A stretch of DNA of 64,000 nt, taken from NCBI GenBank assembly GCA_965287045.1, contig OZ336890.1, positions 37,820,001-37,884,000 on the forward strand, in the 5' to 3' direction. Below, one piece after another: positions 1-64,000 of the stretch. The stretch's first letter is position 1. The number at the start of each line of letters is the position of its first letter. The stretch is from Carcharhinus amblyrhynchos. Taxonomy: Eukaryota. The notes beneath the pieces are model-generated. The model saw nothing but the letters and a program-made list of their open reading frames with translations. It made no database searches and was not told the origin of the DNA. Made by a program: the position numbers and the translations under genes.

Positions 1-320
1 AGCCAGCATAATTAAGGACCCCACGCACCCCGGATATTCTCTCTTCCAACTTCTTCCATCAGGAAAGAGATACAAAAGTTGAGGTCAAGTACCAACCGAC
101 TCAAGAACAGCTTTTTACCTGCTGCCATCAGATTTTTGGACAGACCTACCTTGCATTACGTTGATCTTTCTCTACACCCTAGCTATGACTGTGACACTAC
201 ATTCTGCACTCTCTCCTTTCTTTCTCTATGAATGGTATGCTTTGCCTGTCTAGCATGCAAAAAACAGTACTTTTCATTGTAGGTTCATACATGTGACAAT
301 AATAAATCAAATCAAAAATC
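1..320 (+). mobile_element. Rex1/Babar-type LINE 3' end (runs off window start)
   Basis: Translates to ASIIKDPTHPGYSLFQLLPSGKRYKS..TNRLKNSF, the typical Rex1/Babar C-terminus. Ends aataaatcaaatcaaa. Same family at 36440 and 62185. Confidence 0.75.
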
Positions 321-647
321 GAAAAACCACATTAAAAAAATTAAGGACTGATTATTACAGAGTTATGAAGTAGCTGAAAATTGAAGTAATTTTATTGAAT
401 GTAGAAATAAGAAGTTTGGGTGTATTATAGGGCAGTACTCAGATCAAAGAGTGTGAATAACGTCCTGAATTAAAAGTTTGAAGTTTCAGTGATTCTAACT
501 ATCACCAGAGCCTGAAAACAAGATTGCATCATGGAAATCAATCTTCCATATACTTGAAAACAAGTGCACACTATTGAGCTGCAGTAGCTTTTTAGTCTAC
601 TTGCATACTTTTGTAAAGGTGGCAAGTATAATGGCAGACATCAAGTG

Positions 648-1252
648 GCAGCAGCACAGTAGCACCGTGGTTAGCACTGCTGCCTCACAGTACCAGGAAC
701 CTGAATTCAATTCCCAGCTTAGGTCACTGTCTGTGTTGAGTCTGCACGAGTTTGGGCGGCATGGTAGCACAGTGGTTAGCACTGCTGCTTCACAGCTCCA
801 GGGATCTGGGTTCAATTCCCGGCTTGGATCACTGTCTGTGTGGAATTTGCACATTCTCCTTGTGTCTGCGTGGGTTTCCTCTGGGTGCTCCGGTTTCCTC
901 CCACAACCCAAAGGTGTGCGGGTTAGGTTGATTAGTCATGCTAAAATTGCCCCTTAGTGTCCTGGGATGTGTAGGTTAGAGGGATTAGCGGTTAAATGTG
1001 TAGGGATATGGGGATAGGGCCTGGGTGGGATTGTGGTCGATGCAGACTCAATAGGCCGAAGGGCCTGTTTCTCCACTGTAGGGTTCTATGTTATGTCCTC
1101 CCACATTCTGAAAGATGCATTGGCCATGCGAACTTCTCCCTTAGTGTACCTGAACAGGCACCGGAGTGTGGCGATGAGGGGGTTTTCACAGTAACCTCAT
1201 TGCAGTGTTAACGTGAGCCTGCTTGTGACACCAATAAAGAAACTTAAACTTT
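648..1252 (+). mobile_element. V-SINE with type-2 tail, split by an HE1 insertion at about 755-1095
   Basis: tRNA-like head at 648-754. Body and tail resume at 1096 (ctcccacattctgaaag...gcagtgttaacgtgagcctgcttgtgacaccaataaag). Confidence 0.7.
755..1095 (+). mobile_element. HE1-type SINE, full length
   Basis: tRNA head (gtggttagcactgctgc...gggttcaattcccgg), V-domain (gtgtggaatttgcacattctcc...ggtttcctcccaca) and CR1-like tail (ggccgaagggcctgtttctccactgtagggttctatg). Confidence 0.85.
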
Positions 1253-1595
1253 AAAAAGATATAACCGATTAATTCATAAATATGTGGCCAAATAGTGAAT
1301 ATTTTTGTTGCAATCACAACAAGCTTATTAGAAAATAGTTTATCCTAAGCATGGGACCAGCCCATGCTCAACTCAACCACACTAACAAGTTTCTCTACTC
1401 ATAAATAATAAAATGGAAACATGCATTATAATTACATCATTATGTAGTGGAATCTCAACTTTAATCTCCAACTCACATTAGTCTCCCAAATTATGAATGA
1501 AAATCAGCTTTTCATTTGGGAATGGTGTTTCCATTAATAAATTAGCTGGTTCAGACTGAATGAATAATGGCTTGAAACAGTAATTGAAACCATAC

Positions 1596-1747
1596 CTGTT
1601 TAAACTATGAATATCCAAATGTTCCATAACAAACACCGCTCCACCATCAGAGAGGCTGATCACTTTCACTGGTTTTGGTACCCTCACCGTGCTGGTTTTC
1701 AAAATTGCCTCGAGACTTGCCATTTCACCATCAAACATTGTTTTGGC
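1596..1747 (-). CDS. FN3KRP: Fructosamine-3-kinase-related protein, coding exon 2 (152 bp)
   Basis: AKTMFDGEMASLEAILKTSTVRVPKPVKVISLSDGGAVFVMEHLDIHSLN matches FN3KRP. Acceptor cag at 1750-1748 and donor GTATGG at 1595. Phase is compatible with exon 1. Confidence 0.95.
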
Positions 1748-1889
1748 CTGTTTCAAACAATGTGTTTAGTGAGATGATGAACATCAACAAAAAATGTCAA
1801 GAACAAAAATATTAAAGCATCACCAATATCTATCAAACCAATAAAGTTTGAGAGGCCCAGATCCAAAATTTCTGCCTTTGGAGAAGAAA

Positions 1890-2242
1890 GGCACAGTGGT
1901 TAGCACCATTGCCTCTCAGCGCAAGGGACAAAGGTTCAATTCTGGCTTAGGGTAACTGTCTGTGTGGAACTTGCACATTCTCCCCCTGTCTGTGTGGGTT
2001 TCCTCCGAATGCACTGGTTTTCTCCCAGTCTAAAGATGTATAGGTTGGGTGGATTGGCCATGCTAAATTGCCCCTACAGTGTCCATATATGTGTACGTTA
2101 GATGAGTTAGCCATGGTAAATGCACAGTTTATAGGAATAGGGAGCAGGGAGGGCCTGGGTGAGTTGCTCTTTTGGAAATTCGGTGTACACTTGATGGGCC
2201 AAATGGCCTCTTTCTGTACTTAGGGATTCTGTAGTTCTATGG
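1890..2242 (+). mobile_element. HE1-type SINE
   Basis: Head, V-domain and tail (gatgggccaaatggcctctttctgtac...ttctatg) are all present. Confidence 0.8.
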
Positions 2243-2593
2243 AACTCTCATCCTACCTGGAACTCTGACTGTTCTATGGCCCTTACATGCAGAGTTAATT
2301 ATGTGGTGAAACATGCATAAGGTAATCAAAAGTTACTACTTTATCTGTTCATAGTTGGCAAGATTTCATTTTTTTCCTCTGTTCCTGGCAACTGCTAAGC
2401 ACAAGTTTTTGTGACACTGCGGCTGCCCTTATTTCCATCCCTCATGTGCTCTTATAGAATTAACAGAATGCTAGGCATGAGTCAATGCAGTTCCCCCAAA
2501 ATGAGGCACCTAATCTAATACCACTCTCCTGTGTATTTGCTTAAATAATCCTCTTTTTCGAGCATTAATACAAATTCCTATTAAAGAAATCTA

Positions 2594-2846
2594 TAGTAAG
2601 AAGTCTCACAACACCTGGTTAAAGTCCACAGGTTTGTTTAGAATCATGAGCTTTCAGAGTGCTGCTCCTTCCTCAGCTGAGTACAATCCATCTAATCTTT
2701 GGACTGTGGGAGGAAACCAGAGTACACTCACGTAATGAAGGAGCAGTGCTCCGAAAGCTCGTGATTCCAAATAAACCTGTTGGATTTAACCTGGTGTTGT
2801 GAGACTTCTTATTTTGTCTATCCCAGTTCAATGCTGGCATCTCTAC
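2594..2846. mobile_element. Penelope family A hairpin relic (inverted pseudo-LTRs with hammerhead motifs)
   Basis: Inverted arms agtaagaagtctcacaacacc... / ...ggtgttgtgagacttctta plus a one-sided tail. 10-bp TSD aagaaatcta at 2584-2593 and 2847-2856. Homologous to the ends of the coding Penelope at 46108-47668. Confidence 0.8.
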
Positions 2847-2919
2847 AAGAAATCTAAATATCAGCTTTGTGACCGAGAATTCCATATTTTAACCATATTT
2901 TTCTAATGTTCCACTCAAT

Positions 2920-3240
2920 TGTAGAGATTTGAAAGCATGGAAATAGGTCTATGCCAATGTTTATGTTCCACACACTTCCCACCATCCTGTTTCATCTAAC
3001 CCTATCAGCATAACCCTTTTCCTTTCTCTCTTTGGTACTTATCTAGCTTCCTTTTAATAGCATCTATGCTATTCACAACAACTACTCCATGTGGCATCAA
3101 GTTATACATTCTAACCATGCCCTTGAGTGAAGGGATTTCTGCTGAATTCCTTATTGGAATTATGAGAAACTATGACCCCTAATTTTGGACTTAGCCCTGT
3201 CAAATGGATTGGGATTGCTGACTATGTAAAATACTCCAAT
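2920..3240 (-). mobile_element. Old CR1 LINE 3' fragment
   Basis: Reverse-complement resemblance to CR1 3' region (catctaaccctatcagcataacc...atctagcttcc...acattctaacc). Confidence 0.5.
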
Positions 3241-3729
3241 GCTTAATTCATGTCAAACTAACAGGCCTGTAATTCCTCCCACTATTCACTTGACCTAAAC
3301 TTATAACAATAACTACTTTTTTCCAATTTTTCTAGTACGACCCATATGTTCAATGAGCTGTGAACAAAAGTTATTGGAATCTCTACTTCTCATTTACTTG
3401 ACTGTTTTTGGATGCGTTCGATCTGGTTCAGTTAGCTCAGAAATGTGAAAACACCCTTTGCTTTTATAACCATTTCATTAGTGATCTTCATTCTATCTAT
3501 GAGCTTGAATGCATTTATATTTTTCCAGATATCAGGAGGGGATATTATTACTGTTTTCTGTATTGAAAGCTGATATAAGAAAACATAAAATTCCCACTTG
3601 ACTCACTTTCAAAATGCCCATTTTTTTGGTAACACTTTGCATTTGTGTGTCAATGTCTTTGTGTTTTTGTTTAGCAAAGTCTTTTAATATATTTATATCT
3701 AATTCTATGTAATTTTGTGAAAGGTCTTG

Positions 3730-4030
3730 TGGTGCATTGTGTTGTGTTCCTGCCTCTGAGCCAGAAGCTCCAATTTTGAGTCCCACTCCAAGGCTTGATG
3801 CCATGGAAAGCGCATTCAAAATGTGGCCAAACAGGTTGCTTGCCAGCTGGTAAATCCTTCCTATATATCAATGGGCAGGCATGAGTGGCAGAGACCCTTG
3901 TCAGCCATGCCTGATGCAGAGTGGTACCCCTCAAGTTTTGGCTGCTGGCAACCTGTTCCAGCAAAAATTAGCCATGGAAACAGACATAAGTATATGCTTT
4001 GCCTGTCTCACATGCCACTAGGCATTGGGA
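3730..4030 (+). mobile_element. Old tRNA-head SINE-like element, family unassigned
   Basis: Begins with a tRNA-like segment (cctgcctctgagccagaag...ttgagtcccactcca) followed by an unrelated body. Confidence 0.35.
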
Positions 4031-6837
4031 AGTTCTAGGATCACATATTTTCATTTTTCAGTTAACCTTCCTATTTTCTTTTACTGTTTTCTCATTTCCC
4101 TATTTAGATCATTCTGCTAATGCAACCTGATAATGTGGATTTCCTATAATTTAACACATAGACATTTATTTAACAAATAAAAGATTGCAACTATAATTCA
4201 TGACAAAAATTGTTACAACTTTCAACCTATTATACAAATTGAAGTATCAAGAGCATGGGTTTTATTCGAACACATGTAACTGCTTGGATTTCCTACCATG
4301 CCAAAATTACAACAGCTCATGGTTAAAAATAAGAAAATCAATGTAGAATAGGTCCGTTCAGAGTTTAAGTTTGTTAAAATTGGTAATTTATTACCATTTT
4401 CTCGGACTCTGCTAAAACATTAATAGGTTGCCAACTGGATGTGAAATGACTACACTTTGCATCATCCCAAGGCAGGAAGCTGTGTGGGAAAGTTTTGGCG
4501 AGAATCCATTTTCTGCTCGTCTGTATCTACGTACGATTGAGCATAGTGGGCCTTCAGTACAAGATTTTAAAAAATCTGTGACTGAGTCATTCAATTATAG
4601 ACTATAAGCATGTTCGATTTTACAGGTACCTCATTATTTCTTTTGCTATTAATAACAGAATATATTTTATATAGAGAGCTGCAAGTTTGTTTTGGAAACT
4701 GGTTGAAACATTGAAAGCTTTTAGAAAATGTGATTTAGTTATGGAATCTTCCCATTAGCCAAAAATTTGCATTTATACAAAGTTTATAGCATATTTCAGA
4801 CATAACTCAATAGCTTGTGGACAAATAATTCCCTAAAAATGCTTCTTTTGGCTAGGAAGATGACTGCGGCATGTGCAGAAAGCCATCACCAGTTTTGAGT
4901 GGGCAGAACAAGTTGCCAACATCAGCAACATTTTTTATCTTCAGAAGGCATACACCCTTCCTATACAGGGCTACACTGCATCAAAGTCTAGGGAGTGATA
5001 AACGTAGATTAGCCAAACGAAAGCTTAGAGGAATTTTTGAGCGTGTATACAAGTGTAGGATCGTAACTAGCAAAAAGCACATTTCTTTCCAGGGCCAAGC
5101 ACCATTTGCCCAGTGAAAAGAAGTCCCTCTGTTGGCAAACTGGCCTGCAATGTTATCTGGAGCTGAACAAGAATACCAAATTCTAATGATAGTTCAACTT
5201 CTCCAGGATCCATTTGAGAACCAGGCTGGCTGGCCACTGACCCAGCAAGAGGACCCTGAAATAATGTAAATCTACAGGTTGGAAAACAGATTACAGAAGT
5301 TGTTCTACAGGGCAATCTTGGTCTCAAACTTCTATCACCAGGCATGTCATCTTAGAGTTACCTTCATTTCCAAGAGATTCCACATAGTTATCTCCCTTCA
5401 AGGAGTACAGTCACTGGATGCCCATTGAACAACTGATAAGTGCCAGTAACTAACTAAGCAGCAGAAACAAAGAGCTGAATTTAATAGAGGTGATGGGGTT
5501 CTTGCTTGTCGGTGCCCTGTCTCACCAAGTAATGAATGCCAAGCACTTAACTACATAGCAATGGACCTTTCCAGGATCAAAGACCCCAGAGGTGGAAGTC
5601 CCAACCATTGATCTGCCAGACAAGCAGAAACCGGCATTGCTACTGAAATATTGCACCATCCAAGAGTTAGTGGCTGCTGCTGGTAGGGTCTGAGGACTCG
5701 GATTATTACTGGATACCAGGTGAGTGATAGCAAGAGCTAGGGTGGGGTCACAGAATAAGGGAGTCAGCAGCAGAAGTAGCAGGTGGGGTCAGCAGTACGG
5801 GAGTCTACAGCAAAAGTAAGGAGTAGATTCACAATGAGCCCCTGCACCCCATTGCCAAGTCCCTCAATCAGGCACTGAGATGCTTTGAACAAGGGAGCCC
5901 CCTCGACGTTTGCAGACGAACATGCCAGCGGTTGCTTTTTGGGCTCCCTCATGAAAATACCCTGCTCACTACTTGGTTAATACCAGCGGTCGAAGTTTGG
6001 AGCACTTACTTGGGCTATAATGAGGTGGAGGCAGAAAGACGGTGAGGTCCTATCCACCACCCTGCTGGCTGACTAAATGCCCGAGCAGCTCACCAAAAGT
6101 TGTAATTTTTGAAATCTATAGTTAGAAGTGAATTACTTAGCGCATTGAGGGAGTTAGGTCATGTTCTTAACTCCCTGATGTGGCTCGTTGGCATCCTTAA
6201 GCAATGAATTACTGTGAAAGTAAATTCACAGCACAGACTATGATTCAGTTACAAACACACTGACTAGTCAGGAAACGAGTTTGAGTATTTACCACAGTTG
6301 CAAAGATTTTTTTAAGAAAGGGTACTGTATGTTCTTTCAATAGTCATACACACCACTACCTGTAAACAACCCCTACCCCATCCAGAAACATTCTCACAGA
6401 TGTTCCACAACCTATACTCTATATTGGATTTTACAGTAGATTCCAGCTGTAAAACTGAATTGCGTCAACAAACAAAATATCACCACTATGCTAAACTATC
6501 ACAAACTGAAATTAGCTACAATTGTGATAAAGAAACATGGTTATATTTATCCAAAGGACAGAGGTGCTATGTATAAATTAAATACTTAGCTTACGAGGAC
6601 TTTTTAAAATCTGTTCAAATTTTGCAGGACAAAGTGAAAATTAAGTGTCCATTTTGCCAAGTTCTCGACAAGTATTTGCAAATACAAACTTCAATTCTCA
6701 CCCCACCACAGATTTTATGTTCCTGAGAACTTCTCTCCTTCAGTTTTTGATTAAATCCTTCTTTCAAGTCAGTAAAGACAGTTGATCTGCCTGAATTCAC
6801 TTTTATGTTTAAATTTACTTATATGCTGAAGAATTTG

Positions 6838-7132
6838 GGGCGGCATAGTGGTTAGCACTGCTGCTGCTTAGCGCCAGGGACCTGGGTTCGATTCCCAGGT
6901 TGGGTGACACGTTTTCCCTGTGACTACGTTGGCTTCCACTGGGTGCTCTGGTTTCCTCCCACAGTCCAAAGATGTGCAGGTTAGGTTGATTGGCTATGCT
7001 AAATTGTGCCTTGGTGTCATGGGGTTAACAGGGTAAATAAGTGGGGTTATGGGAATAGGACTGAGATGGATTGCGATTGGTGCAAACTTGATGGGCCAAA
7101 CGGCCTCTTTTTGCACTGTAGGAATTCTATGA
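6838..7132 (+). mobile_element. HE1-type SINE
   Basis: Head gggcggcatagtggttagcactgc...gggttcgattccc, V-domain, and tail ending ggaattctatg. Confidence 0.85.
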
Positions 7133-7769
7133 ATGTTGCACACTGAGAAATTAACAGCGAAGTGGTCTATTTTCACATAAAACAATAACAATCTCTTTAC
7201 TCAAGCTAAATGTAATATAAAATCCATATGAAGGATACTAGAGACTGCAACATATGGCTCGACAAACATTATCCTGATTAAAAAGGCAGGCACATCTACC
7301 CACGAATGTTTATATAACTCCAGCCAACCATTAAGCATGCAGAGCAGCTGTCTCTCGCACTTAAATTCACACCTACCCCATCAACCTGACTGATGCAGAT
7401 CAAAGAATAAAACTGTCTAAATTCTCCAACTACTTCAAGTTTTAAAAGCATCGTTCAAAAAAGTTGGTTATATTATTTTAAATATCTACGGCACCACAAA
7501 AAAACTCCAGTCTTCATCACAAAATGGGTTCAGTTGTAAAAGGCATTCCAGTCCAGTTTTTTTCCCTTTTTTCCAGATTACCACAATTTAACCTTTCTAA
7601 TTCATTTGGCACATTGTTTAGAATGGAACCAAAAATGAAACAGGTCATCTCATCTTCAACAGTGAAGGAATGGTTGAAGTGGTAAATGAGTCTGTTTCCT
7701 CAGTTTTCACTTAAGGTAAAAGTCACACAATTGGATCTTGTCAACGTATTGTTTCGTCTGAAGCAGTCC

Positions 7770-8540
7770 ATGTTCAAATGCAATAAGACTCCTGGATAAT
7801 ATGCAATCTTAGGTTGACAAGTACCATTTGCACCGTGCAAATAGCAGAAAATTACAAACTCCAACAAGAGAGATTCTTAACAGCATCCCTTGACATTCAT
7901 TGGCATTACCATCAGTGAATCCACCCCTACCAATATCCTGGGGGTTCCATTTACTTCAAACTGAACTTTATTAGCCACAAAAATACCATGGCTACAAAGG
8001 CAGGTCAGAAGCTAGGAATCCTGCAGAGACAAACTCACCTGCTGACTCCGCAAAGCTTGCCCGCCCTCCACAAAGCACATCAGGCATGTGATGGAATACA
8101 CTTCACTTGCAGCCTTAGCAACACTCAGGAAGCTTAACACTATGCAGGACAATGCAGCTTGCTTCATTGGTATACCTCCATTACTGGCGCACATGGCAGC
8201 AGTGTGTACCATCTACAGGGTGCACTGCAGCAGTTCACCAAGGCTAGTTAGACACAACCACTACCATCTATAGGACAAGTGTAGCAGATGCATGGAAACA
8301 GTGCCACCTGGAAGTTCCCCTCCAAGGCATCCTGACTTGGAAATATCTTGCCGTTCCTTCACATTGCTGAGTCAAAATCATGGATCTCCCTCCCTAACAG
8401 CATTGTGAATGTACCAAAACCACAAGGACTGTAAGGGTTCAACAAGGAGGCTCACCACGACCTTCTTAAAGACAATTAGGATGGGCAAAAATGCTTGCCC
8501 AGCCACCGATGATGACCACATCCCAAGAATGAATAATTTA
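7770..8540 (+). mobile_element. LINE family X (CR1/L2 group): RT C-terminal fragment and 3' UTR
   Basis: Degenerate ILGV...MEYTSLA...LRKLNTMQDNAACFIG. Tail caattaggatgggcaaaaatgc...catcccaagaatgaat. Copies at 23715, 28905 and 50905. Confidence 0.65.
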
Positions 8541-8954
8541 AAGGACAGTAACATTCAAAAATGACGCCTGGAGATAAATATTGAGAAGTTAAGGACTGAA
8601 AGAAGATAAATTGACAAGTTCAGAAGTACACAGGCCAGAAAGTGGAAGGAAATTGAGGAGATGACTTGATTATAAAAAATTTTTCAAAAAGGTCAAAAGA
8701 AGGGAGGGTTATAAACTTTATAATATTGTTCAAATTAGGGGAAAAACCTAAATTGGGAAAACAATGGTGTATACCTTTTTGACCAAATTCTAATATTTAT
8801 CATAGTAGTCATCTTCCATACTCTTTTTTAGTATTCCTACGGTCATATTTTTGCCTTCTTCCATAAAAAAAACTAAAGCAAAATACTCATTAAACAAGCA
8901 GGAACCCAAAGACAACTAATGAGATGAATAACTAATTAATTTCTTGAGGTTGTG

Positions 8955-9100
8955 CAAGTAGATGAATGAATGTTGCCCAAAACAGTGGGCGTGCTCCCAG
9001 CTCTTCAACAGAAATGCCATAAAATGTTTTGGATTCACCTCAACAGGAACATGGGTCTCGTTGGTACTTCCAGCACTGCAGAACTGACACCGTACTGACA
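8955..9100 (-). mobile_element. DeuSINE (Deu-domain) remnant
   Basis: Resembles the better copy at 35270 (ctcttcaacagaaatgccat...ttcacctcaacagg...ggtctcg). Confidence 0.35.
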
Positions 9101-10029
9101 AATCATTTACGTAAGTAGTAAGAATATCTTTCTTATTCTTCTGGCATAAGAAAAATGGTGTCCGCTATTTATCTCAAAAAAAACTTGTCATCTCTCTGGT
9201 ATGGGTTTTCCTTTCCCTGAAATAAGTTTAAATCAGGTGCTAAAACAAGGCAATCTTCAAGCATGCAGCAGAAGTGATGTCATTAAGCAATGTCAGCAGC
9301 CAGTCACATTGAGGTATTCTCACAGACATATAACCAGGAAATAAATGCACTAATTACTCTTCACTTCTGATTAAACTATATATGTGACACAAAGATGGGA
9401 CTAAGACAGAAATATCACGAAATATTTAACATTAAAAATGTGGAATATTTTATTATAATGGAGAAATTTGACATTCTGCAAATATATAATTAGTTTTTCA
9501 GGACCGGAGAGACTTTTCAACTGTAATTATGAACTTAGTATGCTGTTAAAAACACACTTACATCCCATTCAACAACTTTTGCACAGGTTTTTACAGCAAA
9601 ACTAATAGCATGAGAGAGAAAATTATTGTCAATTCAGTGATTTGCAGTTGATTGCAATCAGGGACTCCAACAGTGTACCCTGAGGGAAGTACGGAATCAC
9701 TGACAACATATTCCTGTGTTTTACTGTGCTTGGTGCAAATTCCAGAATTTGCTGTCAGTTTCAGAAGAGCAATCATGCAAAGTCCATGCTCCGTATATTT
9801 GCTGGCAATGCTAAATTTGGGATCATGATAGGCCTTGAAGAACAATGCAAAGGAAATGCCGCAGGAGAATACAGAGCATTAGGGATCCTAGACGAGGTTC
9901 TTTAAAATTGGAATGCAAGTAGAAAAAGGCATAAATATTCTGGGTTTTAAAACTGAGCCTGAAATACAAAAGGAAATGAAGTTTTTTTTATAATGTTTTA
10001 ATGGGAGTTGGGATATTATATGCAACACA

Positions 10030-12200
10030 TTACATTTGCATTTCATAGCACTTTTAAGGCGAAAACATCCCAAAGTGCTTCACAGAAACATATTTAAAAA
10101 ACTGAACATATTAGAAGGAGCTACCAATGTTCACTGAGAGATGGGTGTAAGATAGGTGATGAAGAAGGAAAGGGAGGTGGAGAAGTAAGTGGACCTAAGG
10201 AGGTAATTCAAGAGCTCGGGGCCTGGGCAACTAAAGGCAAAACTGTCAATGTTGGCGAGATGGAAGGGGATGCACAAGAGTCAAATATACAGAGTTGCAG
10301 GATGGATGTAGGGCTCTAGGAGATAAAGAGATAAGGGGTAAGGCCCATTTAAACATGAGGCAATCACTTTAAATATGAGGTGTTGGAGGACTAGAAACCA
10401 GTTAGAAGTCTGACAAGGATTATGGATAAGCAACAAGGGTTTCAGCAGCATATGAGCTGAGATAAGAAGCAGGTACAGGCAATGTTATAGAAGTAAGCAG
10501 CATCTGTGTTGGAGAGGATATTGAGCCAAGTTCAATTAAGGATCCAAGGGGATGCTAAGGTTGTAAACTGTATGTTTCAGCTGAAAACTGACCAGAGAGG
10601 GGATTGGAATTAGTAGCAGAATATAGTTTGGAAAAGGCTAAGAATGATGTCATCAATCTTCCCAATGTTTAGCTTGAGGAAATTGCAACTCATCCAAAAT
10701 TGGTTGTTGGATAACACTGAAGCAGTTTGACAGGCCAAGAGAAATGGTGGAGAGACAGAGCTGGGTGTTGGCATGGTATATGTGAAAGCTGACAACATGC
10801 CTATGGTTCATGTTGCCAAGAGACAGAACATAGATATGGATGAGAAGAGAGCAAGGGATTCATCCTCAGCAGACACCAAACGTAATGTAGCAGAAGTAGG
10901 ATGTTAAGCCATTTCTGGAAATACTCTTATTACAATTAGATAGCTGTGAATGGGAACAAACCGCTTAGCTGGAGAGACTTTGTGAAGATGATGAGGTCAA
11001 TTATTTTAAGTTTACAATGAGGTGGTGGAGGAATAACATGCCAGTCATTGAAACTGTCATTTGTGACTTTGGTTAGGATCATTTGAGTGCTATGAAAGGA
11101 CTGGAAACCTGATGAAGGTGGATTCCTAAATGAGAAGCAGCAACACATTAAAGCACTTCAGAGATGAAAGAAAAGTTGTAAATGTGGCAGCAGTTTATAA
11201 GGACAGAAGGTTTGAGGTTTTTTGAAGCAAGGCTATTGAAAGGGAGGTTTTGAAAGGGACGGGGATGGTACCTGAGAAAAGGGAAACATTTACAATGTCA
11301 GCTCGCATGAAAAGCAGAAAAAGATGTTGGAATGTCACAATTTATTAGGAATGGGGCTAGGACAGCCAGAAGTGGGTTCAACACTACTGCTGATTTGATT
11401 TGCATGGACAAGTGTACTGGAAGAAAGGGGAAATTTAAAGTCACAGTTGGTGGTGCAGAAAAGAGACCAAGTTATCTTTGCTTTCCAGGGTAATCTTGGA
11501 GTAGCACCTGATTTCAGCAGAAGGTGAGATTCAATAACAGTTGATGTGGCCCAAGCAGATATGTGCCTTTTGGACAAATGAACAAAAGAGAGACCAGGTC
11601 AAGAGTAATGGCTGGATGGAGGTGGAGAAACAGTTGTGTTGTGGGACAAGGACATTAAATATGGGAAGTGAAGGTAGAAATGAGCAAAATCAACAACTGA
11701 ACTATTCCTCAAATGGAGAATCAAAGGCTTGCAGGGAGATTCAAAGTGTGGTTATAAGTAAGTTGGGGGGAGCTTTTGCTAGAGTCAAACACAGACATGG
11801 GAATGGAAGAGGAGGAGGATTTTCATCAGTGTCTAAAGCCATAGGAGAGGCTATGAGAAATGGCAAGTACAAGGGTGGGTCATGAATATTAATAGGAGAA
11901 TTTATTTGAAGCAAGAGAATAGGAGAAGTATTGAAATCAGCATAAAGGGAGGAAAAAGTGATGATGAGTGAAAGGAATGAAGATGAAGAGTTACTCAGTG
12001 CAGAAGTGGAGGGTGGATATCTTGTGGTCAACCTCAGTGTAGGGGATGGGATTTTTGTTTAAGGTGGTGAGAACAAGATTTTCAAAGTAGAATATGATGC
12101 CAAGAGATAGAGCAAGAGACGAAAGTGTGAAATAATGATAAGGGTCAAAGCTCTATTGTGGTAGTTTGGTCAAGGCAGATGGTGTAATGTTTAGTCAGAT
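10030..12200 (-). mobile_element. Old L2 LINE, degraded ORF2
   Basis: L2 3' end (ttgcatttcatagcac...catcccaaagtgcttcacag). Minus-strand peptides WMSCNFLKLNIGK and SGFQSFHSTQMILTKVTND are L2 RT motifs. 5' limit uncertain. Confidence 0.65.
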
Positions 12201-14682
12201 TAGGAGGCTTCAGTAAAGAATGAACAAGTCAGAGACAAGGTAGAATGGAAATTACTCAAATTGAACTAGGAATAAATTACAGTATTTGAATTTCCTTAAT
12301 GGATTTAGAGGCATATAAGGGAGATTTTCAATATTATGAAAAGCTTAGTGCATGATTTATTTTCTGCTGGTCGATGAATTGGTGACAAGAAAGTGTAGAC
12401 TAAGGATTAATATGAGAAAGATTGTCCTTGAGATGGTAACTGTGAGCCACTTTCTTGAAGTGCTGCAGTCTATCTGTTGTAGATACACCAACAGTCTACT
12501 TGGATGAGAAAAACTGTGGAACTCTACCTCTGTAGGAATTCATATCTGTAAATAAGAAGAAAAATGAAAAGGAAAGCACACTGAGGATATATGAGCATGG
12601 AATCCTTTATCATGTGCCCATTGAAACAATTACTACAACATCATTTAAAACAAAATTGATAAGTACTTGAAAAGAAACATTTAATTCCAGAGAAAGATAA
12701 AGGACAGGAAAAGACTACTGACAGTTCTGGCTGAAGGTTTGCACAAACAAATTTGTAGGAGGCCAAATATCTCCTTCTGTCCTTCAATTATCTAATTCAA
12801 CCATGTGCACTGGCAGACAAGGTGGGCAGACTTATGGGAAATCCAGGGCGACTCACTCTCAATTTTTTTGCCCTAGCATGTTCCTTCCTTATTTCTCATA
12901 GATATGAATTTCTGCAGAAGTTCCACAGATATAAGTTTTTTCGTCCAAGTAGAGGTGTTGTTGTATCTACAACAGAGAGACTGCAGTGCTTTAAGAAAGC
13001 AGCTCACAATCACCTTCTCAAGGACAATTAGGGATGGGCAACAAATGCTAACTTAGGCAAGGACACTCTCGTCCCATGAATTAAGAAGAAAATAACTGTT
13101 CTTCTGTGACAGTCCAGATCCTAAGTTTGAAAAGCTGTGTTAAAGTTCAAACCAAATCCAACTCAACTGACATCCACACTCGTGCAGAGGGGTTATTGGA
13201 GATCGATAAGTATGACCTCAGTTGATTTTCTCTTTTCTAGCCCAGGGACAATACGAACAGGTCATTATTCCCCCTGGTAAGACCAACCAATTTACTGCAA
13301 TGCAGCAATCAAATCTGAGACCTCTAGTCTATGTGTTTCAACTACGTGCTGTATTTATCAATTCGTTTTCAATTCAGTTTCTAAATTCCTGCTCCAGAAG
13401 TGTCTGCCATCTGTCTGCCTTCCTGTCAATCGGATGGCCACGACACAAATATATGCGCACAAGGAATCATAGCCAAAAAAATTGTTTACTCACATATTTT
13501 AGGGCAGAAACGGCCTTGGACTTGAATTGAGTTTTATAATTGGGTTGATTTTTTTGCTTATACTGGTTCAGCTTTTGTAAATATTTACAGTAGATGTCAG
13601 TGAATATAATGATGTTTTTTGGCTTGGTAGAAGTGACAGATCTGATGGGCTCTGTAGTTTGTTTTTAAATAAACATCAGGCTTCATAGAAAAGGCAAGAT
13701 TCGTTCATTGGTCTTATTATTTTGGATTCTTTCTTGATGACCAATTTGTGTGTTCACTTATTGTGGATTCAAGAATTGGTTGCACAAAATAAAACTGACA
13801 TTTAGTTGGTGTCAGCCATTTTAAGTAATTGGAGATTATTTTCTGTTGCTGCAGATAATCAGGACAAAGTTGCCTCAGACCAATTTTCTGGGCATAGTTA
13901 TAGGAATGAGAAAAGTTCTAAAGTTGATTTATTAGTGTCACAATAAGGCATACATTAACACTACAATAACGTTATTGTGAACATCCCCTCATTGCCACGC
14001 TCTCAGTAATGTAGTCTTTCAATGCTTGCTTGTAATTACACATTCACAAATCTTTCTTTTCTCAAAAATAACAAATTATAAATCCACTAAAATTGTTGCT
14101 GACCAATAGTCACAAACTTCAGGAGAGGAGGAAAAATAACAGAAACTAACTTTATTTCAAAGAAACTTATAGCACAGGGGAAAATAAATTTATCTTCAAT
14201 TGTAATCTGTATGGAAAATCATTATTTTTGCCTCACTTCACATCCAAAATAATGTTACTTATACATGAACATCTATGCAACAGGGTACATAATTGTAAAA
14301 TATAGGTATGTTAAAAACCTGACGGGTTTCTTCCAAACATACAAAAACAACGGGCAGGAAAAAGAGCAGTTGGTGCATCAAGCCTGCCTCATATTCGTAG
14401 TGCAAAGGGCTTCACGATGAGTAAGGACATTCATTTGTAACTTTTTAGTTACTCGCATTTTTAATCTTCAAACAGAAAAAACAATTTTATCAAGATAGCT
14501 GTTGCTAGTGAAAACACAATGAGGTTTACAGTACAGACAAGTATTTTTGAGGAATATTCCTCAAAAAGATTTGTGTGCAATGTAAATCTTGTATTTTTCA
14601 TATCAGTTGTACTGGCAGCTGCTGTCTTGATAAAATTCTCCCTTTAACTTTGCAGATAATAATCCAATCCCCTCTTGAATGG

Positions 14683-14873
14683 ATAAAAGCAAATTACTGT
14701 GGATGTTGAAATCTGAAACCAAAAGAGAAAATGCTGGAAAATCTCAGTAAGTCTAGTAGCATCTGAGCAGAGAGATGACTCTTTGTCAACTGGACTCGAA
14801 AGGTCAGCTCTTCTCTCTCCTTACAGATGCTGTCAGGCCGGCTGAGATTTTCCAGCATTTTCTGTTTTGGTTT
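14683..14873. mobile_element. Penelope family B hairpin relic
   Basis: Inverted arms aaaatgctggaaaatctcag / ctgagattttccagcatttt. Flanked by near-duplicate ctcttgaatgg / tttttgaatgg. Confidence 0.7.
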
Positions 14874-14946
14874 CCTTTTTGAATGGGTCGTTAGTGTGGA
14901 GTCAGCAATGGCAGAGCCACAAAGGACAAATATGGCCTCTTGCCTG

Positions 14947-15697
14947 TGTGATGAAAGTGTGCAAATTAAATGTATATATATTGTGTTTTTATTGTTTCAG
15001 AATGTTTAAAGTTCAGATTTCCTTTCCACAGCTAGACAGTATGTCTGCAGGGAATGCAGCTTGGATGCTGGGGAGCAGGATAATTATTCATTTCAGCCTT
15101 GTAAGTGATTATGTTAAGTAGAGTTAATGGACTTTTGTTTACTTAAGTTCCCCTGGGATTGCAGATTACAGTGATTGACAGGGTCATGTGATAATGTGGT
15201 TTATGTACTGTCCTGGATCTGTAAGAAAAGAAACAGTTTTTCCTCAGGAACAAGTTGGAGCTTGGCTGCTCTGGTTGAAGTTCAGGGAATTTTGCAGATT
15301 TCTGAAAGCTCTACATCTCTCTGAATGCTTCAAGGTTGCCTGCACACAATATTTGAGATTGCTAACTATATTTAAAGTGGGTTTTAAGTCTACAAAAAGA
15401 ATGTTGCTTATCTGGAACCAAAATAGTGAGCAGTTAGAAATTTGGAGTTGTTCCTTTTCATGTTTTAAGAGTGTCCAACTGTTAAGAGCTATGCTGTTTC
15501 ATTTTGTTTGAGCTATAGTTAAGCTGTTATGAATAAGCCTTATTGTGGTTGGTATTGAAAGATATCCTTAATTTGTGAGTGGAATTACTCCTGGAGCGAA
15601 GCATCCTTTCCTCACATTTACACCAAAATATAACATTTATTGGGGTCCCAGTCTGGCTGCATAATATATTTTGGGGGCTCTGGTCCAGGCCCTAACA
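14947..15697 (+). mobile_element. Solo LTR (751 bp, probably Gypsy-type)
   Basis: Starts TGTGAT and ends TAACA. Perfect 4-bp TSD CCTG at 14943-14946 and 15698-15701. A related copy lies at about 31106. Confidence 0.8.
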
Positions 15698-16062
15698 CCT
15701 GCGAGAGGCCATACTGGCTCTGCCATTGCTGACTCAACAATGAAAAGATCTACGTCAGTCCCATTCGAGAAAGATTGGATTATTATCTACAGGGAGAAAG
15801 TTAGGGAATGGTAATTGGTGCATTCATCATTCAGAGAACTAGCACAAACACAAATGGACTCCTGTACTATAACAATTCTGTGATTAGTCACCTGCATACA
15901 CTGCTGCAAGGATCTCAGGGTAAAAAGCACATGGGCATGACAAAAAAAAATTATTTCAGTTTAATTTGAACATTTTCATTTATTGCTCATAGAAATATAG
16001 TACTGGAAATGGGAGAAGTACTACTACACAGGATCATAAGCAATCCAACCAGAGTTGGTAAC

Positions 16063-16295
16063 AACAAAAAACAGAATATGCTGGAAATTCTCAGCAAGTC
16101 TGACAGAATCTGTTGGGAGAGAATAGAGCCAAAGTTGAGTCTAGATGACCCTTTGTCAGTTCTGACAGAGGGTCATCCAGACTCGAAACGTTAGCTCTAT
16201 TCTCTCCTCATAGATGCTGTCAGACCTCGTGAGATATTCCAGCATTTTCTGTTTTTTGTTTTAGATTCCAACATCTGCAGTATTTTGCTTTTATT
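16063..16295. mobile_element. Penelope family B hairpin relic
   Basis: Long inverted arms centred on gaccctttgtcagttctgacagagggtc. TSD-like agagttggtaac / agagttggcgac. Confidence 0.75.
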
Positions 16296-16634
16296 AGAGT
16301 TGGCGACTCTCATTTTATCCCATCCAAATATATCCATTCAAAAATACTGAAACTTTCTCCATTTCAGCATCAAATTAGTTTTTCCCCCAAATCATTCTTT
16401 AGATTCCTCCCGATCTGAAAGATTATTTAATACATTGATCATTCCCTGTGTGATACCTAGTCTAAATATGTTTTTACAGTCTTGACCTGTGTCCTCTTTG
16501 TTTAGCTCCCCGAATTCAGGGGATTTTCACAGTAACTTCATTGCAGTGTTAATATAAGCCTATTGGTGACACTAATGGATAAACTTTAAACTTCAAGGTT
16601 TTGCCCTTTCCAATTATAGAATGCACCTCCACTT

Positions 16635-17310
16635 GGGCAGCACAATGGTTAGCACTGCTGCCTCACAGAAACAGGAACTTCGGTTTGATTCCTGGCTTTG
16701 ATGTCTGTCTGTTGCGGAGTCTGCACATTGTCCCTGTGTCTACATGGATTCCTCTGGGCGCACTGGTTTCCTCCCACAGTCCAAAAGATGGGCTGGTTAT
16801 GTGCATCGGCCATGCCAAATTCTCCCTTAGTGTACCCAAACAGGCACCAGAGTGTGGAAACCAGGAGATTTTGCCAGTAACTTCATTGCAGTATTAATGT
16901 AAGCCTACTTGTGACATTCATAGAATCCCTACGGTGCAAGAAGAGGCCATTGGCCCATCGAGCACGCACAACAACAATCCCCCACCCCTCCAGGCCCTTT
17001 TCCTATAACCCCACATATTTACCCCCTAATTCCCCAACGCTATGGGGCAATTTAACACAGCCAATCAACCTAATCCGCACATCTTTGGCGTACAGATCGT
17101 GTTAGACTAGGGTGAGCACAGTGAGAAGTCTCACAACAACAGGTTAAATTCCAACATGTTTGTTTGGAATCACGAGCTTTGTTCCAGGTCACTCACCTGA
17201 TGAAGGAACAGTGCTCCGAAGACTTATGATTCCTATTGGAATTTAACCTCGTGTTGTGAGACTTCTTACTGTGCACACATTTTTGGACATGAATAAATAA
17301 AAACTTTAAA
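16635..17310 (+). mobile_element. Type-2 V-SINE containing a nested minus-strand HE1 3' piece (about 16918-17090) and a Penelope-A relic (about 17090-17275)
   Basis: SINE tail breaks at gcctacttgtgacat and resumes at gacatgaataaataaaaacttt. HE1 sequence cacatctttgg is repeated as cacatttttgg around the Penelope arms. Confidence 0.7.
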
Positions 17311-17498
17311 AAAAACATTTCTTCAGGACGAAAAGTCCAACCATCCCCCTACCCTTCCTCACGGCCCCAGACATTTAAACAGGTGGTATCAGAGGAACCA
17401 CTCTTTTCAATGGCCTGCTGCAGTTAACTGTATCAGACAGCCTCCCATTATGCACATCACAACAACATTCAAAGAAACCGAAAAGGAAATGCATTAAC

Positions 17499-17639
17499 CT
17501 GGCTTTTGTGATTGACTTTGACAAAAACTCTTCCTGAGTCCGTCTCATAACTCTGCCCTTGGCTAATACACCCGCCCCCTGCGTATCCCAGCTCTTTCAG
17601 AGCAACTGTATTCAGCTCCCTCCTCAGTAAACTCTCCAT
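17499..17639 (-). CDS. FN3KRP: Fructosamine-3-kinase-related protein, coding exon 1 (141 bp, 47 aa)
   Basis: [47 protein letters not shown] is close to human FN3KRP (MEELLRREL...[23 protein letters not shown], from memory). Donor GT at 17498. Confidence 0.95.
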
Positions 17640-17842
17640 CTTCAGCAGACTGCTGCGGGGACCTCGACAGGTAGATGTCAACCGAGCCGCCTGGTGCAGA
17701 TACGTAGAACCAGAATACAGGATTTTCCAGAATGGTGAGACGGGGAAATATTTAATTTCTGCACTCCAGGAGGTGTTGGTTAATTTTCTGGGGATCTGAT
17801 TTGAGAAAACCAGGCGCGACTGGAAGCCGCCGCCTAGGAGGA

Positions 17843-17910
17843 ACTACAAATCCCACAATTCACCAGCGAAAGGGGCAGGGAGCTGAAGTAAACTACAAGT
17901 CCCACAATCC
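17843..17910 (+). promoter_or_regulatory. Two ZNF143/THAP11 (ACTACAnnTCCCA) motifs
   Basis: ACTACAAATCCCACAATTCA at 17843 and ACTACAAGTCCCACAATCC at 17892. Confidence 0.85.
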
Positions 17911-18441
17911 CCCGCAGCGCAGGTGCCGCCGAGGACCCCAGCGGGTAGGAGATGTAAACAAGCAGCGCGGGGGAGGGGAGGCGGGGCTAGCCTATGATTG
18001 CCATCCAGAGTGCCCAATCGGGGACCAGGATAGCTGGAGGCCGGGCCCGCCCGCACGGGATGTCAACCAATGAGAGAAGGGAGGAGGGGCGGGGACGTTC
18101 TAGGGGGATGTTGAAACCGTCAGAGGGCGAAGCGATCGCTGGTGACGGCGGAGAGCTGGAATTTAAAGGGAGTTTTTAAAGTGGAGCTCGAGTAGATTGG
18201 AGAGATCGGTCGGTGAGGGGAGGAAGGAATCTGTGCGACAGTTCAGCACTAGTTGGAGGTGAGAAAGAGATGGGCAGGAGACGCAGGGTCTTTTCGCCGT
18301 CGAGCGGGCGGTGAATGGTTGTCAGGGTCGGCTCCCTGAGGAGGATTCTCCTCAGGAAAGTCGACGGCGGCGAGCTGAAACTTGTCTGATGAATTTCTAC
18401 CTGTTCAACGAAAGGAGCTGCCGCCAGTCCGCCGCCCCAGC

Positions 18442-18459
18442 ATGGAGCGTAGCCCGTGA
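18442..18459 (+). promoter_or_regulatory. uORF (MERSP*) just upstream of the RAB40B start
   Basis: agcATGG in strong Kozak context. TGA ends 4 nt before the main ATG at 18464. Confidence 0.55.
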
Positions 18460-18463
18460 GAGG

Positions 18464-18605
18464 ATGAGCCACAAAGGCAGCCCGGTGAAGGCTTACGACT
18501 TTCTGCTGAAATTCCTTCTGGTGGGTGACAGCGATGTGGGGAAGGGAGAGATCCTGGCCAGCCTACAGGATGGAGCCAGCGAATCACCCTATGGTTACAA
18601 CATGG
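18464..18605 (+). CDS. RAB40B: Ras-related protein Rab-40B, coding exon 1 (142 bp)
   Basis: [48 protein letters not shown] contains the P-loop [12 protein letters not shown] and ILASL favour RAB40B over RAB40C. Donor G|GTGAGT. Head-to-head with FN3KRP as in human. Confidence 0.93.
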
Positions 18606-18764
18606 GTGAGTAGTAAATACAAACCTCCCCTCTAAACACACAAGAGCTGGTAACCAGTACGTTCCTTTTTAAGATGTATTTCATTCATGGAGTTTCTAAA
18701 ATTACGTTACATGACTTAATGTAATAAGAAAATGGACTGCACAAAGTCAAATCCCCACTAGAAA

Positions 18765-18845
18765 AACAGAAATTGCTGGAAAAAAACTTAGCAGCATCTC
18801 TGGAGAAACAGAACGTTTTGAGTCCGGCATGGAACTCCAATGCTG
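18765..18845. mobile_element. Penelope family B single-arm fragment
   Basis: aaacagaaattgctggaaaaaaacttagcagcatctctggagaaacagaacgttttgagtcc matches the family B arm. Confidence 0.55.
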
Positions 18846-18908
18846 TATGTTACTGCATTTGTAACTACAGTTGATATTTACAACATTCATTGCATATCCA
18901 ATGTACAG

Positions 18909-18965
18909 TAAGAAGTCTGACAACACCACTGTGTTTACCCCAGTCCAATGCTGGCATCGCCACAT
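18909..18965 (+). mobile_element. Micro-Penelope family A insertion (about 57 bp)
   Basis: taagaagtctgacaacacc plus the tail, lying between 16-bp direct repeats catatccaatgtacag (18893-18908 and 18966-18981). Confidence 0.7.
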
Positions 18966-19004
18966 CATATCCAATGTACAGCCAGAGGGGTTTTCTAATC
19001 CCTC

Positions 19005-19246
19005 TGTGTCCTGTCACTGAAAGGTGGTAAGCCTTTCCCCAGTGTGCGTTTGTGGTGGCCACCCCAGGCTTCAGCACGTAGCCCTGGACCTTTCTCCAAA
19101 GGTGTGCAGGTTGGGTGCATTGGCCATGCTAAATTCTCTCTCAGTGTACCCGAACAAGTGCCAGACTCTGGTGACGAGGCGATTTTCAAGTAACTTCATT
19201 GCAGTGTGAACGTAAGCCTATTTGTGACTAATAAATGAACTTTAAA
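19005..19246 (+). mobile_element. Type-2 V-SINE 3' part
   Basis: ttggccatgctaaattctctctcagtgtacccgaacaag...aacttcattgcagtg...gtgactaataaa. Confidence 0.65.
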
Positions 19247-19764
19247 CTGGGAGCTGGCGACCAGTGTGTGTTAACAGTTTCAGACTTTAGACTTTCTTTA
19301 AGGAATTTAGAATTGAATCTCCTCTTCCCCTTTAGTTTAGTACCTATATTGATGAATGCAATCCATTTGTCCTTGACATTTTAATGTGCTTTCATGCTGA
19401 ATCAGAATAATTAAGCTAATAGATTTAAGTCTGAACATGTTTGAATTGAACATCCTTTGTACTGAAATCAAGTTTGATAGTACAGAAACATGTTAGTCTA
19501 ATTAACACAAAGTATGCTATGCTATTAATATTGTGGATGTTTTTGGTCCATGATCAATGTAGTAAAACCGCCCTTGAGCATTTTTCAGTGTTTTGAATTA
19601 ACACGAAGAGATTATCCCAATAGACAAAGTTTGTCTACTTTTCTTCATATCAAATTTGCAGTGAAACTATTTACTGTGAAGTATTACTGATGTATGTTAG
19701 TGGTTTGAAGACAGTTTGCTAGAATTAGAACTGTACAGGTATCTCGGAGAGTTATGGTGCTGGA

Positions 19765-20555
19765 GGCAGATGAAATAAAATGTGGAAAAGTGAGGTTATG
19801 CACTTTGGAAGGAGGAATGGAGACATAGACTACTTTCTAAATGGGAGAATGCTTAGGAAATCAGAAAGGTACTTGGGGATCGTTGCTCAAGATTCTCTTA
19901 AGGTTAACGTACAGGTTCATTCAGCAGTTTAGAAGGTAAATGTAATGTCAGCGTTCATGTCGAGGGTGCTAGGATACAAGAGCAGGGATATACTTCTGAA
20001 GCTTGATAAGGCTCTGGTCAAACCCCATTTGAAGTAGTGTGAGCAGTTTTGGGCCCCGTATTTAAGGAGGATGTACTGGTCTTAGAAAGGATCCAGAGAA
20101 GGTTCACAAGAATGATCTCTGGAATGAAGAGCTCGTCATATGAGGAACAGTTGAGGACTCTGGGTCTGTATTCATAAGAGTTTAGAAGGATGAAGGGTCA
20201 TCTTATTGATACTTGCAGGATACGGCGAGGCCTGGATAGAGTGGATGTGGAGAGGATGTTTTCACTAATAGGAAAAACTAGAATCAGAGGGCACAACCTC
20301 AAGCTAAAGGGACGATCCTTTTAAAACAGATACGAGGAGGATTTTCTTCAGCCAGAGAGTGGTGAACCTGTGGAACTCTTTACCGCAGAAGGCTGTGGAG
20401 GCCAGGTCATTGAGTGTCTTAAAGACAGAGATAAATTCTTGATTTAATAAGAGGATCAGGGGTTATGGGGATGAGAAAAATGTCAGCAATGGTTGAATTG
20501 TGGAGCAGACCCAGTGGGCCAAGAGGCCTAATTTTGCTCCGATGACTTATGGTCT
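19765..20555 (+). mobile_element. CR1 LINE 3' fragment, degraded
   Basis: Remnants of KCEVMHFG...ALVKPHL...QRRFTRMI...LYS.EFRRM and VVNLWNSLP, followed by a CR1 tail. Confidence 0.75.
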
Positions 20556-23500
20556 TTTTAGGGGTACAAATTAGGCATGAGGCCATATAAGAATTTAAAA
20601 AGAGTGAGAATTTTAATGTCATGATATTGCTTGACCTGGAGTTAATGTGGGTCAGTGATGCGGGGGGATGGAACTTGCTGCAAGTTAGGACACAAGTTGT
20701 AACATTTTAAGATGACCTCATGTTTATAGAGCACAGAATGGGGGAGTCAAGCCAGGTGTTTTTTTTGGAAAAGTGGAGTCCAGAGGTCACAAAGATTTAA
20801 GTAAGGGCTTCGGTAGCAGCCACGAGCTGACACAACCAAACACCCAATCAAACATCTCATTTTTTTTTGTGTGTGTGGTTCCTAGCAATCTGTTTTGTTA
20901 CAGACAGTGATTCAAATTCAGTGGAATATATTTGAAATGAATTTAGTTTTTGGTACCACCTGACGGACTTTTTATCTTCAGGCTTTTCACATTTTGGTCT
21001 GCCAACTATATTTGTATTCTTTGTTCAAATTGTTTTTAAATTGAAACAATTTCTGAATATCAAAAATTGGTTAAATTCTAACAATTTTACTTAAAACTGC
21101 AATTTGTAGAGATTGATCCATTTTGCATGTGTGAACTAAACCTAAGTAAAATAAAAAAGATCTTGCTGACATTTCTTTATTAAATTGAGGAGATAATGCA
21201 AACAAATGTACAATTGGTTGAGTGTACAGTCTTGCAAATTGACTGAAGGTTTGCAAAGTAAGCTTGTACGAACTGCAGTCTTGCAAGCTTTAAAAAAATG
21301 CTAGAAACATCAAGTTAGCCAGTATGCGTATAAATATGGTTTTAAAATATTTTTGATGATGTACGTCCCAGTTGAAGTAGCTTCTTAGCAGGGGTGAAGA
21401 TTTAACATGAAGTCACAGTAGAGAGAGCAAGAGATTCAGATTCTTGATGGTGATATAAGAGAATGCGTGTTGATATAACAAAATGCAAAATTTGCTAACT
21501 GTTATTGTGGTTCATGTTGGGAACTTGAACAATGTATTGGTTTTTTAAAGTTATGCCATTGAATCCATTTACGTTTATTGGTCTTCAATATGTCTTGAAG
21601 GAATTGTTGATAAATATTGAAATCAGACATAAAACATGCTGACAGCATCACACTGGGGTTCGGATTTTGGTGTCAGTGTTCATTCTACTGATAGCTGCCC
21701 CTGTGCATTTTGAGTTTGTCAGCAACAGCATATGGTCAGTAGGAGTCTGATAAATTGTGGCATCCTCGACAGGGAATCTGGGACTGTATGAACAAGGCAG
21801 CAACAGTGTGTAGAGACACAATCAGAACGAAGAATCCTTGCTTCAGAATGCAGAGTCTGACCCAGGAAGTTGTTATTAACTTGAATGTAAAATTGTGCGC
21901 GGAAAGCAAAATCAACAGAGGGAAAGAAAGATCGAATTAAGAGAGCGAGACAAAATGTAGGAGAACAACAGTGTTTTTAATATTGAAATGTGAAGGGACG
22001 AGAGTGCAATATTTTTATGATCCTTTGCAGGGGCTGATTTTTTTTTGAAAAGAGATGAATTTCCCAGGGACCTATAGAAAGGATCACAAAATTGTATTCC
22101 ATGTTTTATAGCTTACAATGGCCGATTGACCTTGGACGGGATTTTTCAGCCATAGGGTGAATGCAGCTGGAAAATCCCACCCTGTAAGTCTGTAGCAGTA
22201 AAGCCAGTTGACTTTTGTGTCCAGGTGTTAAAGCTTGCACCTTGCTCAATAGATTTTGACCTGGGCCCCTGACCCATAGCAACCAGGTCACAGGAACTTC
22301 TTTCTAAATAGAACTAGCCAGGAGGTCACATGTTTTGGTCCGCTACTTCATGTTACTGTGAATTAAAGGAGAGAGTTTAAGCTTAATCATGTTACAAAGC
22401 ATCACATTCATAACAAGATGTAAACGTAAAATTTCATTGCCAGAGAATTTGTTTGGCAATAAATAAGACTTACCATGCTATCAAACATTCACACGCGTGT
22501 ATGGACAAGCCCTGACATTTTCCCACACATTTTGTAGATAAATATTGCAACTTCATACCATTTGATTAACTTCAACGCTTCTGATCGAGTGAAGTTTGTA
22601 GACGCAACTCGCACAAAAACTCAGATTTACATTCAGATGCTGAAAATTGCTGTCCAATTTACTCATTAGTAAATCATGACATCCAAATGAACGTGATTGA
22701 CTAGCCAAGCCTTGGTATAACTTGGTATGAATGTTACCTTGCAAGCATTGCTCACATCCCAGGCCATTCCCTGAAATGCTTTGTGGAAGCAAACAAATAT
22801 CAAAAGCATCTGATTTTAATAGCAAAATAGTGTATCATGTGTTGACTTTTTATACTTCGGATAGTGACATGCATTCACTAAAAAGCATTTTGCTTAACCT
22901 GCAAATGTGACAGGTTCGTGTCATTCTGGTTGCTCTTTCAAGGCTTCATTCTGATACACAAATCAACAAGAATAGTCAGGTTGCTTTATTGTTGGTGCCA
23001 AATACAAGGCAGGGAACTAATAGGGAAGACCATTTTCCCAATTGAATTGAATATCAAATTTCATGTGCAGAGAGGATTTGGTAGTTAGCTTCTGAATCTG
23101 TACCTGTAAAAGAAAAATTCGAGGTTTACTTTTAGTGTCACTGCCTTTATTTGGTGCAGTGGAAGGAACTGTACTGTATCTAATATTGTGTCCTGCTCTT
23201 AATTCAGTATTTCTAATTTGTTTCTACGACCACCATCCCCAGTGACAAATGTTACTGTGAGGGAAAACACTTTAATTGCATTGTTAAGCAATTTTCATTA
23301 TTGAAGTTGATAAGGAAATAAAATTTTATGTGCCTACCAATAACTTGTACAGGAATAAAGAAAAACCTTGTGACAATGCTGAAAATAAATCTTTTCCAAA
23401 ATGTAAGGCAGTAAAATTCAGTACTTTAACTTTTTAACTGTAAATGAAAATAGAGAAAATATATAATATTGTTTACAGATAGTGTAGTAGCGTATGACAT

Positions 23501-23714
23501 AAGGAAGTGAGGTGAAAGTGACTGCCCTTGCCATCAATGCAGTATTTGACCAAACAAAATTGACGCCATGGGATAGTGTAGTAGCATCTAATGTGGAGAA
23601 ATAAAGTGAAAATGACAGTCCTTGCCATCAAGGCAGCAAAACTGATGCCAATAGGAATTGAGGAAAACTGTCCACTAGATAGAGTCATGTCAAGCACAAA
23701 GGATGTTAGTTGGT

Positions 23715-24600
23715 TAGATGTCAATTATCTCAGTTCCAGGACATCACTGTAGAAGTTCCTCAGAAGTGCCCAGGACCCAGCCATCTTCAGCTGCTTCACC
23801 AGGGGCCTTCCTTCCAGAAGTGGGACATAGCGTTCAACACCATTTGTGACAATTTTCAAGCTTGGGCAGACAATTGGCAAGTCACACAAGTACTAGTCAA
23901 TTACCATCTGCAAAAATAGGGAATCTAACCATTATTGATGTTCAGTGGCATTATCATTGCCCCCACGACCAACATACTGGGAGTTACTATTTACCAGAAA
24001 CTAAACTGGACTAGCCATATTAATGCTGTGGCTAGGAAGGCAGGTTGGAAGCTAAGAATCCTGAGTGAGTAATCCACCTGCTAACTTCCCAAAACCTGTC
24101 CACTGTCAGTAAGGCACAAGTCAGAGTGTGATGGAATACTCCCCAGTTGCCTGGATGAGTGCAGCTCCAACAGCATCCAGAAACATGACACCATTCAGGA
24201 CAAAGCAACCTACTTTATTTGCACCCTGTCCACAAACATTCAATCCTTTCACCACAAATGAACAGTGGCGGCAGCGTGTGTCATCTACAAGATGTACTGC
24301 AGGAACTCACCAAGGCTCCTTAACACCTTCCATGTCCATGACAGCAAACAGTTTGAAGGATAAGGACAAAAGACACATGTGAACACCACAACCTGGGAGA
24401 TACATCACCGTTCTTTCACTATCACCTGGTCAAAATCCTGGAACTCCCTCCTTAACAGCACTGTGGGTGTACTTATACCATAGGGTCTGCAGCGGTTCAG
24501 GCAGACATCTCACCACCGCCTTCTATAGGGTAATTGGGGATGGCAATAAATGCTGGCCGAGCCAGCGACACTCAGATCCTGTAAGTTAATATTTAAAAAG
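23715..24600 (+). mobile_element. LINE family X: RT fragment and 3' end
   Basis: QDITVEVPQ..GP (degenerate GVPQGSVLGP) and MEYSPVAWMSAAPT. Same tail as 7770-8540. Confidence 0.7.
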
Positions 24601-25814
24601 TGAGAATTTATCCATATGGGGAGAATATTTGGAAAGTGGTGAGAGACTAGGAAATGTTGATATTCAGAGGGATCTGAATGTTCTTGAGCACAAATCACAA
24701 AGTTGATGTGCAGGTACAATAAGCATTTGGATAGGCCCATGGCCTGTTATTTATTACAAAGGGCTTGGTATATAAGGGTGAAAATCAGCCTTGAGTGTTT
24801 TGAATGGCAGATTTGGCTTAAAGGGCTGAATGGCCTACTTTTCTTAATGCTTGTGTTCGACGGATTTTATCATCCAAATGGAAGTACTTTTTAAAACAAA
24901 AATTACTTAATTGAAATTGTCATTTAACATTTGGCAGTAAAATACCAAAGTTACGTTTATTGCCCCACAGTACTTGCTCCTATGTATCATCGTTCTGTAT
25001 TGAAATTGTATATAAATCTTTCCATGACAGTAGAAGTACCTCTGTAATCATATACTGTGATTACTGAAAAAATTGCAGTTGAGGTTTAATAGATTTTCCT
25101 TTCCTTTGTTACGAACCCTGACCCCTAGTTAATTAGTTCAGTATGCTTTCTCTGTTCTGATACTGATTTGTTTTGGCTCCAGTTTACTTGCCAAAGCACT
25201 TAAACTAAAACCTGGTCAGTTTCATTTTTATAAACTGATGTTCTTAGTCCAGAGAACGGTTCAAGTTGAGACATTTTGCAATAACTGCAAAAACAAACAT
25301 CTTGTTTGCATTATCATCAAATGTAATTTTGACTACAGTTGTCCATTTAGAGAATTGTGGCTAAAGATTTTTCTAACTTGTGACAAAATAGTGAGAATTC
25401 ATTGGAACTTGAGAAAGCTTGGACCTCTACAGGTCCATTAATGTTGCAAGCTTTTGATGGAATAGTGTGAAGTGGGTGTCAGGTGCTTTTCTGTAGTAGG
25501 AAACTGAATATGAGAATGCCTGCCCCTAGCTTCATACTGATTGCTTCTCAATCAGAATTGGCGGATTCTGTAAAATTGACTGGCTTCTGGAAAGAAAAAT
25601 TTATTTAAAAGGATATTTTTTCCCTTGGGCAATTTGATTGTTCAAATGTTTGAGCACTTGACTGAGTCAGGGGTTTAATTTTTGGGTAAGCCTTGTTGCT
25701 CATGCATGTTGGTTTAAATAAGTCTTGATCTCTCTGCTAGATGAATTGTGATGGGTTTTTGTTAAACTGATTGGGGAAAATAACCCCCCTATTGTGGCTC
25801 CACTAATTTGGTTA

Positions 25815-26137
25815 CGGTGGCACACTGGTTAGTACTGCTGTCTCAGAGCATCACGTTCAGTTCCGGATTTAGGTGACTGTGTGGAGTTTGCACTTTCTCC
25901 ATGGGTTTCCTCTGGATGCTTCAGTTTCCTTTCATAGTCCAAAGACGTGCCGGTTAAGTGGATTGGCTGTGCTGAATTGCCCCTTTAGTGTGCCCACGTG
26001 TCGTTTAGGGAGATTAGTGGGATAAATATGTGAGATTATGACATTAGGACCTGGGTGTGATGCTCTATCAGAGTCAGTTCGGACTTGATGGGCCAAATAG
26101 CCTCCTTCTGCACTGTAAGAATTCTATGATGCTATGA
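25815..26137 (+). mobile_element. HE1-type SINE
   Basis: Head, V-domain and tail gacttgatgggccaaatagcctccttctgcactgtaagaattctatg. Confidence 0.8.
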
Positions 26138-27087
26138 AGCATTGTTAATAATCCTTGAATCATGTGTCTTATGTATTCACAGAATCCTGTACAATATATT
26201 TTCATAACTATATAGTGTACTCTTATTAAAATGAACAATTTCATGGAATCATACAGTACAGAAAATTTGGGTCTGGTTATTTAATAAAGTTGCAATGCAA
26301 GAGGAGTAATATATTGTGGAACATATTTCTTGAGACAAATATTTGTTTTTCACAAGTAATTCACAATCTGTAATTCACAAGTATTGCTGTGTTATGTGAT
26401 ATCAGTGGCCACTATTAGAGTTTCCAAAGCAAAATTCCCGGTGTTGAGTATTTGTTGTTTGCATTATAGGCAGACCTGTAGCTGTCTGCACCATAAACGT
26501 AAAAGCTGTAATTGATTCTCTACAGAAAATGAATGAATCACTTAATGCTTGTTCATACACAAAAGCGTTTTAGCATGATGGAGATTTAATTGACGGAGAG
26601 TAAATTTCTGCCTGTCTAGGCAAGTGGTAGTAACTTGTTCAAGTCTTTGCAAGTTTTCTTTTAAATATGCTTGCAGTGTACTCTGGTTCCAAATTACAGA
26701 GTTAAGGTTACTTTACACCAGATATTTTCAGCTTCTATATGATGAATGATTCACTATCATTTCAAATGGATTTAAAAGCACTGTAGGACAGTGGGTGTTA
26801 TTGTTAAGTTTGTACATTTCCTTGCAGAGAAGAGGGTTTCTAGTAAAATTCCAAATCTGTCGAATAGGAAATGCAGACACACTTGCTTGTTTCATTGAGA
26901 AATTTAAGATAAATAAATAGAATCCATTATTTAGCTGACTCCTGTGATATGGAATTAACTAATGTTGAAGGGTGCTTCTTCCCAACTGGGAGGTTTTAAT
27001 TTGATTGAATTGGTTCTTTAAAGTGTGCTTATAGCAGTCTTTAAAAACCTATTTGTTGTATATTAATGCTATGAACTAACAGTATGC

Positions 27088-27256
27088 TATCCAGAGATGT
27101 GCAGGTTAGGTGGATTGGCCTTCATAAATTGTCCTTCAGTGTCAGGGGGATTAGCAGAGTAAATATGTGGGGTTAAGGGGATAGGGCCCGAGCAGGAGTG
27201 TTGTCTGTGCAGGCTCAATTGGTCAAATGGCCTCCTATATTGTAGGGGTTCTATGA
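27088..27256 (+). mobile_element. HE1-type SINE 3' half
   Basis: tccagagatgtgcaggttaggtggattggcc...gggttctatg. Confidence 0.7.
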
Positions 27257-28902
27257 CATTATGAATGTGTGCTGTTGGGATAACTTTTAAAAGATTTCAA
27301 AGCATTACTTTATCTGTGTTGAATAACTCTGAGCAGTGCAATAATATTTAAAATGCAATATAATGTACTTTTTATAGTTTCTCCCCAACTAAATATTTCA
27401 AACGTACAGCTTCTAGTTTGGACTTTAAATGGAGAGCAGTCCTATTAGTCAGAGAATGTTCCATTCGAATGCTTGAGTTGGATGTCATTTAAATTCATTT
27501 GGCTTAGTAGGCTGAATTTTATTAATGCTCAACCAGATGGCTGGATGGAACCCTTTGTGCTTTGGAAGTGAATCATTATTGCCATTTTGTAGGCCACTCT
27601 CATTGATTAAAAACTACCGAATCACAGACGAAGGAGGGAGCATGCTGGCAGAAGACAGTCTTTTATAAAGGAGAAATTTAGTTATATGTTGAAAACATTT
27701 CCATCTATATTTACTGCTGCCTCTCTTTGAGGTGATATTTTGTCTCTAGACCCAAGATTATCCAAACACTGGGAACTTCAGGCCTTCAGGGTACCTTAGT
27801 GGTTTAGATTCTGTCTGCTCTGGTGGTGAGCTACAGAAAACAAAGGTTTCCATTTCAATCACCTGGTTTTCCCTCTGATGTGATAACTTTACATTTACTA
27901 TGACTGGATTCTAAACTTCTGAGCTAACAAGATGTTAAATCAGCTGTGGGTTCTGCTATTGATAGCTATCCAGTCTACCCATCCTAAAATGATCAAGTGT
28001 GTACTTCCTGTGATGACCAATTTGGACTTGGCTGTCACAACCTCCATGCTGACTGAGCATGCTGACCGTCGCTGACCATTTGGGCAAAGTAATGGCACAC
28101 TTCTGAACAATATGGACCTTAATCCAACATAAACCACCAACCTGAGAGAAACAGTAAAAAAAGGAAGAAGGGATTTGTATATTTTAGTTGTTTTTCTTCT
28201 TTTGTTAATAGATTGTTTTGATGTTGGACTAAATGTTCTCATTTAGATATGATGTTAGCAGTATTCAGGTTTGGGTTAATGCCAGTCTATTTAATTTCCT
28301 ATAAAACCTCACGTAGCTGATATCAGCAGTTCCCAGCTGAGTTGAAAGATCAGAATACGCCTCTAAACAAGAACTATAGATAAACAGTAGTTTGTGAGCT
28401 GGAATGGTGCTTGGCGTAATTATGTAGCTTATAATCAAAGCTTTTTGGACTTGTAAGATCTGGGACGAAAACAACATCTGCAGTTTTGCAGAATCTCAGT
28501 GTCAGGCATTCTGATCTATTTTCAGCTTTCAGTGACATGACAATGTCATAATTATTTATAACATTTGTACCTTTTTGCTTCTTTGTGCTGTGTAACTATG
28601 ACGACGTGGTAATGTATGGGCACTTGTACAGGTTGCATGATTAATAATAAAAGAATCAGTTGCATTGGTAGTAGCTGTGTAATCCTGCAATATCACTTTT
28701 GGAAGTTGGGGAAAAAAAAACTCAGACAGGAAAATTATTATTTTTATTTTTACAAGAGCTGCTTGCAAGATGGAGATTAGGTTGCAAGTGGATATATAAA
28801 TATAGCTGCAGCTTCTTTCCAGCTGTAGCTTCTTTGGAATTGCAGCACCACCACATTTAGAATTGATGGCCTTGTTAAGAAATCAGCAACAAATATGGCT
28901 GC

Positions 28903-29815
28903 ATGGTAGTTTTGTTACTGGGTTAGTAATCCAAACGTTTGGCGTAATGTGAATTCAAATCCCATCACAGTGGTTGAGGAATTTAAATGACAATTTACAT
29001 AAATCTCAAATAAAAAAAACTCTGAATCCACCTAGTCACACGAATATCCTTGCATGACTCCACTCCTACAGCAACTACTGCTCTCTGATTTAGCCTAGCT
29101 AACCACTCTTGCTACAACAAAACGCACGGGATGGACTTCCTGGCAACTGGACTTTGGCACGACAAAGAAATATCCAACTGAGATGAATCTGCAAGATCCT
29201 CCTCATTAACATCTAGGGTTGTCACAAAAGACCATGATCACAGAATAATTTCTTTCTGCCAATGTGTCAGACTTTTTCAAGGCAAGTACACCAGAGGTGA
29301 TCTAGCATTAGTTACGGGAGTCCGGAAAACTGACTTCTTCCTCATAGCATCAGGTCAAAGAGGGCAAGAAAACCCTTACTGATTGTTATCTGTTGCCCTC
29401 CCTCAATCACTGAACTGGTACTCCTCCATTTTGATGCCACTTGTGAAGGCACAGACTGCCTTCTCAATATGGGACTTGAATGTCCATCACAGTGTAGGTT
29501 GGTGATACCACTACGGACTAAGCTCGCTGTATCTTGAAGGACAAAATGACCAGACTGAGTCTGTCAAACTGATGACCTCGACCACCTAGAAATATGAGGG
29601 CAGCAGGTGCAAGAGAAGAACACCACATCCAAGTCACATACCACCTTGATTTAGAAATACGTTGTCATTCATTGTTGCTGGATCAAAATCCTGGATTTCC
29701 CAATCTTCACCAGGCTGACATGTAGCAGTTCAAGAAGGATGCTCACCATTTTTTGAGGGCAAATAAGGCTGGGCAAGAAGTAGTGACACCCATATCCCAT
29801 GAACAAATTTTTAAA
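28903..29815 (+). mobile_element. LINE family X deletion derivative: tRNA-like head, APE endonuclease remnant, 3' tail
   Basis: Head tggtagt...gttactgggttagtaatcca...ttcaaatcccatcac. APE-like traces (HQVKEGQENLL, PPS, DLNVHH). Family X tail at 29600-29815. Confidence 0.5.
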
Positions 29816-31105
29816 AACATGCCAGATTAATACTAAAGTTACCATGCAGAAATTTGGTACTTGATAAATTGCAATATTTGAGTGATTTCAGCACCATAAT
29901 CAAAACAAATTGGCAGATGATCATGAGAAATCAGCCGTGGTGTTTACACTTGTCAGCAAAAATGTTTTGACTTAGTGAGGGGGAACAAGCCATGTTTTTG
30001 TCCTGCCTTTGGAAACAATTTTTGTCTCACCTCATAAATGTACCATCAGTGAGAATCTGGCCCAGATTTTGGGACAAAATTAACAGTGAGGCTATCGCAC
30101 ATTGGTGTTAGAGTGTAAATTGGACAATAATTGCCAGAAACTGCATATATATAGTATGCAGAAATCAAAGTTGCTGTCCAAGTTCTCCTGCTTCCCCAGA
30201 AGCTTTGCTACAATGTTATCTCACCAAGAAAAAAGTTCTAGGTACTTGTGAGATAGATGGTCACTAAACTCAACCGCATAAGTAATGTTTTAATGCCTTG
30301 TCAACTTGTCTGGTACTGGAAATTAGCTTATGCTGTTATGCAGTTTTATTCCTTCAGAATTTAATTATCTTTGGAGCAATCTTTTCTTTATCTCCTAATC
30401 ACATAATTTGAGCCTAAAAGTTGGTACAGTCTGCTGAAATGGGCAAGCTGCAATAACTGTTTAAAATTTAATCAACATATGGCATGCATCTTATGTGCTT
30501 ATTCACGTATCTGTCATTTCTTTGCAAGTCTCAGAAGAAATCCTTGTGCTCCTGATTAGTTTAAGGATAACTGGTGATGAGAGTTGGATGGCATTGCTTA
30601 TTGTGTTTTTACTGACTCTCTGTTTGATGCCATCACTTCAGCCCTTCTAATAAATTGCTATGTTCAAATGATTCATTAGGTGATTCTAATGTATTTTATT
30701 CATGTAATGCTTTTTCTAATTGCTTTTGACATTTGATTGGAGAGCTTGTTTGTTACAAGAGAACACTGATCGCAATTGAAATTGCTGGTTATGTTTAAGG
30801 ACAGTATTAATCCTAAGATTGTTAATGATGGTGTTTTTTGGAAAGGGGAGGGTGGAATTTCATGAACCGCTCTGTGGCCAACGCTTCACCATGATTCGAC
30901 ACCAAAATACCATAGCATCACTTGACCTTGGCTCCATCATTATATGATCAAGATGCAAGTGTATCTCGTGCAGAAGCTGGCAGATATCACTTTGGTAACA
31001 GTGTCAATACACACTGCACTGCGTCACTAGCCCTAATCTCTCCAACATGAGAGTACTGCTGCTCAACCTGACTTAGGAGCATCCACACAAACATGGCTGA
31101 TTCTA

Positions 31106-31780
31106 TGCTATTGATATATTTTATGTTTCTATAGAATGCTTAAAGTTCAGTTTTTCAGTCGATATGTCTGGAAGGAGTGCAGCTCAGATGCTGAAAAGCA
31201 GGATAATGTGTTTTAGCTAGGAAGGTATAACTTTGTAGACTTAATGGGCTATTTGTACAAAGTTCTCCTGGGATTTTAAACCAGGTATAGTGAATCACGT
31301 GATACTAGCTTAATGGGAGGGGTAAGCTTATAACAGAAAGAAAAGTTTCTCTTTAGGGTGTGTGGCTGGAACTTTTAAAGACCCAAGACACTCTTTCTCT
31401 CCAGAAAGTCTCTCTCTCTGCCAAATCTTTACAAAACCTCACTGAAGGCTTCAAGGCTGTGAATCTACTTAAAGCAAGTGTTCCTGGGTTTGTTAACTGT
31501 ATTTAAAGTGGGTTTAAATCTATGGGAAGACTGAGGTTTACTTGGTATTTAATAGTGATATGTTAGAAATTAGTTGTTTCTTTTCATGTTTGAAGATATT
31601 TAAATTGTGTTATGAATAAAGCTTGTCTTGATAAAAGATTCCCGAATTTGTCAGCACAATCAATCCTGGAGTGAAGCATCCAATCCTCACGCTTGTGCCA
31701 AAATAAAAAAAAAAATTGTTTTGAGTTTAGTCTGACTTGATACTTATTATACCTTGGGGTTCAAATCTGGGATGCTATCA
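31106..31780 (+). mobile_element. Solo LTR, same family as 14947-15697
   Basis: Shared colinear blocks: aatgcttaaagttcag, gcagctcagatgctg...gcaggataat, tatttaaagtggg, atgaataa, tcctggagtgaagcatcc. No clean TSD. Confidence 0.65.
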
Positions 31781-33384
31781 ATGTACACTTCTGGAAAGTC
31801 AGATGGATTATTTCTGGAGTGTTGAGATCAAAGCAGCTCAAGTGGTTTCCTGTACTTGTCCCATTGAACCTCCTTATGTCTGTAGGGAAAGTATCCATCT
31901 CAAAAAAACCACTGACAGCTGATTAAACACTTCCACTGACATAGCACTTAAAGAAAAATCACTTGCTTGTCTGAAATCTCAGTCCCGACTGGAATTCGCT
32001 CCACAGCCTTAAAAAACTGACGATAGCCCCACTCAATTATGCACCTCCAGGTTGACTGCAACATCAACTACCCCAATCTGGTAACTGACCCAAGTGGTGA
32101 AATCCCAGGTTTCAGTCTCCACAGAAAATCTGGACAATCCTCGGCCTCCTAAGGATCATCTAGGCAAGATGTGACCATTTGCTCTACAAATGGAATACCA
32201 GAAAATACTCATTGTGGATGTTGCCATCCAAGTCAGACTACTGCCCACATACTAAATTTCTGGCCTGAGAGTTAAATTCCTGTTGGCATTCCAACCATTC
32301 ACATTGAGTCAGCTGAAACTGCCTCCCAAGTCATGTGGATAAAAAATATTTTTGTAATTATTTAGTGTTACAGTTTAATTGTTTGAGTTGCAAATGTGAC
32401 ATCTCTGTATATGGGTTTTTTAAAGAAACAAGTTATCTTTAGGGCTCACATGTTTTTTAAAAAAAGGGAAAGTATCTGAAAATTATCCTCGTTCAGTTAC
32501 CAAATACAATTTTAGAGCAAATTCAAATCTCAAGCATGCATCTGTTATTGCTGTAATTCTCCCCTTAACAAATTGATGAGTTACAGCTTTGTTTTGTCTA
32601 TTTTCACGTGAGTGAATGTGCCAACTTTCAAAATGGTTTGATTGTTATTTAAACCTTGGCTTGTTCTTTTTTCCCTGTCCCTGTCTGCCTTTCTCTATAT
32701 CTCAACTTCCCAAGTTGTGTGTCTCATGCATCCCCTGGAAACAAATGCTCAAATTTGCTAGAAGGAATGTGTGCAGTGTGCAGACTCCTCCAATTTTTTT
32801 TTTATGAAGCACCATGTCATAGTATAGGACAAGTTCTCCACTGAAATATTGTCCTATCATTCTGACAGTAGTACACACACTGATAAAATAGTGGAGTGGA
32901 ACTGAGAACAGCTTTGTTCTCCAGTTCTGTGAATTTTCAGATGTTTTGAGATGAGCTTTAGGCAAATTTGGGAAATATTCCTGATTGCATTTCCATCAGC
33001 ACTGCTTTGTGACTTTAGTTTCAGATCAGTTTTTTTTAAAAATAGTGTTTGCAAGGATACAACATTACTGTTGTATCATTAAATTGTTGTTACACATGGC
33101 ACTTAATTCCGATAATCTTGTACCTTCATTAACAATGACCTGTAATTTGTTTACCATTTAATGTTTCAAGGTTCTTCAGGTTAAATTGTTTTGTTTGAAA
33201 GCTTCCTTGATAAATGGACTGAAAAAGGAAAAGATAGAGTTCTCAATGATACAATTCGTTATGCTCCTTTCAGACTGGGTTCTGACTTGGTTCATCTGCG
33301 TGTTCTTACTGAAAATTATTTCAAGCTCTTTACGTTTCCAATGACAAATTTGGGAATTATAATGATGTAATTTCCAGGCGAGTA

Positions 33385-34720
33385 TTAAAATGAGAAAATA
33401 GCGAGGCATCTTGAGGAGAATTGTTTGATAGAGCAGACGCAGCACGGTTTTGTTAAGGGGAAGTCGTGTCTGACGAATTTATTGGAGTTCTATGAGGATG
33501 TGTCTAGGGCGGTGGATAGAGGAGAGCCGGTGGATGTGGTGTTTCTTGATTTTCAGAAGGTGTTTGATAAGGTGCCTCACAAGAGGTTGTTACAGAAGGT
33601 CAGGGGGCATGGAGTTGGGGGTAGGGTGTTAGCGTGGATAGGGGATTGGTTGTCAAATAGGAGGCAGAGAGTGGGGGTCAATGGGTGCTATTCGGATTGG
33701 CGGGTGGTGACTAGTGGAGTGCCCCAGGGGTCGGTGCTGGGGCCTCAGCTATTTACCATTTATATAGATGATCTGGAGGAGGGAACCGAGTGTATGGTGT
33801 CAAAATTTGCTGATGACGCCAAGATTGGTGGAACAGCAAATTGTGCGGAGGGTGTGGAGAGTCTGCAGAAGGATCTAGATAGGCTGGGCGAATGGGCCAG
33901 GAACTGGCAAATGGAATTTAATGTTGGCAAATGTGAGGTTGTCCACTTTGGTAGGAATAATGGTAGGAAGGACTATTACTTACGTGGCGAAAAACTGCAG
34001 CACGCGATGGTGCAGAGGGACCTCGGGGTCCTTGTGCATGAGTCGCAAAAACCCAGCCTACAGGTGCAGCAGGTGGTCAGGAAGGCAAATGGGATGCTGG
34101 CCTTCATCGCGAGGGGGATTGAATATAAAAGTAGGGAGGTCTTGCTGCAGCTGTATAGGGCACTGGTGAGGCCGCAGCTGGAGTACTGTGTGCAGTTTTG
34201 GTCGCCGCACTTACGCAAGGATATTTTGGCCTTGGAGGGAGTGCAGAGGAGGTTTACTAGGCTGATACCGGAGTTGAGGGGGTTGAACTATGAGGAGAGG
34301 CTGAATAAACTAGGCTTGTACTCATTAGAGTTTAGAAGAATGAGGGGAGATCTCATTGAGACATATAAGATGATGAATGGGATGGATAGGATAGAGGTGG
34401 CGAGACTCTTCCCGCTCAAAGCAGCCTCAAGATAAAGGGGGGGGGGGGCGGTTTAGAACGGAGTTGAGGAGGAACTTCTTCACTCAAAGGGTGGTGAATC
34501 TCTGGAATTCTCTGCCCATTGAAGTGGTGGAGGCTGCCTCGCTAAATATTTTTAAGACATGGGTTGATAGGTTTTTGATAGGCAAGGGGATTAAGGGTTA
34601 TGGGGAGAGGGCGGGAATGTGGAACTGAGCCACGACAGATCAGCCATGATCTTATTGAATGGCGGGCAGGCTCGAGGGGCTAGACGGCCTACTCCTGCTC
34701 CTATTTCTTATGTTCTTATG
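33385..34720 (+). mobile_element. Young CR1 LINE, 5'-truncated, RT domain open (ORF 33425-34435)
   Basis: Motifs QHGFVKGKSCLTNL, LDFQKVFDKVPH, GVPQGSVLGP, KFADD. Ends in a (ttcttatg)n tail. Confidence 0.95.
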
Positions 34721-35254
34721 AAAAGGCAAGCTCAGGTTACTTTGAAGTACTGTGAACTTCTTCAGTCATTCAGTTCCAAAAGTCATCATGCTCAATATTT
34801 AGAATTCTTTGTTAATATAAAATATTGGTATCATTCTCTTTAGAAAGATCTCAACTGTTTAGGGATAGTTCACATTGTCAGAATTTGCTGTTGAGGATTA
34901 TGTGAGATGATAACTATCAAAAAGAACCATCCAACCCTAAAAGGTTTCTGGAAATCAAGTCCAGAGATGCTTTTTAAAGCAGCATTTGTTTCATGGTCTG
35001 AGATGGCATGTCACCTTATTACTCTGGAGCTGCTCCTTTCATCTGACCCTTTTCTATGAATTTGTGTGCATGTAGTACTGGCAATTGAAAGATGCCTTGT
35101 AGAAAGCCAAAAACTGACACTGATCTGTTCTGTCTCAATTGTACAAGAAGACCAAATCTGTTATCAAGGGTTTTTTTTTTGTTCAAATGTCTAGTTTCCC
35201 ATCGTCCTTGTGCAAAAATAACACTAAAATCCATATTTTCATAAAAAATATTAA

Positions 35255-35580
35255 CTTGACATTTATAAAGCGCTACTCACAATCTCAGATCATCCAAAGA
35301 TATATCGTAGCTAATTAAGTATTTTAGAAGTGCAGACAGTGTTGTAATGTAAGCAACATTGAAAGCCAGGTCCCACAAATAATAGCCAAATAATCTGTCT
35401 TCAATGTTGATTGAAGGACAAATAGTTGGTTTGGACACCAAGAGACCTTCCCCACTCCCCTTTGAATAATACCATGGATCTTTTGCATCTACTGGAGAGG
35501 AAGAATGCACTTTCATTTGATGGCTCATCCAGAAGGTGATTTTTTTAGAGTGCACTTTGTGATCTCTGCATTCAAGTGGT
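35255..35580 (-). mobile_element. DeuSINE (SacSINE1/AmnSINE1-like) remnant
   Basis: tttgaataataccatggatcttttgcatctactggagagg...ctcatccagaagg resembles the Deu-domain. L2-like tail toward 35255. Confidence 0.55.
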
Positions 35581-36437
35581 GACTTATACAGTAATGAAAG
35601 TCCTGTACTAATTCTACAAGGAAATAATCCAGAAATTATTACTTGAATGTGCCTCCTGATTTTGTGTAATAATCTCCGAGCCAGTGAATGATGGTTGTCA
35701 TGAAATAAAGGGGGGAAAGCCCTCAGTGACATCAGGCTGTCCCCGTCATCGCAATAGTTAGTTTGTAGAACCAATTCTGAACAACAGGATAAGTTGTATG
35801 TTTTGCCCATCTCAGTTTTCTTAATAATGGAATGATTCATTGCTTTTGAACGCTGGCTGCTCAAAATAATTTTTAATGTTTTAAAAATCTCTATTTTCTA
35901 AGGATATGAAGCTTCTGAGCAAAGATGTTGGTACAGTGGAATTGTCATGAGCAAAATTAGATGTATTTGTGGACTTTGATTCAACCATGCTGTTGTTTAG
36001 CACTTTTGTATTTTGAACTCCAAAGTAGGAATTCCTTTCTTGGTTAATTTTATCAGATGAGTAATATAAAGATTAAGGTCTGCTAAGTTGTTATTTGAGC
36101 AATAGACTTTTTTTTGCCCACTGATTAAAATTCCGACCTGTTATCTGGACTGGGAACCAGGATTCTCTATGTAACCTCAATAATGTTTATTTAAAGGCCA
36201 ATTAAGGGTGCTTCTGATTAAATTACAAGTAATTCTGATATGATTTTACTGCTGACTGCATAGAGATTGTACTATGTTGCATCCTATATGGGTCAAACAT
36301 GGACAATTGGGACTAGCTGACAGCACCGTGATTGGCATGGACCAGTTGACCCATGCTGTATCTAAACATTCTCTGACATCCCAAAGTGCTTCATTAAATT
36401 ACTTTCTGAAGTTTCTGTTGTGCAATTTAAACATAAT

Positions 36438-37015
36438 TTTGATTTAATTTATTATTGTCATGTGTATTAGTATACAGTGAAAAGTATTTTTCTTATGTGT
36501 TATACAGACAAAGCATACCATACAGAGAGAAGGGAAGGAGTGCATATTGTAATGTTGCAGTCATAGCTAGGGTGTAAAGAAAGATTAACTTAATACAAGG
36601 TTGGTCCATTTAAAAGTCTGATGGCAGCAAGGAAGAAGCTGTTCCTGAGTTGGTTGGTACATGTCCTCTTTTATATCTTTTTCCGACTGAAGAAGGTAGA
36701 TGAGAGTATGTCTGGGGTGAGTGGGGTCCTTGATTATGCTGGCTGCTTTTCCAAGGCAGCGGGAAGTGTAGACGGAGTCAGTGGATGGGGCGCTGGTTTG
36801 TGTGATGGACTGGGCTTCGTTCGTGACCCTTTGTACTTTTTTGCAGTTTTGGACAAGGCAGGAGTCATATCAAGCTATGATACAACCAGAAAGATTGCTG
36901 TCTATGGTGCATCTGTAAAACTTGGTGAGAGTTGTAGCAGACATGCCAAATTTCCTTCGCCTCAGAAAATAGAGGCATTGGTGGGCTTTATAGCATCAGG
37001 ATGGAGCTGGGTATG
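36438..37015 (-). mobile_element. Rex1/Babar-type LINE 3' fragment
   Basis: Reverse complement of the family at 1-320 (ctgatggcagcaaggaagaagctgttc, gtccttgattatgctggct). Confidence 0.75.
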
Positions 37016-39071
37016 ACTACTTCATGCATGTAAATTATTAGTACCTGTTTGTACAGGACTTGCTTGCAAAACAAGTCAGAATCCTATACTGTGCCAATAT
37101 ATGTTAGGATCTGACAAAATATTTTAACTTCTTTATACAGTAAAAACATTTGCTATATATCACAACCCTGGTATACTATCTGAAACTTGGCGCACCACTT
37201 GAATTGGATCAGTCTTGCTTTTTAGGGAAAATACAATGGATACATTGCTATTTAGTTGCATGACTGCCACCTTGCCAATATTGTAATGACTGTTTTAACT
37301 GCTGATAAAATGCTATTAGATAGAATTGTTGCATATCATTGACCATTTCTGCTTATGAAATAACTTGGTGATTTTACTTATTAGTTCGGATAATGTTTTG
37401 AGGTACAATAAAATTAGAATATTTAGTTTTGGTGGAATATTTCCTTGGGCATCAATTTGTTCCTCACATGGTACAGTTAAACAAATGAATAAGTAACGTC
37501 ATCATTCTGATGAGACTTAATATGCATTTTCTGATTACTGCTGAGAGTTTTAGTCTCAGAGATTTAAATCTATTCCAATTTTCTTATCAATAAAAACACA
37601 ATTCTGTAGCTGCTGGAATTCTGAAATAAAAATGGAAAATGCTGGAGGGAGATGAATAAGCATGTAATTTGAAAAGAGATAAAAGTGTAAATCAGGTAAT
37701 CATCAATTTACTAATTCAATCCAGATTCATATCTAATCTGAAAGTATTCATCACAAGCTTAGATCAGTATTATTGAGTGCCACAGTAGCATGATAAACAT
37801 TTCTCACCACCCATGTGCAACAGGAAGAAGTAGAAAAAATCTGTTTCTTTTGGTTATATTACCCTTTGTACACTAAGTGTCTCATGCTTTAGAACAGAAA
37901 ATTGTCCTTTCTGGAACTCATACTTTGTTGTTTTTCATTCAATTAATAATTATAGACCATTGTTGCTTTAAATATAATCTCTATGTCATATAGTTTCCTT
38001 TAGATTTTGGCATCAATCTGGAGCCACATTTTGTAGACGAGCATCATAGGATGGAAGATACTATATTCCACTGCATTTGTGTTTGCAGGCTCAGTCAAAG
38101 TAATTTCACCATTATTTTCATCGTTTATGTTAATATTCTATGAGAACAAATATATTTTAACGTCAGGAACCATTGAAATGCTTCTATATAATGCCTCAGA
38201 TTTTCCAGTCTTCAGATCGTCAGAGACTAGATGTACCTTCCCTCCTCCCCTAGATGAAGGTTAGGACCCTGTTTATACTGACTTTGGGAGTTGCCCGAGC
38301 AATGGACCATTCTTGTGCTCCTCAGAGATTTAGGCAGTTCGGACTTTCTACTGGATATTTACCTGGGAAATGTTAGAAAAATCCTAACCTTCAATCCTGA
38401 ATAAATATACAAATGGCCCTATCAACTTTCGTCTTGACACTCTATTTTTCCCTCTTCTCCAGCCTGACTTCTCTAGCCACACTACCCGATTATTCATCTC
38501 CCCAACCCAACGTAAATAACCCCCCAACCTGATTTCCCCCATCGCCCCCCCCCCATTGCTCCTACCCAACAACCAGACCCTAACCTGTCAAATCCTCTCA
38601 ATGCAACCCAACTACTCTCCCAATCCATTTACCTATATACCCACCTCAGACAGCAGCCGTATACTGAATTACCCACCTTATCCACATGCACATCTTGATA
38701 TTCACCATTCATTCCTATGCTTGTTTACCAACAAGTGGAAAAGTTGTTTCGATGTGTCAAACATTTTCAATAATTTAGTGAACACTTGCAATTTTGGCTG
38801 CAGATTCTGATTTTTAAAAAGAAGACATGGCTTGTCTTCCTGCAATGATCCAGTGCAACAAGGTATCCTATGCATTTCTGAAGAAGCAGGGCTTAGAAAA
38901 CCTGTCCAGAAATGTGGAGCTCCTCTTGTGGTGCAGGAAACTAGGAGCTAAGTGGCAATCTAACAGTGATCGCTGTCCCTCAGAAGACTTCCCTAAGATG
39001 AAGTATTAATTTACAGTGGCTCAGATCTTCCCCTGTCCAGATGGCTAAAGATTGGACACACTTGATTGGAC

Positions 39072-39763
39072 AAACCCAGCTTGCAAGTGCAGCAGGTGGT
39101 CAGGAAGGCGAATGGGATGCTGGCCTTCATAGCGAGGGGGATTGAATATAAAAGTAGGGAGATCTTGCTGCAGCTGTATAGGGCATTGGTGAGGCCGCAG
39201 CTGGAGTACTGTGTGCAGTTTTGGGCGCCGCACTTGCGCAAAGATATTTTGGCCTTGGAGGGAGTGCAGAGGAGGTTTACTAGGCTGATACCGGAGTTGA
39301 GGGGGTTGAGCTATGAGGAGAGGCTGAATAAACTAGGCTTGTACTCGTTAGAGTTTAGAAGAATGAGGGGAGATCTCATTGAGACGTATAAGATGATGAA
39401 TGGGATGGATAGGATAGAGGTGGCGAGACTCTTCCCGCTCAAAAAAGACAGTAGGACTAGGGGGCACAGCCTCAAGATAAAGAGGGGGCGGTTTAGAACG
39501 GAGTTGAGGAGGAACTTCTTCACTCAAAGGGTGGTGAATCTCTGGAATTCTCTGCCCATTGAAGTGGTGGAGGCTGCCTCGCTAAATATTTTTAAGACGC
39601 GGGTTGATGGGTTTTTGATAAGAGAGGGGATTAAGGGTTATGGGGAGAGGGCGGGAAAGTGGAACTGAGCCACGACAGATCAGCCATGATCTTATTGAAT
39701 GGCGGGGCAGGCTCGAAGGGCTAGATGGCCTACTCCTGCTCCTATTTCTTATGTTCTTATGTT
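39072..39763 (+). mobile_element. Young CR1 LINE 3' fragment
   Basis: ORF reads KPSLQVQQVVRKANG...GYGERAGKWN*. Near-identical to 34050-34720, with a (ttcttatg)n tail. Confidence 0.95.
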
Positions 39764-42069
39764 CACTCTGAAGGATTCAATACGGGATCCCTCGTAAATC
39801 CCAACTTGGGACTTCTGATGGGTTATTCCTTTTGTTCCACGGAACCCTCCGAAAAATCTTCTACTCTGCAACTTCTGAGGGTTTGGGGTCAGTTATGTAG
39901 ATAGTTACCCAGAAAATATGAGACTGGGGGGGGGAAGCATTTCCAACTCCTGGGTATCAATATAACAGACACCGCCCGTACTTCCAAGCCACTCAGTTCT
40001 GTCACTCTCAATGAAAAGCTATTAAAATGTCCCAAATCTTTTTCCTGTGTTAGTGAATGAAGACTTGCCAAAATATGGCAGCTGATGCCATAAAAACGGG
40101 TATGGCTTGCTATTTCCAGACGACCTTGCACTGCAAAGGAGGGCTCCAAGAACAGGTACCCTCCATATTTCTGAAGCGGACAATTACCCTCCACATTTCT
40201 GAAGTGGCCTAGTTCAAATGTTCAGGCCAGAAATGTGTTAAAAAAGAAAAGGAGTGGATTGGCAATCCAATAGTGATTGCTATTTGAAGGATTTAGCTCA
40301 GTATGTTTCCAGTGACATTTTCTGGACAAGCAGAACTGGCAAGCGGTTCTGAGCTCATGTTGCTGTTGAACCGACTAAGTAAACAAAGTCCCATCAGATG
40401 ATGAATTGTGTTGAATAGTGTTTACATGGCAACATAGACAATTAAACTAATTGTGATATAAAAATGTGTACAGCATCCTGGAATGAAACAGCAAATTGCA
40501 ATATTATCAATCTCTGCAAAAATGTCCATCTGATCCACACTTCCCATTTTACTGAGTTAACGATCTTCACCCTGTCTCTTTGCTGGCATGGAACATCCAT
40601 ATCTAGTTGAAGAAAGGAAGAATAATTTTGAGGAGACATTTTAAAAATGTTCGAGTGTACCTCCTAGAAGATTACCCTGAATATTATTGACTGAGGCCCA
40701 AAGGGGGTCTCGGCTCCAACACTTAGTATGCAATTTAAGAATGAAAGAAATTAAATTAAATGTCAATCGAAAAGAAGCAGTTAAAAAAGTTGATTAGATC
40801 ACAGCAGAATTGGACTGAATATGCTGCCTTTTTATAAGATGATACACTCATGCCAAACATTTTGGAAGTTGGATTACGCAATGCTTAATTTTTGATACTT
40901 TTTGAATTGGCTCAAACTACAGTTCCACGTCTCTCTACGAAGTAAATTAATGTTCACAGGCTTATAGTTATTGTAACCACAGTAGTTTTTTTGTCTAGTT
41001 TAAGAAAGCAGCCAGCTTGCAAAACTCTGGCATTCAGTTCAACATTAAGCATTATGTTCGAACTCACTCCAAGACTGATTATTTCTACCTTCAGAACATT
41101 TATCATGTCAGATCTTCCATTATAATCCTTAACCATTTTTGTCATCATTAAACTTGAATATTCCAGTGCCTCGTCCTTCCATCTTCCATAAACTTCAACA
41201 TTTAAATTAGAACCAAATGAGGGACTCCATTCGTAAATGTAAAAAGAAATGTTTAGCTAATCTGGATAGAGTTTTCCTTAACCACAATCTGTGCTCAAAA
41301 ACTGGGGTCTTTGTTCCAAAACTTTGATAAAATCGGAGAAATATGTACATAGATGAAAGTTTTGCCCATGGTGCATGTGTTTGCACAAGCTTAGATTGGA
41401 GATATCCTAATCCTTGTTTTCCCTGCTCTTTCCGTTAAACCTCAAATGGAGTGATCGACTTGGTTTGCGTAACTATTGTGGTCATGTTCCTATTAATTAT
41501 TGAACTGCAATCAGGGCATATACTTTTGCAGGCAGAATTGTAAATTCCTTTTGGAGTGGGAGGTGATTTATTTCTTAGCACACACATATTTCTGTTTATT
41601 CTTTTAACTTTGTGATGGTGTTTATTGCCATTCCAAATTGCACCCAAAAAACAGTAATGGACCTTCTTTACACCACTTGGCATGTATCTTCTAAATTCTG
41701 TTTGTAGTGTGGAACTGATGCACTTAAATGTGCAGACTTGTTTGCATTGCTGCACGCACATACTTTAACACTTGTGCTTAGTTTGCATGGGATTGTGCAG
41801 ATTTGAGGAAATATTGTTTGCTGAATAACTAGCTTATGGTGTTTATTATGTTATATCATTATGTTTTTACAAAGCACATCCATATGTTATAGGCTAATTA
41901 GTGGCCACAGAATGATATAGTAAAAAACCATGTTCATTGGCAGGAAGCAGAGCCAATAAGTGATCTATATTTGTATTGTTGGATATTAAAAATGAGTTAT
42001 AGAGTTAAATGAGTTTAATTTGGTGTTTTTGTGTCGGAGAGGGTATATTCATGTTATTCAGGGTGCAAG

Positions 42070-42694
42070 TGAATTGGGGAAAATCATAAAGATGGCTGCC
42101 TGGCACATAAAAAGGCTATCTGGGAGAGAGACATTAAGCAGGCACTGACTCTTAGCGCAGACGTACTTGAAATTAAAATGTGCAGGACAAACAGTTATTT
42201 AAAGTTAAACATGCAGGAATCAGATACTGCAAGAAGCCAATGAAGAGCTAAAGGCACTTTAAAGGTAAGGAGAGACCTAGGACAATAAGGACTGATAAAG
42301 AGATTACCCATAAATGGGAACAGGAATACATAAATGCAGGAAATCCAATTACTGTATGTATAGACAGAAACTAAGTCATTGATAGTCACTGAAGGAGGAA
42401 ATGTAGTCATTCTATGAAACAACGTGATGTTAAAAGCTAATGTCTGTATATGTCTGGCTGTAACGATGTGTTAAACTAATGATCCTACTCAACTATAACA
42501 ATGTGTCAAGTGGCTAATGTCTGGACTATCCATTGTCTGAAAAGTATAAAAATGAACCACTCCTATTATATTATTGAGAAGGTAGCTGCCAAGTACTGTC
42601 GAGTACCAGTGCTTTGTCTCCGAAGCTTTGTGTCCAAAGCAAAAGCTGTACTTTTGAACCTCCAGTGTGACTTTGGTGGTAATTTCCCATAACA
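42070..42694 (+). repeat. ERV 5' LTR (625 bp)
   Basis: tgaattggggaaaatcataaag...aatttcccataaca. TATAAAA at 42545. Direct repeat of 49260-49895. Confidence 0.92.
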
Positions 42695-42696
42695 AT

Positions 42697-42715
42697 TGGC
42701 GTAGTCAGCTAGGAT
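42697..42715 (+). promoter_or_regulatory. Primer-binding site, tRNA-Ser
   Basis: TGGCGTAGTCAGCTAGGAT compared with TGGCGTAGTCGGCAGGAT, the complement of the vertebrate tRNA-Ser 3' end. Lies 2 nt after the LTR. Confidence 0.85.
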
Positions 42716-43368
42716 CCTATTACTGGTAAGTTTCGATCGATTGGTCATAATCGGAAAGCCGGGGTAGAGATCACTGACTCTGTGGGAGTCGGACAAGGTC
42801 AAGAATACGGTTTGAAAGGTGCTTAACAAAAGGTATTTGTAGTAGCAAGTATTGTTGTATATGGTATAGTGATAAGTACTAACTGCTGATAGTGATAAGT
42901 TACTGTTACTTGTGCTGACCGACAAGAGGACAAGGTAGTGCCTGTCTCAAACACCCAGCCTTAGACTGGTTGTTAAGAGGGGAAATCCCCCACACGAAGG
43001 TCAGGAATTGAAGTGGGCAAAGAGACACCAAGGGAACTTAGGACTGTGAAGCACAAGTGACAGAGGTCAATTAACATCGAACTCTGTAGTGGTGAGCAAA
43101 TGCGGAATTGCGATCTGATTGCATGAAAATTTGTAAAGTTGGGTACTGGACTGTCAATGTTGTAAAATGGTGCAGAAAAGGAGCTTGATCAACTCTGACC
43201 TAGAGCCAGTCTCCGGTGGAAAAATACATTGCCGAGGTGGTAATAGTGGAAGTTGTGAGTATAAATTGAAACCCTGAGACAGTAATGAAACAAGGTGCAA
43301 GAGTAGTAATAGTGGCCGGGGGTAGTGAATTCCCAATGGTAGAGAGCACACTTTACTAGGGAGTAATC

Positions 43369-44400
43369 ATGGCCATACATTGCCTAAAACACGTTGCCAA
43401 AGAGGCAGTAATAGTGACCACGGATAGTGAAGTCTGCGAATTGGCAGATAATGAAGTTAAGAGAGGATCTGCAGATTCTGTCACTGAAGTGTACATGACA
43501 GGCAGGCAAGTATTAATAAAGAGGATGCAAAGGGATGGCTGGGATACTTCTTAGACTTTAAAGCAGCAGAGAAAGTGCATAGGTAAAGAAAAAAGAAACA
43601 AGACAAAGAAGATAGGAGTTCTGTTAATACATCAGTTCGCTGGTCTAATTGAGCAAGTAGTCGCTTATACTAAGAAGTGGAGTGAAGATGAAGAAAAGAT
43701 TAGAGAATTAGAATCCCAAGTCAGGGAACTGGAGAAACAAAACCAGGTATTAGAAGAGAAGCAATAGAGAGGAAACTGTCCCTCTGCCTCCTTAAGTCCA
43801 CACAACAGGGACCAACTGCTCCTCCAGAGAAGTGGGAAGCGCTAGAACACAGCTTAGCACCAGTAACCCAAGGGGGAACAGATGCGCAGCCAAAGGCAAC
43901 TTGTAAACCCGTCACCCAAAGTGAGAGACAGCAGATAATGGCTTCCCTGGGTAAATCACAACCTAGAAGTGCAAACGCTAAATTCTGGGAAGGATTAGAC
44001 ACAATCTGGGTAAGACACCAATTACACCTGCGAGATGTGCACCAGCTGGTCGGGGCAGCCTGTCCAATGGATAACTGGAGGCAGGTAGCTGGTGGACCCG
44101 CTGCTCCTCCAGCACAGGATTATAATGGGGGATGTTGGCAGAGATGCAGAGGGTATTAGGGAATGCTCCTACTAACTGGAGCAGAATTACCACAACAAAA
44201 CAGTTTAAAGGGGAAGGAGCTTCTGAATAAGGGTAACAATTGTTTCAGGTATATCAGGAGTGCTCAGGACAAGGGAACCCAGGCCGAGAAGATAGAACAT
44301 TCATCCAGCCTTTTAAGGATGGACTCTCTAGTGCTCACCAAACCATCCTAAAAATGGAAGTGATTATGTCCCAAGATTATGATGAATTGGTAGAATGAGC
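43369..44400 (+). pseudogene. gag: Degraded gag-like frame
   Basis: Located after the leader. Basic N-terminal region, coiled coil (EEKIRELESQVRELEKQNQ), PTAPP late-domain-like motif, and capsid-like QIMASLGK...FWEGLDTIWVRHQLHLRDVHQLV. Has stops and frameshifts. Confidence 0.6.
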
Positions 44401-44490
44401 TAGTGGCATATCTGGAGGTGAAGAGGAGACATCTTAGTTATTGTATTTCAGTGTGTTTGTGTGGTCTGGTTGTTGTTGCATTAGATTGAA

Positions 44491-45213
44491 AACATAAGAA
44501 CATAAGAAATAGGAGCAGGAGTAGGCCATCTAGCCCTTCGAGCCTGCCCCGCCATTCAATAAGATCATGGAACTGTCGTGGCTCAGTTCCACATTCCCGC
44601 CCTCTCCCCATAACCCTTAATCCCCTCTCTTATCAAAAACCCATCAACCCGCGTCTTAAAAATATTTAGCGAGGTAGCCTCCACCATTTCAACGGGCAGA
44701 GAATTCCAGAGATTCACCACCCTTTGAGTGAAGAAGTTCTTCCTCAACTCCGTTCTAAACCGCCCCCCCCCTTTATCTTGAGGCTGTGCCCCCTAGTCCT
44801 ACTATCCTTTCTGAGCGGGAAGAGTCTCACCACCTCTATCCTATCCATCCCATTCATCATCTTATACGTCTCAATGAGATCTCCCCTCATTCTTCTAAAC
44901 TCTAACGAGTACAAGCCTAGTTTATTCAGCCTCTCCTCATAGCTTAACCCCCTCAACTCCGGCATCAGCCTAGTAAACCTCCTCTGCAGTCCCTCCGAGG
45001 CCAAAATATCCTTGCATAAGTACGGCGCCCAAAACTGCACACAGTACTCCAGCTGCGGCCTCACCAATGCCCTATACAGCCGCAGCAAGACCTCCCTACT
45101 TTTATATTCAATCCCCCCTCGCTATGAAGGCCAGCATCCCATTTGCCTTCCTGACCACCTGCTGCACCTGCAAGCTGGGTTTTTGCGACTCATGCACAAG
45201 GACCCCGAGGTCC
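44491..45213 (-). mobile_element. Young CR1 3' fragment nested in the ERV
   Basis: Reverse complement of the 39072-39763 family, with a (cataagaa)n tail at 44491. Confidence 0.92.
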
Positions 45214-45899
45214 TGTTGAAGCAGGACCTGTTGAAGCCTGTTTGTTCTTGTGGAGTGTTTGTTGCAGGCAGTGGATCCAGTGCTTTGCACCTTAGTTTAA
45301 TCTCGGGGAGCTGGGGAAGTGTGAAAACTGTTAAAGATTAAAGTGATAAGATTTCTTGATTTTACTTCTGTTTTTGAGTTTAGTTACAGTTTGGAAGAAC
45401 AACAAAGGCGACTGTCTTAATCAACTTTCTATATTCTCTTTAAATGTTTTACTTTCATCCCAGTTTAAAATTGTTAAGTTTGTATGAAGGAGGGAGTGCT
45501 GTTGAATGAATGTTGGAAGCTTCCATGTTTGTCTGTGTGTGTTTAACAAAGTGGTTGTGTGGATGTTTTGTTGTTTGCTTGAATGTTTTAATAATCTTCC
45601 CCTAATTGTGATTTTACAACAGTGGGTTTGATAAATAAAAATTGAAATGTAAAGGATTTAAACCTTGAAGGGAACCATGTGTCCTTTCCTTTGTCTTGAA
45701 GTAGAAATTATGAGAGTCAGTTGAGAAGTTAGGAGAAGAAAATAAGTAATTTTGTGGAAAAGAAGAAAAGCAGGCACAAAGGAATGAGGTAAATATACTG
45801 TCTGTGAGTCGGTTTAAAGCATGTCAAGTCAGTGAAATGCAGTATTAAGGTCTGCAGAGTATAGTGATTTACGAATGTATGATAGTTTAGTATTCTGTA

Positions 45900-46062
45900 A
45901 CAGTGGGAAGTTGTGTCCTAGTAAAAGCATTACCTGACAAACCAGGGTTTGCATCAAAATGAAGTGGGCCATATGAAGTTATAATTAGTGGAGACACCTA
46001 TATAGACATAAAGGGAAAGATATATGGAAACATTGGACCCAGCTGAAATTATACCAAGAAAT
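45900..46062 (+). pseudogene. Integrase C-terminal (GPY/F) remnant of pol
   Basis: VGSCVLVKALPDKPGFASK*SGPYEVII...WKHWTQLKLY fits the W-x-GPY-x-V...W-x-H-x-x-x-L-K pattern. Confidence 0.6.
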
Positions 46063-46199
46063 GAATGAATGAATGAATGACTGAATTAACTGGACTGCTT
46101 TTCTCAAGATGTGGGTATGCCGGCGTTGGACTGGCGTAAACACAGTAAAAAGTCTGACAACACCAGGTTTTAGTCCAACCGATTTATTTGATAATAGAC

Positions 46200-46235
46200 T
46201 CACAAGCTTTCGAGGTTTCCCTCTTCATCAGGTGA
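46200..46235 (-). ncRNA. Minimal type I hammerhead ribozyme
   Basis: UCAC-CUGAUGA-A-GAGG(GAAA)CCUC-GAAAGCUU-GUGA: intact core, stem I, stem II and palindromic stem III. Confidence 0.8.
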
Positions 46236-46449
46236 ATGGAGAGTTCTGGCCTCAGACAGAGCATATAAAGCACAGACAGTTTAGAGATTACTGATTAGAA
46301 TGCGAATCCTTACACCTAACCTGCTGTTCAAGACCTGAAGTGGCTGACAATGTGAGTGGAAGGAGCACTGATCACAGGTTACAGAGATGTGTATTGTCTC
46401 CAGACAGTACAGTAAGTGAGGTTTTGCAAACCCAGGCAAGTCACGGGGG

Positions 46450-47369
46450 TTACAGATAGTGCGACATGAACCCAAGATCCCTGTTGAGACCGTCCTCATG
46501 TGTGCGGAACTTGGCTATCAGTCTCTGTTCAGCGACTCTGCGCTGTCGTGTGTCGTGAAGGCCACCTTGGAGAATGCTTACCCGAAGGTCAGAGGCTGAA
46601 TGCCCGTGACCACTGAAGTGTTCGCAACAGGAAGGGAACAGTCTTGCCTGGTGATTGTCGAGCGATGTTCATTCATCCGTTGTCGTAGCGTCTGCATGGT
46701 CTCCCCAATGTACCATGCTTCGGGACATCCTTTCTTGCAACGTATCAGGTAGACAATGTTGGCCGAGTTGCAAGAGTATTTACCGTGTACCTGGTGGATG
46801 GTATTCTCACGTGTGATGATGGTATCCATGTCGATGATCCGGCATGTCTCGCAGAGGTTGCTGTGGCAGGGTTGTGTGGAATTGTGGTCACTGTTCTCCT
46901 GAAGACTGGGTAGTTTGCTGTGAACAATGGTCCGTTTGAGGTTGTGTGGTTGTCTGAAGGCAAGAAGTGGGGGTGTGGGGATAGCCCTGGTGAAATGTTC
47001 GTCTTCATCAATGGTATGTTGAAGACTCCGGAGAAGATGTCGCAGCTTCTCCGCTCCGGGGAAGTACTGGACGACGAAGGGTACTCTGTCCACTGTGTCC
47101 CGTGTTTGCCTTCTGAGGAGATCGGTGCGGTTTTTCGCTGTGGCGCATCGGAACTGTTGATCTATGAGTCGAGCACCATATCCTGTTCTTATGAGGGCAT
47201 CTTTCAGGGTCTGGAGGTGTCTGTCACAATCCTCCTCATCTGAGCAAATCCTGTGTATACGGAGGGCTTGTCCATAGGGAATGGCTTCTTTAACATGTTT
47301 AGGGTGGAAACTGGAGAAGTGGAGCATTGTGAGATTGTCTGTGGGCTTGCGGTACAGTGAGGTGCTGGG
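46450..47369 (-). pseudogene. Penelope RT thumb and GIY-YIG endonuclease, partial
   Basis: LYRKPTD...HFSSFHP...IPYGQALRIHRICS, then NIVYLIRCKKGCPEAWYIGET...RMNEH. A 1-nt frameshift near 46625 precedes HFSGHGH...GLNRDLGFMSHYL*. Confidence 0.9.
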
Positions 47370-47578
47370 GTGACTTGCCTGGGTTTGCAAAACCTCACTT
47401 ACTGTACTGTCTGGAGACAATACACATCTCTGTAACCTGTGATCAGTGCTCCTTCCACTCACATTGTCAGCCACTTCAGGTCTTGAACAGCAGGTTAGGT
47501 GTAAGGATTCGCATTCTAATCAGTAATCTCTAAACTGTCTGTGCTTTATATGCTCTGTCTGAGGCCAGAACTCTCCAT

Positions 47579-47614
47579 TCACCTGACGAAGAGGGAAACC
47601 TCGAAAGCTTGTGA
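47579..47614 (+). ncRNA. Minimal type I hammerhead ribozyme
   Basis: UCAC-CUGACGA-A-GAGG(GAAA)CCUC-GAAAGCUU-GUGA. Predicted cleavage after 47610. Confidence 0.8.
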
Positions 47615-47788
47615 GTCTATTATCAAATAAATCAGTTGGACTAAAACCTGGTGTTGTCAGACTTTTTCCTGCTTTTCTCAACACAGGCAAAGGCTGCAAG
47701 CAAGAGTAATTGGGCGTTTGGGTTAATAGTATAACTTTTGGACATTATATAAATTATAGTATTAGATTGATGCTTGATTGTTGCGAAT

Positions 47789-49201
47789 ATGTATGTAATC
47801 GCATATGTAACTGTATTACTTTGTGTTGTCGTGACTGTAAATTTGACTGGATTGGAGGATAATCTATTTTACAAAGCTCATACACACACGGGAATCGAAC
47901 TGTATGTTACCCGTTAACACAATCGTTAGAAGCCCTACTTGTAGCCATCCCTGGGTGGACCTCTCATGACTTGTATACAGTAGATACACCCTGTAAGGGA
48001 CAAATTGGCAAATATAAAAGAGGGATACAGGGGAGATGTGTGGGACTCGTAAACCCCACAGATCCTGTGTGCAGGGGGTTCCAACAGGTGGGAGGAAAAG
48101 CTTGTTCAGACACTGCAAGCTATCCGCTTTGTTTTACGGGACAGGGATGGGGATGTGCCTATGCTTTGATCCCTAAGAATGATTCCTGCATGTGGGCGCG
48201 GTGTGTCCGTTAACATTGTCGGGTTTAAAAGGGATAGCTTACTTGCATTTATGATTAACAGAAATGTCTAAATATAACTGTGGGAAGAGAGCTCATTTGT
48301 GGACAATGCAATGGGACTCATTTAAGCTCAGCCAAATTGACATACCCATTTGATACTTAACAGGTGGTGGCTCGTAATCAAGACACTAAATGTTACCAGG
48401 CTAAGAAGGGGATATGTGTTCCTCTTCAATGGTACTTGCACAACAGAAACACCAAGTCTCCCAAACCGTTTTGCAGTCGGAACAATAGGACCACAGACTG
48501 TTCCATGCCCTCAGGAGGTGAATATTCGGAGAAGAATAGTAACCCGGGCTTTTAGCAAAGAATTCTGCGCCAACTGGGAAGCCCCGGGCACAATGGGATC
48601 ATCGTTGGAACACAGCTCCCTTGGAGCCTTATCTCGGGGTGGGAGGTGCGGGGGTGAGTGCAAGGTGATTAGTTCAAAGAATAGGAATCATGTTGTTTGT
48701 GGACTGACAGTCCTGGGAAACAGCACTTCAGAAACACTGGAAGCTGTTAACCAAGCAATGGCTGAACTGAGATTATATGCACAGCAGACAAGATATACAG
48801 TGGGCTACCAGTTAGCACAACAAGGGGGAGTGTGTACAATCAAAGGCAACAAATGCATAACCCATGTCACAAACGTGTCGAATAACATTACAAAAGTCAT
48901 CAATAGTATCAGAGAACAACTTGATAACTTCAGACAGGAACCCAGGAAAGGAAATAACTGGTTGGAATGGCTAGTGGAGGGGTCCTGGGAATCTTACTTA
49001 TTACATGGATTAGTCATATTTATTTCAATTGTAATTGTCTGTTGTCTAATTGTTGGATGCCTAATAGTCTGCTGCAAGGTTATGGTAATGAGAATTGTGC
49101 CAGGAGCCAGTGTATCCATCGAGGAAGAGCCCATGATGCAGATCCCTGAAGATATCAGAAGAAACGAAGAAGGAAAGAAGAAAATTGATTTCTATATGTG
49201 A
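47789..49201 (+). pseudogene. env: ERV envelope (SU frameshifted; 3' SU and TM open over 48350-49201)
   Basis: Signal peptide MYVIAYVTVLLCVVVTV, Cys-rich SU, RRRIVTR|A cleavage-like site at 48547, heptad repeat, ISD-like QQTRYTVGYQLAQQGGVC, CX6C, Trp-rich MPER, TM helix and cytoplasmic tail. Confidence 0.88.
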
Positions 49202-49247
49202 ACGTGTAATTGTTGGTCTAGGGATTATTAAAGTCATAATCCAGACC

Positions 49248-49259
49248 AAAAGTGGGGAC
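49248..49259 (+). promoter_or_regulatory. Polypurine tract
   Basis: aaaagtggggac lies immediately before the 3' LTR. Confidence 0.75.
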
Positions 49260-49895
49260 TGAAGTGGGGAAAATCATAAAGCTGGGTACCTGACACAAAA
49301 TGGCTGCCTAGCACATAAAAAGGTTACTGGGGAGAGAGACATTAAGCAGGCACTGACTTTTAGTGCAGACAGCTACTTGAAACTAAAACATCCAGGACAG
49401 CCAGTTATTTAAAGTTAAATGTGCAGGAATCAGATACTGCAGGAAGCCAATGAAGAGCTTGAGGCACTTTAAAGGTAAGGACAAACCTAGGACAGTAGGA
49501 ATGATTAGCCATAAATGGGAACAAGAATACATCAATGCAGGAAAACCAATTACTGTATATATAAACCGAAACTCAGTCATTGATAGTCACTGAAGGAGGA
49601 AATGTAGTCATTCCATGGAACAATGCAATGTTAAAAGCCAATGTCTGTATATGTCTGGCTTAAATAATGTGTTAAACGATCGATCCTACTCAACTATAAC
49701 GATGTGTTAAATGGCTAATGTCCTGACTATCCATTGTCTGAAAAGTGTAAAAATGAACCACTCCTATTGTATTATTGAGAAGATAGCTGCCGAGTATAGC
49801 AGAGTGCCAGTGCTCTTTCCCCAAAGCTTCGTGTCTGAAATAAAAGCTGTACTTTTGAACCTCCAGTGTAACTCCAGTGGTAATTTCCCACAACA
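49260..49895 (+). repeat. ERV 3' LTR (636 bp)
   Basis: tgaagtggggaaaatcataaag...aatttcccacaaca. AATAAA at 49839. Confidence 0.92.
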
Positions 49896-50904
49896 GCATG
49901 TATGGGTTTTTATGGTTTCAGTTCAAACTGTTTCTTTTGAGCTGAGAGAGTTTACAATGGGAAAGGTAATCATGAGCTTGGAGAAAGAATGAGCTGTTGC
50001 CTAGCAACACAGATCACTTTAAGAAAAAATACTTTTAAGTTTTTAGTTTTAGCTAAATTCATGGCAGTTGGAACTAGGAGCCTAGAGAGAACAGCTCTCC
50101 CAGCTCTGTTACCATCAGAAAAATCATACAATGGAGTAATGGGCATGAAATCAAGCTCCAGAAGAACTAAAGGACGGTTCATTCTGGAAATTGGAGAATG
50201 AAGAGAGGTTTCCCCAGAAGTGTGAAGCTAATTGGAACCAGGTGCAATTCGCTGAAGTTAAAGGCAGACCTTGAAAGGGCAGACTTGATTTAAATTAGCT
50301 GGAGAAAAGCCAGGGATCAGAAGTGATCACAAAATTTCCAGCCTTTGGAAACAATGGTATTCTGTTGGAGACTAAGTATCTGAGTTTGAATGAAAGTTTG
50401 GATCCATTTTGCAATTCAAGGTAAAGGAATGCCGTAATGAGAGTTGGAAAACCTGCAGGTGGATCCTTGCTAGAACAGCTGAGAGAGAACCTCATTGGAG
50501 AGAAGATTTGAAAGCGTCTTTTTGAAATAGACTTGTGACAATCATTGGGGAGGGAGGGGAATTTAAGGAGAAACCCACAAAATAATGATTGAATGGCATC
50601 TGCCATTGGGTTTCAGAGCAAGATGTTATCTGACCACAGTTAGCCTTTGGGTTACAGGAAGAGCTGTGCATATTGAGAAAATTATAGTATAGCATAACAT
50701 GTGTTCGCCTTAAATCTGTATACTTATGTGAAAATAAATAGAAGTATTGCATTATAGTCAAACTATGTTTAATGTTTTTATTTTGTTGTTGAAAGCTAAT
50801 TGGCAGTCCAGTGTTCTAAGGAAAGGTAAAGTTGTAGTCTTTTGAGCCAAGATTCCATTCTGGAACATTCCCGTCCAGAAGCAACGCCAGCTGGGATCGT
50901 AACG

Positions 50905-51600
50905 CCAGCAAGCAACAATTGAACCACCTCCTCTTAACGTTCAATGGCAATAACATCACTGAATCTTTCAGCAGCAGCAACATCCAGGGGATCATCGACG
51001 ATTAAAAAGTATTGGCAAGCTACATAAATAGTGAGATTAAGAATTCTGTGGTGAGTTACTCACCTCCTGACTCTGCAACGCATGCCTCCCATTTGTGAGG
51101 CACAAGTCAGAAGTGTGATGGAACACGCCCCAAACTTGCCCATTTGAGTACAACTCCTGCAACACTCAAGTAGTTCAACAGCATCTGGACAAAGTGGCCT
51201 GCATAATCGCACAGCCCATCCGCTGCCTTGAGCATTCACTCTGTTCATCACTGATGCATTGTGGTTGCAGTATAGGAACTCACCTGAAGCTCCTTTTACA
51301 GCACCTTCCAAAGCTGGGACTTCTAACACTTTAAGAAGAGGCTCAAGGACAACAAGTATAAGATGACATCACTGTCTGCACGTTCCCATCAATATCACAC
51401 ACTATCCTGACTTGGAAAAATAATGCCGTTCCTCATTATTGTAGGGTCAAGATCCTGGGACTCTCTTTTTAACAATGTACCTGTTGCAACACCACATGGA
51501 CTACCATGGTTCAAGAAAGCATCTCAACACCTTCTCAAACAATTAGAACTCGGCAGTAAATGCTGATCTTGCCTGTCTCTCGTACACCTGAGAATGAACT
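50905..51600 (+). mobile_element. LINE family X 3' fragment
   Basis: Colinear with 7860-8540 (aaccacctcc...ttcaatggc, gcacaagtcagaagtgtgatggaa, ttcaagaaagc). Confidence 0.65.
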
Positions 51601-52253
51601 TTGGATAGAGAAATTTCTTGGCGGAGGAGATACGTAGTGTGCCAACAACGTGACAGCTGGGAATAAGATGTGGAAAAACAAGGTGTGAGAAGTTCATGTA
51701 TGGATGCCTGCCTTCATATTCTGGGAGCACTATGCATGTCGCTTGAGAGAGGGAATGTCTGTTCTGTTGTGTGCCATATTGCCCTCTAAGAGAGAGAGCA
51801 AAATGACAACAGTGCTTGTGTAGTAGCATTATGTTTAAACAATGGTTGTTAAAGCTAAATGGAGATGCATAGAGACAGTGAGACACTGGCAGCATTGCCT
51901 GGTTTGTGCAGATTGAGGTAAGGTGCAGTATCTGGATGCAAGCCCTGACAGCCAGGGAGTGTTGCTGGGTGAGCGATGGAAATGTGGTACATCGAGCAGA
52001 ATGAGGGGTTGGTGGAACAATAGGAAGGGGATGTCATGTGATGGTGTGTTCACTTGACATTGATTATCTGAGACCATGTGGTACTGCTGCCAGTCTGGAA
52101 GTGGCCTTCTTGGCCACCTTGAGGTTATCCATAAGAGTCTCCTGGTTCATTGAGGTGCCTTGTCAGCAGCACAACCACCCCCACCCTGCCGACACCAGTG
52201 ATGCCTCCAATGCTGTATCTGTCACTATTTTCTGTTTCTAATGAAAGGTCATT

Positions 52254-55200
52254 TAAACTAAATAGTTGGGGGGAGGGTTCAGGGGTATGGGGAATTACAA
52301 AATCCAAGGAAAAGAAGAGGGTACGAGTGCAGGTTAATGTTGAGGACATTGAACTAGTTAAAGGAGTCGAGGGCTCAGGAGAGGTTAGTAGTGTTTCAAA
52401 CAAATTGGCTCCAGATAAAGACTAGTATAAAGACACTTTACCTGAATGCACAGAGCATTCGAAACAAAGTGAATGAGTTGATGGCACAAATCAGTACAAA
52501 TGGGTATGATCTAGTGGCCATTACAGAAACATGGTTGCAGGGTGACCGGGACTGGGAACTGAATATCCAGGGGTATCAGACATTTCAGAAGGATAGACAG
52601 AAACGAAAAGGAGGCGGGGTAGCTCTGTTAATAAAAGATAACAACATCAGGGTGGTAGTGAGAGACGATGAAGGGTCTAAGAAGCAAAATGTGGAATTGT
52701 TTTGGGTTTTAGCTAATGAAGAGAGATTGAATAGTCTGGATCTGTACTCGTTAGAGTTTAGAAGGCTGAGGGGGGATCTTATAGAGACTTACAAGATAAT
52801 AAAGGGGCTAGATAGGGTAGAGGCAGAGAGATTCTTCCCGCTTAAAAGGATAGCAGAGCTAGAGGGCACAGCCTCAAGATAAGGGAGGGCAGTTTAGAAT
52901 GGAGTTGAGGAGGAACTTCTTCACTCAGAGGATGGTGAATCTCTGGAATTCTCTGCCCATTGAAGTGGTGAAGGCTACCTCGTTGAATATATTTAAGTCA
53001 CGGGTAGATAGATTTCTGATAGACAAGGGAATTAAGGGCTATGGGGAGAAAGCGGGATAGTGGAACTGATTCACTTCAGATCAGCCATGATCTCATTGAA
53101 TGGCGGGGCAGGCTCAAAGGACCAGATGGCCTACTCCTGCTCCTATTTCTTATGTTCTTATGTAGAGATAAGGAATAGTAAGGGGAGAAAGTCACTGGTG
53201 GGCGTGGTCTATAGACCCCCAAATAATAACTTTGAGTTGGGGCGGGCTATAAACGTGCAAATAATGGATGTGTGCAAAAACGGAACAGCAATAATCATGG
53301 GAGATTTTAACCTGTATATTGATTGGTTGACTCAAGTTGGACGCGGTGGACTTGAGGAAGAGTTCTTAGAATGCTGTCAGGATAGTTTCCTCAAACAGTA
53401 CGTTACAGAATCTATGAGGGAGCGAGTTATCTTGGATCTGGTCCTGTGTAATAAGACAGGTAGAATTAAAAATCTTCTTGTGAGGGATCCTCTTGGGATG
53501 AACGATCATAGTATGGTTGAATTTCTAATACAGATGGAGGGTGAGAAAGTAGGGTCCCAAACCAGTGTCCTCTGCTTGAACAGAGGGGAGTACGATAGGA
53601 TGAGGGAGGAATTGGTTAATGTAGACTGGGAGTGCAGACTAGTTGGTAGGACAGCTGAGGAACAGTGGAGGAATTTTAAGGAGATTTTTCTCAGTACTTG
53701 GCAAAAGTATATTCCAGTGATAAAGAAGAAATGTAAGACAAAGGATAACCAGCTGTGGATAATGAAGGAGAGAATTAAATTAAAAACCAATGCGTACAGA
53801 GTGGCCAAAACTAGTGGGGAATTAGAAGATTGGGAAAACTTTAAAAAACAACGAAGAACGACTAAGAAAGTGATAAAGAAAGGAAAGATGGATTATGAAA
53901 CTAAACTGGCGCAAAATATAAAAACTGATTGTAAAAACTTTTACTAATATATAAAAAGGAAAAGAGTGGCTAAAGTAAATGTTGGACCCTTAGAATATGA
54001 GAAGGGGGATTTTTTTGTCGATCTTCACGTTAGAGGACACAAATAGCTTATCGAACATTAACGGTTGTGGGATTGTAGGGGGTGAGGTCCTTTAAAACAA
54101 TTACTATTACTGAAGAGGTAGTGCTTGGTAGACTAATGGGACTAAAGGTAGTCAAGTCCCTGGGCCCGGATGGAATGCATCCTAAGGTACTGAAAGAAAT
54201 GACAGAAGTAATAGCAGATGCGTTAGTAGTAATTTATCAAAATTTGCTGGACTCTGGGGAAATGCTGGCTGATTGGAAAATAGCTAATGTTACGCCGCTG
54301 TTTAAAAAAGGAAGTAGACGAAGGTTGGGTTACTACAGGCCGGTTAGCTTAATGCCCATAGTTGGGGTAATGCTGGAATCCATCATTAAAGAAGAAATAG
54401 CAGGACACCTGGAAAAGATTGGTTCGATCAAGCAGACACAGCATGGATTCGTGAAGGGAAAGATGTGTTTGACAAAGTTACTGGATTTTTATGAAGATGT
54501 AACGAATGCAGTTGACAGAGGGGAACCGGTGGATGTGGTGTTTATAGATTTCCAGAAGGTGTTCGATAAGGTGCCTCTTAAAAGGTTGCTGCAGAAGATT
54601 AAGGTACATGGAGTTGGGGGTAAAGTGTTAGCATGGATTGAGGATTGGCTATCTAACAGGAAGCAGAGAGTTGGAATAAATGGGTGCTTTTCTAGTTGGC
54701 AGTTGGTGACTAGTGGTGTGCCACTGGGATCGGAGCTGGGGCCTCAACTGTTTACCATATACATAGACAGTCTGGAGGAGGGGACCAAGTGTAGGTTAAC
54801 GAAGTTTGCTGATGACACAAAGATGAGTGGGAAAGCAAATTGTATGGAGGACGTGGAAAGTCTGCAGAGAAATTTTGGATAGGCTGAGTGAGTGGGCGAG
54901 GACCTGGCAAATGGAGTGTAATGTTGGCAAGTGTGAGGTTATCCACTTTGGAAGGAATAATAGCAAAATAGACTATTATTTAAATGGTGAAAAATTACTA
55001 CATGCTAATATGCAGAGGGACCAGGGAGTCCTTGTGCATGAATCACAAAAACTCAGTCTGCAGGTGCAGCAGGTGATCAAGAAGGCAAATGGAATGTTGA
55101 CCTTTATCGCGAGGGGAATGGAATATAAAAGCAGGGAGGTGTTGCTGCAATTGTACAAGATACTGGTGCGGCCGCAACTAGAGTACTGTGTGTGATTTTG

Positions 55201-55735
55201 GTCCCCTTATTTGCAAAAGGATATATTGGCCTTGAAGGGAGTACAGAGAAGGTTCACCAGGTTGAAACCAGAGATGAGGGGGTTAGCTTACGAGCAGAGA
55301 TTGAGTAGATTGGGCCTGTACTCATTGGAGTTTAGAAGGCTGAGGAGTGATCTTATAGAGACATATAAGATAATGAAGGGGCCAGATAGGGTAGAGGTAG
55401 AGAGATTCTTTCCACTTAGAAAGGAAACAAGAACTAGAGGATACAGCCTCAAAATAAGGGGGAGTCAGTTTAGAACAGAGTTGAGGAGGAACTTCTCTCA
55501 GAGGGTAGTGAATCTCTGGAATTCTCTGCCCATTGAAGCGGTGGAGGCTACCTCATTTTATATGTTTAAGTCACAAGTAGATGGATTTCTGATCAGTAAG
55601 GGAATTGAGGGTTATGGGGAGCAAGCCGGTAAGTGGAACTGAACCACTGTCAGATCAGCCATGATCTTATTGAATGGCGGGCAGACTCGAGGGGCTAGAT
55701 GGCCTACTCCTGCTCCTATTTCTTATGTTCTTACA
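52254..55735 (+). mobile_element. CR1 LINE with near-complete but disrupted ORF2 (APE and RT)
   Basis: YLNAQSIRNK, AITETWL, VYRPP, MGDFN, DH, QHGF, KFADD and a (ttcttatg) tail. TSD tcatt at 52249-52253 and 55736-55740. Confidence 0.92.
52707..53162 (+). mobile_element. CR1 3' fragment nested in the APE domain of the larger CR1
   Basis: APE breaks at ELFWV and resumes at EIRNSKG. The insert encodes EERLNSLDLYSLEFRRL and has its own ttcttatg tail. Confidence 0.85.
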
Positions 55736-56039
55736 TCATTGACCTGAAATGTTAACTCTGTTTTCTTAAAACAGATGTTGCATGATCTGCTGAGCAATGA
55801 CCCTCGTTATTTTTGTTGTGCATGACTTGTTTGTTTGAATGCATGCTATTGTTACATTTTCTGTGCAGTTTCTTGAAAGGGGACTTGCATGGTTTCTGCT
55901 TTGTCACTGTGCATCTATGCATGCACAAAGCTTATATTGCTGCTGAGTATTTCGAGCATCTTCTGTTTTTAAGCAATGGAGTTTCCCAGGTTCAGTACTT
56001 GGAACAACTGCATTTTTTTTGAAGTATATTGCTGATTTG

Positions 56040-57300
56040 ACTTGGGGATGCATGACACATATTGAAATTTGGAGATGTACAGAAATTTGACAGTGTATAG
56101 ATTTTAAGAGGGCACAGGGAAGCTGGTGAAATGAAAGGCGGTGAAATTTAATGCAGAAAAGTGTGTGATGATACATCCCTACCAGAATGTATGAACAGAG
56201 GCAATACTTCCTAAAACTTTAAAGAAGTGAGGCAGCTTGAGATCTGGACAGTTTATGCACAAACCTTTGAAGGAGCTGGACAAGTTAACAAAGCAGTTAA
56301 TAAAGTGTATGGGATCCTGGACTTTATAAACAAAAGCATGGTACAAAAGCTAGGAAGTTATGCTTGACTTAGATAAAACTGGCTCATCCACAACTGGAAT
56401 ATTGTATGGCAGGGTTTGCCAAACCTTTCCACCTATGGGAATCCATCTGAACTCTAATGAGTACTGGAGAACCCTGAGAAACATTCTTATTGCATCAAAA
56501 AAATTAAACCACAAATTATTATTGAGCAATATGTACAAAAACTTAAAACATGTTTCTATGTCTTATGTGTATTTATTTATTATAATGAAAAATGATATTT
56601 TCATAAAATACTTCTAAGTCTTACCTTTTGGACATTTTTAATAGGAGTACCAAACTACAATCTTCCATTCACATCCATTCTCTCACTCACATGCATGCCA
56701 CTCTCTTGCCCATACCATCACCCATCCTCCCTCCTTTGGTGTTGGAGAGGGCAGGCTCCCCCTTGGAGCAAATCTACTATGGAACCCCTGCTGTATGCAA
56801 TTCTGGGCACCAAAGACATGAAGGTTTTGGAGATCATTCAGAAATAATTTACATAAATGATTGCAGGGATGTAATGACACAGTTGGATAGACTGATGTTG
56901 GATTTTATTCTCTTTGAAGCTGGGAAGGACCAGAGAAGACTTGATTGAGGCATTTTAAAATCATGAAGTCTTCAGATGAGAGTAAATTAAGTGAAACTGT
57001 TTCCAGTGGTTTAAGGGTCGATTGCCTGAGAGAACAGATTTAAGGCAGAACAACTAGAAACTACATAAGGAGAGCTTTTTTGTTAAAAATAATTGGAATT
57101 TGGATTGTACTGACAACAAGGGTGGTGTATATTGGTTCAGTAGTAGCCTGCAAAAGGAAATCTGATAAATGCTTGCAGAAACAATTGTATGGATTTAAGG
57201 AAATGACAAAGGTGTGGGACTAACTGGATTGCTCTTTTAAAGATCCGGTGCTGAAACGATGGGTCAAATGGCTAGCTTGTGCTGTACTGATTCTATATGT
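56040..57300 (+). mobile_element. Old degraded CR1 3' region
   Basis: Traces of KFNAEKC, GILDFINK and KTGSSTTGILY (frameshifted RPQLEY). Tail gatgggtcaaatggct...gattctat. Confidence 0.55.
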
Positions 57301-58224
57301 AGTTATTGTGATCTCACTGAAACTTCAAAGAAAAATAAACAATTATATAGATTAACTGAAACATACTTGTTATTATAGTCGATTTTTATTTTAATCTAAA
57401 TTGTAGTAAGCTTTCCTACTTTTTTGCAAATGTAGCTGTGGTCATTTTGATTCTTGTGATGTAGTGAAAAGCAGGAAATTCTTGTTGCATGTACTTCCTG
57501 TAATGGACACTGATACTCATAAATGAGTGTTTTGTTTTTAAATGATTTGCAGAACATTTGAAGTGCTACTTAATGTTGTATGGCCAGAACGTGTCATGAA
57601 TTTCAGTACTCGGATATTAGCTACACCCATAAAGAGCATTTTAAAGCAAGTTTTGACCTCAGTAAAAGCTTGCAATAGACAATTGAACATTAGTGCAAGT
57701 CTGTCCCCAACCCACTTTAACAGTGGTCTTTCCAATAAGGAATATTCTTGTTTCTTCAAATATAATCTTTAAAATAAAAAGGCTTCCATTAGAAAGGAAG
57801 GCAGGAGGGGCCCTTTGGCCTCCTGCCCGTGATGAGAAACCAAGTGGAAGTGGGGAAGCGGGCAACAATGGAACGTTTATGCGGGGGAATATTATGCTGC
57901 TTAACTGCCTTGTGAACAGTCTCCAAATGCAAACATTTACAATGTATTAAGAAAGAATTGTCTTGGAGATTTGTAATTTAACCTCCAGCTTCTTTCATCC
58001 ATCCATCATTTGTCTCGTTATTAACCTATATGCAAGTTTCCTATTGTACTGTACCCACGTACAGACAAGCACCTTCATTTGTCTTATTGTTGATTGGCAA
58101 GGTGTGCTTGGCATTGTTCTGGAATGCTACCTCTTCATGTTTGATGAAAAGGAAACCCTTGGTAAATGGGTTTTTATTATTTAATATTATGAATGATTGC
58201 TGTATATATGACTGCCGCTTGTTA

Positions 58225-58482
58225 ACATGGTGGCTAGCACTGCTGCCTCACAGTGCCAGGGACCCAGTTTCGATTCCGGCCTTGGATGGATGACTGCAGA
58301 TTGTCTGCATGGGTTTCTTCCGGTGCTCTGGTTTCCTACTTCAGCTCAAAAATGTTCAGGTTAGATGGTTTGACCTTGCTAAATTGCCTGGATTGGGCCT
58401 TGTAATACATTTTTGGAGAGTTGTGCAGACTTGATGGGCCAAATGGCCTCCTTCTGCACTGTAGGAATTCTATGGTTCTATG
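58225..58482 (+). mobile_element. HE1-type SINE with internal deletions
   Basis: Head gcactgctgcctcacagtgccagggaccc and tail gatgggccaaatggcctccttctgcactgtaggaattctatggttctatg. Confidence 0.8.
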
Positions 58483-59900
58483 TTTTTCACTCCCTAATTT
58501 CTCCTGTTGTCTTCATATTGCAGCAAAGGTCGCAAGGTGTTGCCAGGCTTTCATCAGGTGTTATGAAAGCAGCTGCTTCCAGATTTCCGAGTAGCTCAGA
58601 ATGATTGTCATTCCCTACAAATGTTTGGTCTGGTCTCACTGCCTTCACGCACATGTTGTTATCTCTCTTGATCAGAACCTCAAGTTTCTGTTAAATCTGG
58701 TTAGGATCAATAACATCATTTTAAAGTAGACACATTTTAAGTTTTAAAACACTTGTTAAGGAAATGAAGTCTCAAGGTTGTACTGGTTTTGAACAAAAAT
58801 AAACTATTAGTCAAAAAAATCTACAATATCTATCTCGTACTCTGAACATGAGGTATGTGTGATTAACAGGCATTCTGTGGTCAAATACCCTACACTGTAC
58901 AATAAATAGCAAATATGACGAAGACACATCCACAGGTTTCTCACCAACCCACCCATACGTCAGTAAACATTGATAGTCAACCAAACTCATTTAAGATCTG
59001 CCCCTCTCATGGGGGATTCCAAATATTTATTTCTTGAAAGTCAAATCTCTGCATTTCATCCAAATTTCTCTAACTCTGATTGCCCCAGCAACTTTATACC
59101 TGCCAGGGTTATGGTCACTTCTTTTAAGAACCTATTTTCCTTGATTTCCAAGTCTGCATTTCAGCCTGTACATGTGTGATTTCAGCTCTTTAGTAGCCAG
59201 CTAGCTTCATTGGACTGGCACTGCCCCTGGATTTCACCTATCTCCCCAGCTGCACCAGCTATAAATGGTTCCCAGGGCTTTCTGTGATCCCTAATCTTTT
59301 CCGACACAGAGCCAGTAAGCTTCTGCCGCCTACTGAAACCCCAGGACTTCTCCTGAAACCTAATCGCACACAGCTATCAAATGATTTCTGAGCCCCAACA
59401 AATAGCAACATTTTTACTGCCTGAAGCCTGCCAACAACAGCACCTTTTTGTGGTATGGTGTTTTCCCCTGCTGCAGAAAATTCAGTGGCTCATCAAACAA
59501 AGATAAATTGACCCTTAGAACTACTTTTAAGTTCCACCCACAGCCCATGATGATGGTCTCATTGAAAGTTTTAAAATTAATTGTAGCTTTAACTCACAAA
59601 GCAGCTCCTGGGCTGCATTTAGTTGCAAGCAGTTTAGTCACCTGTCTCTAATTCTCCAGTGAAGTAAGCCCACATGTGACCTTTCCAACTGTTAGCCACC
59701 TGAGTCAAAACTTTTTAAGTCTTCAAGCTGCTTCCAGTTACATTTATCCCATTTTCTAGTTGAACCTTCAGCTTGCCAGAACTAAATCTTACCTGTAAAA
59801 TGTTACAATGAATTAAGTATTTAAAACAGTGTTGAAATTTTAAATGTGATATATGCAAAAATGCTAGAACCAGTCTGTCTTCAAAGTTCTTCAGTGCTGA

Positions 59901-61539
59901 CTAAGGACAGGGCCATGTTTTTGAGGAGGAGTGCGTGATACAGGCTGATAGGATGGAGGAAGTAGATTTTCTGAGGGAAGATGTATTAGCAATTTTGAAA
60001 AAGCTGAGGATGAATAAGTCCCCTGGGCCAGATGGGATACATCCTAGGATACTTTGGGAGGCAAGGGATGAGAATGTGGAGCCTTTAGCTTTGATCTTTG
60101 GGTCCTCACTGACCTCAGGGATAGTGCCAGAGGACTGGGGAGTGGCAAATGTTGTTTCCCTTTTCAAGAAAGGAAATAGGAATGACCCTGATAATAGGCC
60201 AGTTAGTCTAACTTTGGTGGTCGGTAAGGGTCCTGAGAGATAGGATTTATGACTATTTGGAAAGATTCAGTTTAATCCGGGATAGTCAGCACAGTTTCGT
60301 GAGGGGCAAGTCCTGCCTCACAAATTTGATTGAATGCTTTGAGGAGGTAACTAAGTGTGTGGACGAAGGTAGAGCAGTTGATGTCATATACATGGATTTT
60401 AGTTACGGCGTTTGATAAGGTTCCCCATGGGAGGCTCATGAAGAAGAGAAGGAGGTGTGGGATAGAAGGAAATTTGGCCAATTAGATAAGTAACTGGCGG
60501 TATCATAAACAGAGAGTGGTGGTGGAGGGAAAACTTTCAGATTGAAGGCCAGTTACCAGCGGTGTACCACAGAGGTCAGTGCTGGGTCCTCTGCTTTTTG
60601 TGATTTTTATCAATGACTTGGAAGAAGGGGCTGAAGGGTGGGTTAGTAAATTTGCTGACGACACCAAGATTAGTGGATGAGGTGGAGGGCTCTTGCAGGC
60701 TGCAAAGAGACGTTGATAGGATGCAACGCTGGTCCAAAAAATGGCAGATGGAGTTTAACTCTAAGTGTGAGGTGATTCAGTTTGGTAGGACAAACTTGAA
60801 TGCAGATTACAGGGCCAACGGCAGAATTCTAAGAAATGCGGAGGAACAGAGAGATCTTGGGGTTCGTATCCACAGAACTCTGAAGGTTGCCACTGAAGTG
60901 GATAGAGCTGTGAAGAAGGCTTATAGTGGGTTAGCGTTTATTAACAGGGGGATTGAGTTTAAGAGCCATGGGGTTATGCTGCAACAATTCCGGATGTTGG
61001 TGAGAACATATTTGGAATATTGTGTTCAGTTCTGGTCACCTCAACAATATAAGAAGGATGTGGAAGCATTGGAGAGAGTGCAGAGGAGATTTACCAGGAT
61101 GCTGCCTGGTTTGGAGGGTAGGTCTTATGAGGAAAGGTTGAGGGAGCTGGGGCTTTTCTCTTTGGAGCAGAGGAGGATTAGAGGCGACTTAATAGAGGTT
61201 TATAAGATGATGAGAGGGATTGATAAGAGTGGACGTTCAGAGACTATTTCCTTGGGTGGATGTAGCAGTTACAAGGGGGCATAACTGTAAGGTTCATGTT
61301 GGGAGATATAAGAGGGATGTCCAAGTAGATTCTTTACTCGGAGTGCTTGGGGTGTGGAATAGACTGCCTGCTGTGATAGTGGAGTCGGACACTTTAGGAA
61401 CTTTCAAGTGGTTATTGGATAGGCACATGGAGCACTCCAGAATTATAGGGAGGGGATAGCTTGATCTTGGGATTGGACATAGCTCAGCGCAACATTGAGG
61501 GCTGAAGGGCCTGTAAAGTGCTGTAATTTTCTATGTTTA
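59901..61539 (+). mobile_element. CR1 LINE of a second family (HER1-like tail), disrupted RT
   Basis: KSPGPDGIHPRIL, WGVANVVSLFKKG, KSCLTNL, KFADDTK, LEYCVQFWSP. Tail gggctgaagggcctgt...ttctatg. Confidence 0.9.
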
Positions 61540-61660
61540 TGAAGAAAGGTCATTGTGAAACAGTAACTCTGTTTCTCTCCCCACAGATGCTGCTTGATCT
61601 GCATTTACACCATTTCTGTTTTTAGTTCAGATTTCCAGAATGCACTAAATGTTGCTTTTT
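61540..61660 (+). mobile_element. Penelope family B arm
   Basis: tgaagaaaggtc...gaaac...aactctgtttctctccccacagatgctg...ttcagatttccag. Confidence 0.6.
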
Positions 61661-62184
61661 GTCTACCAAAGAGTGTGTGTGCTGCTACTGCTGCTGCGTG
61701 CTGTCTCTTCATAATTTGTCCATCAACATGTGGCAGAATTACACAAGAAGAATGATTCATGCTGTTTCATCCCCTCCCAAAATAATAATGACTGCCTTTA
61801 ACATAGCATTTTGTTATCATGCCTTTAGCATTACATTTGACCTTTTTTGTTGCTTATTTTGGTTTTGAAATGTAGCTAAGGTGCATGAGTCAGCAGTCCA
61901 ATAAAGGTATTAAATATAAACTGTTCAAATTTATTAATTCATTTTGAGCTATGTCGCGAAAATTAACTTGTAGTATGCAAAATATGCTTCATGTTCATGT
62001 GGTGTGGTGCAAAAACTTTTATTTTGTTAGCAGGTGTATTTTTCTTGCCCTGAAGTGAATCATGAAGGGAGAACATATGAATCAGCTGTTTGCATTGAGT
62101 GTATGCTTGTGGAATGCATCTGAATATGTAATGTAGTATGTTGATGTTGTTTGCATGATCTACAAGGTGTAGCTGGAAAACCAT

Positions 62185-62795
62185 ATTTTGATTTGATTTA
62201 TTATTGTCACGTTTTAGTATACAGTGAAAAATATTTTTCTTGCGTGCTATATAGACAAAACAAACTGTATATAGCAAAGGAGAGGGTGCAGGATGTAGTG
62301 TTACAGTCATAGCTAGAGTGTTGAGAAAGGTCAAGTTAATACAATATAGGTTCATTTAAAAGTCTGATGGCAGCAGGAGCCGTTCTTAAGTCAGTTGATA
62401 CGTGACCTCAGACTTTTGCACCTTTTTCCTGATGGAAGAAGGTGGAAGAGAGTATGTCCCTGTTGCATGATGTCCTTGATTATGCTGGCTGCTTTTCCAA
62501 GGCAGCTGGAAGTGTGGACAGAGTCAATGATGGCAGCCTGGTTTGCGTGATGGACAGGGCATTGGCCACAACCCTTTGCAGTTCTTGCTGTGTTGGGCAG
62601 AGCAGGAGCCATACCAAACTGTGATACAACGAGAAAGAATGTTTTCTGTGATGAATCTGTAAAAGTTGGTGAGAGTCATGGTAGACATGCCAAATTTCCT
62701 TAGTGTCCTGAGAAAGTAGAGGCGTTGATGGGCTTTCTTAACTATAGAGTCAGTTTGGAGGGATCAGGACTGGTTGTTGTTGATCAAGACACCTA
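62185..62795 (-). mobile_element. Rex1/Babar-type LINE 3' fragment
   Basis: Minus-strand peptide CLGKAASIIKD...TLFHLLPSGKRCKSLRSRIN, with a (tttga)n tail. Confidence 0.8.
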
Positions 62796-64000
62796 TCATA
62801 CTATGAGACGGAGGCAAGTGAAGATCTGTTGCAAAATTAGAATGCTAGTTTGCTAATCTGCTATCCTTGTAATCCCAAAGTGCTTTAACTTCAGGTCACT
62901 TATTAAAAAAAAATAATTTTAGACAATCATTTCTATTTGAATCTTGCCTTTTATGTAATTTGCAGTCAGGTAGGTCACATTCCCCTGGAACATAACAGTA
63001 TAGTTCTCATGCAATGTAACTGCATGTTTCTGAAAGAATTTAGTTACTGCAACACAATATCATCTTAATGAAATGTAAGTTTAGAACATTTTTTTAGTTT
63101 GACTAAAATCATAAATACTGATATTAACAACCACTAAATTACATAAAAGCTTGCTCAGTCAGCTACCTATGTCAAACATTTTCCTCAATGGATTACTTTT
63201 TGAGATTTTCTTTCAGGAAAATGATTGGCTTGCTGGTAAATGAACAAATATATACGCTAAAGGTTTGGTTTGTTCATTTGTTTAGCTCATCCATTTAGAT
63301 TGCTAGATACTGATGGTGAACTATTATTTCAAACTATGAGATGACATCTATCTTATTTTTAAATGTTGGTGGATCTAAATGGTAACTTTCTTAACTAATT
63401 AAACAGAATTGCTGTGCGATCAACGTAGCTTTCTGTGACGAGTTTACTGTGTAATATTCAATGCTATTTCTTGACATTTTGCAGAATAGATAATTTTGAC
63501 TTTTCATCACAATGCAGAAACATAATTACTGTTTGGACTCCCAAGTTGATTTAGCTTGTAGTGTACTGCATATATAAAGATGTCAACAATTTTTAAGTAA
63601 AATTACACACATGCTGTTAGCATCTTGATTAGTGTGTGGTCATTGTACAAAGATGAAAAGAGGGAGTTGATAGTTCGAAAGACATTTGCACACCCTTATC
63701 CATGAAGTGTAATTTTTAAGCATTTTTTAATCCATTTTATTCCGCAATTAGCTGCTTTTATCTGCCTTATGTATGCACTGAAATAACTTCCTATTCTGAT
63801 GGTTTGCTAGATTGAAATCTCAGTTGTGACTGATATTTTTGTTTTCATGAGGAATGGGCAAGAAAACGTCTATTTGAGAACTGCACAAGACAAAATCTTA
63901 GTCAATCAACCCTAAAAGCAGACCTAAAAATATTAATTTAAACTGAATGTTCAACTTAAGTAGCATTGTGCCCAACTGAACGCAGAGAGAAAATGTTCCT

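What the first reader, a model, noticed from the sequence alone, without database searches (positions are those of the whole stretch)
42070..49895. Non-autonomous gag-plus-env provirus with tRNA-Ser priming and 5-bp TSD
Removing the nested CR1 (about 0.72 kb) and Penelope (about 1.57 kb) leaves about 5.5 kb. This holds LTRs, PBS, a short gag, about 0.8 kb with no recognisable coding signal, roughly 50 codons of integrase C-terminus, and env. I see no protease, RT or RNase H motifs. Most non-autonomous ERVs lose env, whereas this one kept it. A tRNA-Ser PBS and 5-bp TSD recall class III elements (HERV-S/ERV-L side), so this may be a class III backbone with a captured alpha/filovirus-type env. 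Inference: it could be a satellite that supplies structural proteins and borrows Pol from a helper.
Basis: partly seen in the sequence, partly recalled or inferred. Interest (0 to 1): 0.7.

Follow-up and report, generated by a model that had tools for sequence, protein, structure and literature searches.

The report
Shark retrovirus family lacking its enzymes
This is an old, decayed copy of a shark endogenous retrovirus that kept its capsid and envelope genes but lost its RNA-packaging domain and all its enzymes, and copies with the same loss are common in several related genomes, so the cut-down form probably spread by borrowing enzymes from an intact relative.

Summary
The anatomy is real. 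It has TG…CA LTRs 89% alike, a tRNA-Ser PBS, a TSD with 4 of 5 letters matching, nested CR1 and Penelope insertions, and 5,523 bp net. No pol was found, and only 725 bp separate the gag stop from an integrase-tail motif.

New here: gag stops just before the nucleocapsid, where its closest relatives carry two zinc knuckles. The loss is not private to this locus. In 4 of 4 public contig sets (four studies), the post-gag spacer is as deeply covered as gag (ratio 0.73–1.42), and contigs join gag end to spacer without the CR1. So this is a multi-copy pol-less subfamily, probably mobilised in trans.

Not supported: an ERV-L/HERV-S backbone, a separately captured env (Gag and Env both match intact relatives at about 70%), and a self-sufficient structural supply. 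The Env has a cysteine-flanked internal fusion loop, best PDB hits are filovirus GP2, and it has CX6C, not CX6CC.

Untested: whether other copies keep env, whether gag and env were under selection, and which element was the helper. Verdict: new variant of a known kind.

The parts
42065..42069 (+). left copy of 5-bp target site duplication (4 of 5 letters match the right copy)
42070..42694 (+). 5' LTR, TG...CA, TATA-like box at 42545-42552
42697..42715 (+). primer binding site for tRNA-Ser(AGA/TGA)
   Evidence: 17 of 18 letters plus one extra against the XtERV-S PBS
42725..42730 (+). candidate splice donor just after the PBS (consensus match only)
42716..43440 (+). long 5' leader, multi-copy in all four laid runs
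43441..44437 (+). decayed gag: matrix, coiled coil and capsid, ending before the nucleocapsid; two frame breaks (one a deletion of about 22 codons that five listed contigs from other copies do not share) and four internal stops
   Evidence: tblastn to P0145/P0001 65-78%; stops; table 8
44438..44490 (+). spacer, first part (T/G-rich, non-coding), shared by many copies
44491..45219 (-). nested 5'-truncated CR1-type LINE (name recalled), absent from other copies
   Evidence: joints across it in 4 of 4 runs
45220..45890 (+). spacer, second part; longest stop-free stretch 78 codons in six frames; multi-copy
45891..46072 (+). probable integrase C-terminal remnant with one frame break (motif recalled, searches blank)
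   Evidence: translation; blank
46108..47681 (-). nested Penelope-type element with GIY-YIG ORF (46581-47519), inverted 307-nt arms and a 13-bp TSD; sits in the pyrimidine tract of the candidate env splice acceptor
47682..47687 (+). candidate env splice acceptor, about 100 nt upstream of the env start
   Evidence: consensus match only
47789..49201 (+). decayed near-full-length env: signal peptide, SU, basic cleavage site, Cys-flanked internal fusion loop, ISD-like stretch, CX6C, membrane anchor; two frame breaks and five internal stops, all in the SU half
49248..49259 (+). polypurine tract
49260..49895 (+). 3' LTR, TG...CA, AATAAA at 49839-49844
49896..49900 (+). right copy of the target site duplication

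Best explanation
An old insertion of a multi-copy, non-autonomous subfamily of a shark retrovirus. A founder lost everything from the nucleocapsid through most of integrase and carried a 725-bp non-coding spacer in its place. It kept every cis signal: LTRs, tRNA-Ser PBS, leader, PPT and splice sites. Its RNA was packaged, reverse-transcribed and integrated by Gag and Gag-Pol from an intact relative. Env was inherited from that parent lineage and rode along because the deletion stopped upstream of its splice acceptor. The CR1 and Penelope insertions and the point damage came after integration. Shown: anatomy, loss of NC and pol, shared layout across copies, equal identity of Gag and Env to intact relatives. 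Inferred: trans-mobilisation, the helper, and that gag and env were passengers.
For: Spacer/gag summed depth 1.06, 0.94, 1.42, 0.73 and gag-end bin/gag 1.21, 1.53, 1.61, 1.26 in X1, X5, X6, X9. Spacer depth is 59-178 times the median depth of the 8 listed single contigs per run. Joints 44489 to 45219/45220/45229 in 4 of 4 runs, on 2, 4, 3 and 5 contigs. Internal control: 5 of 32 listed pieces stop at 44132-44138 and run on unlike the window, marking a private gag deletion, while the 1 listed piece that reaches the gag stop runs through it (table 8). 31 of 32 listed pieces differ from the window by roughly 10-18%, in line with LTR divergence of 11%, as expected for dispersed copies that decayed separately. 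Intact relatives exist: Gag P0001/P0145 with two CCHC and Env P0139, each recorded on a JGI contig of 7,623 bp.
Against: The tool warns that summed contig depth is no copy number. Joint sides are only 20-24 letters, one joint contig (97% identical, X5) may be the orthologous locus, and 702 joints were not shown. Depth falls to 0.24-0.45 of gag in the spacer-to-integrase bin, and a variant that skips 45469-45781 exists in 2 of 4 runs, so the family is not uniform. The laid stretch ended at 46130, so env retention in other copies was not seen. No pol-bearing partner was read (blank). Gag and env are still near full length while the spacer shows no trace of pol, which fits selection on gag/env as well as passive carriage.
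Confidence: 0.5

Rival explanations
1. True satellite: the pol-less subfamily made functional Env (from the spliced RNA) and an NC-less Gag, under selection. It supplied Env for cell-to-cell reinfection, and its capsid co-assembled with or interfered with the helper's.
For: Env and matrix-capsid are near full length and about 70% identical to intact relatives, while 725 bp between them show no coding trace. Splice donor and acceptor motifs are kept. The gag-end layout is shared by many copies. Precedent: pol-less Athila families keep gag and env under purifying selection (PMC2410132, passages).
Against: No selection test was possible. This copy's gag and env are both broken. High-copy anamniote ERV lineages commonly keep env anyway (66-91%; bioRxiv 10.1101/2021.11.23.469661). 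The intact relative seems to have its own Env, so it needed none.
Confidence: 0.27
2. The pol-less family is real, but most copies also lost env; this locus is an env-retaining minority or intermediate.
For: Depth drops toward the 3' end of the laid stretch: 0.24-0.45 of gag at 45786-45903 and lower or similar in the last bin. Env loss is the usual route for amplifying ERVs (cited as prior work).
Against: The integrase-tail bin, just upstream of env, is at 0.73-2.82 of gag. The last bin lies at the edge of the stretch and in a short repeat where reads were cut.
Confidence: 0.1
3. Private lesion: an ordinary provirus deleted at this locus only, with the spacer an unrelated repeat, or with copies multiplied by segmental duplication.
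For: No whole genome was available. Short joint sides. Intact relatives with NC exist.
Against: No fall in depth after the gag stop in 4 of 4 runs; 16-31 contigs per run cover 44440; joints link both halves of the spacer; copies differ by 10-18%.
Confidence: 0.08

Closest known systems
XtERV-S of Xenopus (PMC8278194; passages and supplement passages seen)
   Same: tRNA-Ser(AGA/TGA) PBS, 5-bp TSD, non-myristoylated Gag, gamma-like TM with an HR1 glycan site, and a set of internally deleted copies.
   Different: [quoted passage not shown]
Pol-less Athila families of Arabidopsis (PMC2410132; passages)
   Same: LTRs plus gag and env, no pol, whole families mobilised in trans.
   Different: Plant Ty3/gypsy elements with intact ORFs shown to be under purifying selection; here a vertebrate retrovirus, Gag cut before NC, selection untested.
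Zebrafish Bhikhari (Bik-2) and chicken ENS-1 (PMC12067270; passages)
   Same: Non-autonomous vertebrate ERV families that keep gag and lack pol.
   Different: Bik-2 has neither pol nor env; this element keeps env and an integrase-tail remnant.
Snakehead-retrovirus-like ERVs / clade Huo, including elephant shark CmiERV lineage I (PMC4422223 part 1 of 2; PMC2717909 and PMC6001957 passages)
   Same: Shark host range; Gag without myristoylation signal, with a coiled coil and zinc finger.
   Different: SnRV has one zinc finger, the relatives here have two. No RT of this family was read, so placement is untested.
Anamniote gamma-type Env survey (bioRxiv 10.1101/2021.11.23.469661; parts 1-3 of 6 and passages)
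   Same: ERVs with gamma-type Env in 6 cartilaginous fishes, a CXnC subtype lacking the third cysteine, frequent env retention.
   Different: The text read reports no pol-less, NC-less family and says its new Envs show no similarity to the alpharetroviral fusion peptide region. Its supplements were closed and may list this lineage.
Avian gamma-type Env / filovirus GP2 (PMC3758190, PMC9967133; passages)
   Same: Internal fusion peptide flanked by cysteines, HR1 N-glycan site, ISD-like stretch.
   Different: The third cysteine of CX6CC is missing in 7 of 7 sequences; host is a shark, whereas the 2013 review had seen this loop in no retrovirus outside birds.
Chicken EAV-HP (pol deletion recalled, not confirmed)
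   Same: Multi-copy ERV recalled as lacking pol while keeping env sequence.
   Different: Alpharetrovirus-related; recalled as a gag-env fusion rather than separate genes with a spacer.

Membership tests
Non-autonomous ERV family | Paired TG...CA LTRs, PBS, PPT and TSD | tested here: met
   TSD 4 of 5 letters
Non-autonomous ERV family | No pol coding capacity | tested here: met
   725 bp net between gag stop and integrase-tail motif; Pfam and tblastn blank
Non-autonomous ERV family | Deleted layout shared by many copies | tested here: met
   depth ratios and joints in 4 of 4 runs; contig proxy, not a count in an assembly
Non-autonomous ERV family | Other copies also keep env | not tested
   the single read-laying run covered 42600-46130 only
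Non-autonomous ERV family | A pol-bearing partner with the same LTR ends and PBS | not testable with these tools
   no genome held; locus scans blank; intact Gag and Env relatives seen only as proteins
ERV-L / HERV-S / XtERV-S type class III | tRNA-Ser PBS and 5-bp TSD | tested here: met
   neither feature is exclusive to the group
ERV-L / HERV-S / XtERV-S type class III | Gag lineage without Cys-His zinc knuckles | tested here: not met
   P0145 and P0002 have two CCHC; 15 of 23 relatives that reach the capsid end carry at least one (36 examined); XtERV-S and ERV-L have none
ERV-L / HERV-S / XtERV-S type class III | RT clusters with spumaviruses / ERV-L | tested here: inconclusive
   no RT in the element; proxy RT of P0009 (29-33% Gag identity) scores 214-217 bits on its best four PDB chains against 144-148 on foamy-type chains; no ERV-L or SnRV reference was available
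SnRV-like / clade Huo | Non-myristoylated Gag with coiled coil and zinc finger | tested here: met
   relatives lack Gly2; long helix 98-152 in the model; CCHC; features
SnRV-like / clade Huo | RT phylogeny with snakehead retrovirus | not testable with these tools
   no Pol of this family retrieved
Gamma-type Env | ISD-like stretch before the TM cysteine loop | tested here: met
   Pfam PF22307 and PF00429 hits on relatives, mostly below cut-off; alignment; PDB hits to GP2 and syncytins
Gamma-type Env | CX6CC motif | tested here: not met
   CX6C followed by Ile in 7 of 7 sequences; matches the CXnC subtype
Avian gamma-type / filovirus-like TM | Internal fusion peptide flanked by two cysteines and HR1 N-glycan site | tested here: met
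   first Cys 7 of 7, second Cys 6 of 7, glycan site 6 of 7; definition

The most novel reading that the evidence does not exclude
A long-lived vertebrate satellite retrovirus. The pol-less, NC-less lineage kept env and a capsid-only Gag under purifying selection across several shark species, supplying a filovirus-like fusion protein for reinfection and an interfering or co-assembling capsid to a helper. Its Env would also be a non-avian retroviral example of the cysteine-flanked internal fusion loop, without the SU-TM linking cysteine, which bears on where filovirus GP2 came from.
Probability: 0.2. Interest if true: 0.72.

Novelty: new variant of a known kind. Interest (0 to 1): 0.42.

Why it matters
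ERV surveys in fishes mostly start from Pol, so an abundant pol-less shark family can be missed. If env and the NC-less gag prove to be under selection, it would be a vertebrate counterpart of the cooperative gag+env Athila families and a natural case of a capsid-only Gag. If they were neutral, it is an ordinary parasitic deletion derivative. The Env family is of separate interest as a shark retroviral fusion protein whose closest solved structures are filovirus GP2.

Tried and rejected
No whole genome was held, so no genome-wide BLASTN.

An RNase H-like look of 43280-43450 was considered and dropped: Pfam and PDB gave no such hit, the motif is not kept in P0001/P0145, and relatives start Gag downstream.

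The integrase-tail motif found nothing among longer proteins (8 candidates, none at E<=1), in Pfam or in the PDB.

Locus scans were blank: metagenome contigs with P0001 and the env alignment; viral contigs with P0001, P0009, a PBS pattern and the env alignment.

No RNA holder was listed; this is no evidence on expression.

Earlier scan notes held nothing related (one search gave one unrelated note). Atlas searches only confirmed Gag and RT in general terms. No tRNA gene in the window.

LTR dating gives 28, 62 or 280 million years for rates of 2.2e-9, 1e-9 or 2.2e-10 per site per year (the first and last rates, the middle one arbitrary), too wide to use.

The journal version of the anamniote Env survey was not held.
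Full report
Observation. The element spans 42070-49895. Its LTRs are 625 and 636 nt, both TG...CA, with 546 of 615 aligned letters identical (K2P 0.123), and the flanks match at 4 of 5 letters. The PBS at 42697 matches the tRNA-Ser(AGA/TGA) PBS of XtERV-S at 17 of 18 letters with one extra letter (PMC8278194, passages and supplement passages). A PPT precedes the 3' LTR. Two later inserts interrupt it. One is a CR1-type fragment at 44491-45219, 95.8% identical to another copy in the window (the name is recalled). The other is a Penelope-type element at 46108-47681 with a GIY-YIG hit, inverted arms and a 13-bp TSD, sitting in the pyrimidine tract of the candidate env splice acceptor. Without them the element is 5,523 bp.

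Host. No genome was held. Named relatives point to a cartilaginous fish: 3 of 6 Env hits are labelled whale shark or Pristiophorus japonicus, and a Gag-Pol relative is from Heterodontus francisci. The host is therefore inferred.

Gag. A search with the first gag frame found one close relative, P0001; its cluster mate P0145 is 485 aa. The window matches P0145 residues 45-394 in three frames at 65-78% and stops at 44437. P0145 continues with two CCHC knuckles at 419 and 444. Of 36 further relatives examined, 23 reach the capsid end and 15 of these carry a knuckle; many of the rest are fragments or decayed. A model of P0145 (pLDDT 77) matches orthoretroviral capsids: MLV and HTLV-1 in the PDB, WEHV-2 first among viral models.

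Missing pol. Only 725 bp lie between the gag stop and the integrase-tail motif once the CR1 is removed. Pfam found nothing retroviral in six frames of 45205-46111, and none of 146 retrieved proteins matched 44380-46110. The integrase tail itself rests on a recalled motif; three searches with it were blank.

Is the deletion private or shared? I laid contigs of 4 of the 24 listed runs (four studies; three labelled as different organisms, one unlabelled) on 42600-46130 at 80% likeness. Summed depth over the spacer relative to gag was 1.06, 0.94, 1.42 and 0.73. The bin holding the gag stop was 1.21-1.61 times gag, with no fall. Spacer depth was 59-178 times the median depth of the eight listed single contigs per run. 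Contigs join 44489 to 45219, 45220 or 45229, skipping the CR1, in 4 of 4 runs (2, 4, 3 and 5 contigs). A useful control is the small deletion inside gag: 5 of 32 listed pieces stop at 44132-44138 and continue unlike the window, as a private lesion should look, while the one listed piece that reaches the gag stop passes it. Thirty-one of the 32 pieces differ from the window by roughly 10-18%, close to the LTR divergence.

Limits of that test. The tool states that summed contig depth is not a copy number. Joint sides are 20-24 letters, one joint contig is 97% identical and may be the orthologous locus, and most rows were not shown because the CR1 swamped the tables. Depth drops to 0.24-0.45 of gag in the spacer-to-integrase bin, and a variant skipping 313 nt of spacer occurs in 2 of 4 runs. 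Env was outside the laid stretch. The shared pol-less layout is well supported; shared env retention is inferred from this locus alone.

Env. It runs from 47789 to 49201 and matches the intact 497-aa P0139 at 70-72% (88% over the first 33 residues), with two frame breaks and five internal stops. Gag and Env match intact relatives at the same level, and P0001 and P0139 are each recorded on a JGI contig of 7,623 bp. They are probably one element, though I could not read the contig, and its length leaves room for pol (inference). Env was thus most likely inherited with the backbone. Among seven aligned sequences, the internal fusion peptide is flanked by cysteines (7 of 7 and 6 of 7), an HR1 glycan site is present in 6 of 7, and the TM loop is CX6C-Ile in 7 of 7. 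The best PDB matches are envelope glycoprotein chains, mostly labelled GP2 or Ebola/Sudan/Ravn glycoprotein (E 1e-15 to 1e-9), ahead of syncytins (1e-5 and weaker). This fits the avian gamma-type definition except for the third cysteine (PMC3758190, passages). A CXnC subtype is already described in anamniotes (bioRxiv 10.1101/2021.11.23.469661, parts 1-3 of 6).

Mechanism. Most likely (0.5): a founder lost NC through most of integrase but kept all cis signals, and its RNA was copied by an intact relative's Gag and Gag-Pol, with env carried along because the deletion ended upstream of its splice acceptor. An NC-less Gag cannot select genomic RNA alone (established knowledge), so the element depended on the helper for packaging as well as for enzymes. 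The main rival (0.27) is a true satellite with selected Env and capsid-only Gag; the near-full-length genes beside an unrecognisable spacer fit it, but no selection test could be run. Lesser rivals are a mostly env-less family (0.1) and a private lesion (0.08).

Classification. The PBS and TSD match XtERV-S, but the zinc-knuckle Gag does not fit the ERV-L/XtERV-S type. The Gag features resemble those described for snakehead retrovirus (PMC2717909, passages), a group known from elephant shark (PMC4422223, part 1 of 2) and counted with class III in the broad clade Huo (PMC6001957, passages). The only RT proxy, P0009 at 29-33% Gag identity, scores 214-217 bits on its four best PDB chains against 144-148 on foamy-type chains (chain identities partly recalled). 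The class stays open between epsilon-like and SnRV-like.

Novelty. Pol-less gag+env families are known in Athila (PMC2410132, passages), gag-only non-autonomous ERVs in zebrafish and chicken (PMC12067270, passages), and Ser-primed class III ERVs with gamma-like env in frogs. High-copy anamniote ERVs often keep env. I saw no description of a pol-less, NC-less, env-keeping shark family in the listings of nine searches or in passages of PMC8672886, PMC5210030, PMC10820513, PMC4607243 and PMC9967133. The library lacks most subscription journals and repeat databases, and the closed supplements of the anamniote Env survey may list this lineage. Verdict: a real, multi-copy, non-autonomous shark ERV subfamily; new variant of a known kind; interest 0.42.

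Noticed in passing
window 46095-47687: The Penelope insert landed in the pyrimidine tract of the candidate env splice acceptor, and its 13-bp TSD duplicates that tract, so an acceptor-like sequence survives on its right side.
   Followed up: partly
window 46138-46444 and 47370-47676: The Penelope element has 307-nt inverted arms, 98-99% complementary, around a 313-codon GIY-YIG-bearing ORF; it looks much younger than the ERV.
   Followed up: partly
window 48341-49198 and P0139-P0144: Shark retroviral Env family with a cysteine-flanked internal fusion loop but CX6C-Ile instead of CX6CC in 7 of 7 sequences; closest solved structures are filovirus GP2.
   Followed up: partly
P0003 (Logan, 233 aa): A more distant Gag relative (about 62% over the capsid) also ends 14 residues after the capsid with no zinc knuckle; it may be a second NC-less lineage or a broken copy.
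   Followed up: no
window 45468-45782: A spacer variant that replaces 313 nt by 16 letters occurs in 2 of 4 laid runs (depth 88 in X1), suggesting further subfamilies.
   Followed up: no
window 33389-34720, 39066-39763, 52699-55733: Several CR1-type copies, two of them 92-96% identical to the one nested in the ERV, indicate recent CR1 activity nearby.
   Followed up: no
window 660-1255, 6843-7139, 16638-16941, 58223-58482: Multiple copies of a tRNA-headed SINE-like repeat (identification recalled).
   Followed up: no
window 42092 vs 49282-49299: The 3' LTR has an 18-nt segment near its start that the 5' LTR lacks; part of the LTR divergence may come from recombination between subfamilies rather than age.
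   Followed up: no
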